NCBI GenBank assembly: GCA_023150835.1
Contig: JAKLKB010000046.1
Coordinates: 1-63,264, forward strand
DNA length: 63,264 bases
From: Myxococcota bacterium
GTDB taxonomy: Bacteria; Myxococcota_C; UBA6777
Reading direction: 5' to 3'
A program made the translations under genes and the position numbers. Positions 1 through 63,264 of this stretch are shown here, piece by piece; positions within the stretch are counted from its first letter, which is position 1; each line of letters opens with the position of its first letter. Under the pieces are notes generated by a model. The model did not search any database, was not told the origin of the DNA, and worked only from the letters and a program-made list of their open reading frames with translations.

Positions 1-249
1 TCCTTCAGTATGCAAACCGCACGCGTCCTCAATCGCGCCTCGGGTGGAACGGTCTATGACGCCGGACTCAGCCTCTCCCAAAGTTGGCGCAACGCACAAG
101 TCCTCTGCAAAGTCGACTACCTCTGCGACAAGATCACCACCCAAGTCCAACGCTATTGCCGAACCTATCGACCCCATCCCCACTGCGCAAACTACAGAGC
201 CCGAAAAGTCTCCCTCGATGGACACACCGTCTTTGTGTGCCGACGCTAA
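1..249 (+). CDS. 3' end of a gene entering from the left edge; Cys-rich hypothetical protein (partial)
   Basis: Frame 1 is open from base 1 to TAA at 247-249. The peptide looks natural (VLCKVDYLC...YCRTY...HCANY...VFVCRR) and converges on the next gene with an 18-bp gap. Confidence 0.5.
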   Translation, partial: SFSMQTARVLNRASGGTVYDAGLSLSQSWRNAQVLCKVDYLCDKITTQVQRYCRTYRPHPHCANYRARKVSLDGHTVFVCRR

Positions 250-267
250 GCTTCCCTTCGCACCGCA

Positions 268-1842
268 CTATTCTGCTTCGACCCGATAGACAAAGCGGCC
301 CGTTTCTGCAAACAAGGCGACTTTTTGTAGCTCTTTTTGGGTGCCTTTGGCCAAATAAAAACACAGCTCGATTTTTTGGGCGCGTACGATCTCGTCTTGC
401 GAGAAAAAGTCTCCACTTGCCCGCAACAACAGCGTCTCTCCCTGAACGCGAACATCGAGCAGTTCGGGGATGATCACTTTGTAATAATTCATGTCCGAGA
501 CGGACTCTCCCCCCCAATTCACGGAAGGGGCGCGCAAAAGAACAAGGAACAACACCAACGCCAACAACACAGACCCGCCCAGTCCCGCGCCCAAAAGCAG
601 GCGCATCGGCAAGGCTTGGTTGGCCTTCGACGAGGCTTTGGACTTGGCGGGTGGGGGATCTTTTTCTTTGCTTGGAAACTTCGGTTTTTCAGGCGCGGAA
701 GAGACGATCTTGGGCATCGGGCCTTTGGCGGCGTTGGGGGCGGGGGGAGTGTTTGAGGGTTTGGTTGTGGGGGAGGCTGCGGCTGTTTTTGTGGCTTGAG
801 TGGCTGAGGGCTTTGGTGCAGGACGTTCGGTGGGTTGGGCAGCAGAGGACGGTGCGGGAGGAGTGGGTGGGGCATCTGGGATGCCTCCCATGACATCTTC
901 CAATTGCGCGTTGTATTCGCGAACAGAAGCAAGACGCTGCTCTGCGACAGCATTGGATATCTGGCTCATTTGTGCGGGGAATTCGAGCGCAAGCGACTTT
1001 CCCTTGGTCGCTTCGCGAAGCCAAACGAAGTACTCTTCGATCATGTCTTGTTGAACACCGGGGGCATCTTGAAACACATCCCAAAGTTCGGAAAGTCGAT
1101 AGGCCCCGATATCCCACAGGGATTCGAGTTCTTGATCGAGAAACATCTCCAGCTTTTCGGGATCGATGATGTCCTGCATTCGGGTTTCTTGGAGGCACTG
1201 GATCAAGACATCTTTGGTTTTTTGAAATCCGGGGGTGCTGCCTTTTGTCGTACCGCCCGTCTCTGTAACGGGTTCGCCGAGGATCACTCGCAAACTCGGA
1301 TAGGGCGGCGATTTGGTGAGCTGTACCAAGATCCCTCGCACAAAAGAGGGGCTGGTCTTGGCTGCACTCGCCAACGGCTGCTCTAACGAAGCGATATCCA
1401 ACATGCCCGAACGAAACCCCTCTGCAAGGGTCTTTTGGATCATCGCATCCAAGGCCGAAGGCGCAAGCGCACCACCGATCGGCGAAGACATCAGCTTTTC
1501 TTTGAGCCACCTCGCGGAGGCTTGCCGTTGGCTTTCTTCTACCCGCTTTTGAAGTTGGCTGGGGACGGGCCAACGCAAATAAAGCTGCCAGATGACTGCG
1601 TCACTTTCCAAAGGAGAAAAGGCCGAGCGCAGTTGGACAGACGAGAGTTCAGGATAAGATAACAACAAAAACAACCAGATCGGTTCCATATTGAGTTGCT
1701 CGCCCTGAAAGATCTCTGCATGGTATTGTTGGAGACAAGGGATCATCTTGGCTTGTTCGACCACAACGCCCAAGCTACCGCTCTCACAGATATCCAAGAT
1801 CGAGCGACCGATCTCTTCTCGCATCTGTATGTACTGATCCAT
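268..1842 (-). CDS. Hypothetical membrane-anchored protein with Pro/Ala/Thr-rich linker and a single TM helix near the C-terminus
   Basis: Long ORF (268..1953). I chose ATG 1842 (MDQYIQMREE) after a purine-rich stretch. Hydrophobic segment LLLGAGLGGSVLLALVLFLVLL. Confidence 0.7.
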   Translation of the reverse strand: MDQYIQMREEIGRSILDICESGSLGVVVEQAKMIPCLQQYHAEIFQGEQLNMEPIWLFLLLSYPELSSVQLRSAFSPLESDAVIWQLYLRWPVPSQLQKRVEESQRQASARWLKEKLMSSPIGGALAPSALDAMIQKTLAEGFRSGMLDIASLEQPLASAAKTSPSFVRGILVQLTKSPPYPSLRVILGEPVTETGGTTKGSTPGFQKTKDVLIQCLQETRMQDIIDPEKLEMFLDQELESLWDIGAYRLSELWDVFQDAPGVQQDMIEEYFVWLREATKGKSLALEFPAQMSQISNAVAEQRLASVREYNAQLEDVMGGIPDAPPTPPAPSSAAQPTERPAPKPSATQATKTAAASPTTKPSNTPPAPNAAKGPMPKIVSSAPEKPKFPSKEKDPPPAKSKASSKANQALPMRLLLGAGLGGSVLLALVLFLVLLRAPSVNWGGESVSDMNYYKVIIPELLDVRVQGETLLLRASGDFFSQDEIVRAQKIELCFYLAKGTQKELQKVALFAETGRFVYRVEAE

Positions 1843-1997
1843 CCACCACAGCCCTTTCTCACCAAAAAAGACGCACCCGATCTTGAGCGCGAGGGCGATT
1901 ATTCGTGCGGATCGCCGCCTTGTCAAGCGATGCCTCTGTCCTCTACAATCCACCCACTCATGCGCCCATTCCGCCCCAAATCCACCAAGGAGTCCTC

Positions 1998-3038
1998 ATG
2001 CACGCATCTTCCGCCTACACCGCGCCCCAATGGGCCGCCGCCCTTTCATCCGTACCGAGCCACCGCCTTGATCTCGCGCAACTGCCCACTCCAATTGCAC
2101 GCTGGTCTCCTCCTGATATACCCGCTGCTTGGGAGATGTGGATCAAACGCGACGACTGCACAGGCATCACCCTGAGCGGAAACAAAGTCCGCAAACTCGA
2201 ATTCTTGCTTGCAGAAGCTCAACAACAATCTTGCGATATCGTCCTAAGCTGCGGAGGATTGCAATCCAACCATTGTCGGGCCACAGCCGTTGCCGCCCGT
2301 CAATGCGGGATGGACAGCCTGCTGTTTTTGCGTACACCTTCGCCCGAAGCGCCGTTGCCTTGGACGGGAAACCTCTTGATGGATCGCCTTGTTGGCGCAC
2401 AGATCCAACGCATCACCCCCGCACAATACCGCCAACGCACCGCTCTGATGGAAGAAGCCGCCCAACACCTTCGCCAGATCGGGCGGCGACCCTACATCAT
2501 CCCCGAAGGAGGCTCCAACGCCCTCGGTAGTTGGGGATACATCGAAGCCATCCGCGAGATGGCTACGCAACTGGCCCAAAGCGGCCAATCCATCGACGAT
2601 CTGGTCTTTGCTTGCGGAAGCGGCGGTACTGCCGCAGGGATCTGCGCAGCCATCGCTCTGTCAGGTCTGCCGATCCGCCCCCATGCGGTCAACGTCTGCG
2701 ATGATGCCGCCTACTTTTACAACCACATCAACGCCATCCTTCGCCTCTGGGGGATCTCCAAACCCGCCGAAACGCTTCTTGATATCATCGACGGCTACGT
2801 CGGCCTTGGCTACGCCGTATCGAGCGAACAAGAACTTTTCTATCTCCAACAAACCGCCGCTCATACGGGTATCTTTCTCGATCCTGTGTACACTGGAAAA
2901 GCCCTCTACGCTCTCTCCAAAACCCTCACCCAAACGCCCGAACGCTTCAGCGGAAAACGTATCCTCTTTTGGCATACAGGCGGTCTGTTCGGACTCTACG
3001 ACAAATCCGAACAACTCTCCGCCCTCTTCCCCGCCTGA
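1998..3038 (+). CDS. D-cysteine desulfhydrase / ACC deaminase family PLP-dependent enzyme
   Basis: Motifs IKRDD, SGNKVRKLEF (PLP lysine), GGLQSNH, IPEGGSN, GSGGT, LDPVYTGK, HTGG. AAGGAG precedes ATG 1998. Confidence 0.92.
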   Translation: MHASSAYTAPQWAAALSSVPSHRLDLAQLPTPIARWSPPDIPAAWEMWIKRDDCTGITLSGNKVRKLEFLLAEAQQQSCDIVLSCGGLQSNHCRATAVAARQCGMDSLLFLRTPSPEAPLPWTGNLLMDRLVGAQIQRITPAQYRQRTALMEEAAQHLRQIGRRPYIIPEGGSNALGSWGYIEAIREMATQLAQSGQSIDDLVFACGSGGTAAGICAAIALSGLPIRPHAVNVCDDAAYFYNHINAILRLWGISKPAETLLDIIDGYVGLGYAVSSEQELFYLQQTAAHTGIFLDPVYTGKALYALSKTLTQTPERFSGKRILFWHTGGLFGLYDKSEQLSALFPA

Positions 3039-3159
3039 TCGCCCCGAAAGAAAAGTCCGCACAGCAACATCTCACACGAAATCCGCCCATTGTGTACAAA
3101 GAAGATGTCGGGGCAGCCCTCGTTTCGGTAGGCGTAGAACCACGCATCGAAATAAGGCT

Positions 3160-3694
3160 CATGTTGTGTTTTGAGGTCTTTTTCGAAAAACGTGGTATCA
3201 TCGGGCTTCATGGCTTGTTTGCCCTTGACATGAGAGGTCTCAGAGGAACGTCTCGCGACATGACAGTTGAAGAAAACAACGAAAACTCTCGGGGGAAAAC
3301 AACGAAAACTCTCGGGGGTTCGTTCAAAACAGATAGCGATGAAGAGGTCACCGACGCAACAGAGATCGGGCAGGCACACCTACCTGCCCCTACGAAACAC
3401 CGTGTGATTTCCAACACGTAGGGGCAACCATGTGTGGTTGCCCTGTGGTTGGGGTTCGTTCAAAACAGATGGCGATGAAGAGAGGTCACCGACGCAACAG
3501 AGCGAGGGCAGGCACGGGGGCCTGCCCCTACGAAACACCGTGTGATTTCCAACACGTAGGGGCAACCATGTGTGGTTGCCCTCGCTGAGAAGTGTTGCCT
3601 CTTGATACCTCTCTTATGGCGTTGGTTTGAACGGACCCACTCGAGCAAAAACGTCGCTCATGAGGTACCTTAGAAGACCTCAAAACACAACATG
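3160..3694. mobile_element. Non-autonomous element bounded by perfect 21-bp terminal inverted repeats, carrying REP-like cargo
   Basis: CATGTTGTGTTTTGAGGTCTT (3160-3180) is the exact reverse complement of AAGACCTCAAAACACAACATG (3674-3694). No transposase inside. Confidence 0.55.
3316..3582. repeat. Two ~130-bp direct repeats, each holding a back-to-back pair of GTAG-type REP-like palindromes
   Basis: The unit GGGTTCGTTCAAAACAGAT...CCTGCCCCTACGAAACACCGTGTGATTTCCAACACGTAGGGGCAACCATGTGTGGTTGCCCT occurs at ~3316-3444 and ~3452-3582. A 23-bp tandem duplicate (3273-3318) precedes it. Confidence 0.85.
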
Positions 3695-3732
3695 TGTTTT
3701 CCGTGTTTTCCGTGTTTTCCGTGCTTTCCGTG
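3694..3732. repeat. 9-bp tandem repeat GTG(T/C)TTTCC x4
   Basis: gtgttttcc gtgttttcc gtgttttcc gtgctttcc gtg, read directly. Confidence 0.85.
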
Positions 3733-3909
3733 GACTCTTCTTTTCGATATCCTCTGCGTGATGCCCGCGTTTTGTACCCATGTAAGAGGGGCCATCTGTG
3801 GCTTCACCTAACGCCTATGGGGGCTGCCCTCTGTGGCTGCTCAACTACAGGGCTTTTACAACGGATCGCATCGACCCTTCGTGTACACATGACGAGCGCG
3901 AAACGTATG

Positions 3910-6027
3910 CTAAGGAGGCCCCAAAGAAGAACGAGAAGATGGGCGAGAAGATGGGGAGGAGGAGGAGGCCGAAGGGTGGGCATCAATCCCTTTCTCGGCG
4001 AGACGAAGGCGCAGGATGGCTTCTTCACCGATCATGCCGATGCGACGGAGAGATCTCAACGCATAATGTGCGATCTTGGGCTGATTTTGTACCAACGCGA
4101 TGCGATAAATGGCCGTCCAAGGCTTCGGCCAATAGGGATTCCACGAAGCAGCGATCTCCAAAGCCTCCATCGCACGGCCCATATCGCCACGAATCATCTC
4201 CAACACGCCCAAAAGATAAGCTACTCCGGGATGCCACGGAACCTTTTTGGCGATCAGCCGAAGGCGTTTTAGGTGTTTTTGTGCGATCGGACACAAAGCC
4301 GAAGAACACCGCAGATGCGCGGAGTAAGGACCAAGCCGTTGATCATGCAACCACAGCTTAGCTACGATCACATCCGCAAGATCTCCGCCTGACGGCTGTT
4401 TGCGTAAGGCGTGAAGCTCTGATTGCAACGTTTCACGCGGGGCTTTGAGCAGGACCGACAGATCATAAAAAGAGCGTAAATGCTCGTATCCTTGGCCTTT
4501 GAAGAGAGAAGGCTCTTGCGCTCGCCGAACATAAAACGCCCATCGCAGGCTCATGTACAATGGTCTCCATCCGGTATGTTCCGCCAGATGCGCCAACAAG
4601 GCTGTATTGACTTGGTTGCGCAAACTCAACAGGACCATCTCGCAGCGATGTTTGTGACAATAAGCGTCCCATGTTTGGGGCGACAGCAGCGCTTCTTTGT
4701 AAGCTTGAGACCACGCCCAAAAACCGGGAGTAAGGGGGTTTCCGTCATAAGCGACTTGCACATATCGATGCGAACGAAAAGAGATATACCCCGCCGTGTA
4801 AAGATCCGCAAACAACCGCACTCGCAGCCCTTTGTGACGCTCCAAGATATCCAAAGCTTCGACAGGTTCGCTCTCCATCGTCGGTGACAAACCCCACTGT
4901 GGGCCGTTGCTCCATGCCTGTTGCCCCAAGATAGCCACAAAGACAGCAAATCCAACCACGACCAAGCGTCGAAGGATAGGGCGTTTTAGCAAAGAAAGCT
5001 GTGCTGCCAACAAGGGTCCCAAGATCAAAAAAGACAACCCCACAAAACGCAGATTGGAAAAGGTCAACAGCGCTCCGAGCGCCATGCACAACAACCACTG
5101 GCTTCGGCGGCGTCGCTCAGGCAAAAACCATGTCGCCCCCAACAAAAACAGAACCCCCAACAAAAAGTTGGCATACGGACTCGTCACCGAAAAAGCCTCC
5201 CATTCGGGAGCCACCCACGGATCGGGGCGACTGGATATCTCGCGTTGAAACGTCCATAACACCGACCACAAACGCCATCCGTAGGGATTGATGCACACCG
5301 CAACGGGCAAGACAGGCAACACCCACCACCAAGCACGCCACTGCGCGGCATACGCCGCAAACGCTGGATCGCGGGTGCGATACCACCACGGAACCCACAA
5401 GGCCCACACGCCGACCGCCCCAAGCAGCGCTCCCCCCACCGTAAAACTACCATGAACGTTGGCCCACAACACAAACAGCAACAAGACGGCCCATAAGTGC
5501 CATCGTTTGGGCGGGATCGTGAGCAGCCAAAACAACACCAGAACAAACAGATTCCCCAGCGTGTGCGGGCGCACGCTCATCCGCACCACCAAGACGGAAT
5601 AAGCCCCCATCCCAAACACCAACGCCGTGACCCATCGATCAGCCCCCAGACGATGCGCGATCGAAAAGAACAGCACGCACCACAAAAAAATCCACCCCCC
5701 CCGCAAGATCCCTGCCCCTTGATGCCCAAAGATCTCCCAGAACCACCGCAACCCCATCCCAAAGAGCCACTCTTTGTCCAAAAACACGCTTCCTTCGGGC
5801 GTCGTAAACACAAAGGGGTTCTTTCCTCCCAATGAACCCAAGCCCAGTTCCCACAAACGCTCACCTTTTGCGAGAAAAAACCAATAGTCCATCGTTGCGG
5901 GTGCTGTAAAGGTACATGGGATCAAAGGAAAAAACGCCAAAAGGATCAGCCACCACCAACTCGAAAAAGCATCGCGTTGTCTCTCGCTTGCGGATGTAAA
6001 CTCCGACACCGACGGATCACGCATCAT
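3910..6027 (-). CDS. Polytopic membrane protein, probable GT-C-fold glycosyltransferase-like, with C-terminal TPR-like segment
   Basis: Ten or more hydrophobic segments; DYWFFLAKGE...EWLF, RPH, LWANVHGSF and INPYG motifs. Start overlaps the stop of the upstream GT2 gene. The GT-C assignment is inference. Confidence 0.7.
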   Translation of the reverse strand: MMRDPSVSEFTSASERQRDAFSSWWWLILLAFFPLIPCTFTAPATMDYWFFLAKGERLWELGLGSLGGKNPFVFTTPEGSVFLDKEWLFGMGLRWFWEIFGHQGAGILRGGWIFLWCVLFFSIAHRLGADRWVTALVFGMGAYSVLVVRMSVRPHTLGNLFVLVLFWLLTIPPKRWHLWAVLLLFVLWANVHGSFTVGGALLGAVGVWALWVPWWYRTRDPAFAAYAAQWRAWWWVLPVLPVAVCINPYGWRLWSVLWTFQREISSRPDPWVAPEWEAFSVTSPYANFLLGVLFLLGATWFLPERRRRSQWLLCMALGALLTFSNLRFVGLSFLILGPLLAAQLSLLKRPILRRLVVVGFAVFVAILGQQAWSNGPQWGLSPTMESEPVEALDILERHKGLRVRLFADLYTAGYISFRSHRYVQVAYDGNPLTPGFWAWSQAYKEALLSPQTWDAYCHKHRCEMVLLSLRNQVNTALLAHLAEHTGWRPLYMSLRWAFYVRRAQEPSLFKGQGYEHLRSFYDLSVLLKAPRETLQSELHALRKQPSGGDLADVIVAKLWLHDQRLGPYSAHLRCSSALCPIAQKHLKRLRLIAKKVPWHPGVAYLLGVLEMIRGDMGRAMEALEIAASWNPYWPKPWTAIYRIALVQNQPKIAHYALRSLRRIGMIGEEAILRLRLAEKGIDAHPSASSSSPSSRPSSRSSLGPP

Positions 6028-6844
6028 TTGCCCCCTTCTTGTTTTGTTCACCCTCAAACAGATAAGGAGCGATCTCTTCGAGCGGCGCACGCAAACGCCG
6101 CGCATAATCCAAGCGGATCGCAACAAGATCGCGCTGGACACGAAAGAAATCACGCCCTGCCAGCTTTGAACCGCGTACATCCTCCCAAACATACAGAGGA
6201 AACTCGATCACAGCCTGCTCAAGCGGTGGTAAACCAAGTCGCTCCCCCAAGGCTTTTCGCCGCAACAACAGCTCGACGTCAAAGATCCAACGCGACAAAA
6301 ACGGCTGCGCAAACAACGTATGCAGCCATGGCGTCACACGAAACAGCTTGGCCCCACACTGTGTATCGTACACCGACAAATCCAACAGGAGCGAAGCCAC
6401 CATCGCAAAGCAACGGCCTAGATAATGGCGCATGGCTTGGCGACGGATATCTCGCCCCAACATCAACGCCCGCGCTGCCGTCACGATCTCGTAATTTGGC
6501 GAAGTCTTGAGCAGATCGTAGAGCGAAGCGATCTCTGTTAAGGGAGTCGCCAGATCAGCATCCCAAAAGCCCACCACTTCGGGTTTTTTTGCCAAGGCAT
6601 ACAAGATCCCTGCACGAACAGCCCCCCCCTTGCCTTGATTGTTCTCCAGATCCAACACCTCGCAACGGCCCGCAGGGGCTTGCGCTTCCATCGATCGCAA
6701 CACCCCCAACGTCTCATCCCGACTCCCATCGTTCACAAACAACAACGAAACGCCCTTTGTTTGCGCCAAGTAAGACAAGAAGGCATCCACGTTCAGGCGC
6801 TTTTCTTCGTTGTAGCAAGGAACCACCACGATGATCGCATCCAT
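6017..6844 (-). CDS. GT2 glycosyltransferase, polyprenol/dolichol-phosphate glycosyltransferase-like
   Basis: VVPCYNEEKRL, VNDGSRD, NQGKGGAVRAG, DADLAT, DTQCGAKLF, WIFDVELL. ATG 6844 lies 1 bp after the upstream stop. Confidence 0.92.
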   Translation of the reverse strand: MDAIIVVVPCYNEEKRLNVDAFLSYLAQTKGVSLLFVNDGSRDETLGVLRSMEAQAPAGRCEVLDLENNQGKGGAVRAGILYALAKKPEVVGFWDADLATPLTEIASLYDLLKTSPNYEIVTAARALMLGRDIRRQAMRHYLGRCFAMVASLLLDLSVYDTQCGAKLFRVTPWLHTLFAQPFLSRWIFDVELLLRRKALGERLGLPPLEQAVIEFPLYVWEDVRGSKLAGRDFFRVQRDLVAIRLDYARRLRAPLEEIAPYLFEGEQNKKGANDA

Positions 6845-6845
6845 G

Positions 6846-9800
6846 CTATTTGCACAGTCCCGCTTGGCAAGTCCACGTCGCGGTGGCATCGAGCGCAGTA
6901 CAGGTCGCGTTGCTGGTGCAGGTTGGACGACAAACGTTTCCTCCCGCCACATCGCAAGCTTCGGTATTCGGAGAGATGATCTTGGTACAATCCACAGCAA
7001 AAGCCCCTGTACAACTGGGGTTTTGCACGTTGAGTTTCAACACAGATGTTTTTTGGATCTGCGTACAAGCAGGTGGATCATTGCAGCGTTGGACGAAAAC
7101 ATCGACAGTGCGGGGGAAACGGAAACCTGTTAGATCGACCGTCACTTGCATCGTCGTGGCCGAGGTGACGGTCCCGGGCAGTGTCACCTTGTTGTCAAAC
7201 ACCACAAAGTCTCCTGTCACAAAGTTGCTTCCCGTGATCTGCAAGTTTTGAAACGCATTGCCTCGAAATGCAAAGGGCGGCGACATCAACGTCGCAACAG
7301 GCGGAGGTGGCGGATTGATCGTAAAGATCAGCTTGTTGCTCATCTCTCCTGTGGGATTGCGCACTTCAAAGCTGTAGGCCCCTGCGGGAAGGCCGACGAT
7401 ATCGAACTTTCCGCGAACGTAGGTTGTGGAGTTGAACGCTGGCGTATAACGCGAAGAGATATCGACACCTTGGGGGTTTTTGATGATCACCACCGAAGCT
7501 GGCGATGAGCTAAACAGCGATCCATACACATACAAACTGGCGATCTCGTTCGCACTTCCCGCCGTAATGCTTGCGGGAGATAAGTAATCTGCAGTCGGCG
7601 GAGGCACAGGTTCGAGGATCAGCGGGTATTTGTTGCTGATGCGTGTACCGTTGCGCACTTCGACAGCATACGATCCAGCGGCCAACGCCGTCGCATCAAA
7701 ACCAAGCAGACGGAGCTCAGAGGTCGTCACGTACTGCGTCGTGGCAGCTTTTCCGTCCACATAGACCACCGAAGTCAAAATAAAGTCCGAGCCTTTCACG
7801 ATCATATCTGGCAAGACACGACCCCGCTGATGGACGTTTTTCTCGATGCTTGTGAGGGTAGGCACAATAGACGAGATCACCGAGAACTTGAGTACAGGGG
7901 TTTCTTTTCCGTTGCCGTTGACGATCTTGATACCGATATCGCCCAAGGAGGCGCTCGCAAAGTCATAAAGATTCTTGGTTTTGATCTCTTCTTTGGACAC
8001 AAACGTCGAGTCCACCTTGACATTGTTGATGAACAAGCTGTGGTTGCTCGTAAAGTCGCGCCCTTTGAAGATCAGATCCACCTTGTCTCGAAGACGCGCA
8101 AACGGCGGACTCACCGAAAAGATCGTCGGGCTTGGCGCATCTCCAACAAGGAAAGAGATCGTTGCGCTGCGCGTATCACAAGCGTTGGCAACCCAAAGCG
8201 GGTACGTCCCGGGCGTAAAGCCCGATAAATCGAGGTTTGCCGTAAGATCATAGCAATAGGGGTTCGTCCCTGTGGACGCATCACATGTCGTGGACATGAG
8301 TTTGCCGTTGAGATACACCGCAGCAGCGGTCGTAAACGTACCCGAAGGCGAACTCGAAGGATACACTTCGATCGCAACAGCCGTATCTGCGCGACCTGTT
8401 GCCGGTCGGATGTAGTTGATCACAGGAGTCACGATGGTATTGCTCACCGTGAAATTCGCCTTTGCCGACTGTGCGCTCGGTCCGTTGTGGACGATCAAAT
8501 CAAATGTGCCTGTCGCAAGATCGCCTTTTTTGACGGTCAAACAAAGGCGGCGGTCACTTTCGTACTTGACGGGGTTGGTGGGGTCGGTCTGTCGGTAAGT
8601 TTTGGTTCCGATGGTGACGTAGGTGGTTTTTGTAAAGTTGATCCCATCGATGCAAACGAGCTGATCGCAAGTCGTGCCGGTTCCTGACGGAGAGACCGAC
8701 GAGACCGACGGCTGGCGGTAAGAGATCGTCACCTTAAACGGCGCAGAGGACTTTCCGTTGTTGTTGACGATCACGGCGTCTTGATCGCCTTGTTGCCACT
8801 TGGAAGTATCCGTCAAGTCGATATCGAGTGTCATCGCCGCGCTGCTAAACTGCCATGTCAACTTGCCGTAGGGACCGCCTGCTTGGGTGATCTCGATATT
8901 TCCGATCTTGATCTTGGAACCTGCGGAACCGCCCACAGCTTGCTCAAAGTTCTCTCCGAACACGCGAGCGCCTTCGACTTTTTCACCCAGATACCAGTTA
9001 AAGGGCAGGATGCGTTCCAGTTTGGGCGGGGAGTCTGCGCCCGAAAAGGTCAAGTCGAGCTTCTCATCGGATTGTTGGCCGTCAGGGTTCCGCACAAACA
9101 CCTTGTAGTCGCCGAAAGGAAATTTTTTGTCGTCCGAAAGATCGAGCGCAGGCGAGGCTTGGAGGTTGGTACGTGCGACGCGCTTGGTCGGGATCTCGAC
9201 AGCAGTTTTGTCCGGTAATTCGAGGAAGATCTTCGCTCCCACTTCAAAGCTTTCACCGTAGATGTCGAGTGGACCGGGCTTTCTGTCGCGGACAAAGTTG
9301 GGAACCAACACCGTCACAACGGGCTTGGGCGGTCGTGGCCCGATGGTGATCGAAAAGTCGGGAGAGGACTTGTTTACGGTCGTATTGCGCACTTTCAAGA
9401 AGTGCTTGCCCGGGACTTCGCCTGCAAAGTCGATGGTGAACTCTAGCTCGGTGGTGCTTAGCACTTTGGCGGGTGGGTTGACGGGCCGCAGGTCAAAGCT
9501 GACTTCGATCTGGCCGTCGATAAAATAACGCCCCTTCATGCGAAAAGTGATCTTGGCATTTTCAAAGCCTTGGGGAGGATCGATCGAGACGATCTCGGGG
9601 GCTGGAACTTCTTTGACCTCGAAAGGAACTGCGGGTTTTGAAAAGCGGTTGTTGGGGTTTCGGACGAAGATATCCTTGGTTCCGGCGCTTTGCGTTCCAA
9701 GATCCAAAGTTGTTTTGAGTTCGTTGGCGCTGACAAACTGGGCAGGAAAGTATTGGTTTTGAATGCGAACTTCCGCACCTTGGACAAAATCAGCCCCTTT

Positions 9801-10634
9801 CAACGTCACTTCGACCTTGGAGCCTGCTAACCCTTCTTTGGGATCGATGCTCGTCAAAGACGGCGTTTTGTCGGCCCCTTCTTGGACGTTGACGGTCAAG
9901 GAGCTTGGATCGGATTCGAGCGCACGACGATCGATCACGACCAATTCGACGATGTAGCGGCCTTCTTTGTCGGGTGTAAAGGAGGGCTTCTCCGTCGCGT
10001 CGGCCTCCAACTGAGCCGTCGATCCTGTGGGGCGGGTGGCGATCCGCCAGCGAAAGGTCAACGGATCCCCGTCTGGATCGGAGCTTTTGGAGCCATCGAA
10101 GGTCACTTTTTGCATGGGTGGCACCAGCAGATCGTCTCCTGCGACGGCGGTAGGCTTGGCATTGGGTCCATCGATGACGTTGATCTTAACGTCGCGTGGA
10201 GCGGAGGTATTTTTTTCGTCGGACACGACCAAACGTACGGTGTATTCACCTGCGACATCGGGAGTAAACGCGGTTTGCCGTGCGTTGGGATCTGCGATCG
10301 CCGCTTTGCTTTTTTCGGGTTTGGCTTCAAGGGTCCATTTGAACGTCAGCAGATCGTTTTCGGGGTCGCTACTGCGGCGTGCGTCCAACTCGACCGGCTC
10401 GTTGGTGTTGGGAGAGCTTGGCGCAAAAAAGATCACAGCGGTGGGGGCTTGGTTTGGAGGGAGCGGTTTGCTGCATTTCTTTCCACGACAAACCAACGCT
10501 TCCGTTGTTTGATCGCAGTCTTCGGGGACATCGCAGATATCGCCCAACTTGCCTTTTGGGGCCGTACAAAAAGTCAAAGTCAAGGCCAACAGGCACAACC
10601 CAAGAAGGCGTGCAAGCCTTTGTTCTTGTCGCAT
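6846..10634 (-). CDS. Large surface (lipo)protein with PKD-like and multiple IPT/TIG Ig-like domains and Cys-rich termini
   Basis: Signal/lipobox-like LLALTLTFC. Two PKD-type repeats (LDARRSSDPENDLLTFKW, FDGSKSSDPDGDPLTFRW). Many P-x-I-x-S-I-x-P...G-x-x-F...VRNPxG repeats. Confidence 0.88.
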   Translation of the reverse strand: MRQEQRLARLLGLCLLALTLTFCTAPKGKLGDICDVPEDCDQTTEALVCRGKKCSKPLPPNQAPTAVIFFAPSSPNTNEPVELDARRSSDPENDLLTFKWTLEAKPEKSKAAIADPNARQTAFTPDVAGEYTVRLVVSDEKNTSAPRDVKINVIDGPNAKPTAVAGDDLLVPPMQKVTFDGSKSSDPDGDPLTFRWRIATRPTGSTAQLEADATEKPSFTPDKEGRYIVELVVIDRRALESDPSSLTVNVQEGADKTPSLTSIDPKEGLAGSKVEVTLKGADFVQGAEVRIQNQYFPAQFVSANELKTTLDLGTQSAGTKDIFVRNPNNRFSKPAVPFEVKEVPAPEIVSIDPPQGFENAKITFRMKGRYFIDGQIEVSFDLRPVNPPAKVLSTTELEFTIDFAGEVPGKHFLKVRNTTVNKSSPDFSITIGPRPPKPVVTVLVPNFVRDRKPGPLDIYGESFEVGAKIFLELPDKTAVEIPTKRVARTNLQASPALDLSDDKKFPFGDYKVFVRNPDGQQSDEKLDLTFSGADSPPKLERILPFNWYLGEKVEGARVFGENFEQAVGGSAGSKIKIGNIEITQAGGPYGKLTWQFSSAAMTLDIDLTDTSKWQQGDQDAVIVNNNGKSSAPFKVTISYRQPSVSSVSPSGTGTTCDQLVCIDGINFTKTTYVTIGTKTYRQTDPTNPVKYESDRRLCLTVKKGDLATGTFDLIVHNGPSAQSAKANFTVSNTIVTPVINYIRPATGRADTAVAIEVYPSSSPSGTFTTAAAVYLNGKLMSTTCDASTGTNPYCYDLTANLDLSGFTPGTYPLWVANACDTRSATISFLVGDAPSPTIFSVSPPFARLRDKVDLIFKGRDFTSNHSLFINNVKVDSTFVSKEEIKTKNLYDFASASLGDIGIKIVNGNGKETPVLKFSVISSIVPTLTSIEKNVHQRGRVLPDMIVKGSDFILTSVVYVDGKAATTQYVTTSELRLLGFDATALAAGSYAVEVRNGTRISNKYPLILEPVPPPTADYLSPASITAGSANEIASLYVYGSLFSSSPASVVIIKNPQGVDISSRYTPAFNSTTYVRGKFDIVGLPAGAYSFEVRNPTGEMSNKLIFTINPPPPPVATLMSPPFAFRGNAFQNLQITGSNFVTGDFVVFDNKVTLPGTVTSATTMQVTVDLTGFRFPRTVDVFVQRCNDPPACTQIQKTSVLKLNVQNPSCTGAFAVDCTKIISPNTEACDVAGGNVCRPTCTSNATCTALDATATWTCQAGLCK

Positions 10635-11005
10635 AATTCCTCCCAACAGAAAAAACGATGGTGCGGGGTCAAAAACCATAAGATATCACCCAAACATGCC
10701 AAACAACGGTCATCGTGCGCTTTTACGCACGCTCCGTCAACGTGTAGACGCTTCGATCCCCCAAAAACAACCGCACTATACCACCTCCCAAAATTTTTCC
10801 AAGCCCTTGCTTGGCCGACTCTTTGCCGTCACATCTGTGGATAGCGCATGACACACCACTCCGCTTCCAACAAAAAAGCCTAGAAGCGGACACGGTCTCT
10901 CTGTTAGAATCCACACACAACGAAACGTCTCTCTTCGCGCCAAGGCTCCAGCGAACAGCACACAGCTTGAGATCGGCGCAACCTTACACAATAAGGGGCG
11001 AGTAA

Positions 11006-12106
11006 GTGAACAGATATCTCGGAACCATCGGCTTGTGGTTGATGTTTGGCGCTGTCTTGATCGGCGGGATCTTGAGGCCCGTCAGACAGGTCACACCGAA
11101 AGAAACGCAAAAGATCTTGCGTGTGGGCTTGGTGCTGTCGGTAGGTGGGCGAGGAGACCAGTCCTTCAATGACTCCGCCTACGAAGGTTTGATGGAAGCG
11201 CAACGCTTGTTTCGCGGTGTGCAAGTCCGATACTCCGAGCCTCGCGAAAATGCTGCAGCACGGCACGATATCGAAAACTTCGCCAAACAAGGCTTTGATC
11301 TGATCATCGGCGTCGGATTTTTGATGGCTCGTGCGGTCGAGGACATCGCGACCCAATACCCACGCCAACGCTTCGCGATCATCGATTCGGTGGTGCAGCG
11401 CCCCAACGTGGCCTCTTTGGTGTTCCAAGAACACGAAGGCTCCTATCTTGCGGGTATGTTGGCTGCGTTGGCCACCCAAACAGGCCGTGTCGCTTTTCTC
11501 GGCGGGATGGATGTTCCGCTGATCCGCAAGTTTGGGGCGGGCTTTCGCCAAGGAGTGTTGGACACTCGCCCCAACACCCCCGTGATGATCGGCTACGTCA
11601 GCGCCTCTCCCAAAGGCTTCCATGATCCCGATGGCGGCGAAAAGATCGCGACCACTTTTTTCGGCAAAGGAGCCGATATCATCTTCCACGCAGCCGGTTC
11701 TTCGGGGCATGGCGCGATCAAAGCCGCTCGAACATGGAACAAGCAGCAAACGAACCCGCTCAAAAAACGCTACATCATCGGGGTGGATGGCAATCAAGAT
11801 GCACTCGCTCCCGGCTCGGTCTTGACCTCGATGGTCAAGCGCGTCAACGTCGCAGTCTTCGAGATCGTCAAGCTGCTGTTGCTCCAACGCTTTGAGGGAC
11901 GAGTGTTCCGTTATGGCCTTGCAGAGGGCGGTGTGGATGTCACCGATGCGCGCTTTGCACGCGATCGCCTGCCCAAAGACTTTACGAGCCTTCTCCAAAA
12001 ACAGCGACTTGCGATCATCCAAGGCAAGATCCACGTCTCACCGACGTTTCCTGAGGCCAGCACTTCACAACCCACATTGATCCACAAACCCACCAAAACG
12101 CCCTAA
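11006..12106 (+). CDS. BMP-family (PnrA-like) ABC transporter substrate-binding protein, purine/nucleoside type
   Basis: GGRGDQSFNDSAYEGL, GSYLAGMLAA, GADIIFHAAG, IIGVDGNQD, VLTSMVKRV. Confidence 0.92.
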   Translation: MNRYLGTIGLWLMFGAVLIGGILRPVRQVTPKETQKILRVGLVLSVGGRGDQSFNDSAYEGLMEAQRLFRGVQVRYSEPRENAAARHDIENFAKQGFDLIIGVGFLMARAVEDIATQYPRQRFAIIDSVVQRPNVASLVFQEHEGSYLAGMLAALATQTGRVAFLGGMDVPLIRKFGAGFRQGVLDTRPNTPVMIGYVSASPKGFHDPDGGEKIATTFFGKGADIIFHAAGSSGHGAIKAARTWNKQQTNPLKKRYIIGVDGNQDALAPGSVLTSMVKRVNVAVFEIVKLLLLQRFEGRVFRYGLAEGGVDVTDARFARDRLPKDFTSLLQKQRLAIIQGKIHVSPTFPEASTSQPTLIHKPTKTP

Positions 12107-12156
12107 CGATCAGATCATTCGACGGTAGGTAGGACTTACGCAGTGGGAGGGTGTTT

Positions 12157-12279
12157 GTGGGTTTCACCCCAAGCCCCACAAGGGAGCGCGGCTCTATGGA
12201 CCCCGTGTTTGGCGAAGAGTTCATCGGTTTCCAAAACAATCACTCTGTCGCTTGAAGTGTCACGAACACGGCTTTTTTT
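12157..12279 (+). repeat. Dispersed repeat family A, copy 1 (~120 bp, structured)
   Basis: GTGGG(G)TTTCACCCC...CAAGGGA...GACCCCGTGTT...CGCTTGA...AACACGGCTTTTT; homologous to 32909, 60935 and 61598. Confidence 0.85.
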
Positions 12280-12354
12280 GGCCACTGCGTAAGTCCGATG
12301 TAGAGGATGCAGCCAACACCTCACCACCGCCGATCACACAAAGGAGCGCTCCAG

Positions 12355-14118
12355 ATGCCCAACCCAAGCCTTCTCACCGAACAATCCCTATCTTCGGCGG
12401 CTTCGCTCCCTTCTTCTGTGTTGCTGGGACTTCATCAGATCACCTGCCGATTCCCCAACGGCTTCGTCGCCAACCAAGCCATCGACCTACACATTCAAAA
12501 AGGTAGTGTACACGCCCTTTTAGGGGAAAATGGCGCAGGAAAATCCACATTGATGAAGATCGCCTTCGGGATGCTTCAACCCACCCAAGGCTTCCTCTCA
12601 TGGAAAGGCCAGCCGATCACCTTTCGTTCTGCCGCCGATGCAAAAGCCTGTGGAATCGGTATGGTTCACCAACACTTTATGCTTGTTCCCACGCTGCGCG
12701 TCTGGGAAAATCTTGTCCTCGGACAAGAAACCTTCGCTTTCGGGTGGCTTACGCCGCAACGCGCTCGCCACAAGATCCAACAACTCGCCGCTCGCTACGG
12801 AATGGAGATCGATGTAGACGCCTACGCTGGCGACCTCTCTGTCGGCCAGCAACAACGCGTCGAGATCCTCAAAGCCCTCTACCGCGAGATCGATCTCTTG
12901 ATCCTTGACGAACCCACCGCAGTCCTCACCCCCCAAGAAATCGACACCTTGTTTGCCAGCCTCCGCCAACTCGTTTCAGACGGACTCACCATCCTTTTTA
13001 TCTCCCACAAACTCCGCGAAGTCCGCGCTCTCGCCAACACCGTCAGCATCTTACGACGTGGGCAAAAAGTGGACGAAGGCCCCATCGCCGAGATGGACGA
13101 CGAACGCATCACCCGCTCCATGATCGGTCGCCTCCCCTCCCCTCCCCAAAAAACACCGCGTACCACAACCCCCCCTGTCTTCGAGATCCGCGATATCTCC
13201 GTCCCAAGAACCCCCTCACAACAAGCGATCCGCGATCTGTCTTTGACCGTCCACGCAGGCGAGATCGTCGGTATCGCAGGCGTCGAAGGCAACGGTCAAC
13301 ACGAACTGATCGAGGCCATCGTCGGCTTACGCCCTCTCAGCGCAGGCTCCTTGCACCTCGCACCCTCCGACACTTCCGCATCCACATCACATCCTCCCCG
13401 TCTATCCGACACTTCCGCCCATAATCCCAATCCGCCCGACCTACCCGATACTTCCGCATCCACCTCACATCCTCCCCGCCCATCCGACACTTCCGCCACC
13501 CCTTCCGCACGATCTCTTCATCCGCCCTTCCATACGCTGTCTACAACACAGCGATTGGCCGCAGGCATGGCTTATGTCCCCGAAGATCGGCAACATCACG
13601 GCGTCGTTATGGATCACACGATCCAAGAAAATCTGCTGCTTGGAAGACAACACGAAGCCGCCTTTTTGCACCAAGGTTTTTGGCTCGCGCATGAATCCAT
13701 CCAACAACACACCCAAGCGCAGATCGCGCATTTTCAGATCCACCCGCCTGATCCATCGGCCATCCTGCGCAGCCTCTCTGGAGGCAACCAACAAAAAGTC
13801 TTGATGGCCCGCGAAACCACACGACCTGCGCACTTTTTCTTGATCGCCCACCCAACACGCGGTGTCGACGTCGGAGCCATCGAGATCATCCACGACGTCT
13901 TACTTCAACTCCGAGCAAAGGGAGCCGCGATCTTGCTGATCTCTTCTGAAATGCCCGAGCTGCTCGCACTTTGTGATCGCATCCTTGTCCTCTACAACGG
14001 CGCTTTCATGGGACTCCACCACGCCCATGAAACCAACGAACAAGCCCTTGGGCGACAAATGCTCGGTCTGCCACAAGAACCCACCCAAACATCCGCTGCG
14101 AACGATCCTCCGCGTTAG
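12355..14118 (+). CDS. ABC transporter ATP-binding protein with two fused NBDs (sugar/nucleoside type), carrying an in-frame repeat insert
   Basis: GENGAGKST, LSVGQQQRVEILKAL, ILDEPT, GVEGNGQ, LSGGNQQK, HPTRGVDVG. AAGGAG precedes ATG 12355. Confidence 0.93.
   Translation: MPNPSLLTEQSLSSAASLPSSVLLGLHQITCRFPNGFVANQAIDLHIQKGSVHALLGENGAGKSTLMKIAFGMLQPTQGFLSWKGQPITFRSAADAKACGIGMVHQHFMLVPTLRVWENLVLGQETFAFGWLTPQRARHKIQQLAARYGMEIDVDAYAGDLSVGQQQRVEILKALYREIDLLILDEPTAVLTPQEIDTLFASLRQLVSDGLTILFISHKLREVRALANTVSILRRGQKVDEGPIAEMDDERITRSMIGRLPSPPQKTPRTTTPPVFEIRDISVPRTPSQQAIRDLSLTVHAGEIVGIAGVEGNGQHELIEAIVGLRPLSAGSLHLAPSDTSASTSHPPRLSDTSAHNPNPPDLPDTSASTSHPPRPSDTSATPSARSLHPPFHTLSTTQRLAAGMAYVPEDRQHHGVVMDHTIQENLLLGRQHEAAFLHQGFWLAHESIQQHTQAQIAHFQIHPPDPSAILRSLSGGNQQKVLMARETTRPAHFFLIAHPTRGVDVGAIEIIHDVLLQLRAKGAAILLISSEMPELLALCDRILVLYNGAFMGLHHAHETNEQALGRQMLGLPQEPTQTSAANDPPR
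13365..13500 (+). repeat. In-frame 39-bp (13-aa) degenerate tandem repeat, ~3.5 units, inside the ABC ATPase
   Basis: CCGA(C/T)ACTTCCGC recurs at 13367, 13406, 13445 and 13484 (SDTSASTSHPPRL-type units). Confidence 0.85.
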
Positions 14119-14167
14119 CGCCCGTTGACAGGCACCCGCCGCCCACAAGAACTCCCCCACACGCCTC

Positions 14168-14282
14168 ATACGATATCCAAAGTAATGTGTACACAAAGGA
14201 GAGTACGTAGACGCCCTATTCTTGAGCAGACACAGGGGTCTGCCCCTGCACCCTTAACGATCACACCACGGGCGGATCTCGT
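14168..14282. mobile_element. MITE-like family B, copy 1 (115 bp)
   Basis: Ends ATACGATATCC / CGGATCTCGT with an internal REP-like hairpin; homologous to 33069, 33185, 36152 and 52511. Confidence 0.75.
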
Positions 14283-14502
14283 CCAACCTACAGGCTCCCT
14301 GCCATACAGCCGCGTCGACTTTCTTGCCAAGCCTAGATCACAGCGTTAGGTTTGCCGTGCTTGATCCCCAACGCTCTTCCAAGGCCCGCTGCGGTCCACT
14401 CGGACGGCCCAAACAACAGCCTCCAACCCCCAACACACCGCATCAAGGGATCGATCGATTTTAGATGTATTGCTTTTGGGAAAGGGACAAAAGGAGATTC
14501 CT

Positions 14503-15504
14503 ATGTCAGAAAAAGACTTATATAAGATCCTTGGCGTTGCAAAAAACGCCAGCCAAGACGAAATAAAAACGGCCTACAAAAAGCTCGCCATGAAGTACCA
14601 CCCTGATCGCAATCCTGATGATCCCAAAGCCGCCGAAGAACGCTTTAAGGAGATCGCCGTAGCCCACGAAGTCCTCGGTGATGCCGATAAACGTAAGCTT
14701 TACGACGAATTTGGGACAGCAGCTTTGCGGGCTGGCTTTGACGCAGAAAAAGCCCGTGCATACCGTTGGGGCGGTCAAAGTAGTGGTTTTGGTGGAGCCG
14801 ATGCGGGGTTTGATATCGGCTCGCTGTTCGAGCAGTTCTTTGGTGGAGGGCGTGGCGCGAATCCTTTTGGTTCGATCTTTAGCGGCATGGGCGGCATGGG
14901 TGGTATGGGAAACGATCCGTTTGGAGGCCGCACACAAGGCCCCCGCCCGTCCGCAGGCGGCGATATAGAAGCCACCCTCGAACTTGATTTCACAGAAGCC
15001 CTCCAAGGCACCACACGCGAGATCCGCCATCCAAGCGGCACAGGAAACCTCAAAGTCAATATCCCTCCGGGCGTCAAAGAAGGCGGGCGGATCCGCCTGC
15101 GCGGAAAAGGCCAAGTCGGACGCAACGGCGGTCCTGCCGGCGATCTGCTCTTGCTCCCCAAGATCCGCAAACATCCGTTCTTTTCGCGAGAAGAAGACGA
15201 TATCTTTTTGGATCTCCCGATCACGTTGAAAGAAGCCTATCTTGGCGCACAGATCGAGATCCCCACCCCCGACGGCGGCACACTCCAACTCAAGATCCCA
15301 CCGAGCAGCCAAACAGGACAAAAGCTACGCTTGCGTGGAAAAGGCGTACCCAAGGGCAAAAACGACGGAGCAGGCGATCTCTTCGTGGTCCTCAAAGTGT
15401 TGGTCCCCAAAAAACAAGACGAGCGCCTCAAAGACTTGATCCTTGCGATAGATGACTTCTACGAAGGCGACCCTCGCGCAGAACTCCACAACCCCAAAGT
15501 CTAA
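14503..15504 (+). CDS. DnaJ-class chaperone lacking the zinc finger (CbpA/DnaJ class B)
   Basis: J domain with HPD (KYHPDRNP), G/F-rich region, C-terminal IPPGV...IRLRGKG...GDL repeats, no CxxCxGxG. AAGGAG precedes ATG 14503. Confidence 0.93.
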
Positions 15505-15543
15505 TCGTCGCGCAACACCAGTCCCTGAGCGAAAAGAGCTCGC

Positions 15544-15657
15544 CTTCCCGCAGGCCCCCCACCCACCGTCGAAAATAGGCTATCGAAGACTTGCGCGATA
15601 AAAAGCGCTTCGATCTCGCTTCCCGCAGGCCCCCCACCCACCGTCGAAAATAGGCTA
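15544..15657. repeat. 39-bp direct repeat x2 (75-bp period) that includes the phhA stop codon
   Basis: CTTCCCGCAGGCCCCCCACCCACCGTCGAAAATAGGCTA at 15544-15582 and 15619-15657. Confidence 0.9.
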
Positions 15658-16536
15658 CCCCTGCCAGCTTTCAAAAAATGCCCCCAATGTCTCGTACATC
15701 TGCTCAAAAGAATCCGCGCAGAAAAGCACAGGCTGATAGCGCGTGACGTCATAAGGAAGCGCCTGCATCTCTTCAAGCACAAAAGGCCGTAGTTCGGCTT
15801 TGGACATCGCCTCGATCTCGCCAGCCGAAGACAACAAACCCGCCCCGTACGCCTTGACCTCGGAGCCTTCACGCAACACGCCAAACTCGATCGTGTACCA
15901 ATACACACGCCCCAAACGTTCCAACGCTTCTTCGCCTTCGGTGCGTTGGGCTGCGGCTCCGATCAGCCGATTGAGATGCGCGAACTTGGGGCTTGCAAGC
16001 ATAGCGGCATGGCCGATCAGTTCGTGAACGACGTCTGGTTCGGGTGTGTACAGCGGCGTGGAGTGATGTCGGATGTACTGCGTGGAAAGAAATACACCGT
16101 CCCCCAGCGTAGCCAAAAAAACCTTAGGAAGAACCAATCCGCCTACAGGTTCAAGACGAAAACCACTTAACTTTTGAACTCGCGCAGAAACATCCTCAAG
16201 CTGAGGGATCGTCTCGTGTGGCAGATCGAGCAAAGCCCGATAACGCATATACTCGGAACATGCGTGCTTTTGGTGAGCAAGCTCGACGCTGCGCCAAACC
16301 TCCCGCCAAACCCCGTGTTCTTCGGGCGTATAAGGCGCATCAGGGACAGGTGTTCCGGGAACGTATTCCATCGCGATCTGCGCGATCACGTTGCGGCGTT
16401 TTCGATATTCGAGATCCCGAAACCCCGGATGATCAGGGTCTAATTGAACGATAGCTTGTCGACCTTCCATCACGATCGCCGAGTTGGCGGTGTTGGTGTT
16501 CGTATCCAAAACAGTAGAAGAAGACCTTTGCTCCAT
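15655..16536 (-). CDS. phhA: Phenylalanine 4-hydroxylase (biopterin-dependent aromatic amino acid hydroxylase)
   Basis: STQYIRH, YTPEPDVVHELIGH (Fe ligands), YWYTIEFG, AYGAGLLSS. Confidence 0.95.
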   Translation of the reverse strand: MEQRSSSTVLDTNTNTANSAIVMEGRQAIVQLDPDHPGFRDLEYRKRRNVIAQIAMEYVPGTPVPDAPYTPEEHGVWREVWRSVELAHQKHACSEYMRYRALLDLPHETIPQLEDVSARVQKLSGFRLEPVGGLVLPKVFLATLGDGVFLSTQYIRHHSTPLYTPEPDVVHELIGHAAMLASPKFAHLNRLIGAAAQRTEGEEALERLGRVYWYTIEFGVLREGSEVKAYGAGLLSSAGEIEAMSKAELRPFVLEEMQALPYDVTRYQPVLFCADSFEQMYETLGAFFESWQG

Positions 16537-16658
16537 AAATCACCTCTGCCAAGTCGCCGCTGCTTCGGCTTGCTCAGGCACAATTGCCCCTTTCACAAGA
16601 GAAGACAGCGCGATCTCACGATCTTGCAACAATTTTAGAAAGTCCGCTCCGGTGGTCT

Positions 16659-18464
16659 TTAACGAGGCTTGTTGCCTCCTGTTTTGCGGCTGTTTGCGAT
16701 GGATTGGATGGTGTCACGCAAACGCCGCGTCAACACCCGCCATCGCGCCTCTTGGAACTTTTGAGCCATCACGGGATCTTGGCCCAAGAGGCCCAACAGG
16801 GCCTGCCCTTCGATCTCCACCAACGCCACGGCTTTTCGTACAATCGCCGTGCAATACGCTGGATCTTTCGACTCGATCTCCGACTCTCCAAGCGAATCCC
16901 CCGCAGACAACACCCAGATCGGCTCTTTGTCGCGAAACAATTCAATCTCCCCCTCGGAAAACAACCAGAGAGACGAAACCGCCGCACCTTGCGTCCACAA
17001 GATCTCTCCCGGGCGGCAACTCCGAACACGTCCGATCCCCGCCAGTTTGCGCAACTCTTGGTACGTCAACGCACCAAACAACGCACTATCCCCCAGTATC
17101 TGCAAGCAGCGTTCAGGTTCCGACGAAGGATCTGTCGCCTTGGCTTGTTGTGCAGGAACGCCTCGTTGTGGGCGCGTAGCCATCGGAGACGCCGTCCCCC
17201 CTGTCAAGGGAGGCATCTCCAGATCCGTGTGTGTATTTTCCAGAGCAAAGTCTTCGGCACCAAAATCCGCCAGAGTATGTTCCCCGCCGACACGCCCCTT
17301 TTGATCGGCAGGCGTGGGAGGATGCTCTTCCAGAGAAAAAGCCCGCGAAGGCTCTTGTGCGTAGCCGAAAGACGGCGAGCGCGTCGGTGGGTACGAAGCC
17401 GCAGGCGAACTAGACGGAGACGACCAGCTCAAGGGACCCGATGCAGAAGAAGGCGACGTAGTAGACAGCCGATTCGACGGACTCGAAACAGGCGAGGATG
17501 GCGCAGGCGAGGACGGCGACCAAGCCGAGGGACCCGACATTGAAGGAGGCGGAGGGCCTGATGGAGGTGGCGGCGGGGGGGGAGGGATTGCGCTCGAATT
17601 CGACGGTGAAGCGGGGCCTTTGATTCGTGGAAGCTCCCTTGTTTCTTCGACTTCACGCCGCTGTGGGGCTTTGGTTTCATACACGCGGCCTTCCGCCTCG
17701 CTATCGACCGCAAGCACGATCACCGTCACGTTATCGGCTCCCCCCGAACGATTGGCGTGATCCACCAAAGCATGCGCCAGATTGGCTTCGCCATGTTCTT
17801 GCATAAAATTCGGCAGTTCTCCCGGTCGCAAATAAGAATGCAACCCATCACTGCATAGAAGAAAGCGATCCCCGGGTTGGAGATCCACAAAAAACAGTTC
17901 TGGTTTCAGGCGATCGGCCATCCCCAAAGCCCGCGTGATCACGTTTTTCTGTGGCGAATTCGCCATCTCCTCACGCGAGATCATCCCCATCTTGTATTGT
18001 TCCACAACGAGCGAGTGATCTTCGGTCAATGGGTATTCGATACCACCCCGCAACAAATAACAACGACTGTCTCCAACGTGCGCAACCAGCGCAAAATCAC
18101 GCAAAACGGCCATCGCGCAAAGGGTGGTTCCCATTCGGAAATTTCCACCCCGCATCTTCGATTCGGAGTAAAGACCGTACGAGATATCCTGTAAAGCTTG
18201 TTCCATAAATATTCGCACATCTTGGCGATACCCCGGGAATTCATAAATCCCCCGCGTGAACAGATCACGGCGTGCAAGCATCTTTTCTTTCAATCCATCC
18301 AACGACGAACGGCTCGCCACATCCCCCGCATCATGCCCACCCATCCCGTCAGCCACAGCATACAAACCGATGGAAGGCTCGATTACATAGGAATCTTCGT
18401 TATGTTTGCGACGCATTCCTACGTCTGTGTGCGCCCACACATGCAATCTTTGCGATCCTGACAT
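16659..18464 (-). CDS. PP2C-family Ser/Thr phosphatase with Pro/Ser-rich linker and C-terminal cyclic-nucleotide-binding-like domain
   Basis: TDVGMRRKHNED, VADGMGGH, MGTT, HVGDSR, DHS, LCSDGL, GGADNVT. C-terminal LF..L...EL..L...GE.L...G...GDSLGE pattern. Confidence 0.92.
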   Translation of the reverse strand: MSGSQRLHVWAHTDVGMRRKHNEDSYVIEPSIGLYAVADGMGGHDAGDVASRSSLDGLKEKMLARRDLFTRGIYEFPGYRQDVRIFMEQALQDISYGLYSESKMRGGNFRMGTTLCAMAVLRDFALVAHVGDSRCYLLRGGIEYPLTEDHSLVVEQYKMGMISREEMANSPQKNVITRALGMADRLKPELFFVDLQPGDRFLLCSDGLHSYLRPGELPNFMQEHGEANLAHALVDHANRSGGADNVTVIVLAVDSEAEGRVYETKAPQRREVEETRELPRIKGPASPSNSSAIPPPPPPPPSGPPPPSMSGPSAWSPSSPAPSSPVSSPSNRLSTTSPSSASGPLSWSSPSSSPAASYPPTRSPSFGYAQEPSRAFSLEEHPPTPADQKGRVGGEHTLADFGAEDFALENTHTDLEMPPLTGGTASPMATRPQRGVPAQQAKATDPSSEPERCLQILGDSALFGALTYQELRKLAGIGRVRSCRPGEILWTQGAAVSSLWLFSEGEIELFRDKEPIWVLSAGDSLGESEIESKDPAYCTAIVRKAVALVEIEGQALLGLLGQDPVMAQKFQEARWRVLTRRLRDTIQSIANSRKTGGNKPR

Positions 18465-19134
18465 CCTGTGCTGCTCCTCTGCGACTTTTCGATGACGCCC
18501 TCAACGAAGAAAGAACCACGCGACCTTGCCCATCGCAGCGCTCTGACCTTTCTCGCGGCCATCCTACTACGCCCCCCGCACGCACGCAAACCCTTTCTGC
18601 AAACGATCGCCCTTTCCTTGAGAATCCTCCACCCCAGTCCTCCCCCACACCTCGCACCACACAGATCCCCACCACGCCACCACACCACCAAACAGTTCTC
18701 TTGCGATCTGTCGCCCGCAAAAGCAGGCAACACGCAGCTTCCACCGATTCGCTCCAAAAGCAACACAGGTTTTTGCCGCAGCAGCAAACCACCAAACAGG
18801 TGTCAAAGAAAAGATGTTTGCATTTTATGAAAAGGCATGACAATTTCTCTCGTCACGGATCCTCTGGGTTGCTAGGTTGCTTTGGAGCGGTGGGCTTTCT
18901 TCGCGTATGCAAAGAAGCACAGCTTCACTATCGCAAAAACACCCATCGGGCAAAGGCCCCGATATGTCGGCCACAACGCTTTTTCATCACACGCCCAAAC
19001 CAATGCTCCTCCCAAGTTTCCGATCCGACAGGGGGTTACAGAACGTTCATTTGTGCCAACGACACACAGCCCACCTCTGCTGGACGCGACGTGGGACGTT
19101 TCGTGTGCGGACGCACAACAAGAGGAGATCAAGC

Positions 19135-19785
19135 ATGGCCCGCAGAAAAGGCCGTTCATTTACCCAAACAGACGTCATCCAAGCCGCCCTCTCCTCCTTG
19201 CAGGAAGCAGGAGAAGAAGGACTCGGCGTCAAACACGTCGCACAAAAACTCGGCATCAAGCCACCTTCTCTATACAACCATGTCAACGGATGCCGAGATA
19301 TCCGACGCCTCGTTGCCATCGAAGGCTGGAGAGCCCTGTATTCGCAACTTCATCCTCACGAACACAACCCCTCCCCTCTTTTCCTCGCCTCTCGCATCCG
19401 AGACTTCGCCAAACAACACGCCCCCCTCTTTGCTGTCATGGGTACAACCCCCCTCTCTTCCGATGATCCTGACTACCATTCCCTCCACACTGCTCACCAG
19501 CACTTCTTCTCACGCTGGTTTCAACACCATCACCACTACACCTCCGAAGAAAGCGAACAGGCGGCCACACTCTTGCGCTCTTTTGTCCACGGATTTTGCT
19601 TAATGCAACACTTTGGGCACCATTCCGCCCATGACACCGCGTTTGACCACGCGCTCACCAAACTCTTCCCCACACACTCCTCTTCTCCACACACCCAGCG
19701 CCATCGCACTCCGCTTCCTTCGACGATGACACAGATCCAAGCCCACCACCCCTCTGACCCTCCCACCGAAGAGCCTCTCCGCTAA
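19135..19785 (+). CDS. TetR/AcrR-family transcriptional regulator
   Basis: HTH VIQAAL...GEEGLGVKHVAQKLGIKPPSLYNHV and C-terminal LRSFVHGF. GAGGAG precedes ATG 19135. Confidence 0.9.
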   Translation: MARRKGRSFTQTDVIQAALSSLQEAGEEGLGVKHVAQKLGIKPPSLYNHVNGCRDIRRLVAIEGWRALYSQLHPHEHNPSPLFLASRIRDFAKQHAPLFAVMGTTPLSSDDPDYHSLHTAHQHFFSRWFQHHHHYTSEESEQAATLLRSFVHGFCLMQHFGHHSAHDTAFDHALTKLFPTHSSSPHTQRHRTPLPSTMTQIQAHHPSDPPTEEPLR

Positions 19786-19945
19786 AAGACCGATATCGGC
19801 GGAGCAGCCGCCTCACGCAAAGACCGATATCGGCGGAGCAGCCGCCTCACGCAAAGACCGATATCGGCGGAGCAGCCGCCTCACGCAAAGACCGATATCG
19901 GCGGAGCAGCCTCACGCAAAGGCCGACATCGGAGGGCAAGCGACC
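19785..19945. repeat. 34-bp tandem repeat (~4.5 copies, no spacers) related to the 3' end of hemW
   Basis: Unit AAAGACCGATATCGGCGGAGCAGCCGCCTCACGC with period 34. The last, degenerate copy is the hemW stop and final codons. Confidence 0.92.
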
Positions 19946-21111
19946 TGCTTGGATAGATCAGGCAGTTTCTTCGATAAAAATTTCACGATCTCATCCAAGA
20001 TCTCGGCTCCACGAGGCGAAAGAGACCATCGCCTCGGCTCCAAAAACAAATAACCCGCCTGACACAAAGGCTCCAAAGCAGCCCCCAACAACTCCCCAAG
20101 ATCCAATCCGTAACGCTGCGTCAACAGCGACGGATCAAACCCTTCACGAATGCGTAGCCCACTCAACAACGCCTCCACCACGGCATCTTCGGCACTTCGG
20201 GCCTCCCAAGGTGCTTCTTCGGGATGGCTCAAGTATTTGGGCAGATTGCGCGGGTTGGCCCGCCGCCGCCCAAAGCTCGGACTGCCCAAGAAACCATGCG
20301 CCCCCGGACCCACGCCAAGATAATCGTAGCCCTGCCATGTGTGGAGGTTGTGCAAACAGATCTGCCCTTCTCGGCAAAAGTTAGAGATCTCATACCAGAT
20401 CATCCCCGATTCATCGAGGATATCTCGCGTCAAACGGTACATCTCAAAGCGTTGCTCGTCGTCTGGCAAACAAAGCTCTCCGCGCTGAACCGACCGTGTC
20501 ATCGGGGTTCCGGGTTCCAAGATCAACTCGTACAACGAAAGGTGATCGGGTCCCCAAGCCAACACAGACGACAGCTCCGCAGCCCAATCTTCTTGCGTCA
20601 AACCCGGGCGCCCCCAGATCAGATCAAGATTGATCCTCGTAAACCCCGCCTCTCGGGCGATATCGAAACAACGCCGCGCTCCTTGCACGTTATGATTGCG
20701 GCCCAACATCGCCAATGCCCGTGCATCGAGCGATTGGACTCCGATCGACAACCGATTTACCCCGAGCGCTCGATAAGCCAAGGCTTTTTCCAACGTCAGC
20801 GTCTCTGGATTGACCTCGACGGTGATCTCGATCGCCTCGTGCCATGGCAGAGAACCGCGCACGCGCTCCAAGATCGCCGCCATCTCTTCAGGCCGCAACA
20901 ACGACGGTGTCCCGCCACCAAAAAAGATCGTATGCAAAAGACGCCCCGCAAACAACGGAGCCATCGCATCGATCTCTGCATGAAGCGCACGCAAATAAGG
21001 CGAAAAACTACCTTCCCGCTCTCCCAGCGGCATCGTAAAAAAATCGCAATAATGACAACGTTGTAAGCAAAATGGGACATGAAGATAGAGCCCGAAAGGT
21101 AAAGAAGACAC
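19912..21111 (-). CDS. hemW: Radical SAM heme chaperone HemW (HemN-like)
   Basis: LYLHVPFCLQRCHYCDF (CxxxCxxC), FFGGGTPS, EITVEVNP, NRLSIGVQS, YEISNF, HNLHTW, YLGVGPGAHG. Confidence 0.92.
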   Translation of the reverse strand: MSSLPFGLYLHVPFCLQRCHYCDFFTMPLGEREGSFSPYLRALHAEIDAMAPLFAGRLLHTIFFGGGTPSLLRPEEMAAILERVRGSLPWHEAIEITVEVNPETLTLEKALAYRALGVNRLSIGVQSLDARALAMLGRNHNVQGARRCFDIAREAGFTRINLDLIWGRPGLTQEDWAAELSSVLAWGPDHLSLYELILEPGTPMTRSVQRGELCLPDDEQRFEMYRLTRDILDESGMIWYEISNFCREGQICLHNLHTWQGYDYLGVGPGAHGFLGSPSFGRRRANPRNLPKYLSHPEEAPWEARSAEDAVVEALLSGLRIREGFDPSLLTQRYGLDLGELLGAALEPLCQAGYLFLEPRRWSLSPRGAEILDEIVKFLSKKLPDLSKQVACPPMSAFA

Positions 21112-21112
21112 G

Positions 21113-23623
21113 TCAATTCCTTGCAGGACCTGTAAGCGGCCAAAGCGTGATCTGTGGATAACCTTGATGAAGAATTAACAAATGACGCGGATGTTGCAGG
21201 ATCTTGCATGGAGCCCCGCCCACATGAAAACGCTCCGCCTCTGCGCCGCGCTGAAGATCAATCAAACTCAGCGTCCCATCCCCGCAATTCGCAACCAGCA
21301 CTTGATTGCGAGAAAGTAGCGCCATATCCATCGGCATTTTTCCCACGGGGACTTGTACGATGCCCGACAAGTTGCTGCGATCCCAAAGAGAAAACATCGC
21401 TTCTTGGGCGTGCAAGACCGCAAGCCCCGAAGCTGTCGCCAAAAGCATCGTCCCCACTGAGGGCAACGTGCATTCCGCGATCGGTTGCCCCCCCGGGAAA
21501 CGATAGGACACAACTCGGAACCCCCCTTCCAAAAGGGCGTACAGTCGGTCCACTTGAACTTCTAAGGACGCGATCGGCTGGTGGCAATGAATGCGTTGCC
21601 AAGGTTGCGCCTCACTCCCCTCGTCGATACGCCACGAGGCGAGCGGCTCGGCACTCCACGCAGCCTCTGGCATCCCTCCCATCAGTGGGGCTTCTTCGGT
21701 CGTCGAAGGCAACGGCGTAGACGAAGAAGCCGGTGAATCCGCAAACAAAAACCCAGACATCTGTGTGGGTTCTTCGTCTTCCACGATCATCGGATAGCGT
21801 GCGGCTTCGGGGGGTGGGGCAGCCCCAAAGGGGGACGAAAAACTTGAGGCAGGAGCAGCGGGGCTGTTCGAAGGTTCCGCAAAGAAAGGCTTTTCTCCTT
21901 GGGAGTGGCCGAGCGGAGCCATCTGCGTGGGTTCTTCGTCTTCGACGATGGGAGGCGGATAAACGCGAGGGGAGGCTTGTGCTGCATCTTGCGGCAGAGA
22001 AAAAGCACTCGGCTGCCCAATACCCGCGCCTTGGGGAGAGCTACCTCCGAACCCTGTAGGAGGGCGTGGAGGCGGAGGGGTCGAAGAAGGACGTGGGATC
22101 GGCGTAAACATACCTTGAGAACCCGACGCAGGCGGCTGTTGTGGGATGAACGGAGATCCGTGCTGAACAGATTCACCCCGATAAATACCGATTCCCTCGA
22201 CTTGTTCGAGTGGAGAAGCCACCCGCCCGCTTTCTTGTCTTGCATTGCCTTCTTGACGAGGCAAGGGAAGTGTCCCCATCTGCCCGCTACTTGCTTGGCG
22301 AGCAGGTGGCTTGACACGCGGATGTTCACTGCTTTGCGAAGAGATGCGCGAGGGTTCGCTGCTTTGCAAAGGGATGTGCGGCTGCTCTGTGCTTGACGGG
22401 CGGATGCGTGGCTGTTCGCTGCTTTGCGAAGGCGTACGCGGCTGCGGCTCATCACTCGGGCGACGAATCGGCGGGTATTCGTTGCTTTGCGAACGGATCG
22501 GCGGATATTCGTTGCTTTGCGAACGGATCGGCGGATATTCGTTGCTTTGCGAACGGATACGCGGGTGCTCATCACTCGGGCGACGAATCGGCGGATATTC
22601 ATTGCTTTGCGAGCGAAGTGGGTGTTCTGTGTTGGAGGAACGGATGCGCGGCTGTTCGCTGCTTTGCGAGGAGAGACGTGGTGGCTCGCTGCTCGACGGG
22701 CGGATGCGCGGCTGTTCGCTGCTTTGCGAGGAGAGACGTAGTGGCTCGCTGCTCGACGGGCGGATGCGCGGCTGTTCGCTGCTTTGCGAAGAGAGACGTG
22801 GTGGCTCGCTGCTTGGGGGCGCGACGCGAACAGGGATGCCGGAACGGGCTTGTTCGTTGGAAGGGGCGGGCCGTTGGGCATCTTGGCGTGGCTTTTCTGG
22901 CGGAGGTTTGGGTTCAAAAGGAGAGGAGTTGCTTTGCGAAGAGGGCGGTGGCTTGGGCAAAGGCAAGGTTCCGGGTGAATGGCGAGGGTCTTGTGTTTCG
23001 GAGGGTTGTCCGCGTTCTTCAAGCAAACGCCCGAGTTCGCGCAAGCGTTTTTGGACCAGCGGGTAACGTTCGTTGAGTTGGAGGACTTGTTGGTAGATCT
23101 CGATGGCGCGTTCGATCTCGCCGCGTGATGCGGCTTGTTCGGCCTCACGCCCGAGACGCGCAGCAAGGATCAGATCAGCATGAGAAGGCCGTTGTTCCGA
23201 GCGACCTGTTGGAGAGATCTGTTCTTCGAGACGTGGGGTTTTTTCGGGGTCAAAGTGTTGGATCAAAGCCACGATATGCCGCGCCTCCATCCAGCGCCCG
23301 CGCTCTTGATGAAGAACGGGAGCGTCCTCGCGGATCAGATTTTTATCGAGCAAGATCCGCAAGTGTTCGATGCGATGGATAGGATAATTTTTCCCGAAAA
23401 GATGCAACACGGCAGCAGTTTCGCTGCCGTCGTGGGCCATCTTTTTGAGCAGCGTCTCCAATTCGGGGCGGATGCTCATCGGCTCAAGAGCAGGGTCCAA
23501 CATGTGCGCGGGCGGGCGCATAACCGAGCCACCCTCGTCGCTGTTTCGAAACGACGTGCCACATTGTTTGCAGACACGCGCATCATCAGAGTTGAGGGTT
23601 GAACAGGAAGGGCAACGGCGCAT
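21113..23623 (-). CDS. Zinc-ribbon / TPR / long Ser-Pro repeat / YVTN-like beta-propeller protein
   Basis: N-terminal CPSC...CKQCG; TPR-like AIEIYQQVLQLN; repeats SSQSSEQPRIRP and SQSNEYPPIR; C-terminal VPVGKMP...VANCGDGTLSLID. Confidence 0.82.
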   Translation of the reverse strand: MRRCPSCSTLNSDDARVCKQCGTSFRNSDEGGSVMRPPAHMLDPALEPMSIRPELETLLKKMAHDGSETAAVLHLFGKNYPIHRIEHLRILLDKNLIREDAPVLHQERGRWMEARHIVALIQHFDPEKTPRLEEQISPTGRSEQRPSHADLILAARLGREAEQAASRGEIERAIEIYQQVLQLNERYPLVQKRLRELGRLLEERGQPSETQDPRHSPGTLPLPKPPPSSQSNSSPFEPKPPPEKPRQDAQRPAPSNEQARSGIPVRVAPPSSEPPRLSSQSSEQPRIRPSSSEPLRLSSQSSEQPRIRPSSSEPPRLSSQSSEQPRIRSSNTEHPLRSQSNEYPPIRRPSDEHPRIRSQSNEYPPIRSQSNEYPPIRSQSNEYPPIRRPSDEPQPRTPSQSSEQPRIRPSSTEQPHIPLQSSEPSRISSQSSEHPRVKPPARQASSGQMGTLPLPRQEGNARQESGRVASPLEQVEGIGIYRGESVQHGSPFIPQQPPASGSQGMFTPIPRPSSTPPPPRPPTGFGGSSPQGAGIGQPSAFSLPQDAAQASPRVYPPPIVEDEEPTQMAPLGHSQGEKPFFAEPSNSPAAPASSFSSPFGAAPPPEAARYPMIVEDEEPTQMSGFLFADSPASSSTPLPSTTEEAPLMGGMPEAAWSAEPLASWRIDEGSEAQPWQRIHCHQPIASLEVQVDRLYALLEGGFRVVSYRFPGGQPIAECTLPSVGTMLLATASGLAVLHAQEAMFSLWDRSNLSGIVQVPVGKMPMDMALLSRNQVLVANCGDGTLSLIDLQRGAEAERFHVGGAPCKILQHPRHLLILHQGYPQITLWPLTGPARN
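22290..22815 (-). repeat. In-frame nested 30/60-bp repeats in the zinc-ribbon/TPR gene
   Basis: GCTTTGCGA recurs at roughly 30- and 60-bp spacing, encoding (S/R)SQS(S/N)E(Q/Y)P units. Confidence 0.85.
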
Positions 23624-23828
23624 ACCAGATCTCGCTTTGTCGTGAGAGAAATACCGAAGGGTTTACCGTGCGCACCCAAAGGCTTGCGGGGTAGGTGCGC
23701 TCCGCAAAGAGCAAGTTGTACCTTGACGCACAAAGGACATCACGTTTCTTTCGTTATCATCGAAGCGGCAAAAAAAGCAAGTTCCTCGCCGCGCCAATCC
23801 GGTCTCTGCTCAAAGAAAGGCTCCCCGC

Positions 23829-25856
23829 TTGACAACCTTGGAATCCACCCCGACCCATCACACCCTTCAACAAGCCTTTTTCTTTTTTGAACAAGCGCGC
23901 CTATGCAACCAAGAAAACACCGACACAACAACGCTTCAAGCCGTGCAGCATCGGTATCAGTCCATACGTCAATCTTTTCAACATTTCGCAGAATCTCTTT
24001 GCCGTAAACTTTCGGATATCCGAAGCGACTTACAGGTCTACGTGTCCTCTGCCCACGCGAACAAACTCCCCGAGTCTCTTTTTCTTTCGCTCACCCGCAA
24101 CCACCAAGAACCGACCGAAGACGCTCAACTCTATCTCTTGTTGCACGAAGAGGGTGCGGAGATCGGCTTTGGTTTTGGATTGCGTGGAAAACGCCGTACT
24201 GTCGGAAAGATCGAGCAGCGCTTTTTTGAGACACTTCAACGCTTCCATCGAAAAGCCGAGCGTTATCTGTATGCGCTGTTGCACCACGCTTATCGGCTTT
24301 GGCCCGCTCCTCAACAGTCCTCCCATGCCCCTTCGCTCTCCCTCGCGGAGTGGCAAAAGACGGGTGGGGTGGTGGTGCGCCTACTCAACCGCGAGGTTTT
24401 TTTGCGGGATCTGTCGGCTGCCGAGGGGTTGGTCTTACAAGTCTTTGGCGAACTCATCGGGCTGTACGGCTTTTTGGATCGCACCTATACAAACATCCCT
24501 TATATCCGACCGTTGGGTCATGGCCTGCTCGATGAACAAGACGCCTCGTTCGCAGACGACGATCTCACCGCACAGCAAGTCGCCCTCCATGATCTCGCTT
24601 TAGAATTTGTACACTATGCCGCCCAAGAAGGCTTTGCCCTGCCCGTGGAGATGGCTCGCACCTACATCCTGTCTTTGCAAACGAAGCCTTTTGTGATCTT
24701 GTCAGGTGTGGCAGGGACGGGAAAAAGTCAACTCGCGCAGCTTTTTGCGCGTTTTCTGACCGAAGATGCCGAAGCCTTCGAGAGCAATCCTCACGTCGCG
24801 CTACTGCCAGTACGCCCAGACTGGCTCGATCCACAAGCGCTGCTTGGATACGAAGACCGACTCACACACTCCTACTACGTCACACCTTTTTTACGGATGC
24901 TCTTGCGCGCCCAACACGACAAAGAAAATCCTTATTTCGTGATCCTTGATGAACTGAATCTTGCGCGTACAGAGTACTATCTCTCCGATATCCTCTCTCT
25001 GCTCGAAAGCCGACGCTACGGAGAAGATGGACAGATCCTTGAGCAAACGCCCCTTTTCTTACACAATCAAGCCGACCCTTATCCGATCGAAGATGCTCAC
25101 GCAGGGCTGCTTTCCATCCCGGGAACGCTACCTCTGCCCCAAAATCTTTATCTGATCGGCACCCTTAACCTCGACGAAACCACCCATCGATTAAGCCCCA
25201 AAGTGCTCGATCGCGCCCAGATGATCGAACTCGAACCCACCACGCCTTCTTTGTTTTTGCAATGGATCACCCAACGGCGTCCTGCTCCGCTGACCCGTTC
25301 CCCAAGCTGGATTGCTCGTTTGCGAGCGGCCTTTACAAGGGAGTCTCGCTACAGCGCCCCCATCCCTCCCTCCCAATGGCAGATCCCCCCTGAACTGCTG
25401 GCTCAACTCGCGGGGATGTTGGATACGCTGTTTGCCCTTTTTGGTCGGGCGGGTTTCGGGTTCGGGCTTCGTACGGTCCAAGAAGGGCTGCTCTTTGCCG
25501 AACACACCTGCCGCATGGTCGGCACAGACCACGTCCGCTTGGCTTGGATCGTCGAGCGGATCCTACTGCAAAAATTCTTGCCACGGCTTCACGGTCCCCG
25601 CTATCCCCTCGAAGACTTACTCGTACGGCTTTTGTTGCTTTGTTGGGAACACTGGACCGCCCCCACCGCCCGAGAGTGCTTGTTGCACCAAGAGATCGAA
25701 CCTGACGCACTTGCACAACACCAAGCCCACGCTCTCCAACGCGAACCGCTCAAAAGCCCATCACTTCCCGCACCCACGATGCCCGCTGCCGCACGCAAGA
25801 TCGCACGCATGATCCAAAAGCTACAGCAAGACGCCTACGTAGACTTTCATGCTTAA
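23829..25856 (+). CDS. McrB-like AAA+ NTPase (restriction-system type) with N-terminal putative DNA-recognition domain
   Basis: KPFVILSGVAGTGKS (Walker A), VRPDW, ILDELNLAR.EYY.SD.LS (Walker B), IGTLNLDETT..LSPKVLDRA, QKFLPRLHG. Confidence 0.88.
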   Translation: MTTLESTPTHHTLQQAFFFFEQARLCNQENTDTTTLQAVQHRYQSIRQSFQHFAESLCRKLSDIRSDLQVYVSSAHANKLPESLFLSLTRNHQEPTEDAQLYLLLHEEGAEIGFGFGLRGKRRTVGKIEQRFFETLQRFHRKAERYLYALLHHAYRLWPAPQQSSHAPSLSLAEWQKTGGVVVRLLNREVFLRDLSAAEGLVLQVFGELIGLYGFLDRTYTNIPYIRPLGHGLLDEQDASFADDDLTAQQVALHDLALEFVHYAAQEGFALPVEMARTYILSLQTKPFVILSGVAGTGKSQLAQLFARFLTEDAEAFESNPHVALLPVRPDWLDPQALLGYEDRLTHSYYVTPFLRMLLRAQHDKENPYFVILDELNLARTEYYLSDILSLLESRRYGEDGQILEQTPLFLHNQADPYPIEDAHAGLLSIPGTLPLPQNLYLIGTLNLDETTHRLSPKVLDRAQMIELEPTTPSLFLQWITQRRPAPLTRSPSWIARLRAAFTRESRYSAPIPPSQWQIPPELLAQLAGMLDTLFALFGRAGFGFGLRTVQEGLLFAEHTCRMVGTDHVRLAWIVERILLQKFLPRLHGPRYPLEDLLVRLLLLCWEHWTAPTARECLLHQEIEPDALAQHQAHALQREPLKSPSLPAPTMPAAARKIARMIQKLQQDAYVDFHA

Positions 25857-25861
25857 AGACT

Positions 25862-28693
25862 TTATGACTGACTTTTGTCTGACTTTTTCTCTTGGAGTCC
25901 ATCGATCGCATCATCCAGAAAGGACAACAATTCGTCGCTGCTTGGAAACGTCTCATGGAAAGACATCTTGTTGGCTCCAAAGCTGTCCAAAAGGCTACTT
26001 CCTCCCCAAGGATCGGCTTCCTCAGTCGGCTTGGAGAGAGCGGGTTCGTCGATCTTTTTGAGCGGCAAGGCGGCTTGATCTTTGGGGGGTGTGGAGTGGT
26101 TGTCTTTGTTTGCGCTGTTTTGTGCAGGAGTGCTCGTTGGAGCCACCGAGACCATCGGCTTTTGGGCAACAGCAGGTGCTTGTGAAGACAAAGACGGCGA
26201 TGGCAACGGCATCTTTTTGTTTTTGGGCGTGGTTTGGATCGCACTGGTTGGGACATCAAGCTCTCCGAAGAGGTCATCGAGCGCCGCAGGAACGGGTGTT
26301 TTTGGCGAAGACGATGACGGAGAGAACTTGGGTGCTGCAACCGTAGAATTCGATGCGATGGGGACTTGGTGTTGTGCAAGAGAGAGAGCTTCTTCGGCCT
26401 GTTTTTGGTGAGCGATCTCTTCGGATTCAGAAGCCATCAAGGGCTTCTCTGGTTGAGAAAGCACAACGGAAAGACGGGGAACTTTTTGCTTGGAGAGGGC
26501 TTGGTAGGTCGCCCACATCGCGTCTTTGTCGTGGATATCGGTCAAGGTTCCAGCCGCCCATTCTTTTTGAGCTTGGGGAGGGAGCGCAAGGGGCAAAGAG
26601 GCCTCGTCGATAGGGACTTCAAAGAGCGGCTTATCGGTGCTGTCTTTGGGCGGGACAGCAAACAGAGCGGCATCGGCATTTTCTGCTGGCACAGAAGTGT
26701 CTTTGGATGCATTGTGTTGAAAGGAAGGAAGATCAAAAAAGGAGGGGGTGATAAACGAAGTCGGTTCGATGCTCGCGATCAGCACCGAAGGTTCCGCCGT
26801 GAGCGGATAGGTCTCGTCTGCAAAAAGATCCTTTTCCTCTGTGTTTGCGAAAAAGTCACTGGGTTCATCCAATGCAGCCGCCTGATCAAGGACGCTTTGA
26901 TTTCGCCGCACAGCATCCTCGGGAGAAAGAACCTTTAATGCTCCGGCAGATCGGGTATCAGGGAACAATTCGTCGGATCTGCGAGGGGCTGCGTTGTTGG
27001 ATTTTGTGGACGTTGTGCCGAGAGCGGATGTTGTGCCGAGAGCGGATGTTGCGTCGAGAGCGGATGTTGCGTCGAGAGCGGATGTTGTATCGAGAGCGGA
27101 TGTTGTATCGAGAGCGGATGTTGCGTCGAGAGCGGATGTTGCGTCGAGAGCGGATGTTGCGGGTACGATGTTGTCCACTCCCTGCAAGGCCGTTGTATCG
27201 ACAGCGAGCATCTCCATCGAAGAGGAAGAGGGCGCAGAAGGCAGAGGATCAGCAAGATGCGCGAGATCAAAAGCATCGGCGAGAGCGTCGGAAAAGGCTT
27301 CGCGAGCGTGTTTTTGCGCATACCCCAGCGAAAGCTCGCCCGAAGGCTGCACGCTCTCATCAAGTTCAAAGGCTTCTTGTGAAACTTCGCCCGCTTGTAC
27401 TTGCTGGATCAAGCGCAGAGCATCTTCGACAACAGACAGATCAGGATCGATCAAAAGCAAAGCCGTGAGTTGCTCTTCGGCTTCTTTATAGCGTTGCTGC
27501 GCGATCAGAGACGTCGCGAATTGATGCGCACACAAAGCGAACTTGTGGTGGAGATCTGCGTTGGACGCCGAAGGTTCGGTGTTTTTGGATGCCTTCAAGA
27601 GATCTCCAAAGATCGACAACGCCTCACGAAATTCGCGTTTGGCAAACAGCGCCTCAGCAAGCGCACGCAACAACGGCGGAGCATCCGCCCGAATTGCTAG
27701 GGCTTGCCGCAACGGCAAGATCGCTCCTGTTGGATCGCCTGCTTCCATCCGATCCAACGCTTTTTCCAACAAAGGCAACTCGGGATGTGCGGAAAGATCT
27801 TGCTCGATGCGCTGGAACCATGCCGCGATCCAGTCGTGGTGTTGTAGACGCAAAACCCGCGCAAAAGCCCCACGAGCTCGAACAATTCGACGCGCAGCCA
27901 AAGCTGCTGTCCCCAAATGAACCCACGCATTCACCCAATAGGGGTTGGTACCCACAGCGCGATTTAAGTAGCGGATCGCGACTTCAGGGCGCCCTGCTTG
28001 AAAAAAAGCCAAGCCTGTATCGTGTTGCAACGGCGCGACGTGCATATATTCGTTGGCCATCGGCTCCAAACGGCGCACACGCACTTGGGGATCTTCGATC
28101 TGCGAGGCTTCTTCAAGGATACGGCCAACCTCCGCATGTTCCTTGATCTGCGCGACATCGCGCCGCGCATACAAAAGCGCCACTTGCCGCTCTGACAAAG
28201 AAGGATCCGCATCACGCAGCAGACGCAGCGCAACATCGGCCTCATCAAGCTGAAAGGACTGCAACGCCAGTTCGGCCCATCGTGCCGCCAAAAAGCCGCA
28301 CTTGGGATGGCGCTGACACAACTCACGCAAGCCTTTCAACCGATCGGGACCCGCCGAAGGAAGGCGCATCCACAGCGCATAAGCACGCGGAGTCAAGCTC
28401 TCGCTTTGCAAAGAAAGCGCAAGCAACAACAAGTCGTGATGGCGTCGCTGTTGTCGCTCAGACATCTGCTCATACAAATTCAAGGCACGCGCAACGTGAT
28501 CGCGCAACAACGCGATCTGAATGAAACCCACCATGACGCTTTCTGCGTTGGGTGTCACTTCGCCTGCTTTCACAAAAGCGGCTTCTGCTTCTTCGAGTTC
28601 CCCTCGTGACAACGCGTCTTGCCCAATCTCCACCCACGCCTGCATCCCGTGACGTGGTTGGAACCACTTCTTGATCACATCTAGTAAACCCAT
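25862..28693 (-). CDS. TPR-repeat protein with long low-complexity C-terminal half
   Basis: Multiple TPR-like helices (GELEEAEAAF, GRPEVAIRYLNRAV, AWVHLG). ATG 28693 chosen (MGLLDVIKKWF); the ORF extends to 28753. Confidence 0.82.
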   Translation of the reverse strand: MGLLDVIKKWFQPRHGMQAWVEIGQDALSRGELEEAEAAFVKAGEVTPNAESVMVGFIQIALLRDHVARALNLYEQMSERQQRRHHDLLLLALSLQSESLTPRAYALWMRLPSAGPDRLKGLRELCQRHPKCGFLAARWAELALQSFQLDEADVALRLLRDADPSLSERQVALLYARRDVAQIKEHAEVGRILEEASQIEDPQVRVRRLEPMANEYMHVAPLQHDTGLAFFQAGRPEVAIRYLNRAVGTNPYWVNAWVHLGTAALAARRIVRARGAFARVLRLQHHDWIAAWFQRIEQDLSAHPELPLLEKALDRMEAGDPTGAILPLRQALAIRADAPPLLRALAEALFAKREFREALSIFGDLLKASKNTEPSASNADLHHKFALCAHQFATSLIAQQRYKEAEEQLTALLLIDPDLSVVEDALRLIQQVQAGEVSQEAFELDESVQPSGELSLGYAQKHAREAFSDALADAFDLAHLADPLPSAPSSSSMEMLAVDTTALQGVDNIVPATSALDATSALDATSALDTTSALDTTSALDATSALDATSALGTTSALGTTSTKSNNAAPRRSDELFPDTRSAGALKVLSPEDAVRRNQSVLDQAAALDEPSDFFANTEEKDLFADETYPLTAEPSVLIASIEPTSFITPSFFDLPSFQHNASKDTSVPAENADAALFAVPPKDSTDKPLFEVPIDEASLPLALPPQAQKEWAAGTLTDIHDKDAMWATYQALSKQKVPRLSVVLSQPEKPLMASESEEIAHQKQAEEALSLAQHQVPIASNSTVAAPKFSPSSSSPKTPVPAALDDLFGELDVPTSAIQTTPKNKKMPLPSPSLSSQAPAVAQKPMVSVAPTSTPAQNSANKDNHSTPPKDQAALPLKKIDEPALSKPTEEADPWGGSSLLDSFGANKMSFHETFPSSDELLSFLDDAIDGLQEKKSDKSQS
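27012..27161 (-). repeat. In-frame 18-bp tandem repeat x8 ((A/T)TSAL(D/G))
   Basis: GAGAGCGGATGTTG at an 18-bp period from 27020 to 27146. Confidence 0.92.
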
Positions 28694-29058
28694 CGCGCCC
28701 TCGCTTCCGGCATCTTGGCGTATATCCTTGTTGCTTGTTGTCTCGGTTCCCACGCAAACCCCACTCTATAACACACCTCGCACAACTTTGACAGCCCAAG
28801 ACACAAACACACCACAAATCCCCCTCCCCACCGACTACACTTCCGCCCAATACCACCTCCTCCGTCGCCTCGCCCTTCCGACCACCACCTCCTTGATCAC
28901 GAAACGCAACTTCTTCTTTTCGCTTGCCGATATTCTTTGCGCCATACACAAGACCCCACACGCTCCTGCGATCTTTGCTCTTGATCTCGTTGGGGTCTCT
29001 CTTTTATACTCTCAAAAATCAAACGGTTCCCATCCACCCAAAGCCCAAGGAGGCGACC

Positions 29059-31329
29059 ATGTCCGATAAACTGACCATCCGTGACTCCAGCATCGCTCGT
29101 GCTTATGAAGCCCTCAACCGCAACCAAATCAACAAAGAAGACGCCCAAAAACTGATCGATGCTGCCAAAGACAACGGCAGCATTAGCTCCACCGAAAAAG
29201 AAGAACTCAACTGGATCCTCTACAAACACCAAGACAACTTTAGCGCAGATGCACGCGCTCATCTCGCCCAATCTTTGGGCCTCTCCGCAAACAACGGTCG
29301 CATCGCTCTCCCTTCTCTTTACCTTCGCGACTCAGGCCTGCGCCAAGAACTTTCCAAAGCCCTTGCCGACAACAACATCAGCAAAAGTGACGTCACCGCA
29401 CTCCTCAATTCGGCCCGTGATGGCGGAAAGATCACCACCTCCGAGCGTGGCGAGCTTCTGACGATCCTCAATCGATTGGGCGAAAAATTCGATGGAGACG
29501 CACGTTCGGCCCTCGCACAATCCCTTGGTGTGACGCTCCCCGAACCCACCCCCGGCCCCGGCCCGACTCCCGGCCCCAATCCCCAAACCCCTCCCAAAAA
29601 TGTATCTTCGCTCGTCGGGAACCCCCGCGAGATCAACAATCTCAATGAATTCGCCGACAAGTTTCGCGCCAAGCTCGAATCCGTCAAGTCTGATCTCGTC
29701 GGTCATCCCGGCCTCACCGACGATCAAAAAGCCGATCGAATGTTTGAGTTCTTCAAGCCTTACGGCGAACAATTCCACCAATTGTCCGAAAATGCAGGCG
29801 CAGAAAAAACCCGCACCGCGATGACCGCTGTCGAAGCTCAACTGAAAGAAGTCGGTTTTGGTTCTGTCCTCAACAAAGACGATGACAAAGACGGCATGAC
29901 TATGGCCCGCGAGATTATGCGCGGCACCGATCCCAAGCGCTTCTCCGCTGTCGCTGACAGCGTGAGCTGGACCACCACCTACTGGCCGATGGCTGGCAAC
30001 GGACGCGGTACAGACGGCGATGTATCGAGTAACCTGTGGGCCAAAGGCGGCGCACTTGACAAACTCGATGTCCTCAACCGCGAACGCGGCAACGACACAG
30101 GCGCAAAAGCCCTTGATTTTGAACGCAAACCCGCTCTCAACTGGTTGATCGGCAGCAAAGACACGGGACACTACATCCCCGACTCTGATCTCAGCGAAAC
30201 CAACGCAGAACGCACCACAGGCGTGGATTTCGATGGCGATGGCCGCATCACCGACGGCGTCAAAGCCGACTTCCTCGACGGCCAAGGCAACTTTGCTGCG
30301 ATCTCCAGCCGCGATCAACTCGTCCCCAAACTTGACGGCCAAACCCTCAAGCGTCAAATGGTCACAGAAAACGGCCAAAACACCGTCAAATACTTCCGCT
30401 CCAATGGTGCAGAAGTGACGGGTGCAGATCGCGCTCGTGTCGTCCTGACCAACCCCAACGCAGACGGAAAAGCCGAAAAAACCATGGATGTCGGCTGGTG
30501 GGGCTCTTGCGACAAAGTCGCCCTTGCAGGCATCCTCTTTGAAGCCCCCGTCAAAGAATCCGTCGTCGTGGATGGCGTGACCTTCACCAAACAAGATATG
30601 CTCGGCCTCTTGACGGTGATCGCAGACAGCCAAGCCAAAGGAAACGACTTTGTGGGCAACCGCTACGACAACCGCCCCGATATCCTCGTGACCAAAGACG
30701 GCAAGCAACTCTCTGGCAAGCTCATGACCGACGGCATCGAGTTTGAAACCAACGGGATGTGGCGCTGGAGCGGCGATTACACCGTCCTCAACAGCGTGGA
30801 CAAAGAGATCAAATTCCAAGACTACGCCACAGGCGAGATCAAAACCTTCCCCGCTGATCAAATCAAACACCTCGCCCGCGAAGACAAAGCCGATATGAGC
30901 GCAGGCGAATTCAACAAAACCATCATGGATTGGCTGCAATCGGGCCGTTCCGCTGCGATGGACCGCGATGCTGGCGACCACGTTTGGAACTACAACTTCT
31001 GGAAAGCTGAACGCGCCGAAGTCAGCAAGCCTTGGAACGTCAGCAATGCCGCTGAGCTTCGCGGATTCAACGGCGAAGTTAAAAATCCCGACAACGTCAA
31101 ATTCTACGAAACCGACGTGTACTTCGGCGAATCCAACTACCCCCGCACCTACCGCTACTGGGTCGAAACCGACACCGCAGGCAAAGAGATCAACAGCGGT
31201 TGGAACGGTGAAAACCCTGACTTCCTCTGGCGTCCCACCGGCTTCAACAACTGGAGCGGCCCCAACACACGCAACCCCTTCGTCAAACCCGAACTCGTCA
31301 AAGAAATCTACAACAAATTCTTTGAGTGA
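29059..31329 (+). CDS. Transglutaminase-elicitor-like protein with two N-terminal helical repeats
   Basis: WTTTYWP, WWGSC, VTFT..D..GLL, DRDAGDHVWNY, YRYWVE, NPDFLWRP. Strong AAGGAGG RBS and strongly C-ending codons. The family call is by motif resemblance. Confidence 0.72.
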   Translation: MSDKLTIRDSSIARAYEALNRNQINKEDAQKLIDAAKDNGSISSTEKEELNWILYKHQDNFSADARAHLAQSLGLSANNGRIALPSLYLRDSGLRQELSKALADNNISKSDVTALLNSARDGGKITTSERGELLTILNRLGEKFDGDARSALAQSLGVTLPEPTPGPGPTPGPNPQTPPKNVSSLVGNPREINNLNEFADKFRAKLESVKSDLVGHPGLTDDQKADRMFEFFKPYGEQFHQLSENAGAEKTRTAMTAVEAQLKEVGFGSVLNKDDDKDGMTMAREIMRGTDPKRFSAVADSVSWTTTYWPMAGNGRGTDGDVSSNLWAKGGALDKLDVLNRERGNDTGAKALDFERKPALNWLIGSKDTGHYIPDSDLSETNAERTTGVDFDGDGRITDGVKADFLDGQGNFAAISSRDQLVPKLDGQTLKRQMVTENGQNTVKYFRSNGAEVTGADRARVVLTNPNADGKAEKTMDVGWWGSCDKVALAGILFEAPVKESVVVDGVTFTKQDMLGLLTVIADSQAKGNDFVGNRYDNRPDILVTKDGKQLSGKLMTDGIEFETNGMWRWSGDYTVLNSVDKEIKFQDYATGEIKTFPADQIKHLAREDKADMSAGEFNKTIMDWLQSGRSAAMDRDAGDHVWNYNFWKAERAEVSKPWNVSNAAELRGFNGEVKNPDNVKFYETDVYFGESNYPRTYRYWVETDTAGKEINSGWNGENPDFLWRPTGFNNWSGPNTRNPFVKPELVKEIYNKFFE

Positions 31330-31549
31330 TCCTCGCCTCTCCAAACTGATCTCCCCCTCTTTCCGCTGCCTTCATCCTCCCCCCCCTCATCTGCCACGAA
31401 CGCTTTTGCGTCCACACGATCTCGATTTGTGCAGCAGAGCGACTCGCCCACCGGTCGGGCCTCTTTACCACAAACGCTTTTGCGATCACGCAATCCCTTC
31501 TTCACCGCTTTCCCAAGCGCTCCACATCGCGAGCTGCAAGGAGGCTTTC

Positions 31550-32854
31550 TTGCACAGCAACTCCGTCAGCAATTTTTATCTCCAAGAAGTCCTCGCCAAA
31601 AAAGAAGAGCACACCCCATCCCCCATCCCCATCCGCATCACGGGCATGGGTCCTTTTAAGCGCGTGGTGGTTCCGCCCAACGTCTACGTCGTTCACACCC
31701 GCCAAGGCTACGAAAAGCCCCTTCACATCGGGCTGGGCATCTCCTTTCGCTACAATCCCTACAAAGACGCTTTTCTGGTGATCCCCGCCACACTTCAAAC
31801 CATCCTAATCAACGCCCGAAGCATCTGCCGCGAACGCCAAGGGATCCTCGTCCAAGCCTACGTCCAATGGATCATCGACGATATCGAAACGGCTTATCGA
31901 CGACTCGACTTCTCCAACCCCGAAGATCCGACCGCGACCGTCCGCGAACAACTGCGCGAACAAGCCGAAGCCACCATCAAAGACAAAGTCAGCACCATGA
32001 GCATCGATGAAGTCCTCTCCGACAAAGGCTCGATCATGCTTGAGATGACTCACCGCCTGCGCGAAGTGGCCGAAGGTTCGGGCTCTGGACTCGGTCTCAA
32101 GATCGTCACCGTACAGATCAAAGAAGCCGTCATCAGTTCGGGGCGTCTTTGGGAAAATCTCCAGCAGCCCTTTCGTGCAGAAAAAGAACAGGCCGCCCGC
32201 CTCGCTGATATCGAACGCGAACGTGTGCTTGCCCTCCAAGAACAACAAAACCAAACCGCCACCGAAAAAGCCCTGATCGCCACCCAAGAAGAACTTGCTC
32301 AGCTTCGATCCACCCAAGAAGCCGATGCCTTCGACCGCGAACTACGCGAAGAAGAGCGACGACAACAAGCACGCCTTGAAAGCGAACAGCGCCGCATCAC
32401 CCTCGAACACCAGATCCAACAAGAACGCGAAGAAACCGAACTCGCCGCCGAGATCGCACAAATCGAACGCAAGATCCGCCGTTACCAAGAACAACAAACC
32501 GAGATCACCGCACAGATCGCTCACCAAAAGATCGCCCACCCACTCCAAGAACTCCTCACCCAACACAGCGAAGAACTCCGCACCTTCCAAGCGCACGCCG
32601 AAGACAAGCGCGAAACCTTACGGCTCCAACAAGCCCGTCTCTTGCGCGAGATCGAAAACTTGATCAGCCAAGAACGCCTCCAAGAACGCCTGATCGAACA
32701 ACTCCCCACCATCGCCCAACATCTCCCCTCCCCCGAACACCTCGAACAGATCCAGATCAGCGGCCCAAACGACAGCCCCACCGCTCTTGCCCCGTTCTTT
32801 GCGCTACTTTCCAAACTGCGCGACCTGCTCAACCCTCCCGCCTCACCGTCCTGA
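31550..32854 (+). CDS. SPFH/Band 7 (flotillin-like) protein with coiled-coil tail
   Basis: VVVPPNVYVVH...ILVQAYVQWII...QAEATIKDKVSTMSIDEVLSDK...LGLKIVTVQIKE, then a Q/E/R-rich coil. In-frame TTG at 31550 follows AAGGAGG. Confidence 0.85.
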   Translation: MHSNSVSNFYLQEVLAKKEEHTPSPIPIRITGMGPFKRVVVPPNVYVVHTRQGYEKPLHIGLGISFRYNPYKDAFLVIPATLQTILINARSICRERQGILVQAYVQWIIDDIETAYRRLDFSNPEDPTATVREQLREQAEATIKDKVSTMSIDEVLSDKGSIMLEMTHRLREVAEGSGSGLGLKIVTVQIKEAVISSGRLWENLQQPFRAEKEQAARLADIERERVLALQEQQNQTATEKALIATQEELAQLRSTQEADAFDRELREEERRQQARLESEQRRITLEHQIQQEREETELAAEIAQIERKIRRYQEQQTEITAQIAHQKIAHPLQELLTQHSEELRTFQAHAEDKRETLRLQQARLLREIENLISQERLQERLIEQLPTIAQHLPSPEHLEQIQISGPNDSPTALAPFFALLSKLRDLLNPPASPS

Positions 32855-32908
32855 TCGCTCTCCGTTCGCACCATGCCAACGAGCAGGTTGTGTGGGACTT
32901 TTGTGCTT

Positions 32909-33031
32909 GTGGGGTTTCACCCCACACCCCACAAGGGAGCAAAGCCCCCTTGACCCCGTGTTGGCAGAACGAGCATTCGTTTTTCAAACCTGCGACGACT
33001 CCGCTTGACAAAGCGCGAACACGGCTTTTTC
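32909..33031 (+). repeat. Dispersed repeat family A, copy 2
   Basis: GTGGGGTTTCACCCCACACCCCACAAGGGA...CCCGTGTTGGC...CGCTTGA...GAACACGGCTTTTTT. Confidence 0.85.
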
Positions 33032-33068
33032 AATCCACCGCATCACTTTTTTCTTTTTCTATCGGATA

Positions 33069-33299
33069 ATACGATATCCGAGTGAAGTGTACACGGAGGG
33101 TCGTGCGGAGACGCCCGATTATCGGGCAGCCACAGGGGGCTGCCCCTACATTTTTACGATCACACTATGGGCGGATTTCGTATAATACGATATCCGGAAG
33201 AAGCGTACACAAAGCATCATTCGGAGACGCCCGATTATCGGGCAGCCACAGGGGGCTGCCCCTACATTTTTACGATCACACTATGGGCGGATTTCGTAT
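33069..33299. mobile_element. MITE-like family B, tandem copies 2 and 3 (33069-33183, 33185-33299)
   Basis: Each is 115 bp, ATACGATATCCG...GGGCAGCCACAGGGGGCTGCCCCTAC...CGGATTTCGTAT. The 3' two-thirds are identical between copies. Confidence 0.8.
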
Positions 33300-33309
33300 A
33301 AGTCCCGCT

Positions 33310-34551
33310 CTATTTGGTTTTCTTAGAGTCTTCCAAAAATTCAAACGTGCGTCCAAGAGAAGCCTGAACGAAAAAGCCCAGCACCAGATCAGCGGTCTTC
33401 ACTTCGGCGATCATACGCCCATCCATCCCAAGCATAAGCAGCCACGCCATCGCCTTTTCCAACGGAACCCCCGGCAACATATGGCCACCTTGACGAAAAG
33501 ACCACAGCAGCGTGGGATGCTTGCAACGCTTGGGATAGAACAAGATATCGATGCCTCCCGCCTTTTCGGTTTCAGGCGGGCGTATCCCCGTGAAAGGCCC
33601 CTCTTTGCGCACCACACAGCCGTTGTGTTCGGCCCAGTATGCCAAGGTCTCGCGTGTAGGAACAAACACTTGCTTTTTGCCGCTACGTCGGCCTGCTGAT
33701 GGGATCAGCGCGTCTTTCTCGCCATGAACCAACAGAACAGGAAGCGGCGATCCGACGGGCTTTTGCGCAAGCCGCTCTGCCGAGATCGCGCCTGAGATCG
33801 CCACAACACCCCCAAAGGGCTGCTTTTCAAGCGCAGCAACGGACATCACCATCGCTGCACCGTTCGAATGTCCTGCCCAAAAAACCATCTTTGGATCGAT
33901 CTGGTAAGTCTTGCAAAGGAGACTGACCAACCCCCGTAACCACGGGCGTTGCTGCGGTATCCCCAACGCCTTTGTTGTCTCAGGGCGGCTTCCGTCATTC
34001 CACAAACGACGCACCATGTCCTCCCCGCTCCCTGCGCTTGGAAACACCACCAACCATCCCAACTCTTGGGCTTTTGGATAAAAGGACTGCGCCAACCAGC
34101 GCTCATAGATCCGCCCCGTAAAACCCGCTCCATGCAAAAACATAACAAGGCCCGTCGGACGCGACATCCGCCTTCTTTCGGGCAGGAACAGACGATACGA
34201 AGACGTGTGGCCTTCCGCCGAAAACACTTGATCTTGGATCGTCCCCCAGCTCGTGCGCATCGGCTTTTCAAGCATCGCTTGATCCCGAACAGCGTAGTGC
34301 AACAGCCCCAGATGAACGACCCCAACCAGCACAAGCCCCCACAAAACCCCCGTCCCCCCAAGCACAAGGCGTCGCCAAAGCAAACGCGCAGGATACCAGC
34401 CTCGAAAAGCTCCGATCCACGGACACCCCAGCGCCATCATCCCCAGCACGACCCAGCCCCACGCTGCACGCAAAAAGATCAGCTCCTTGATCCCCCATCC
34501 CACACTCACCAGCCCCACCACACCGCACAAACCCAACACCACATGCCGCAT
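33310..34551 (-). CDS. Membrane-anchored alpha/beta hydrolase (LpqC / PHB-depolymerase-like esterase)
   Basis: Three N-terminal TM segments, LVMFLHG, GHSNGA nucleophile elbow, VLLVHGEKD, GGH. Confidence 0.85.
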   Translation of the reverse strand: MRHVVLGLCGVVGLVSVGWGIKELIFLRAAWGWVVLGMMALGCPWIGAFRGWYPARLLWRRLVLGGTGVLWGLVLVGVVHLGLLHYAVRDQAMLEKPMRTSWGTIQDQVFSAEGHTSSYRLFLPERRRMSRPTGLVMFLHGAGFTGRIYERWLAQSFYPKAQELGWLVVFPSAGSGEDMVRRLWNDGSRPETTKALGIPQQRPWLRGLVSLLCKTYQIDPKMVFWAGHSNGAAMVMSVAALEKQPFGGVVAISGAISAERLAQKPVGSPLPVLLVHGEKDALIPSAGRRSGKKQVFVPTRETLAYWAEHNGCVVRKEGPFTGIRPPETEKAGGIDILFYPKRCKHPTLLWSFRQGGHMLPGVPLEKAMAWLLMLGMDGRMIAEVKTADLVLGFFVQASLGRTFEFLEDSKKTK

Positions 34552-34599
34552 CGATTTCTCCTCTCCTAGGAGTTGTACGAAAGCCGATCGGATAAGAAG

Positions 34600-35598
34600 T
34601 TAGAAGAATGCTTGCAAAGAAAAAGCGAGATGGCGGTTGTTGGATTCGTAATTGAGCGCAAGCTGCTGACGAAACGCGATCTGCGCGCCAAACTGGGCGT
34701 ATTGCACCCCGACACCCGCCGACAAAAAGTGCCGTATGCGTTTTTCCGTCTCGTTGAGACCGACAAAGTCGCGTACTTGATCGAGCTGGTATCCAAGACG
34801 GATCGAAACAACATTGAGGATGGTGTATTCGGCCCCAGCGCGCAGTTCGTGTCCCACTTCTCCCCCGCCCTTGGATTGAAAGTCGATCACCCAATCTACC
34901 GCAAGCTGGAACGGCATCTTGTGGCCGATCGCGATCCCGATGGCCATCGATATCGGCGTTTCTCCTGTTTCGTTGTAGATCAAGTTGTAGCCCACCACCG
35001 ACATCGAAAGCCAACTGGTGGTCTGCCACGTCACCCCCACATCCAACGTCAGCGTGTTGATCGGCGCAAAAAAAGGTCGGTTGAGGTAGAGATATTTGAG
35101 GGTGGCTCCAAACACCAACGTCTCTTGCCAAGCTGCCGCAACCCCAAGGCGAGCGATGTGTCCGTCGATGGTTCGGAGCTTTCCGTCGTCTTGGCGTGGT
35201 GACATATAGTACGAATACGACGCTCCCCCTGCGACCATCGGATTACTTTTGCTGTCGATGATCCCGATGTTAAACACGCGATTGTCTGCGGCGGGATGAA
35301 AGAAAAACGTACCTTCCAACACATACGACTTGCGCCGACGCCAAGCCCCCGCAGGGTTGATAAACAAGGCTTCCGTACCATCCGCCAAGGCAACCCCTGC
35401 GTTTCCCATCCCCATCGGGCGCGTACCAAAGTAATCCGGAGCAGGCGTCAACGGCATCGAGCCCGTCAGTTCAACCCCCGAAGCCCCGACCCACGCGCTT
35501 CCGCTCAACCACCACAAAACCCCAACGCAACACGCGGCGAGACGACCCCACCCCACCAAGCCACACAAAGACGATGTCGGCCATTTCAACGTACTCAC
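34600..35598 (-). CDS. Outer-membrane beta-barrel protein (PorV/FadL-like)
   Basis: RPMGMGNAGVALADG...LFINPAG plug motif, alternating beta strands, C-terminal Phe. The start is uncertain. Confidence 0.78.
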   Translation of the reverse strand: MSTLKWPTSSLCGLVGWGRLAACCVGVLWWLSGSAWVGASGVELTGSMPLTPAPDYFGTRPMGMGNAGVALADGTEALFINPAGAWRRRKSYVLEGTFFFHPAADNRVFNIGIIDSKSNPMVAGGASYSYYMSPRQDDGKLRTIDGHIARLGVAAAWQETLVFGATLKYLYLNRPFFAPINTLTLDVGVTWQTTSWLSMSVVGYNLIYNETGETPISMAIGIAIGHKMPFQLAVDWVIDFQSKGGGEVGHELRAGAEYTILNVVSIRLGYQLDQVRDFVGLNETEKRIRHFLSAGVGVQYAQFGAQIAFRQQLALNYESNNRHLAFSLQAFF

Positions 35599-36131
35599 TC
35601 CTCACCCAAACGACGGTGCAGATCCGTTCCACCATAGCGTTTTTTCATTTTCCGTTTGGCGAGACCCTGACGCAAACGACTCAACTTGTCAAGAAAGAGC
35701 ACGCCGTTGAGATGATCGACTTCGTGCTGGACAACGATCGCCAAAAAACCATCCGTTTCGATCCGAATCGGCGCACCATGCCGATCCTGCGCTTCAAAAC
35801 GGATGGCTTCATAACGCTCGACCGGTTCGTAGATATCTGGAAAAGACAAGCAGCCTTCTTCGCCTACAACACGCCCCCCAAGAAATGCCGTAATCGTGGG
35901 ATTCACAAGCTCCAAAAGCTCGGAACCACGGTCCTCTCGGCTTGGATCCACCACGATCACGCGCTGCGTCGAGGCGACCTGATTGGCCGCCAAACCCGCC
36001 CCGTTCGCGGCGTACATCGTTTCTGCCATATCGTCCAACAGTCGATGAAGCTCCCGATCAAATTGCGTCACTTCTCGACAACGCTCTCGCAAGATCGTGT
36101 GCGGGTACAACATAATGTCCAAAATAGCCAT
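35595..36131 (-). CDS. def: Peptide deformylase
   Basis: GAGLAANQV, EGCLS, QHEVDHLNG. Confidence 0.97.
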   Translation of the reverse strand: MAILDIMLYPHTILRERCREVTQFDRELHRLLDDMAETMYAANGAGLAANQVASTQRVIVVDPSREDRGSELLELVNPTITAFLGGRVVGEEGCLSFPDIYEPVERYEAIRFEAQDRHGAPIRIETDGFLAIVVQHEVDHLNGVLFLDKLSRLRQGLAKRKMKKRYGGTDLHRRLGEE

Positions 36132-36151
36132 ACTTTTTCCTCGTTCTACTC

Positions 36152-36267
36152 ATACGATATCCGAGAGATCGCGATGTCGATGCGATCCGCTGTAAATGCC
36201 CTGTTCTTGGGCAGCCCTCTGTGGCTGCTCTGACGTTTTGCGATCACACTACGGGCGGATTTCGTAT
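36152..36267. mobile_element. MITE-like family B, copy 4
   Basis: (TC)ATACGATATCCG...GGGCAGCCCTCTGTGGCTGCTC...CGATCACACTACGGGCGGATTTCGTAT(GA); lies 20 bp upstream of the def start. Confidence 0.78.
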
Positions 36268-36372
36268 GACATGTGTTGGATGGGTTACGTGGGGCGCTCC
36301 CCCAAAATAGCCGTGGCGGCTCGTTGCGGCCACGTGGATCGTGTGGCGCATCGCCATCCTCCGACGCATCGC

Positions 36373-38289
36373 TCAAACAGAAAGTCCGTCACGATAAAGC
36401 CCCCGCAGTCCGGGGTCGCCCAAGACATCATAAGCTTCTTGAAGAACAGTCTGTATCTCGTCGAGCTGCGCCTTAAGCTTGTCACGCAGCAACATCGGGA
36501 TCTGCTCAGGCGCGTATTGCGCTCGCGTTTGTTGGTAGGCGCGGCGGATATCTAATTCGTTGGCGTTGGGATCAAGACCCAAGATCTGAAAATAATCGGC
36601 GGTCATCACCCGTTGGTATTGTTGCTGGATATCGTGTTGGAGCTTTTGCATCTCCTCGGGAGATCGGGGAGATTCGGTGGTACGGTTTTCTGCTTGGGGT
36701 TCGTAGGTGGCTCCCAAGCCTTGTTGAAAAGCGCCCATCGAGCGCAGGGTCATGGTCGCTTTGATGTTCTGTGTGCGCCGAGCCGACGAAGGTTGGCGGG
36801 TTGCTGCACTCGGGTGAGGCGCTCGCGCCCTTGAAGCATCCGCCGAGGTCGAACCCTCGTCGACTTGAAACAGACTTTCGGGCTTTCGGGCCTGTGGGAG
36901 ACTGGGGGCCGCAACCGTCGCAGGTCGGGCAACAGGAACACGAGGCTGGTTGCCGCTCCTCCCGGGAGAAACCCGAGGAACCGTCGCACTAATGCTCGGA
37001 GGACGACGCGGAAGGATCGATGGGGACGCAGGGATCGTCGATGCGTTTCCCGAAGAGGGATCGATCTTCACATTCAAAAAGCCATCGCTTCCCGGTGTAT
37101 CCGCCATCGTCACATGACCGAGCACCATCAGCGCGTAGATCAACGCATGCAACACCACCCCTTCGATACGCAGATCTTGTTGGAGCTGCAACAGCGAATG
37201 TTTGCCATCGACGTGTTGGATGATCTTTTTTTCCAAGATGTTGAGCGGAAGCTGCCCATCCGCGAGACGGTTGGAGAACCATTGCGGGATGCGCTCGACG
37301 GAGCCAAGCAGCGAGAGCAAGCGACGGGCGCTGTAGCCGCTGCGAATACCTTGAAGCAAAAGCGGCGGGATCTCTAGCTTAAAAGGAGCGGCAGGAAGAT
37401 CTTCTGCCCCCGGGATAAAGCAAAACGTCCCCTCGACCCACGAGAACGAACTCATCACCACCTGCTCAACATAACGGCGATTGACACGCAAGATACTGGC
37501 CCGATCGATCAATCCAAGCTCGTAAAGCTTTTCGCCCGGACGGGCTTTTTGAAAGATCAACCGATGTTCGACGATCTCGTCGGGTGATTTTTTGAGGATG
37601 CCTTCTTTTTGAAGAACACGCTCAAAGTTTTGTAGCGGAACGTTCGACTCTGCGGCCAAGATCACCCCTTGATTCATCCAGATACGACGGGTTTCTTGGC
37701 CCAAACTCAGCAACATCTTGCCGGAGGCTTTTCGCAACAACAAGATCGAGAACAAACGAGCGACATCCAACTGAGCGAGCTGGCCTTTCCATTCGCGGTT
37801 GCGTTGGAGGCTGCTGCTTCCGCGTGTTCCTGTGGTGCCCAAACTCGGCGAAGAGCTTGGCGAATCCGAGGCAAGACCTGCGATATCGTTTTCAGCAGAA
37901 GGCGCATGCAGTGTCGGATCAGGGGTCGGCGTTTGTTTCAGGTGTTCGCGAAGACGTTGAAAGATCGCACGTGCGATCTGGTCGGGTGCAAGGCGACCAT
38001 CAAACACGATATCTTCGGGGCGCAACACATCCAACGAGCCGTCCTGCAAGACCGCACATAAGACTTGTGAAAGCTGCCCGCTCGCCACATAACGGCGATA
38101 AAAATCAGCCCCCTCGCCCTCGGTTGCGATCACCAAAGCCACGGGTTTGACGACCCCAAAGAGCTTGACGGCCTCGCGAGCGCGTGACGTCCGAAACACA
38201 TTCACGCCCAACTGATTGAGCGATTGCTCCAACATCCCGACGCGCTGCACATGCCCATCCAAGATCAATATGGTTTGCTGTGTTGGCAT
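36373..38289 (-). CDS. Receiver-like / DUF4388-like / C-terminal J-like domain protein
   Basis: N-terminal ILILD receiver-like fold; GQLAQLDV..LF...SG.M.L...G.I..A.SN; C-terminal YFQILGL...IRRAY...YAPE...EAYDVL.DP..R..Y. HPD is replaced by APE. Confidence 0.82.
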   Translation of the reverse strand: MPTQQTILILDGHVQRVGMLEQSLNQLGVNVFRTSRAREAVKLFGVVKPVALVIATEGEGADFYRRYVASGQLSQVLCAVLQDGSLDVLRPEDIVFDGRLAPDQIARAIFQRLREHLKQTPTPDPTLHAPSAENDIAGLASDSPSSSPSLGTTGTRGSSSLQRNREWKGQLAQLDVARLFSILLLRKASGKMLLSLGQETRRIWMNQGVILAAESNVPLQNFERVLQKEGILKKSPDEIVEHRLIFQKARPGEKLYELGLIDRASILRVNRRYVEQVVMSSFSWVEGTFCFIPGAEDLPAAPFKLEIPPLLLQGIRSGYSARRLLSLLGSVERIPQWFSNRLADGQLPLNILEKKIIQHVDGKHSLLQLQQDLRIEGVVLHALIYALMVLGHVTMADTPGSDGFLNVKIDPSSGNASTIPASPSILPRRPPSISATVPRVSPGRSGNQPRVPVARPATVAAPSLPQARKPESLFQVDEGSTSADASRARAPHPSAATRQPSSARRTQNIKATMTLRSMGAFQQGLGATYEPQAENRTTESPRSPEEMQKLQHDIQQQYQRVMTADYFQILGLDPNANELDIRRAYQQTRAQYAPEQIPMLLRDKLKAQLDEIQTVLQEAYDVLGDPGLRGLYRDGLSV

Positions 38290-38408
38290 AAAAACCTCGA
38301 TCGTTGCGCGAAAACCGAATGAAGCAAAAACAGCGGCAGCTCGATCGATTGACAATCAAAAAAGCTGCCGAACACACCAACGCCCTCGACAGCGCGAGGA
38401 CGCGGCCA

Positions 38409-40946
38409 TCATAACACTTGCACAGGATCAGTATCAATCAAGATCTTGACTTCCGTTCGTGGCAACTCCGCCAAGATCTCCCTCACCAAGGCCCACGTCA
38501 ACGTATGCAGCAGCCGACGCTCTGGGGCTTTCAGCAACAATTGCCAACGAAAACGGTTTTTGATCCGCTCCAACGCAGCAGGAGCAGGCCCAAGCAATTC
38601 CACACGTGGAAACTGCCCCGTTTTCAGTTGTTGTCGCAAGGCTTGCCCCACTTCACAAGCGATCTCTTCGGTCTCTTGGGCAGAAGTCCCCTCGAAGCGT
38701 ACCCCTACCAAAAATCCATACGGCGGATAACCTGCTTCGCGGCGAAATGGTACTTCGCATTGATAGAAGCCTTGATAATCCTGCTGTAGCGCATAAAAAA
38801 GACTCGGATGTTCGGGATTAAACGTCTGGATCAAGACACGCCCGGGGATGCTTCCCCGCCCTGCACGCCCTGCGACTTGCACCAAAAGCTGAAACGTCCG
38901 CTCTGCGCTGCGAAAATCCGGCATACTCAAACCTTGATCCGCAAGCAACACCCCCACCAACGTGACGCCGGGAAAGTCGTGGCCTTTGGCGATCATCTGT
39001 GTGCCGATCAAGATATCGATCTGACGGTGGCCAAAACGCTCGACGAGATCTTCCAAGGTTCCCTTGCGGCTGGTCGTATCCCGATCCATCCGATCAATCC
39101 GCGCACTCGGCAACAGATGTTGCAAAAGCTCTTGGACTTTTTCGGTTCCCCATCCCGTGTTTTCCAGATGGCGATGACCACAAGACGGACAATGCGTCGG
39201 GTAACGCTCGGCATATCCGCAATAATGGCACAGCAAAACGGATTGCGCCCGATGGTGCGTCAAGTTGATCGAACAATGCTTGCAACGAAAGGTGATCCCG
39301 CAGTTTGGACACAGGATGGTCGTGTGGTAGCCTCGGCGATTCAAAAAAAGAATGCTCTGATCGCCCTTTGCGAGGTTTTCAGTCAACGCCTCCAACAACG
39401 CTGGCGAGATCATCCCACCGAGACGTTCGGGGGTTTTGCGCAGATCGATCACTTCGACCGAAGGCATCGGACGATCCAAGATCCGCTTGGGCATCGAAAG
39501 ATAGCCCCATCGGCCAAGATGCGCATTTGCATAACTCTCCAACGCAGGCGTGGCAGAACCCAAGATCACTGTCGCATGGCAAAGCTTGGCGCGCATCAAA
39601 GCCAAACTACGGGCATGATAGGGAAAGCGACCCTCTTGTTTGTACGACGTTTCTTGTTCTTCATCGACGATTACCATCCCGAGATCCCGAAACGGCGCAA
39701 AGATCGCCGAGCGCGCCCCGATCACCAACGGCACTTCGCCGCGCTTGATCCGCCACCATTGATCATAGCGCTCTTGTTCGTTGAGTCCGCTATGCAACAC
39801 CGTGAGCTGATCTCCCAAGCGCCTGCGAAAATGGCCCACAAACTGCGGCGTCAGCGAGATCTCAGGAACCAAGACGATGGCTTGGCGATCTTGCGCCATC
39901 ACGCGCTCGATCAATTGCAGATACACCTCGGTCTTACCGCTCCCTGTGACCCCATGCAACAAAAAGGGCTGAAAGATCCGCTTTTCGATCCCGGGAACAA
40001 CGGCCTCAAAGACCTTTTGCTGATCTGCGGTCGGGGGAAAAGGTTTGGTGGCTTGTGGAACAGGCGAAAAAAAAGGGTCACTTGATACTTCGATATCCAC
40101 CAAGTCGATCAGCCCCTTTTTGAGCATCTGTCGCAAGGTATCACGGATATCCATGTCGCCCATCAATGCACGCAATTGCGCAAGTGTGATCGGCCCGTAT
40201 TCGCGTATCGCCTCCCAGATCTCGGCCTGACGTGGAGCGCGCTGCAACAGCAACTCACGCCGCGCCAACGACATCTCCTCGACCACTCGATACATCCGCT
40301 GCGTTCGGCCCTTGACACGCGGAACGGTCACCCCTTCTTGGATCAACAAAAAGCCATCCCGTACCAGTTCGCGCAGGTGATGGGCTTTTCCACCTTTGAT
40401 GCGTTCCAATAACGCGGCGCGTGGGATGACTTCTCCCGGCAAGATCGCCGCAAGCAACCGACCTCTCGGCCCACGCAAGATGCCTCCGCTTCGGGCGATC
40501 TCCCCTGTCTGCGAAAGATACACCGATTGTTTGCCTTCGACATTGATCCCCGCAGGCAGCGCCCCTCGGATCACCTCGCCTATCGGATAGAACAGATAAT
40601 CCGCTGCAAACTCAAACAAATTCAGCGTGGTTTCATCAAACAAAGGCTCCTCGTCCAAGACATCTTCGATCTCGCGCAGCCGCTGCTCGACCCCCTCAGG
40701 CGGCTTGGAATAACGCAAAAAATAGCCCGTGATCAGGCGCTGCCCCACAGGGGCCAATACGCGCACCCCCGTTTTGACCCGCTCGATCAGCGCTTCAGGG
40801 ACGATGTAATGGTACGTGTCGTATATCGGCAAATCCAACGCGATCTCGCCTGTATGTTCGGCCTCTTTGGGCTGCGTGTCGCGCTGTACAGGCTTGGGCG
40901 ATATCGGATCCAGTCCGAGATCTTGAAACAGACTCTCTTGCTTCAC
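38409..40946 (-). CDS. priA: Primosomal protein N' (replication restart helicase)
   Basis: LLHGVTGSGKTEVY, LVPEISLTPQ, GARSAIFAP, VDEE, GSATP, LNRRGY, four CxxC, GTQMIAKGHDFP, QVAGRAGR. GTG start estimated. Confidence 0.97.
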   Translation of the reverse strand: MKQESLFQDLGLDPISPKPVQRDTQPKEAEHTGEIALDLPIYDTYHYIVPEALIERVKTGVRVLAPVGQRLITGYFLRYSKPPEGVEQRLREIEDVLDEEPLFDETTLNLFEFAADYLFYPIGEVIRGALPAGINVEGKQSVYLSQTGEIARSGGILRGPRGRLLAAILPGEVIPRAALLERIKGGKAHHLRELVRDGFLLIQEGVTVPRVKGRTQRMYRVVEEMSLARRELLLQRAPRQAEIWEAIREYGPITLAQLRALMGDMDIRDTLRQMLKKGLIDLVDIEVSSDPFFSPVPQATKPFPPTADQQKVFEAVVPGIEKRIFQPFLLHGVTGSGKTEVYLQLIERVMAQDRQAIVLVPEISLTPQFVGHFRRRLGDQLTVLHSGLNEQERYDQWWRIKRGEVPLVIGARSAIFAPFRDLGMVIVDEEQETSYKQEGRFPYHARSLALMRAKLCHATVILGSATPALESYANAHLGRWGYLSMPKRILDRPMPSVEVIDLRKTPERLGGMISPALLEALTENLAKGDQSILFLNRRGYHTTILCPNCGITFRCKHCSINLTHHRAQSVLLCHYCGYAERYPTHCPSCGHRHLENTGWGTEKVQELLQHLLPSARIDRMDRDTTSRKGTLEDLVERFGHRQIDILIGTQMIAKGHDFPGVTLVGVLLADQGLSMPDFRSAERTFQLLVQVAGRAGRGSIPGRVLIQTFNPEHPSLFYALQQDYQGFYQCEVPFRREAGYPPYGFLVGVRFEGTSAQETEEIACEVGQALRQQLKTGQFPRVELLGPAPAALERIKNRFRWQLLLKAPERRLLHTLTWALVREILAELPRTEVKILIDTDPVQVL

Positions 40947-41069
40947 ATCACACCCCACAGCGCAAGATCCGGATCGCCGACGCTCGCCACGATCCACTCC
41001 GATCGAAAACCTGTGTTCACACCACATCCATCGGTGGCTTTGTCAGTTTGGAAAATGTTTGACGAGTGT

Positions 41070-41849
41070 TTAGGGGACTTGTTGAAAGGAATTTTGGGGA
41101 ACGGAACCGACCTTGACACGGTACGCAAGCATCCGCTGAAAAAGACGGCCTGAGCGATAGATCTCGATACGACCGGGAAAGAGATAACCCCGACCATCTC
41201 GATGGTAATCCAAAAACCGGATATCCAACGCCCCACCTCCTGTCGTCTGCCCCAAAAAACGCACAGGATAAGCGTGTGCCTTGTCGATCCAAAGCTGGTT
41301 GGGTTTGCGATTGTTAAAGGATGCCCCCAAAACCACCACAGGACGGCCACCAAACCACGCAAGGCTCATCCGCAAAGGCTCGTTGTAGTCGCTTTCGGGA
41401 TCGAAACGCTTCGAACCGTCGTAGCGCACCCCCAAAGAACGCAAGATCCCTTCGGCACTCCCCCACGATGAATCATCCCCACCCATCGCAAAAAAATCAA
41501 ATCGAGGATTGGGTTTGCGTGCTTGATTCTTGGCTTGGCCGCCTTGCTCCCAAGACAAGTGTTCTTGGTTTCTCCACACCTCGATGCGATGGGCTTTCTT
41601 GTCTTTATGGAGTTCAAAACGGATCTGGCCGGGAGTTCTCAACAACAACACGGCTTCTTCTCGTTGGATCGCCCCATTTTTGGGGGTTTCGACGATCATC
41701 CACACGCGGATCTGGCGCATCGAAGAGCGCACAGAAACCATCTTGCGCAGATAATGCCGAGGCGGAAGAAGATACGCCTCCACGCCTCCAAGCCACCCCA
41801 TGAGGCACAAAAAAACACCCACACCGCACCCGTTGCGAAGATGGCGCAT
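41070..41849 (-). CDS. Exported LolA-like / outer-membrane lipoprotein-sorting fold protein
   Basis: Signal peptide ending VEA; PGQIRFE; QLWIDK...PVR; F.DY......FP.RI pattern. Confidence 0.65.
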   Translation of the reverse strand: MRHLRNGCGVGVFLCLMGWLGGVEAYLLPPRHYLRKMVSVRSSMRQIRVWMIVETPKNGAIQREEAVLLLRTPGQIRFELHKDKKAHRIEVWRNQEHLSWEQGGQAKNQARKPNPRFDFFAMGGDDSSWGSAEGILRSLGVRYDGSKRFDPESDYNEPLRMSLAWFGGRPVVVLGASFNNRKPNQLWIDKAHAYPVRFLGQTTGGGALDIRFLDYHRDGRGYLFPGRIEIYRSGRLFQRMLAYRVKVGSVPQNSFQQVP

Positions 41850-41877
41850 CGTTCGACTCCTTACAGCCTCGTGAGGC

Positions 41878-43065
41878 TCAACGTACAAGCAGCAAAGCGC
41901 CCGATCGCACAAGAGCATCCATCTCTTCGAGCGTCAGGCCCGCCTCAGACAAGATCGATCCGCCATCCTGCCCTAAGGTCGGAGCAGGACGAAGCTCCAC
42001 AGCCTTTTGGCTGTTGAGGCGCACAGGGCTGCGGGGTAGGACAAACTCCCCTTCGGTCGGATGTTCGTGCGAAAGAAAAGCGCCCCGCGCTTGCCAATGC
42101 GGATCATGCGCCAGTTCATCTACTGAAAGGACGGGTTCAACGCAGACATCGTGTTCTTCTAAAAATGAAACCCACGCATCTCTCGGCTTTTGTGCAAAGG
42201 TCTCGCGAAGTGTTTCCCGCACACGCGCTCCCGCTTCGCCCTGTTCGAGCGCTTCGTGGGCAAGCTGTGGAAGCCCAAGCAGATGCACGAGCTTGACCCA
42301 AAACTTGGGTTCCAACGCACCAACGGCCAAGTGGCGGCCATCTTGACACGCATACACGCCATAACACGGCACGCCACCACGCAGAAAATTTTCTGCGGGT
42401 TCCTCGACAAGCCCAGCCGCCCGTTGGCCTAGCTCCATCACCAAAAACGACAGCAACGACTCACTCATCGAGATATCGCAAAAACTGCCGACCCCTGTGC
42501 GTTCGCGTTGGTACAAGGCCGCCAACACCGAAGCCAGCCCCACCATGCTGCCACCTGCGATATCGCCTATCTGCACACCCACCATCGGAATCGAGCCTTC
42601 CGCGTTGCGTTGAAGATCCAAAACGCCCGAACGTGCGATGTAGTTGAGATCATGCCCTGCGCGATGGGCCAACGGTCCGTCTTGGCCGTAGCCCGTGATC
42701 GCACAGTAGATCAAGCGAGGATGGATCTGGCGCAAGCGATCATAGCCAAGCCCCATCCGCTCCATCACACCGGGGCGAAAGCTTTCGACAAGGATATCTG
42801 CTTGCGCAACCAATCGCAAAAAAACCTCGGTGGCATCGGAATGTTTGAGATCCAAAGCCAACGACCGCTTGTTGCGATTGAGTGCAGCGAAGATACCGCT
42901 CATCTGTTGGCGGATCGGCGGATACCATCGCGCATAATCGCCTCCTTCGGGCGCTTCGATCTTGATGATCTCAGCCCCAAGGTCGGCAAGCCAAAGAGTA
43001 CACAAGGGTCCGGGAAGAAGGCGCGTCAGATCAAGGACACGAAGTCCTGCGAGTGGGAGAGACAT
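41878..43065 (-). CDS. CaiB/BaiF class III CoA-transferase (alpha-methylacyl-CoA racemase-like)
   Basis: PLAGLRVLDLTRLLPGP, NRNKRS, ESFRPGVMER.G, AGHDLNY (AMACR-type His-Asp), GDIAGG, APTLGQ. Confidence 0.92.
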   Translation of the reverse strand: MSLPLAGLRVLDLTRLLPGPLCTLWLADLGAEIIKIEAPEGGDYARWYPPIRQQMSGIFAALNRNKRSLALDLKHSDATEVFLRLVAQADILVESFRPGVMERMGLGYDRLRQIHPRLIYCAITGYGQDGPLAHRAGHDLNYIARSGVLDLQRNAEGSIPMVGVQIGDIAGGSMVGLASVLAALYQRERTGVGSFCDISMSESLLSFLVMELGQRAAGLVEEPAENFLRGGVPCYGVYACQDGRHLAVGALEPKFWVKLVHLLGLPQLAHEALEQGEAGARVRETLRETFAQKPRDAWVSFLEEHDVCVEPVLSVDELAHDPHWQARGAFLSHEHPTEGEFVLPRSPVRLNSQKAVELRPAPTLGQDGGSILSEAGLTLEEMDALVRSGALLLVR

Positions 43066-43093
43066 GGTGGTTTGCGTGGTTTCGGTGGGTAGA

Positions 43094-43411
43094 TTAAGCA
43101 AGGATCTTTTGCAGCTTGAGCGCTTGTCCCATATTTCCAGAGACTTTGAGTTTGCCGGTCATAAACAACATTTGAGCGTTGGCTTTCTTGGTGGTCATCG
43201 CCACAAAGTTTTCAGCGGAGACTTGCACTTTGCAGGTTGCGTCTTCTGCCAAACCTTCCATCACTTGGCCTTTGCCGCCTTCGATACGGATCGTCCATGA
43301 TCCGCCCTCTTCACCCAGTTCGAAGGTGTAGATCGCGCTAAAGTCACCGAGATCCATGCCTTCGTTAAAACGTGATTGGATGTGATCGAAGGTTGCTTTC
43401 ACGTCACTCAT
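43094..43411 (-). CDS. SCP2 sterol/lipid-binding domain protein
   Basis: FELGEEGGSWTI...AQMLFMTGKLKVSGNMGQALKL; AAGGAG RBS. Confidence 0.9.
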   Translation of the reverse strand: MSDVKATFDHIQSRFNEGMDLGDFSAIYTFELGEEGGSWTIRIEGGKGQVMEGLAEDATCKVQVSAENFVAMTTKKANAQMLFMTGKLKVSGNMGQALKLQKILA

Positions 43412-43565
43412 AATTCTTGTCTCCTTGCAACATACGTTATGCTTTGAACATCTCGCCTAGACGGGCAAATGCACCCTCGGCGCAAAGGTCAACGGTTGTT
43501 AGCAGATCCAACGCAACCTGTCAACAAGACCCTCCGCAGATCGACTCGTTGTGTGAAAAGCTCTG

Positions 43566-43994
43566 CTACGGCCTTGCAGGACCGGGTTGGCTGGGATGAG
43601 TCACGATACCGATGCGCTGAAACCCCACACCTGTCGCGACATCCATGATCTCCACCACGCGCCGATGTTCGACTTGCGCATCCGCATCGATCGCGACTTG
43701 TGCTTCGGGCGATTTTTTGAAGGCGTCCAAAAGCGCTGCACGAAGGGCATCGATCCCAAGACGCTTCCCTTCAAAAATCACGGTGGCTCCGCCCTCTTCT
43801 TTGGGGATCTCGATGGTCAAGCGCTTGTCTTGGAGTGATCCGCTATGTTGGGCTTTGGGGCGTTGGATCGAGATCCCGGGCGCAGACACAAAGGTCGTCG
43901 TGATCAAAAAGAACAGCAACAATTGAAAGATCACGTCGATCAATGGCGTCATATCGAGTTCGGGGATCGCACGCCTTGGTCGTCGAAAGTTCAT
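43566..43994 (-). CDS. exbD: Biopolymer transport protein ExbD/TolR
   Basis: LDMTPLIDVIFQLLLFFLITT; IDADAQV...VVEIMD. Confidence 0.92.
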   Translation of the reverse strand: MNFRRPRRAIPELDMTPLIDVIFQLLLFFLITTTFVSAPGISIQRPKAQHSGSLQDKRLTIEIPKEEGGATVIFEGKRLGIDALRAALLDAFKKSPEAQVAIDADAQVEHRRVVEIMDVATGVGFQRIGIVTHPSQPGPARP

Positions 43995-44707
43995 CGGCCC
44001 TCCGACCCGATTTCAGATCGCGCTGCCGATGAAACAGCCGCGTCCACCGCGACTTCCCGCGACTTTGTGGATTCAACGGATCTTGCGGTCTCGCCTTCCA
44101 GTTGTTGAAGCGTATTGTCCATCAATAGGCTGATATCGCTTTGCAGATCCAACAACAGCCGATCCACCCGCGCCAACAAAAACCGATACCCCACATACGC
44201 AGGGATCGCCACGATCAAGCCTGCCGCTGTCGTCAACAACGCAACCCACACACCTCCCGCCACAAGGCGCGGATCGCCTACCCCCCCCAATTCCACACGT
44301 TGAAACGCCACGATCATCCCCAACACCGTCCCCAACAACCCCAACAACGGCTCCAAACTCGCCACCATCCCAAGCGAGCCGATCCCGCGCTCCATAAAAA
44401 AGGCCTCGCGCTGGCCCGCCTCCTGCAAAGCATCTTTCAACGCTTCACGATCCCGCGAAGCCTCCAACTGCGAAAACATCACCCACGCCAAACGCGCCAA
44501 CGCGCTGCTTTCTCGCTGGCACAACACTCGCGCTTCGCTCCATTGCTTCAAGCGGATCAACTGCAACAACTGCCGCAACAGCATCGGCGGGTTGATCTTG
44601 TGCCGTTGCAACGCCCACATCCGCTCCAAAAAAATCGACAAACCCACCGCCGATCCCAAAAGGATCGCGTACATCACCCACCCGCCCTTTTCAAACAAGC
44701 TGATCAT
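43991..44707 (-). CDS. exbB: MotA/TolQ/ExbB proton channel protein
   Basis: GGWVM, PLLGLLGTVLGMI, ALLTTAAGL.VAIP. Start (MISLFEKGG) overlaps the upstream stop. Confidence 0.92.
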   Translation of the reverse strand: MISLFEKGGWVMYAILLGSAVGLSIFLERMWALQRHKINPPMLLRQLLQLIRLKQWSEARVLCQRESSALARLAWVMFSQLEASRDREALKDALQEAGQREAFFMERGIGSLGMVASLEPLLGLLGTVLGMIVAFQRVELGGVGDPRLVAGGVWVALLTTAAGLIVAIPAYVGYRFLLARVDRLLLDLQSDISLLMDNTLQQLEGETARSVESTKSREVAVDAAVSSAARSEIGSEGR

Positions 44708-45816
44708 CCGTGCGATACTCCTTCTTGTGTTCGCCAACCCCAATAGGAAGCCAAGTAGTCAATCAACACTTTTCGGACCTCCACATCGATCGCACGTGCG
44801 TACGCCGTCAATGCAGCACGCACTTGACGGCTCGATCCCAACATCGCGTAGTGTTCGGCTTCTAAAGCCGCAAGATAGTCCTTTGAAACGCCGCAATGCT
44901 GGGCCACATCTTCCAAAGATATCGAGCGTTCTTCGCGGATCTGCCGCAATCTCTGTCCCGAAAAAGGTCCGTTCCATAGGCTCGGAGCCTCTTCGATTTG
45001 TACCTGCTCGCTTGGCCTCGTCTCTGTTTCTATCGACGCACTCAGCCCAACATCCGCTTTGCTCGATGTGCTCAACCCGAATCCCGCTCTCGTTGATGCT
45101 GTCGGCCTAAACTCCAAATTCATCGGCGCGCTTGGTTTGGCGTTTTTATTCGTCGGTCCGCTTGGCTTGGCATCCGTGTTCCCTGTGGCGTTCGTGGGTC
45201 CGCTCGGCTTGGCATCCGTGTTCCCTGTGGCGTTCGTGGGTCCGCTCGGCTTGGCATCCGTGTTCCTCGAAGCACCCGACATTGGAACAACCAGCCGAAG
45301 ATCTTGTGTTTGTGGCCGCAAGGATAGAAACGCCTCTTTCGCCTGCGGCTTCTCGGCTGCTTTTGGATGCCTGACTTGTTCATTCCGCTGTCCCTGCGTG
45401 CTTTGTGAAGACGGATCTTGGCGTTCTTTGAAGGAGCGCTCCAATTCTTCTGCTGCGGGGGACTCCGCTTCGGCGGAAAACAAACGCGGCGAAGAGCGCG
45501 GATCGCCTCCCTCTCTCTCCTCCAACAACCGAGCCGCTTCAGGGGATACAGAAAAAGGCGTGAGATCGGGAAACGAGGGCTGGCTTCGCGGCGCATCGTC
45601 CACAAAGGTCTCGTTCGCAGAGGTGCGCAAACGTTGATAGGCTTCCTGTAACATCAGCAAAAAGCGTCGGCGATCTTCGACACGCAACAATCCATAACTC
45701 GCCAACCCACCGATGCTATAGCGCCGCATCAAGCAACGGTACGCTTCCTCAACGTCCGCCCAATTCGCCTGCGCATCCAACTCCAACAAGCGCAGATCTT
45801 GGATCCGTGTCATCAA
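44704..45816 (-). CDS. J-like N-terminus plus RodZ-type helix-turn-helix protein
   Basis: LLEL..A....VEEAY...EAYQRL; C-terminal GQRLRQIREERSISLEDVA...YLAALEAE. Contains a 42-bp x3 in-frame repeat at 45150-45266. Confidence 0.8.
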   Translation of the reverse strand: MMTRIQDLRLLELDAQANWADVEEAYRCLMRRYSIGGLASYGLLRVEDRRRFLLMLQEAYQRLRTSANETFVDDAPRSQPSFPDLTPFSVSPEAARLLEEREGGDPRSSPRLFSAEAESPAAEELERSFKERQDPSSQSTQGQRNEQVRHPKAAEKPQAKEAFLSLRPQTQDLRLVVPMSGASRNTDAKPSGPTNATGNTDAKPSGPTNATGNTDAKPSGPTNKNAKPSAPMNLEFRPTASTRAGFGLSTSSKADVGLSASIETETRPSEQVQIEEAPSLWNGPFSGQRLRQIREERSISLEDVAQHCGVSKDYLAALEAEHYAMLGSSRQVRAALTAYARAIDVEVRKVLIDYLASYWGWRTQEGVSHG

Positions 45817-45887
45817 AAACTCCTTTCCCGAAAGAACACCATCTGTCGCCCGAAAGCGCGATCAAAATTCCTTTTGTCTTCGGTGAT

Positions 45888-46796
45888 TCAGCCCGAACTG
45901 TTCGGTGGTTGCGAGTCTGGGGGTAAAGAAGGATCGTCGTCTGCGGACAACAAACCCAAGAGATGCTCCGTCACACCACGCATCTGTTGCACCCAGCGCG
46001 AGTCGGGAAACTCAAATACAAATGGGCGCCTTGAAGCCGACGTCATCGACAACCGCTCATCGTATTCCAAACTCCCCAATGGAACCGTTCGCAAGCCAAA
46101 AAAACGCCGGATGACCGGCGCGATCTCTCGCTCAATGTGGCTATCCGCGATCTGTGAGATGCCATTGACCAAGCAATACACGGGCTTTTTGCGCAACGCA
46201 CGACGAAGTGTATGCGCACGCGGTGGATCTTGCGCACGCAAGGCCGTCAACCACGGCATCGGTAGCCAACCTTGCGATGGAGGCGCGCTTGTTAAGCTCC
46301 CTTGCATCTTCCACAAACACAAACGGCGCAAAAAGAAATAATCCCTCTCCATCCCTTGAAAACTCGGAGACGATACCAAGATCCCCACATCTGCTTGATC
46401 AAATAAGCGCGTCTGCCACGCTCCTGCTCCTGAACCTACATCCCACAACGTGATATCCGCATCCAGCGCACCCAATGACACAGAAAATCGCTCCGCCTGC
46501 GAAGCATCCGAAAGATCCCGTAGATCTTGATACACACCCGCGATCAATCCGAGATCTTTAACCCCCGTCGGCAACACCACATCCCGCGCTTCTTGTTCGC
46601 CTGACAGCACATGTCCCAAAGAGTATTGAGGATCTTCCAAACCAAAAAAAGTATGCAAGTTCGCTCCATTGAGGTCGGCGTCCACCAACACCACACGCAG
46701 CCCCAACTCCGCGATCAAGATCCCCAACTGCACCGCGATCAGGCTCTTTCCAGTACCACCTTTTCCACCGCCAATGGCGACACTCATCGAACACAC
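45888..46796 (-). CDS. MinD/FlhG-like P-loop ATPase
   Basis: GGGKGGTGKS deviant Walker A, LVDADL.GANLH, DVGSG. Confidence 0.88.
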   Translation of the reverse strand: MCSMSVAIGGGKGGTGKSLIAVQLGILIAELGLRVVLVDADLNGANLHTFFGLEDPQYSLGHVLSGEQEARDVVLPTGVKDLGLIAGVYQDLRDLSDASQAERFSVSLGALDADITLWDVGSGAGAWQTRLFDQADVGILVSSPSFQGMERDYFFLRRLCLWKMQGSLTSAPPSQGWLPMPWLTALRAQDPPRAHTLRRALRKKPVYCLVNGISQIADSHIEREIAPVIRRFFGLRTVPLGSLEYDERLSMTSASRRPFVFEFPDSRWVQQMRGVTEHLLGLLSADDDPSLPPDSQPPNSSG

Positions 46797-46837
46797 GCGT
46801 CGATTCTCCCTTATCCATCGGCCTTTTCGGCGATCGA

Positions 46838-48286
46838 TTATTCTCTGTGACTCCGCAAATCCTCTCGCGATCCTGCCATTTCTTCAAACAAACACGATAC
46901 CGCCTCCGCATCCCCCGACAACCACGTCCGCAGATCCAACCACAGACAACCTCGCTCCAACAACCCGATTATCGGGATCGTTCGTGTACGCAAAGCGGCC
47001 TCAAACAAGGACACCGAATGCACCGCACTCCCCAAACACAAACGAGCTGTCGGCAACGTCAACGCAGGCAAAGATCCCCCCCCAACACGCGCCTCCGCTT
47101 TCTCCCACGACAAGGACCAACCCCCTCGTTTGAGCGCAGCACGCCATCTTTGTACCCAGAACTCTGCTTGTTCGTATAACGCTTCGGCATCTGTGGATAA
47201 TGCGGATAATACAGGGATATCGCGCCACGCAATATCGTCCCCGTACGCATAAACCTGCACTGTAGCTTCCAACGCCGCGAGTGTCAACTTGTCCACGCGC
47301 AAAGCCCGCGCAATCGGCAGCTTTGCAGCTTTCTTGATCCAAGACGCCTTGCCTGTGATCACTCCACACTGCGGCCCCCCAAACAGCTTGTCTCCACTCC
47401 ATGTCACAACATCCGCACCTGCCCGATGCAACGCTCGCACCGACCAACCACGCTCTCCCCAATGCGCGGGCGGCTCCATTAACATCCCACTCCCTTGATC
47501 CACCATCACCGAAACTCCCCGCCGATGCCCCAATCCCACCAACGCCTCGGCCTCCACTTCCTTCACAAATCCTTCGATCACAAAGTTGCTGCGGTGGACT
47601 TTCAACAACAATCCTGTCTCCTCGCTGATCGCTTGCTCGTAATCCCGTAAGTGCGTGCGGTTGGTAGTCCCGACTTCACGCAAACGCACCCCCGCCACTT
47701 CCATCACCTCGGGCATCCGAAAAGAACCACCGATCTCCACCATCTCCCCTCGTGACAAGATCACCTCACGCCCCGCTGACATCGCTTGCAACATCAGCAT
47801 CACCGCCGCCGCATTGTTGTTCACCACCAACGCCGCTTCTGCCCCAGTCACTGCACACAACGCCGACTCCAACAACGATTGCCTTGAACCCCGCTCTCTT
47901 CGCTGCAAATCAAACTCCAAGTTGGTATACGTACCCGCCAACTCTTGCAGCCGCTCACACGCCAAACGCCCCAACGGAGCGCGGCCAAGATTCGTATGCA
48001 ACACCACACCCGTCGCGTTGATCACCCGAACCAAACGAGGCCGCTCCCGCTCTTCCAACTTCTCTCTCGCCCTCTCTTCCCATCTCTCCGAATCCACCGC
48101 CCAAACCTCGACCTCCTCCCCTGCCTTCAATCGCCCCCGCCTATCCGCCAACAACTCCCTTAACGCCTCGCTCACCCAAGTTCTCGGATAATCCGACAAC
48201 AAACGCTGTATCCCCTCTTGCTCCAACAATCTCCCCAATTGCGGCAGCCCCGCCAACAAACGATGCCTCTCCTGATCCGCACTCAC
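46838..48286 (-). CDS. selA: L-seryl-tRNA(Sec) selenium transferase
   Basis: VINATGVVLHTNLGRA, NLEFDL, VVNNNAAA, SRGEMVEIGGSFR, EVGTTN, LKVHRSNF, SGDKLFGGPQ.G, VGGGSLP. Start uncertain (ORF extends to 48364). Confidence 0.96.
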   Translation of the reverse strand: MSADQERHRLLAGLPQLGRLLEQEGIQRLLSDYPRTWVSEALRELLADRRGRLKAGEEVEVWAVDSERWEERAREKLEERERPRLVRVINATGVVLHTNLGRAPLGRLACERLQELAGTYTNLEFDLQRRERGSRQSLLESALCAVTGAEAALVVNNNAAAVMLMLQAMSAGREVILSRGEMVEIGGSFRMPEVMEVAGVRLREVGTTNRTHLRDYEQAISEETGLLLKVHRSNFVIEGFVKEVEAEALVGLGHRRGVSVMVDQGSGMLMEPPAHWGERGWSVRALHRAGADVVTWSGDKLFGGPQCGVITGKASWIKKAAKLPIARALRVDKLTLAALEATVQVYAYGDDIAWRDIPVLSALSTDAEALYEQAEFWVQRWRAALKRGGWSLSWEKAEARVGGGSLPALTLPTARLCLGSAVHSVSLFEAALRTRTIPIIGLLERGCLWLDLRTWLSGDAEAVSCLFEEMAGSREDLRSHRE

Positions 48287-48520
48287 CGTTTGCTCGGCCT
48301 CTGCTTGAACCTCCAAACCCGTTATTTGCCTCTCAAACACACCTTTTTGTTGTGTCACGCACAAACTCCCACACTTGTATAAATCGCTGTTTTGTCATAC
48401 GTTTCTATCAATCACGACCTCGTTCTACCCCTGTTTTCTTCGAGTACCTTGCTTGTCCAAAGCAACCTCTGTTAAGATACCGCGAACTTTACGCCTTGTC
48501 AGGAAAGGTAGAGGAAGCGG

Positions 48521-51493
48521 ATGACAAAAAAAGATAACTCGAATCCTCCTGCAACTGCCGCAACAAGCAGCAGTTTCTTCTCAGATATCGCGCAGGATCT
48601 GCAAACCCAAGTCGAAGGTCTGCAGGAACCTTCGACCGAAAACACAGGCACTTCATCCTCCTTCGCCCTTCAATCGGAGAACAGCGGCAAGATCTCTCCT
48701 CTTTCCCACGCTGCCTCCAACCAAAGCAGCGATCTCTTTGACGCGCAATCCAACAATCCCCCCGAATCTAGCCTCTATCGAGATCCCGCACGCACAGCAG
48801 CGATCGCCAACGGCCAACACCAAGAAAGCACCCCCTTGCCCTCTGTCCCCGCCATCCTACACGCCGAAGGTCTCGATCAACCCGATCCCGGCGCAACGAT
48901 CATCGAGATGGCCGCCATCGATCTCGACCTGCTCAAGCAGCTCCATCAAGCCCAACAACAAAACGCCCTCCCCCCCAGCGAATCGCGTCACCCTGACGAA
49001 GAAGCCCCTGTCCTCTTGCATTCCGTCGACCTCAACGCCGAAGACGATCCACCCCTCCTCCTTGAAAACCCCACAGCTCCGCCCTCTTCGCCTTCTTCCA
49101 AACTTCCCCCTCCACCCGCCCTCTCAACGCTTTCCTCTCGCGCCCACGCACTCGAACAACAAGCCGTCCCCTCGAACCTCCACACCACCAAATCAAACGA
49201 TGGCTTGTCCCTTGTCTCCGATATCTCTGGCGACAAGTCTTCGAGTCAAGAACAAGATCCCGATGACGAAGGCGACGAAGCTGGCAAAACCCTCATGATG
49301 GGAGCGATCGACGAAGCCACCGCTGCAAAGATCCTTGCCGCCCAAGACAAACACATCGCATCCCTCCAACAAACCGCCGAAGAAGAAACCCTCGACACCC
49401 ACTCCGGCGATCACCACGAAGCCCTCACCCAAGACGGACTCCCTGCCGTCGAAAATCCTGAGTTCGAACTCGGCGTAGGCGACGAGATCTCGATCGAGAT
49501 CGACCTCGACAACGACAGCCCCGCCCTGCCAACTCCACCTCCCAGCATCCCACGTGGCATCATCCCTCCGCCTCCCCCCAGCACCCCCCGCAACGCCCCA
49601 CCACCCGATCTCGACCTACCCCTCGCTCCCCCAAGCGCCCCCCACATCGAACCCCCGCCTCCACCCGATGCCGCCGGTCGTGTCGTCGTCCAAAAGAAAG
49701 CCAGCGCCTCGGTGCTTCGGCAAAATCCCGTCAAATGCCCACAATGCAACCACCTCTCCCGCGATCCGATCTGGTGCGACAACTGTGGCGCGTCGCTACA
49801 AAAGCCCGAACAACCGCCATTTACGTCATCCAAACCCGGTCGCGTCGTTCAGGCCAACAACCAAAACTATCTGCTGCAACGCGATGTCTCTCGATCCAAC
49901 GACCGCGTGATCTGGGAAGCCTCCCTCCAAGGCGAAGAAAATCCCGCGCCCTACATCGTCGAAGAACTCTCTCCCCTGCGTTTTCGATCTGGATACCAAC
50001 AACTACCCGATCTTTCTAAAACCTGCATCCATCGTCCTTTTGCAATCGAAGAACACGAAGACCGCGTCTTTCTGTTTTCTTCACCACTCCCCGGCTACCG
50101 CTTGTCCCGCGCTTTTGAAGAACGACGTGTCTTCTCTTTCTCCGAGATGCGGCACATCCTCAACCACATCGCTCAAGCCATCCAAACCATCCACCAACAC
50201 AACTTGCTTTTCCTCCAATTGGATGCTCGCCAGATCTGGCTGCGCGATGAACGCGATCCCCGTATCCTCGGCCTTGAACGCCTCTACAACGAAAAAGTCC
50301 CCCTCCACCTTCGCCCTCGCCGTGAAGGTTATTCTGCCCCCGAGATCTATCAAGCTCAACCCACTCTCGGCCCTCACACCGATATCTTTGCGCTCGGTGC
50401 TCTTCTTCATTACATGGTCAGCCTCGCCCGACCCTTCAATCACCTTGACACCGCCAAAGTCGATATCCCTTCCCCTCGCGTCCATAACCTCACCTTCCCA
50501 ATGGGACTGGATCATGTGATCTTGCGCGCCCTCCATCCCAAGATCCCCCGACGCTACAAAGATGTCGAATCCTTCTTACGCGAATTCAACCGCGCCATCG
50601 ACGAATTAGAAGAACGCGAAAAACAGCCGAACCTCCGCCTTCAACTCGCAGTCGGCCACGATATCCACATCGGCGTCAGCAAAGGCAACCGTAACCCCGT
50701 CAACCAAGATGCTCTGTTTTGGCGATACGACCGCAATCGCGGAAAAGGACTCTTTCTTGTGGCCGATGGGGTCAGCCATTGCAACTACGGCTCTGGCGAT
50801 CGCGCCTCCTCTCTCGTGATCCAAGCCGCCCGCAAACGCTGGGATACCTTGCTCAAACAACCCATCATGGAAGAGAACACCACCCCCGAACAACGCCGCC
50901 AGATCATCCAATCGATCTTTGACGCCGCAAATGTCGCGATCTGCGCAGAGATCAACCAACGCTACGAACGCATCGACGGCTATGTCGAAGACGTCATGGG
51001 TTCGACCTGCGTGGCTTGCTTCCTTGACGGCTCCCACATGACGCTCGCCAACCTCGGCGATTCACGCGGCTACCTCAAAACCGAACACTACATCGAACAG
51101 ATCACCGTCGATCACGACTACAAAACCGCCCAAATGCAGATCAAACAAGATATGCGTGCCCTGCAAAAACTCACGGGCGGAAGCCTGATCACCCGCTGCG
51201 TCGGCTCATTTCGCAAAGATGAAAAAATGAAGCTGCTACCGCGTGATCTCGAACCTGACTTCTTTGAACTGCGCCTACGCACAGACGATATCATCGTCAT
51301 CTGCTCGGATGGACTCAGCGATTACGCCGGTGCCAACGAAGAAGAATCTCGATACGCCATCGCCAAACTTCTACAAGCCTATCCTGACCCCTTGAGTGCT
51401 TGCTTCTGGCTCATCGCCCTCGCCAACCAAAATGGCGGCGGCGACAACATCTCTGTGATCGAGATCAAAGTCATCGGACCCACACAATCCTAG
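48521..51493 (+). CDS. Fusion: disordered N-terminus, zinc ribbon, degenerate Ser/Thr kinase domain, PP2C phosphatase
   Basis: CPQC...CDNCG. Kinase C-lobe GYSAPE, TDIFALG, RAL...RRY. PP2C motifs NQDA, VADGVS, MGST, NLGDSR, CSDGL, GGDNIS. Confidence 0.88.
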   Translation: MTKKDNSNPPATAATSSSFFSDIAQDLQTQVEGLQEPSTENTGTSSSFALQSENSGKISPLSHAASNQSSDLFDAQSNNPPESSLYRDPARTAAIANGQHQESTPLPSVPAILHAEGLDQPDPGATIIEMAAIDLDLLKQLHQAQQQNALPPSESRHPDEEAPVLLHSVDLNAEDDPPLLLENPTAPPSSPSSKLPPPPALSTLSSRAHALEQQAVPSNLHTTKSNDGLSLVSDISGDKSSSQEQDPDDEGDEAGKTLMMGAIDEATAAKILAAQDKHIASLQQTAEEETLDTHSGDHHEALTQDGLPAVENPEFELGVGDEISIEIDLDNDSPALPTPPPSIPRGIIPPPPPSTPRNAPPPDLDLPLAPPSAPHIEPPPPPDAAGRVVVQKKASASVLRQNPVKCPQCNHLSRDPIWCDNCGASLQKPEQPPFTSSKPGRVVQANNQNYLLQRDVSRSNDRVIWEASLQGEENPAPYIVEELSPLRFRSGYQQLPDLSKTCIHRPFAIEEHEDRVFLFSSPLPGYRLSRAFEERRVFSFSEMRHILNHIAQAIQTIHQHNLLFLQLDARQIWLRDERDPRILGLERLYNEKVPLHLRPRREGYSAPEIYQAQPTLGPHTDIFALGALLHYMVSLARPFNHLDTAKVDIPSPRVHNLTFPMGLDHVILRALHPKIPRRYKDVESFLREFNRAIDELEEREKQPNLRLQLAVGHDIHIGVSKGNRNPVNQDALFWRYDRNRGKGLFLVADGVSHCNYGSGDRASSLVIQAARKRWDTLLKQPIMEENTTPEQRRQIIQSIFDAANVAICAEINQRYERIDGYVEDVMGSTCVACFLDGSHMTLANLGDSRGYLKTEHYIEQITVDHDYKTAQMQIKQDMRALQKLTGGSLITRCVGSFRKDEKMKLLPRDLEPDFFELRLRTDDIIVICSDGLSDYAGANEEESRYAIAKLLQAYPDPLSACFWLIALANQNGGGDNISVIEIKVIGPTQS

Positions 51494-51546
51494 CCATCGC
51501 ACGATCTACCCTTGGCGCTCTGCTCGATACAAGGAAGCTTAACTCC

Positions 51547-52317
51547 ATGATCATCTGCCCTGTCTGCGAAACTGAAAACGAAGCGCACGAACCCTTTTGC
51601 ATCCTCTGTGGTGCAAAACTACAGCCCTCTACCCCAAACGCCCTCCCCAACACGACCTCCTTTACCTCGGAGATCGAAACGGCTCTTGATGATCTCCTCC
51701 CTCTCCCCGATGATATCGGCGAACAACCCGCTTCGTCCCCACACACTCCGTCCCTGCGCCCCAACCCACTCCAAATCAGCCCCTCCCACACACCCAACTC
51801 CGGCACACCAACATTCTCCCCTCAGCGGCTCATGACCACACGCAGCCCCGAGATGCTACCCGTCACAAACACCGCTGTCATCGACGAAAACGATCAAGAC
51901 CTCAGCACACAACACTTCCGCTCCAAACCCGCCCCTACACCCAACCGTACCCCCGTCCTTCCCTCCTACAATACCGAAGTCCCTGCCCCCGGAACCCTCT
52001 GTCTGATCGTCTACTTCCAACGACGCCCCGCCCTCTATTTTCCCGTCATCTACGACGAGATCTTGATCGGGCGCACCGACCCCGCTTCCAACTCTTACCC
52101 CGATCTCGATCTCACTCCCTTCGATCCCGATCTCGCGATATCACGCAAACACACCTACGTCTACCGCGAGCAAGGCGCTTACTTTATCTACCCCATCAGC
52201 AACTCCGGTACCCAAGTCAACCAAGAAATGGTCGATATCGGTACAAAAAAACTCCTCAAAGAAGGCGACGTCGTGATCCTCTCTGGTCGCCTTGCCATCC
52301 GCTTCGCCCGCTCCTAA
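51547..52317 (+). CDS. Zinc-ribbon plus FHA domain protein
   Basis: MIICPVC...FCILCG; FHA motifs IGR, ISRKH, SNSGTQVN, LKEGDVV. Confidence 0.9.
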   Translation: MIICPVCETENEAHEPFCILCGAKLQPSTPNALPNTTSFTSEIETALDDLLPLPDDIGEQPASSPHTPSLRPNPLQISPSHTPNSGTPTFSPQRLMTTRSPEMLPVTNTAVIDENDQDLSTQHFRSKPAPTPNRTPVLPSYNTEVPAPGTLCLIVYFQRRPALYFPVIYDEILIGRTDPASNSYPDLDLTPFDPDLAISRKHTYVYREQGAYFIYPISNSGTQVNQEMVDIGTKKLLKEGDVVILSGRLAIRFARS

Positions 52318-52452
52318 TAAAGTCGCCTCGCCGCCCAGCACACCCACTCCGAAATCCACCTCGCCATCCGCTTCGCCCGCTCCTAATAAAGTCGCCTCAC
52401 CGCCCAGCACACCCACTCCGAAATCCACCTCGCCATCCGCTTTGCCCACTCC
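52294..52452. repeat. 69-bp tandem repeat (2.3 copies) starting inside the FHA gene 3' end
   Basis: GCCATCCGCTTCGCCCGCTCCTAATAAAGTCGCC... at 52294 and 52363, and partially at 52432. Confidence 0.92.
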
Positions 52453-52510
52453 AAAACGGCCCACTTCCCGCCCGAAACGCCCCGATATCTCTGCTGGCCT
52501 TGCCCGTCTC

Positions 52511-52626
52511 ATACGATATCCGAGAGATGCACACAGCAAACGAGAGTGCGTAGATGCCCGATTCTTGGGCAGCCACACCTGTCTGCCCCGGCCTCTTTAC
52601 GATCACGCAACGCGCGGATCTCGTAT
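52511..52626. mobile_element. MITE-like family B, copy 5
   Basis: ATACGATATCCG...GGGCAGCCACACCTGTCTGCCCC...CGATCAC...CGGATCTCGTAT. Its last base is the first + strand base of the G1PDH stop codon. Confidence 0.78.
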
Positions 52627-53987
52627 CACCCGACGCCATGCAAATCGCGCAAGATATCGTCTGCCCAAACGTCCAACAACCCCAGTTCTCCCGCAAGATG
52701 CAAGATGGTATACCGTGCGCGGATATCTTTGCAGTACACCACCGCACGCCGCGCACGTTCATCCGTCACACCGATCTCCCGAAATGTCACAGGACACCCC
52801 GCTGACAACAGCTCTTCGCGGATCGCCAACGCAGGGCGCAGCGTCGATTGAACATCCGCCAAGATCTCCGCCCATCCGCTCTTGAGCCGCGTCAGTCGCT
52901 CTCGCAACACCGCAGGCGTCGGAAACGCTTGCTTGGCATGCAACTCAACCGCCCCATACAGCGAGCCAAAACGCGTCCGTAGCACCTCTTCATAAGACGC
53001 CCACGATGGCAACGCTTTGACACGCTCCTCGATATCCCAAGACGACGGATCCAACGCGGCCAAACGCTCGTACATCGCGGCTGTCGTGATCGTCCCCACC
53101 CCCACTTGGCAGCCATGAAAGTCATGCCCTTCACCCCAAGCAAAGTGCGTCATATCGATGTAATGGCTGATCAGATGCTCCCCGCCGCTCGCTGGAGACG
53201 AAGAACCCGCCAAACTCATCGACATACCCGACAAACACAAACTCGCGCTTAAACGCCCCACCGCCTCGACATCTCGCAGCGGCAACTTCGATGCAACGCC
53301 TTCCAAAAGCGCCGATCCTGCCTCCACAAGCACCATCGCATCCGAAGAATAACCCGCGTCGTTGAGCCGATACCCCAACCGCCAATCCGCGTTGCTCACG
53401 GGCTTGGACAACAGATCTCCAAACCCCGAAGCGATCATCCGCGCTGGTGATCGCGCCATCACATCCAAATCCACCAAACAAGCCAACGGTGGATCACAAG
53501 GCTGCGTCGTCTTCACGCCCTCCGACAACAACGCCGCGATCCCCGAAGTGTAGCCATTCATCGACGGAGCCGTCGCCACCACCGCGTACGGTACCTTGGC
53601 TTGGTAGGCCGCCATCTTTACGATATCGTTGATCGTACCCGCACCCACCGCGATACACGCCACGATCTCCGCCGAAGCACGCAGATGATCTCGCAACACC
53701 CCCGCCTTCCGATCATCCGCCACAGGCACTTCCTCTCCCTCAGCAGCTTCGATCACATACAGCGCGTTTGATATCCCCGCTGCATCGAGGCTTGCGACGA
53801 CGGCCTCACCCGCGATCTTGTGCGTGATCGCATCCACGATCACCAACCAACAACCACGCGGCAAGATCCCTTCCAAATACCCCGCACTTCGGGGCAATAG
53901 CTCCTGCTCCAACACGCACACCTTGGTCTGCAACCGCTCCACAAAACCTCGCAACACAGGCTCCACATCGATCTTGATCCGCGACAA
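52626..53987 (-). CDS. sn-glycerol-1-phosphate dehydrogenase (AraM/EgsA family)
   Basis: AVGAGTINDIVK, TAPSMNGYTS, ASGFGD, SSPASGGEHLISH, HGCQVG, IRARYTIL. GGAGG precedes the TTG start. Confidence 0.88.
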   Translation of the reverse strand: MSRIKIDVEPVLRGFVERLQTKVCVLEQELLPRSAGYLEGILPRGCWLVIVDAITHKIAGEAVVASLDAAGISNALYVIEAAEGEEVPVADDRKAGVLRDHLRASAEIVACIAVGAGTINDIVKMAAYQAKVPYAVVATAPSMNGYTSGIAALLSEGVKTTQPCDPPLACLVDLDVMARSPARMIASGFGDLLSKPVSNADWRLGYRLNDAGYSSDAMVLVEAGSALLEGVASKLPLRDVEAVGRLSASLCLSGMSMSLAGSSSPASGGEHLISHYIDMTHFAWGEGHDFHGCQVGVGTITTAAMYERLAALDPSSWDIEERVKALPSWASYEEVLRTRFGSLYGAVELHAKQAFPTPAVLRERLTRLKSGWAEILADVQSTLRPALAIREELLSAGCPVTFREIGVTDERARRAVVYCKDIRARYTILHLAGELGLLDVWADDILRDLHGVG

Positions 53988-54158
53988 CCAGCACCTCCCA
54001 TCTCAGCTTTTTTATCCACAAAAATAAAGATCACAAAAGAAATCAATGAGATAACGTTCTGGCTTTTACCTCACCCACAAAAAAAATACAACGGACGTGA
54101 ACCTTTTTTCCATACCCAGCGTACCTACGCGTGCTGAAATTTCCACCCGTGTTATCGT

Positions 54159-54226
54159 CTCTTGACATCGTCAAAAAACTTCACCCCTCTTTCCCTCTTG
54201 ACACCTTCAAAAGACATACACAACAT
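54159..54226 (+). promoter_or_regulatory. Tandem palindromic operator-like sites overlapping TTGACA -35 hexamers
   Basis: CTCTTGACATCGTCAAAA (54159-54176) and CTCTTGACACCTTCAAAA (54195-54212) are 16/18 identical and 36 bp apart. The -10 match is weak (CAACAT 54221-54226). Confidence 0.5.
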
Positions 54227-54365
54227 CACCACCCAACTCTTTTTCGTCGGTAGGGAAACCTACCGAGATATCGCCCTTATCCATTCACTGCGACGTCCTG
54301 TCTCGTGGTTTCACCACGCAGGCCGAGCCCCAACCCTTGCTTGCGAGCGCACAGGAGAAAAAACG

Positions 54366-54479
54366 ATGAAATACGGTATGAACGCCCGCGTCCTTGGGAA
54401 TCCGGCCACCCTTGAACGCACACAACAAGACTGGGTCGGATGCGCGGTGAATACTCTTGATGCCCACAGTCATCCCTGA
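54366..54479 (+). CDS. Possible 37-aa small protein or leader peptide (MKYGMNARVLGNPATLERTQQDWVGCAVNTLDAHSHP)
   Basis: AGGAG (54353-54357) lies 8 nt before ATG 54366; the ORF ends in TGA. Confidence 0.35.
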   Translation: MKYGMNARVLGNPATLERTQQDWVGCAVNTLDAHSHP

Positions 54480-55110
54480 CCTGCGGTATCCGGCGAAGCT
54501 CCCCTCGCCACACACACCGCGCTTTTTGACTTCGCACTTTTGGGCTTGTCACTCTCAACCAACGTCGACCTGTGACCTTGACCAAAAGCCTCCTCGAACA
54601 CAAAGCGCCGCGCAACCCTGTTGCGCAACACTCCCTGCTCTTTGAAAACAAAACCTCTCGCGTCCGATCGAGTCTCGCTTGGTTCTCCCAAGCCTCGCTC
54701 TTTTACGCAGACGAAAATCGTGGATACCACGGCCTCTTTCAACTCTGAGCCCCCAAGCAACGCATTGATCGAGGTCACACCACACACGTGCGGCGATCTC
54801 TCAGGTGGGAGCGGTTGTGTGTGGTTCCCGGTGCCTTTCATACCACCTTGGCACCTTTGGGACGATAGCTTGCGCTCGCCCTCCTTCTTTGGGTGACCCT
54901 TGCTTCTTGCCTCCGCACCGTCTATCGCTTGGATCCCTGTCTTCTCTGCTCTCCAACACCCTCGTTGGCGTCCCTTTGAAGACGCTTCCTCATCTTTCCT
55001 TGGAAGCTCTTCGCACGACGAACAGCACCGCACAGCAGACAAGATCACACCCTCAGAGAAAAGAACTCCCCTCGATTGCCTACGCGAATGGTTTGAGCAA
55101 ACCCCTTCCT

Positions 55111-55146
55111 GCGGATACATGAAATGCCATGTATCCGCTTTTTTTT
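55111..55146 (+). terminator. Rho-independent terminator
   Basis: Perfect 11-bp stem GCGGATACATG / CATGTATCCGC, 6-nt loop, then T8. Confidence 0.88.
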
Positions 55147-55246
55147 GCGCTCCGCTCACAACCTACACACTCCCTGTGCCGAACCTCCCGATCAGATGCG
55201 CTCACACGCCGCGATATCGAAACCACCCACAACTCACGGATGTCCC

Positions 55247-58200
55247 ATGCCTGACCTCCTCTTGTGGAAACAACTTCTCTCTCTTGATCTTGCTTCGCTT
55301 CCTGCTCCCCCCCCCCACACGCTCCACGCCCTTTTGCTCGCGCAAGCCGATCTACCCATCGAAAAGAAAACACCTTATCTTCAAACACTTGCACAATATT
55401 TCCCACACGCCCCCGCTTCTCTGCGCTCCGCCATCGCCATGTTCCTTGGTGGCTCACACGGCCCGATGGCATGGGCCTTTTGGCTCGATGCACTCGACCA
55501 AGCGGATGCAGATACTTTGCCTTTTCTCCTCCAAGCCTACCGTCAAAGCTGCGCCCATGATCCCGCACGATGGGTCCATGCGCTGTTTCACCCCGATCCT
55601 GCCATACGCCTCCAAGCCCTTTCCAAACGCCCCGAGGCCTTTCCCTCTCACTACGAGCTGTTGCTGTTTCCCGATCCCAACGCCCACGCCGCTTTGTGCG
55701 AACGCTTTCGACATCGCCCTCCCCAAGGCCCAGAGATCGCCACCCTGCTCCAGCTCCATCAAGCCCAAGCCATCGACGTATCCACCCTCCAACCTTGGCT
55801 ACACGAAGCGTTCCTCCGACCACAAAACGCCCTCGATCTACTCCACCACCTTCCCGCCCCCTCCACCCAAAGCACCTACCTCCCGCCTGATCCGGATGCC
55901 CTCTGGCATCACCTCGCCTCTTCTCCCCAACAGTCCGACCTTCTCGACGTCTTGCTTGCTCTGCTTTGGCCCGCTCCTTCTTCCCCCTCGCAAGCCTGCA
56001 CCGTCTTCCTTCGCTCCGCTTGCCTCGCGATCCAACAAAACAAACTCGCCCCATCACAGCATCTTCGCCTTGCCACCGCCCTTTTGCGCGTCGGCTCTCG
56101 TTCGACCCAATGGACCGAAGACGCCGCCCGCTTGCTCTTGAGCGCGATCCCTCGGCTCTTTGGAACACGCTATCTCTCCCTCTCTTTGCGCCAACAAGTA
56201 GCCCGCCAAATCCTCGATGATCGCCCTGCCGTCCGCCTCTTTGATCCACTCGCAGAATGGATCGACACCCCTCTTTGTCTTCGACCCGACGGACATTTCG
56301 ATCTGATCGTCATCGCAGGTCTGATGGGCCTTGATAAATCCAATCCCTTTCAACACCTGCTTTCTCATCTCTCCCCTCAAATCCTCTTTGACGCTGTCCT
56401 CCGACACCCCGAAGGCGCAGTACGGATGCTTCGCCTTCAGCCGCATAGTTCCGTCGATCGGCTCAGTTACGACGCCCTGCTCGGCCTCGTCCTTCAAAAA
56501 GCACACACCTCCCCTCAATTCGTGGCTTACGCTCTACTCCATCTCCCCAACAAGCCTCTCGCTCTCTTCTGCGAACAGATGGCCGAACAGCCCCCTGCCC
56601 TCGACCTTTTGCTCCCATACTTGACCCACGCCCTTGATCTCCTGTGCCTCCCTCCCTCCCGAAAAAACCGAAAGCTCCAGCATCTCGCGGCTGTCTTGGC
56701 CAAAACCCTTTCTCCACAACACGCACGCCCCCTGCTTTATGCTCTCGCTCAAACCGATCAAAACGCCCTTTCCATCGAGATCCTCGAACAGATATCCCGA
56801 CGCCTCCCTCCCGATCAACTCGCCCACAAGATCGCCCAACTCCCCCTGCGCTCCTTGCGTTCGATGCTCTCTCTGATCGATCAAGCCAGCGGCTTCTCTC
56901 TTGAAGCCGAAGAATCCGTCCTCCTCACTCTCCAACACCATCCCGATCCCTTCATCCAGACGTGGCTCCGTCAACAACAACGCCTCCGACTCGCTCAAGG
57001 CAGCGAGAGCCGACAACGCATCGAAGATACCCCTCGACCACTCCCCGAAGCCACGCTCCAACGCATCGCTCGCTGCGCAGATATCGATCTCGAAGACGCA
57101 CTCCGTCCTTGCTACGACTTCCCCACCAAAGGTCTTTGTCACGCACTTCAACGCCGAAAAAAACCCACCCCTGAAGTCGAAGTCCTTGCCGCCCTATTAA
57201 TTTGCCACGATCCGCTCCATCTCATCCTCGAACAATGGAAACGTTTTTCTGACGAATCTCCCGCCCTTTACGAGCAACTCGATCAACGGATGGCAACGCG
57301 CTGCTCCGATATGCGCGCCCTGCCCCTGTGTGGTCTTGTCTGGATGTATCGGTGGGAGCAACACCTTCACACCCTCGCACCTGCCCTACTCCGATCTCCC
57401 GAAGCCTTCGCCTCCTTTCTTCAACAAGGGCTTCAGATCCCCATCATGCCCTTGCGATGGCGCTTTTGGAAAGCAGCTTGTTTGCTTCTCAAAAAATGGC
57501 GATGGCACCCTCCCGCGCTTTTGCACCTCCTCTTCTCTGCCGAACTCGAACAACTCTTGCTCTCTGTGATCACTCTCGGCCACTCCGCCCCAAACACCGC
57601 TGCTACCCTCTTCTTCGACGAAACCCTTCAATCCATCGCCACCGATATCTTGCTCCTCCTTCACAAACTCCCCGCCGCACTGCCGACTGTGCGCTCTCTC
57701 CATAACCATCTCTTGCCTTTTCTTTCCAGCCTCCCCGAAAACCTCCGTACCACCGTACTCCTCTGGATGCGCGAACAAGACTTTTCTTTCCTCTCTCCCC
57801 CTGCTCTCCTCTCCCACACACACAACACGGAAAGCTTGCTCCACTCCATCCACCATCTCCACGCACCCGATGCCCTCGCACTCTATTGCCTCGAAGACTC
57901 GCCGCTCCTCGTTGAAGCCGCAGCCACCAAGCTCATCGGATACGGCGAATCCGGCTTACAACGCCTGCTCCCTCTGCTTTCTCTCTCCCACCAAAACACT
58001 CCCCCTGCGCAACTCCGCGTGCTGATCCGACTTGTCTCCTCATGGCCCGAAAGCCCCAGCCTTCGCGCACTTCGCGCCCAACTTCAACTAGCCCTCGACG
58101 CCATATCTTCCGACAACACCGCTCCTCATCCCTCCGTCTCTCCCAACGATCCCGTCCCCTACCAACCCTCCACACCGCCAAGCCTTCCCATCGAAGATCG

Positions 58201-60874
58201 CCTCCCCACGCTGCTCCCCGCACCCAACGCTCCTCAACGCTCCTCTTCAACCACCCCCCCCACCATCGAGATCCAACCCTGCTTTCTGCTTACGCTTGCC
58301 TTTCTTGAACGCGGAGAACGCTCGCTCTCTCGATATCTTCCCCTTCTTGCCCGCATCCCCGCGAACTCTCCCTCCCCGATCTCAAAACGCCCTTCACACC
58401 GACACATCCACATCCACCACCGAGCGCAAGAAACGCCGCTCTCTCCTCGCAACACTCCCGCGATGTGGTTGACAGAGAACGATTGGGAGCGACTTCTTCG
58501 TCTCGGGATATCCCAAGAGGAATGTGCGATCTGGTTTGCTACATCCGATCAATACCACGCTTACGCCCCCGCCATCCGCTCTCTCTTACAGCTACTTCCT
58601 GAAAACACCCTATCCACCGACACTCTCACACCATCCACACCACATACCCAAAACACCCTATCCACCGACACTCTCACACCATCCACACCACATACCCAAA
58701 ACGCCCTATCCACCGACACTCTCACACCATCCACACCACATACCCAAAACGCCCTATCCACCGACACTCTCACACCATACGCCCCCAAAACCCTATCCAC
58801 CGAGCGGATCGCGGCTCGCCTTGATGCGCTGGAGGGATTTCTTCTTTGCGGCCCTTCTCGCCTTGAAGAACTTCGTCTGCAAGCGGCAAAACGGCTTTTG
58901 CACTATGGCCGATGGCTTGGTTATCCTTTGTTGCTGCATACAACTCTTTACCAACAAAAAAGCAGCGAAGAACTACTTTCGATCTTGCGCCTTCTGCCCA
59001 TTTCTTTGATCGAAAGCACCGCTCACGGGCTTTTGATGAACCATGCCGACCCCTCGTTCGAGCAGATCTTTTTGAAAACGGTCTCCTTGCTTCCGCTGAC
59101 GCTCGAACAAAAAGAACGAATCGCTCGGCCTTTTTTGCAACACGCCCAACATGCCCTCACCCAAGAGCGTGCGCTGTCTTTGCATCGCCTACCCACCGAG
59201 CGCACCGAATCCATCCAAAAGCTTGCACGCCTCTGTGCTTGGGGAATCCGCCTTGGGCGGCAGATCTCAGGAAAAGTCTTTCGAATTCGTTTGATCGCAG
59301 GCCGTGATCTCGGATACACCCGCCTCGAAACACCGCGTATCTTCATCAATCCCCTTCCGCTGTTGCGCCAAGAACGCCACGCTGAGGAGATCGTCAAAGG
59401 TTTGATCTTGCACGAGTTGGGACATCACCTCTACCACGCTTCCCCCTCTTCTCGGGAGATCTGGAAACAAGCCCAACAAGAGGGCATTCAACCGCTGCTC
59501 AACCTTGTCGCCGATGAACACCTCGAACGAAACCTGCGCGCTAAAGAGCAAGAGTTCGGCCATTCCCTCCAATCTCTCGCTGCCTACGGGTTCCAACACA
59601 ACCAACGCGAGATCCGCGCCTTCTTTCTTCTCGATCAGCTAGGCCCCTCGGCATTGGAGACCCTGACACAATCTCCTCCCACAGCAGCCCGTATGCACGG
59701 GTGCATCCGCATCCACACAGGCGGGATCCTGCGCGAGGCTGAACGACGAGGGGCCAGCTTTTCTCGATTTATCCGCGCTTTGCGCATGGGACTTGGAAAC
59801 CGCTTCCGCGATCCCCTCGTTGCCAAAGCCCTCAACCTCTTCCACAAAGACTTCCGCCACCTCGATATGCAAGGACTCTATCAGATCGCCACCAAACTCC
59901 GCGATATCTTCTCTTACCAAACCCGCCTACTCGATGACCTCGACACCGAACATACCCTTGGTTGCGACCTGACCGAGATCTTTCGTGACAGCTACGGCCT
60001 CACCGACGAAGAACTCCAACGCGCCATCGAAGAAGAACTCTACCCACGCCCACACGCCCAACCCTCCGCCCTCGACGAGATCGAACGCCGAAATATCAAC
60101 CTCTCCAAAGATCTGCACTTTTCCCCCATCCACCACGTCCAACCGCTGCTCTACAGCGCCGAAGCCGCCCAACAATACGCTCAACAAGTCGCCCATGAAA
60201 GCCGCAATCTCCGACGCTACCTCCACCAGCTCGGACTCCACCTCCGTCCCCAAAAACGCCGCGTCCAAGGCCATCACATCGACACCCATGTCCTTCGTTC
60301 CGCGATCTTGCGCGGTGACCCACGCTTTCTCACCGCCCGACGGCTGACTCCACACAACCACCTTTTTCTTGGCGTCTTGATCGACTGCTCTGGCTCGATG
60401 AACGGCGACTCCCTCGAAAAAGCCAAAGCCTTCGCAAGTTTAATCGCCGAAGCCACCGTATCCATCGAAGGGATCGATGCACGCTTCTTCGGATTCAACG
60501 ACACCACACTCTTTGATGCTGGTGATGCCCGTCATTGCGCCATCCACGCACTACAAAGCGCAGGCGGAAACAATGACGCCGCAGCAATGCTCCATCTCGC
60601 CAAACTTGCCCTCGCAAGCAAACGAAAAGCCCGTATCCTCGTCATGATCAGCGACGGTAGCCCCACCGAATGCTCCGTCACCGCCTTGACCGCTCTGGTT
60701 CAACGCATCACCCAAAAAATGCACATTCTCTGCGCACAAGTCGCTGTCCGACCCCTTCCTTCCGCCTCTTTCCCCCACTACATCGAGCTGACCAACGATG
60801 ACATCGCTCTCTCCACCCATCGCTTCGGACAACTCATCGCACGCCTTGTCGCCCAAAGTCTCCGCCGTACCTGA
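55247..60874 (+). CDS. Giant (~1875 aa) Leu-rich helical (HEAT/ARM-like) protein with HExxH metallopeptidase-like segment and C-terminal vWA domain
   Basis: GLILHELGHH...NLVADEHLE; vWA MIDAS IDCSGSM, GGNND, ISDGSPT. ATG 55247 chosen because the ORF's first ATG (55124) lies inside the terminator. Confidence 0.85.
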   Translation: MPDLLLWKQLLSLDLASLPAPPPHTLHALLLAQADLPIEKKTPYLQTLAQYFPHAPASLRSAIAMFLGGSHGPMAWAFWLDALDQADADTLPFLLQAYRQSCAHDPARWVHALFHPDPAIRLQALSKRPEAFPSHYELLLFPDPNAHAALCERFRHRPPQGPEIATLLQLHQAQAIDVSTLQPWLHEAFLRPQNALDLLHHLPAPSTQSTYLPPDPDALWHHLASSPQQSDLLDVLLALLWPAPSSPSQACTVFLRSACLAIQQNKLAPSQHLRLATALLRVGSRSTQWTEDAARLLLSAIPRLFGTRYLSLSLRQQVARQILDDRPAVRLFDPLAEWIDTPLCLRPDGHFDLIVIAGLMGLDKSNPFQHLLSHLSPQILFDAVLRHPEGAVRMLRLQPHSSVDRLSYDALLGLVLQKAHTSPQFVAYALLHLPNKPLALFCEQMAEQPPALDLLLPYLTHALDLLCLPPSRKNRKLQHLAAVLAKTLSPQHARPLLYALAQTDQNALSIEILEQISRRLPPDQLAHKIAQLPLRSLRSMLSLIDQASGFSLEAEESVLLTLQHHPDPFIQTWLRQQQRLRLAQGSESRQRIEDTPRPLPEATLQRIARCADIDLEDALRPCYDFPTKGLCHALQRRKKPTPEVEVLAALLICHDPLHLILEQWKRFSDESPALYEQLDQRMATRCSDMRALPLCGLVWMYRWEQHLHTLAPALLRSPEAFASFLQQGLQIPIMPLRWRFWKAACLLLKKWRWHPPALLHLLFSAELEQLLLSVITLGHSAPNTAATLFFDETLQSIATDILLLLHKLPAALPTVRSLHNHLLPFLSSLPENLRTTVLLWMREQDFSFLSPPALLSHTHNTESLLHSIHHLHAPDALALYCLEDSPLLVEAAATKLIGYGESGLQRLLPLLSLSHQNTPPAQLRVLIRLVSSWPESPSLRALRAQLQLALDAISSDNTAPHPSVSPNDPVPYQPSTPPSLPIEDRLPTLLPAPNAPQRSSSTTPPTIEIQPCFLLTLAFLERGERSLSRYLPLLARIPANSPSPISKRPSHRHIHIHHRAQETPLSPRNTPAMWLTENDWERLLRLGISQEECAIWFATSDQYHAYAPAIRSLLQLLPENTLSTDTLTPSTPHTQNTLSTDTLTPSTPHTQNALSTDTLTPSTPHTQNALSTDTLTPYAPKTLSTERIAARLDALEGFLLCGPSRLEELRLQAAKRLLHYGRWLGYPLLLHTTLYQQKSSEELLSILRLLPISLIESTAHGLLMNHADPSFEQIFLKTVSLLPLTLEQKERIARPFLQHAQHALTQERALSLHRLPTERTESIQKLARLCAWGIRLGRQISGKVFRIRLIAGRDLGYTRLETPRIFINPLPLLRQERHAEEIVKGLILHELGHHLYHASPSSREIWKQAQQEGIQPLLNLVADEHLERNLRAKEQEFGHSLQSLAAYGFQHNQREIRAFFLLDQLGPSALETLTQSPPTAARMHGCIRIHTGGILREAERRGASFSRFIRALRMGLGNRFRDPLVAKALNLFHKDFRHLDMQGLYQIATKLRDIFSYQTRLLDDLDTEHTLGCDLTEIFRDSYGLTDEELQRAIEEELYPRPHAQPSALDEIERRNINLSKDLHFSPIHHVQPLLYSAEAAQQYAQQVAHESRNLRRYLHQLGLHLRPQKRRVQGHHIDTHVLRSAILRGDPRFLTARRLTPHNHLFLGVLIDCSGSMNGDSLEKAKAFASLIAEATVSIEGIDARFFGFNDTTLFDAGDARHCAIHALQSAGGNNDAAAMLHLAKLALASKRKARILVMISDGSPTECSVTALTALVQRITQKMHILCAQVAVRPLPSASFPHYIELTNDDIALSTHRFGQLIARLVAQSLRRT
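58602..58802 (+). repeat. In-frame 48-bp (16-aa) tandem repeat, ~4 units, in the vWA gene
   Basis: CCCTATCCACCGACACTCTCACACCAT at a 48-bp period (N(T/A)LSTDTLTPSTPHTQ). Confidence 0.92.
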
Positions 60875-60934
60875 TTCGTTTTTGTTTTGTTGGATGGTTT
60901 TGTGGGGCGCTGTGCGTTCGTGGTGTTTTGTTTT

Positions 60935-61057
60935 GTGGGGTGCTACCCCACGCCCCGCAAGGGACTGTCGCCCCTTGACCCCCGTGTTGGCGAAGAGATC
61001 GTTGTTTTCAACACAAACCATTGTGTCGCTTGAAAAGGTCGCGGACACGGGCTTTTT
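60935..61057 (+). repeat. Dispersed repeat family A, copy 3
   Basis: GTGGGGTGCTACCCCACGCCCCGCAAGGGA...CCCGTGTTGGCG...CGCTTGA...GACACGGGCTTTTT. Confidence 0.85.
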
Positions 61058-61107
61058 AGAATAGGATAGAGGTTGTACGGAATCCGTCGGATATACGTCC
61101 GCATGAT

Positions 61108-61550
61108 GTAGGGGCGGTTCGCGAACCGCCCGCATTGGCATAAGGTGAAGAAAATAGGATGGAATGTCATGGAGATACGGAGAGAGGAAGGGTTGAAAAG
61201 GTGGTTGTCTTCGCGTGACCTCACCCCCCCGACGCTTCGCGTCACCCCCCTCTCCACGCGGCTTACCATCCCCCACATTTTTTGCATGGACGAAGATGGC
61301 AACGAAACGATGGAATCCACAAGGTAGGGTGCACATGGCGGGATGGCGGGATGGCGGGATGGCGGGATGGCGCAAGCCCTGCCCCGACGAAAACAACGGA
61401 TGATGCGGTGGACGTGATACGATATGTGACCCGTCCCTGTAGGGGCAACCCTTGCGGTTTCCCGAACGACGGGCATTTGACGCAATATCCTGCGCCGCCC
61501 CTGTAGGGGCAGCCCCCCGTGGCTGCCCAATCGACGGTCATTTGACGCAA
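61108..61550. repeat. Cluster of GTAG-type REP-like palindromes plus (GGCGGGAT)x4
   Basis: GTAGGGGCGGTTCGCGAACCGCCC (61108), GTAGGGGCAACCCTTGCGGTTTCCC (61439), GTAGGGGCAGCCCCCCGTGGCTGCCC (61503). The last two form a 64-bp tandem unit. Confidence 0.8.
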
Positions 61551-61597
61551 ACAGACGGCCAAGCCTCACCACAAAACCCACACCATGCCTCGCGTTC

Positions 61598-61710
61598 GTG
61601 GGGTTTCACCCCACACCCCACAAGGGACTTTCGCCCCTTGACCCCCTATCGGCGAAACGAGCCATCCTTCTTCAAACCAACGGCTCTGTCGCTTGCACAC
61701 TCAACACACA
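61598..61710 (+). repeat. Dispersed repeat family A, copy 4 (degenerate 3' end)
   Basis: GTGGGGTTTCACCCCACACCCCACAAGGGACTTTCGCCCCTTGACCCC...CTCTGTCGCTTG...AACAC. Confidence 0.8.
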
Positions 61711-61879
61711 CCTTACTTCGCCTTTCGGGACGGCTTCCGCTTCGGTCGCTTGCCGCTTCGCTTGCTGCGCTTCCTTTGCTTCTGCCTCCCGCGTCTTCGT
61801 TCGGCCACTTTACCTACCGCACTCTACGTAGACACCATGCTCGTTTTCGCCAAGGGTAAAAGGGTAAAAGGGACAAGGG

Positions 61880-63264
61880 TCAATACCTGAGAAGACGAAA
61901 GCCGAGGTTGCCGTCGCGAATCGTCGGCGCATCGCTGCTGCGAGACGCTGAGCGCACGAGCCCCGCGTGGCTGTTCCAACCACCACCTCGAGACACACGC
62001 AACGTACTACTACCGCTACGTAGTGGATCTTGCGTACCCAGTCCTTCATACGAGCCGTACACATCCATCGTCCACTCGTACACATTCCCCAACATATCCT
62101 TCAATCCCCACCCATTCGCGCTCTTTCCGCCCACCGGATGCGTTTTGCTGTCACTATTGCCACCATACCAAGCCACATCGTCTAGCTCCCCATGACGTGC
62201 CCCTGTGCTTCCCGCTCGTGCTGCATACTCCCACTCCGCTTCCGTCGGCAGTCGCCAACCCTTGCATCCAAAGATTCCCCTCTCCGTCTCTGTGCAAGCC
62301 GCCAATCCTTGCGCTTCCGACAGCTTCTCCGCAAACTCCCGCGCTTCGTGCCAACTCACCTGCTCCACAGGACAGTTGTCACCACACGACGAGAAATGCG
62401 ATGGATTCCTCCCCATCAATGCCTTGTACTGCCCTTGCGTCACTTCGCTCTCTAACATCCAGAATCCTTTGCTGATCGTGACACTTCGCTGTGGCGACTT
62501 ATTATCTGGAATTATATAATGCGACTTATTATCTGGACTTGTATCAAAAATGAACCCTCTTCTATATCCTTCCACAGGTTTTGACGAACTTAGGCTCGGC
62601 TCATTCTCTGAACTCCCCATCGTGAACGAACCCGCTGGAATCCAGCGCATCGCGAATGTCGCTCCCTTTACCCTAAAGCTATGACGCGCTCCTTCTGACG
62701 GCTTCGACAGCCTTTCCACAATGTTACAACCCTCTTTCTGTCCCAAGCGACATGCCCTGCGATACCACAGCAACGCCTCCGAGGACGAACGACCCTCCTC
62801 TGCTTTCCCTTTCTCCAAGGCTTTTAAGCCTTCATGCATTTGACAAGCTTCGGCATACTTGACCCCACACGCCGTTTTCAGCCAATACAACGCAAGCTGT
62901 TGCTCCTTTCCCACCTGCCCTTTTCCTCGCGCAAACCATGCCTCACCACGCGCTTTGCAGCCTTCCGCATATCCCTTCTCGCACGCCAACTTGTACCATC
63001 TATCCGCATCGCCCCACTTCGACGGCTCCGATTCCGCACCCTTGCACCACTTCAGCCCCATCTCCCAAGCCTTCGCACACCCTCCATCTTCTCCCAAGCT
63101 GCACGCCTTCGCATACCACTCGCTCGCTTTCCCCAACGACCGCCCTTCTTCTCTTTTCCCCCGCGCCATGTACCTCCTCACCATCCGACGTTTCCGCTCC
63201 AACGCCCGTTCCACTCTCTGTTGCTCTAGCCCCTCTCGAAGCGACTTCAACGCCCTTTCCAATC
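61880..63264 (-). CDS. Sel1-like (Cys-type) repeats plus C-terminal FGE-sulfatase/SUMF1 (CLec-fold) domain; 5' end probably beyond the window
   Basis: Four WYxxAC..G...GC-type repeats; IPAGSFTMGS, EVTQGQY, PVEQVSW, RLPTEAEWEYAARAG, GLKDMLGNVYEW, RGGGW, GFRL. Confidence 0.93.
   Translation of the reverse strand, partial: LERALKSLREGLEQQRVERALERKRRMVRRYMARGKREEGRSLGKASEWYAKACSLGEDGGCAKAWEMGLKWCKGAESEPSKWGDADRWYKLACEKGYAEGCKARGEAWFARGKGQVGKEQQLALYWLKTACGVKYAEACQMHEGLKALEKGKAEEGRSSSEALLWYRRACRLGQKEGCNIVERLSKPSEGARHSFRVKGATFAMRWIPAGSFTMGSSENEPSLSSSKPVEGYRRGFIFDTSPDNKSHYIIPDNKSPQRSVTISKGFWMLESEVTQGQYKALMGRNPSHFSSCGDNCPVEQVSWHEAREFAEKLSEAQGLAACTETERGIFGCKGWRLPTEAEWEYAARAGSTGARHGELDDVAWYGGNSDSKTHPVGGKSANGWGLKDMLGNVYEWTMDVYGSYEGLGTQDPLRSGSSTLRVSRGGGWNSHAGLVRSASRSSDAPTIRDGNLGFRLLRY

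Follow-up and report, generated by a model that had tools for sequence, protein, structure and literature searches.

A transcribed non-coding RNA with a double-pseudoknot core linked to genes for giant HEAT-like/vWA proteins

The gap upstream of the giant gene

In the genome of a Myxococcota bacterium, a 1.26-kb gap lies between an Fe-ADH_2 gene (52626-53987, minus strand) and the start codon of a gene for a giant protein, and the question was what this gap encodes. The window, i.e., the whole stretch of 63,264 nucleotides analyzed here (contig JAKLKB010000046.1 of assembly GCA_023150835.1), had before been interpreted from its letters only. This sequence-only reading proposed at 54230-55146 a hairpin-rich, non-coding unit ending in a terminator, which would be either a large trans-acting ncRNA or a long attenuator leader and possibly part of a retron-type, RNA-linked defence system. 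Our analysis revealed that the gap holds a transcribed, structured non-coding RNA of ~1 kb that is linked to the giant gene and occurs as a single copy in 11 genomes. The start of the giant gene was placed at ATG 55247, where the encoded sequence MPDLLLW matches the conserved N-terminus of the family.

No conserved ORF was found in the gap, in line with the earlier statement that it lacks a convincing gene. Neither its three longest ORFs nor the 105-aa ORF 54162-54479, which encloses a frame of 37 codons, gave a Pfam match, and the gap ORFs are crossed by indels of 1, 5, and 7 nt in the congeners G001 and G002 (alignment A2). The enclosed frame was judged by its codon-position differences to these congeners.

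54366-54479, plus strand: 37-codon frame behind AGGAG, not coding-like

Compared to G001, there are 5, 4, and 0 differences at codon positions 1, 2, and 3, respectively, and compared to G002 10, 12, and 15, a pattern that is not that of coding sequence. A 40-nt block inside the frame (54381-54420) shows no substitutions and is identical in three congeners. A decayed or small protein gene in the gap was rejected because of the lacking Pfam matches, the frame-breaking indels in the congeners, and the non-coding codon-position pattern. ARAGORN found no tRNA or tmRNA.

The gap folds more stably than its shuffles and than nine coding controls. For the plus strand of 54230-55146, the minimum free energy was -306.9 kcal/mol, with z = -8.4 in a run with 20 shuffles and z = -6.6 in a second run with 15, compared to z values of -0.3 to -3.8 for nine coding pieces of the window of 917 nt each; the minus strand reached z = -4.9. 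The hairpins proposed earlier are all present: those at 54247-54266 and 54297-54322 were checked base by base, and the remaining ones occur in the MFE fold. Those outside the conserved core described below are the following.

54247-54266, plus strand: 5′ hairpin with GAAA loop, compensatory changes in G001
54297-54322, plus strand: hairpin CCTG..CGTGGT/ACCACG-CAGG, kept in G001 and G002
54610-54626, 54669-54697, and 54719-54731, plus strand: three genus-level hairpins from the MFE fold and the congener alignment
54953-54968 and 54978-55012, plus strand: two hairpins of the 3′ domain from the fold, stems mostly kept in G001

The stem of the first hairpin, TCGGTAGG/CCTACCGA, is replaced by TCGGGGGG/CCTCCCGA in G001, which corresponds to two double compensatory changes (alignment A2). 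The second carries one C-G to U-G change plus loop changes in the congeners. In G002, the hairpin at 54719-54731 is changed in a compensated manner from CGTGG/CCACG to GTGCA/TGCAC, and at 54669-54697 the GCTTGG/CCAAGC stem is kept with a longer loop. The G002 contig stops before the two hairpins of the 3′ domain, which were compared with G001 alone; the one at 54978-55012 has a single change in the 3′ arm.

Transcription of the gap was evident from metatranscriptome RNA contigs of three studies, which are 0.9-1.16 kb long and span about 54147 to 55100-55305.

54147-55146, plus strand: transcribed non-coding RNA unit of ~1 kb, 5′ end approximate, 3′ end set by the terminator
54079-54131, plus strand: genus-conserved block and candidate promoter region, 79% identical to G002, flanks unalignable
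55111-55146, plus strand: intrinsic terminator with an 11-bp stem (6 GC pairs), a 6-nt loop, and T8

The individual contigs cover 54147-55305 (X13), 54155-55028 (X16), 54175-55098 (X17), and, in three pieces, 54208-55102 (X19); such contigs give no strand, exact ends or levels, and a stretch lacking contigs need not be silent. The word depth in these runs was 88-119 for the RNA unit, 3-6 for giant-gene contigs, and <2 for the Fe-ADH bins (52835-53935), contig depth being a poor measure of level. The low value of the Fe-ADH bins shows that the RNA contigs are not DNA carry-over. We infer that the RNA is encoded on the plus strand from its G-U pairs, the terminator, and the promoters in relatives. 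As the contigs start between 54147 and 54208, the unit begins 5′ of the previously proposed start at 54230, by ~85 nt or more, while the proposed 3′ end at the terminator was retained. The contig starts lie just 3′ of the block 54079-54131; a promoter scan gave no sites, and no confident sigma-70 match was found in this block. Strong promoters were detected in 8 of 70 regions upstream of the RNA in relatives and in none of two control sets.

The terminator, described as perfect in the sequence-only reading, ends 100 bp before ATG 55247. Its stem is identical in G001, with a changed loop. Two RNA contigs from two studies stop near it (55098 and 55102), and one (X13) passes it. Analogous terminators are present in three further relatives (G003, G004, and G005) and in Nannocystaceae-like loci; in the Nannocystaceae-like relatives the RNA measures roughly 0.55-0.6 kb from promoter to T-run. 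Depending on the locus, 5′ domains of 165 to >600 nt precede the conserved core.

The conserved double-pseudoknot core

The segment 54385-54515 had been highlighted by the sequence-only reading as particularly suitable for homology searches. Its conservation is limited to the genus. Wide conservation was found for a core of ~150 nt at 54779-54927, which is a new RNA motif composed of two hairpins, P1 and P2, and two pseudoknots, PK1 and PK2.

54779-54825, plus strand: core helix P1, with P1a (54779-54786/54818-54825), P1b (54794-54798/54813-54817), and P1c (54800-54802/54809-54811)
54826-54862, plus strand: core helix P2 with a UUU bulge (54826-54829/54859-54862 and 54830-54835/54850-54855)
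54804-54847, plus strand: loop-loop pseudoknot PK1, P1 loop GGUGG (54804-54808) with P2 loop CCACC (54843-54847)
54788-54918, plus strand: pseudoknot PK2, GUGCGG of the P1 internal loop (54788-54793) with CCGCAC (54913-54918)
54918-54927, plus strand: 3′ motif CCRUCKAY, here CCGUCUAUCG, conserved across relatives

P1 and P2 are the two universally conserved helices. In an alignment of 74 sequences, 95.6% of the cells of the nested fold are paired, and double changes occur in 24 of 26 pairs (14 of 16 in P1 and 10 of 10 in P2); the score of this fold was reached by none of 500 shuffles. For PK1, the exact complement of the own loop was found in 61 of 73 sequences, compared to a mean of 37.3 and a maximum of 48 when the loops were shuffled (5000 shuffles). 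Variant loops were matched in 16 of 19 cases, and on the MAFFT alignment A9 PK1 was paired to 97.8%. PK2, which encloses the variable P3 region (54863-54912), was paired in 98.1% of the cells with double changes in all six pairs on the same alignment, which is blind to structure and comprises 45 sequences. The core also carries invariant unpaired and junction bases. For a possible closing helix P0, in which the 5′ flank would pair with the CCRUCKAY motif, scanning of column pairs and a helix search in each sequence gave inconsistent partners. Among 22 stretches matching the IUPAC pattern of the motif, nine were set aside as chance because they had no model match at E ≤ 1.

Rfam 15 gave no match for the whole window at the gathering score, and none for 53900-55350, ribozyme families included, at E ≤ 10; in six related loci the sole match was a group II intron elsewhere. 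Known RNA families (Y RNA, OLE, GOLLD, ROOL, HEARO, raiA, riboswitches, and ribozymes) were rejected on this basis. In the accessible part of the literature searched, no structured RNA tied to vWA/MoxR genes was found; the motif may stand under another name in the candidate-motif tables of ncRNA-discovery papers.

The giant protein, the MoxR-type ATPase, and the distribution of the RNA

55247-60874, plus strand: gene for the giant 1875-aa protein with a HEAT-like alpha-solenoid, a HELGHH motif, and a C-terminal MIDAS-type vWA domain

In the structure model, the N-terminal part of the giant protein (about residues 1-1120) is all-helical and forms a long alpha-solenoid. Its Pfam match is vWA; there was no TROVE match at E ≤ 0.01, and searches of NCBIfam and of PDB sequences yielded only weak vWA or chance matches. 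HExxH and DxSxS are invariant in 36 giant-protein sequences, and so are the MIDAS blocks D523-x-S525-x-S527, NND 585-587, and SDG 612-614 (C-terminal numbering). The nearest folds to the vWA domain are the MIDAS domain of MDN1/Rea1, on which it superimposes with Z 20.8 and an rmsd of 2.5 Å over 197 residues, and NorD with Z 17.9. Across lineages, giant proteins are only 20-25% identical in the N-terminal and about 40% in the C-terminal part. Co-occurrence with MoxR AAA genes, raised by the sequence-only reading, was borne out: in 43 of the 45 loci of 18 kb or more, a MoxR-type AAA+ gene (AAA_5/AAA_3) lies directly 3′ of the giant gene. The genome of the window encodes a MoxR orthologue with 69% identity on another contig (C73), away from the giant gene. 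No other conserved neighbours were found among the 45 loci.

Of 80 loci with genes for giant-protein relatives, 62 contain the RNA motif. The taxonomic labels of these loci are Myxococcota, Planctomycetota, Verrucomicrobiales, and Vulcanimicrobiota. Twelve of the 18 loci without it are explained by a giant ORF running to the contig edge, leaving no upstream DNA. All genomes searched whole, six in the phylum of the window and five others, carry a single copy. In a sample of 121 genomes from the phylum of genome G045, the RNA was found in one and the giant module in two, while 119 were without RNA and without giant module at E ≤ 1e-30, the absence of the RNA being weak evidence since 32 candidates per genome were scored under stricter filters. 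One genome (G081) encodes a distant giant homologue and gave no RNA match even when searched alone.

A possible trans-acting partner or leader of the giant gene

The RNA of the gap is structured and transcribed without coding for protein, is bounded by a terminator, and has remained tied to the giant gene in evolution; the two main alternatives named by the sequence-only reading, a trans-acting ncRNA and an attenuator leader, are still the relevant ones. Neither is proven. We favour the former, i.e., that the RNA acts in trans as partner of the giant protein and the MoxR AAA+ module, and give this reading an even chance. In this model, the gap encodes an independently transcribed, abundant structured RNA of ~1 kb, whose core of ~150 nt consists of two hairpins locked by two pseudoknots. 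The RNA might serve in trans as scaffold, cofactor or substrate of a module with three parts, the other two being the giant HEAT-solenoid/HExxH/MIDAS-vWA protein and the MoxR-type AAA+ ATPase. The giant gene of the window is probably transcribed largely via read-through of the RNA's terminator, which would couple the expression of RNA and giant gene. We infer all three elements, the physical binding, the action in trans, and the coupling by read-through.

The preference for a trans-acting partner over a pure leader is based on copies in unusual positions. Two copies adjoining the giant gene are inverted (L053 and L055), the second having its own promoter (TTGACA-N17-TAATAT), and in four genomes, including that of Minicystis rosea, the single copy is located about 19 kb, about 100 kb or >1 Mb away or outside the giant-gene locus, adjoining unrelated genes. 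The distance in Minicystis rosea DSM 24000 is about 100 kb; in Plesiocystis pacifica SIR-1 the RNA adjoins the giant gene. The inverted and unlinked copies score 48-70 bits. They could be recent rearrangements.

Alternatively, the RNA could be a cis-regulatory leader whose core is a riboswitch aptamer or, in an autoregulatory leader, is bound by the giant protein or MoxR, and controls terminator read-through into the giant-gene/moxR operon. Like riboswitches and protein-binding leaders with terminators, the RNA lies mostly upstream on the same strand (59 of 62 copies), has a pseudoknotted conserved core, and is followed by a terminator before the gene; the complex pseudoknotted fold and the invariant junction bases are typical aptamer traits. 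From the motif end, the first possible start codon is at a median distance of 238 nt in the 59 copies and within 600 nt in 51 of them, and the conserved N-terminal motif of the giant protein follows after 214-487 nt in 24 of 28 loci. Such proximity is equally expected of a leader. Terminator-like hairpins between core and start were seen in 19 of 28 loci by a lenient scan without shuffled control. In four of these they are located 14-31 nt before the start, and in the metagenome contig L020 a T-run lies about 25 nt before the giant-gene ATG. This is scarcely enough space for a separate promoter and is compatible with attenuation. One RNA contig crosses the terminator of the window, reaching 55305. 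As riboswitch leaders are often abundant and terminated, the depth contrast between RNA and giant gene does not discriminate between the two readings. The other side is formed by the about 1 in 10 copies that are inverted, displaced or unlinked: besides the two inverted and four unlinked single copies, one lies downstream of the giant gene (L114), and in several loci unrelated genes, in G003 a convergent ORF, separate RNA and giant gene. Moreover, the RNA serves a single gene family and is present once per genome in all 11 that were searched whole, the core is preceded by the long 5′ domains, and the terminator of the window is located about 185 nt past the last conserved base (54927), so that no overlapping expression platform is evident there. 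A leader is possible, though in our judgement less likely than a trans-acting partner.

The remaining explanations are considerably weaker. An independent ncRNA with a general role in the cell, adjacent to the giant gene through inherited synteny and not functionally coupled to it, would be compatible with the single copy in 11 genomes, the own promoter and terminator, the abundance, and the survival of unlinked copies. We regard it as improbable, as the adjacency is kept across phylum labels despite the low identity of the giant proteins while the remaining neighbours are not conserved, and as RNA and giant module were both missing in the 119 genomes. The double-pseudoknot architecture recalls glmS- and HDV-type folds, and two pseudoknots with invariant unpaired bases might belong to a ribozyme, self-cleaving or of another type, processing the transcript ahead of the giant gene; this seems very improbable, as RNA contigs from three studies continue without a break across the core, no Rfam ribozyme family matched even at E ≤ 10, and no conserved cleavage-site signature was identified. 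Hardly credible is an mRNA encoding at least one small protein, for example that of the 37-codon frame, with a structured 3′ UTR. The SD-like AGGAG is located 8 nt 5′ of the ATG of this frame, and short frames behind purine-rich stretches were noticed by eye in G003, G005, L021, L037, and L038, but besides the codon-position pattern and the missing Pfam match of the 105-aa ORF, the peptides of different lineages are unrelated, and a segment of the frame in Nannocystaceae forms a hairpin that covaries (GTCGC-TTCG-GCGAC to ATCGC-CTCG-GCGAT). The retron-like or other RT-linked defence system suggested by the sequence-only reading, which has in common with this locus only the broad picture of a structured RNA next to a large protein with helical repeats, is largely refuted: the four RVT_1 matches of the genome are on contigs C183, C85, and C63 and none is on the window contig (C204), no RT is among the conserved neighbours of the 45 loci, a PADLOC search with the giant protein came back empty, and a single copy without a mobile-island signature is present in each of the 11 completely searched genomes.

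For the favoured trans-acting partner, several known systems offer comparisons. Ro60/Rsr is a TROVE protein, consisting of a HEAT ring and a vWA domain, and in bacteria a Y RNA gene adjoins rsr. The locus described here likewise combines a structured ncRNA gene with the gene of a helical-repeat and MIDAS-vWA protein, in variable orientation and low copy number, and in Foldseek comparisons Ro60/TROVE chains align over the whole C-terminal model of the giant protein. These matches are weak, however (TM 0.19-0.25, rmsd about 24 Å), and the giant protein has no TROVE Pfam match, is about 3.5 times larger than Ro60, contains an HExxH motif, and comes with a MoxR AAA+ ATPase. The RNA also differs from Y RNAs, as it is 0.6-1 kb long with a double pseudoknot rather than a small stem-loop RNA and has no match to Rfam Y RNA. 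With OLE, GOLLD, ROOL, HEARO, and raiA it shares length, a complex fold, good expression, and a patchy phylogenetic spread, and OLE RNA has dedicated protein partners. In contrast to these RNAs, whose Rfam models gave no match, it is tied to one gene family and has a conserved core of only ~150 nt with lineage-specific flanks. From riboswitches and leaders it differs not only by its displaced copies but also by a terminator far from the conserved core and by the single gene family.

Parallels also exist to the MoxR-vWA pairs NorQ/NorD, CbbQ/CbbO, and CobS/CobT and to eukaryotic Midasin/Rea1, with which the giant protein shares a MIDAS-type vWA domain with DxSxS and, in 43 of 45 loci, an AAA_5/AAA_3 gene immediately 3′ of its own, the orthologue in the genome of the window being located elsewhere (C73). 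Midasin/Rea1 consists of an AAA_5 ring, a helical linker, and a MIDAS domain, and acts on an RNP, the pre-60S particle. We tentatively propose, as less likely than not, that bacteria possess a Midasin-like remodelling machine built from the giant HEAT-solenoid/zincin/MIDAS protein and a dynein-type AAA+ ring, with the RNA as its obligate subunit or its substrate. This would be the first RNA-containing MoxR-vWA system. The double-pseudoknot core would be recognised by the solenoid, and loading, remodelling or release of the RNA would be the task of the ATPase. A dedicated structured RNA in the locus sets it apart from the MoxR-vWA systems. No RNA component of bacterial MoxR-vWA systems is described in the accessible part of the literature searched, and the terms ncRNA and noncoding do not occur in the available text of a MoxR-vWA survey (Kaur et al., 2020; PMC7159879).

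The RNA is described neither in Rfam 15 nor in the portions of the literature covered by our searches, and the MoxR-vWA locus now includes a dedicated structured RNA. If the RNA is a riboswitch instead of a partner, it would represent a new class controlling an uncharacterised machine. The giant HEAT/HExxH/MIDAS proteins have no known function, and a conserved RNA partner or regulator provides an experimental handle on them, with Plesiocystis pacifica SIR-1 and Minicystis rosea DSM 24000 as cultured carriers.

The gap and its transcript

The gap of 1,259 nt is bounded by a minus-strand Fe-ADH_2-type gene (52626-53987) and by the plus-strand gene for the 1875-aa giant protein. The true start of the latter is the ATG at 55247, as the encoded MPDLLLW fits the family-wide N-terminus M-x-D-L-x-L-W. 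The sequence-only reading had proposed a hairpin-rich, terminator-bounded non-coding unit at 54230-55146. The hairpins it listed were found at the claimed coordinates and also in the minimum-free-energy fold, and its terminator (55111-55146, plus strand) has an 11-bp stem, a 6-nt loop and a T8 run. The plus strand of 54230-55146 has a fold energy of -306.9 kcal/mol and folds better than dinucleotide shuffles (z = -8.4 with 20 shuffles, z = -6.6 with a separate set of 15), compared to z = -4.9 for the minus strand and z = -0.3 to -3.8 for nine 917-nt coding segments of the same window. The most negative of these coding controls (z = -3.8) was 56000-56916 in the 5' part of the giant gene.

The absence of a convincing gene in the gap was borne out: its ORFs had no Pfam match, and they are crossed by 1-, 5- and 7-nt indels in the alignment with two congeneric genomes. 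A 37-codon frame (54366-54479) preceded by AGGAG is kept in the congeners. At its codon positions 1, 2 and 3 there are 5, 4 and 0 differences in one congener (G001) and 10, 12 and 15 in the other (G002), and its central 40 nt are identical across the three genomes. This codon-position pattern and the identical block point to a constraint at the nucleotide rather than the protein level.

The stretch is present in six metatranscriptome runs from three studies. Four runs were aligned to 51000-62000 and gave the following contigs, whose depth is a poor measure of level and which indicate neither strand nor exact ends.

RNA contigs covering the unit
54147-55305: run X13, 1159 nt, word depth 88.5, 0 differences
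54155-55028: run X16, depth 119.4, 0 differences
54175-55098: run X17, depth 13.8, 7 differences
54208-55102: run X19, three pieces, depth 2.6-2.9, 0 differences

In the same four runs, the Fe-ADH bins (52835-53935) had a depth of 0-1.9, and giant-gene contigs had a depth of 3-6 in X13 and X16, with none placed from X17 or X19. With this low depth, the flanks serve as a silent control against DNA carry-over. While the proposed terminator end of the unit held, its 5' boundary did not: the earliest contig begins at 54147, ~85 nt further upstream, so that the unit starts at or before about this position. Contigs from two studies stop at 55098 and 55102, shortly before the terminator stem, which is a weak hint at the RNA 3' end. 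A block conserved in G002 (54079-54131) immediately precedes the contig starts, and a promoter scan near it gave no confident promoter.

In the surroundings, GC skew on the plus strand is very strongly negative across 45000-63264 (-0.24 to -0.36 for windows of 3 kb, with local values down to -0.64). The skew is independent of gene strand: C-rich plus-strand DNA contains the Fe-ADH gene on the minus strand as well as the giant gene on the plus strand. Copies of a short hairpin-rich repeat, probably the local repeat families of the sequence-only reading, are located at 52508-52630, 60927-61000 and 61595-61671 (87% identity between 60932-60983 and 61595-61646). With a summed RNA word depth of 400-490, many contigs that are 90-95% alike and joints from one copy to another, it has the appearance of an expressed repeat family with multiple copies. 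The region just before the Fe-ADH gene (48521-52317) encodes a fused Ser/Thr kinase-PP2C phosphatase (990 aa) followed by a zinc-ribbon/FHA protein (305 aa); neither gene is a conserved neighbour in other giant-gene loci. Two 69-nt tandem direct repeat units with 99% identity (52300-52437) lie at the end of the zinc-ribbon/FHA ORF.

The conserved core and its pseudoknots

The whole gap is 91% identical in G001, and G002 matches it in blocks of 76-82% up to the end of its contig. In two other genera only 54780-54864 matches, upstream of the giant-gene homologue and on the same strand. Five sequences already gave double compensatory changes in nine of 26 predicted pairs. The covariance model of this core, R1, had one match in each of the six genomes that make up the window's GTDB phylum in the collection searched, including G005, which was not used in model building (E = 1.5e-14). 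A pattern scan and R1 revealed more copies, in Nannocystaceae MAGs of high GC content and in contigs from metagenomes. Wherever the flanking sequence was sufficient, they precede the estimated start of a giant-gene homologue by ~350-410 nt; nine of the 22 pattern matches had no R1 match.

The conserved C-terminal 685 aa of the giant protein were aligned and used to search genome contigs, and 80 loci were kept from 167 relatives. R1 matched 62 of them (E <= 8e-4); in 59 the match is upstream in the same orientation, the median spacing between the 3' end of the motif and the first possible start codon being 238 nt. This spacing was within 600 nt in 51 of the 59; of the eight larger values, two (L048, L083) are artefacts, as a stop or frameshift interrupts the giant ORF. 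The conserved N-terminal motif was found in 28 loci, and in 24 of these it lies 214-487 nt from the RNA motif. Among the 18 loci without a match, 12 have an ORF running off the contig and thus no upstream sequence, and two more have <700 nt upstream. The R1-positive loci are labelled as many Myxococcota families, Planctomycetota (Pirellulaceae, Gemmatales, Phycisphaeraceae, Rhodopirellula), Verrucomicrobiales and Vulcanimicrobiota, and a few MAG bins carry possibly unreliable Proteobacteria labels. The RNA was single-copy in all 11 genomes searched whole.

The conserved domain of the window's genome is composed as follows.

54779-54927, plus strand: hairpins P1 and P2, pseudoknot PK1, variable hairpin P3, pseudoknot PK2 and the motif CCGUCUAUCG

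In 74 matches aligned to the model, an alignment fitted to it and hence biased towards structure, 95.6% of cells are standard pairs and 24 of 26 pairs change on both sides (337 cells). None of 500 shuffles reached any pairing or covariation measure, and sliding the 3' partners by 1-3 columns lowered pairing to 40-48%. In PK1, the apical loop of P1 (GGUGG, 54804-54808) is complementary to the P2 loop (CCACC, 54843-54847), with the covarying variants GGCGG/CCGCC, GAUGG/CCAUC, GACGG/CCGUC, AGUGG/CCACU and GGUAG/CUACC. The exact complement of the own loop was found in 61 of 73 sequences, a count that omits one partial match (L093); in 5000 trials with loops shuffled among sequences, the mean was 37.3 and the highest count 48. 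Variant loops were exactly matched in 16 of 19 cases, the remainder mostly pairing via G-U. PK2 joins GUGCGG (54788-54793), on the 5' side of the P1 internal loop, to CCGCAC (54913-54918) beyond the variable hairpin region. A plain MAFFT alignment of 45 of the 52 matches with an adjacent CCRUCGAY, the conserved 3' motif, within 95 nt (L041, L049, L072, L084, L087, L104 and L114 being left out) showed pairing in 98.1% of cells and double changes in all six pairs (e.g., AU 24 and GC 15; CG 26 and UA 13). Although kin are not independent, the number of distinct pair types makes it unlikely that the pseudoknot covariation arose by chance. Frequent G-U pairs, the terminator and the promoters in relatives place the RNA on the plus strand. 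The remainder of the ~1-kb RNA is conserved within the genus only, and relatives have 5' and 3' domains of similar size.

Rfam 15 models found nothing in the window at the gathering threshold, nor in the gap at E <= 10, and in six other loci none of them matched the motif. Literature listings and the opening parts of abstracts contained nothing tying a structured RNA to vWA/MoxR genes, and a term search of the main vWA-MoxR survey returned 0 occurrences of "ncRNA" or "noncoding" (PMC7159879). The structured non-coding unit of the sequence-only reading is confirmed, and it belongs to a previously undescribed structured RNA family whose double-pseudoknot core is well supported. A group II intron domain (L092:16983-17153; RF02001, 108.6 bits) lies ~5 kb downstream of the giant gene in the locus of Plesiocystis pacifica.

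The giant protein and its MoxR partner

The giant protein had only a weak Pfam vWA match, and PADLOC and NCBIfam gave nothing useful for it. Its C-terminal 685 aa show about 40% identity across phyla. Their HExGHH..H motif is invariant and their MIDAS signature complete, and AlphaFold modelled them with a mean pLDDT of 83. In this predicted model, the closest structural match of the vWA domain is the MDN1/Rea1 MIDAS domain (Z 20.8, rmsd 2.5 Å, 197 residues), followed by NorD (Z 17.9); the structure searches scarcely probed the fold of the HExxH region. Ro60/TROVE chains, in contrast, matched the model weakly and over the whole length only (TM about 0.2). The N-terminal 1190 aa were modelled as about 60 helices (mean pLDDT 76) and gave only generic HEAT/ARM solenoid matches with low TM. 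In a protein atlas the giant protein clusters with hypothetical proteins, HEAT_2 being present in 21% of the cluster. A tandem peptide repeat, LSTDTLTPSTPHTQN, with ~4 copies (aa about 1120-1185, window about 58800) sits between the solenoid and the conserved C-terminal module and is modelled as disordered (pLDDT about 30).

In an all-against-all ORF comparison of 45 loci of at least 18 kb, the sole conserved neighbour beyond the giant gene was a ~375-aa AAA_5/AAA_3 (MoxR-type) ATPase gene, located directly downstream and on the same strand in 43 loci. The other large ORF clusters derive from the same two genes, as overlapping frames or frames on the opposite strand. In the window's genome the MoxR orthologue (69% identity) is on another contig (C73:2342-3451), and a second paralogue with 51% identity and one in-frame TAA is located at G000:C97:5485-6576. 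The linkage of the RNA and the MoxR neighbour define a conserved module of RNA, giant solenoid/HExxH/MIDAS protein and MoxR AAA+ ATPase.

Leader or separate RNA

The usual position, upstream and on the same strand, would suit a cis-regulatory leader that acts like a riboswitch or binds its own protein. We regard such a leader as a serious if less probable rival, compatible with a trans-acting RNA. In 19 of 28 loci a lenient scan without control placed terminator-like hairpins between core and start, some only 14-31 nt ahead of the latter; these hairpins, a T-run ~25 nt before the ATG in L020 and the one RNA contig that crosses the terminator into the giant gene point in the same direction. Other arrangements speak against a mere leader. 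L053 and L055 each have a complete copy, including P3 and the 3' motif (56 and 48 bits), at the giant-gene start in the opposite orientation, the L055 copy having its own promoter (TTGACA-N17-TAATAT) 194 nt upstream, and the L114 copy is located just downstream of the giant gene. Unrelated genes separate RNA and giant gene in L052, L095, L108, L059 and G005 (M1 and M42 peptidases, 7.7 kb, in the last), and G003 has a convergent 200-aa ORF between RNA terminator and giant gene. Four genomes with ample upstream sequence lack an adjacent motif, yet each has exactly one copy elsewhere: about 100 kb from the giant gene in Minicystis rosea, >1 Mb on a Pirellulaceae chromosome, about 19 kb in a third and outside the fetched giant-gene locus in the fourth. 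All four copies adjoin unrelated genes, and no giant homologue was present in the 15 kb examined. Furthermore, strong sigma-70-type promoters precede the core by 194-352 nt in eight of 70 regions, whereas two control sets gave none.

A housekeeping RNA with accidental synteny to the giant gene is unlikely because the linkage extends across phylum labels and both partners are rare, the RNA occurring in one (search with strict filters) and the giant module in two of 121 sampled genomes; G081 has a distant giant homologue and no RNA match. The codon-position pattern of 54366-54479 argues against a small-protein mRNA, and the continuity of the RNA contigs through the core makes a ribozyme less likely. 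Part of a retron-type defence system, as the sequence-only reading had tentatively suggested, finds no support: there is no reverse transcriptase gene on the contig or among the conserved neighbours of giant-gene loci.

Based on the inverted, downstream, separated and unlinked copies and the own promoters, we favour, at about an even chance, an RNA that would be transcribed as its own unit and act in trans, together with giant protein and MoxR ATPase; where it adjoins the giant gene, read-through may couple the two. In summary, the RNA is transcribed in nature, and there is a genetic link between it and the giant MIDAS-vWA/MoxR module.
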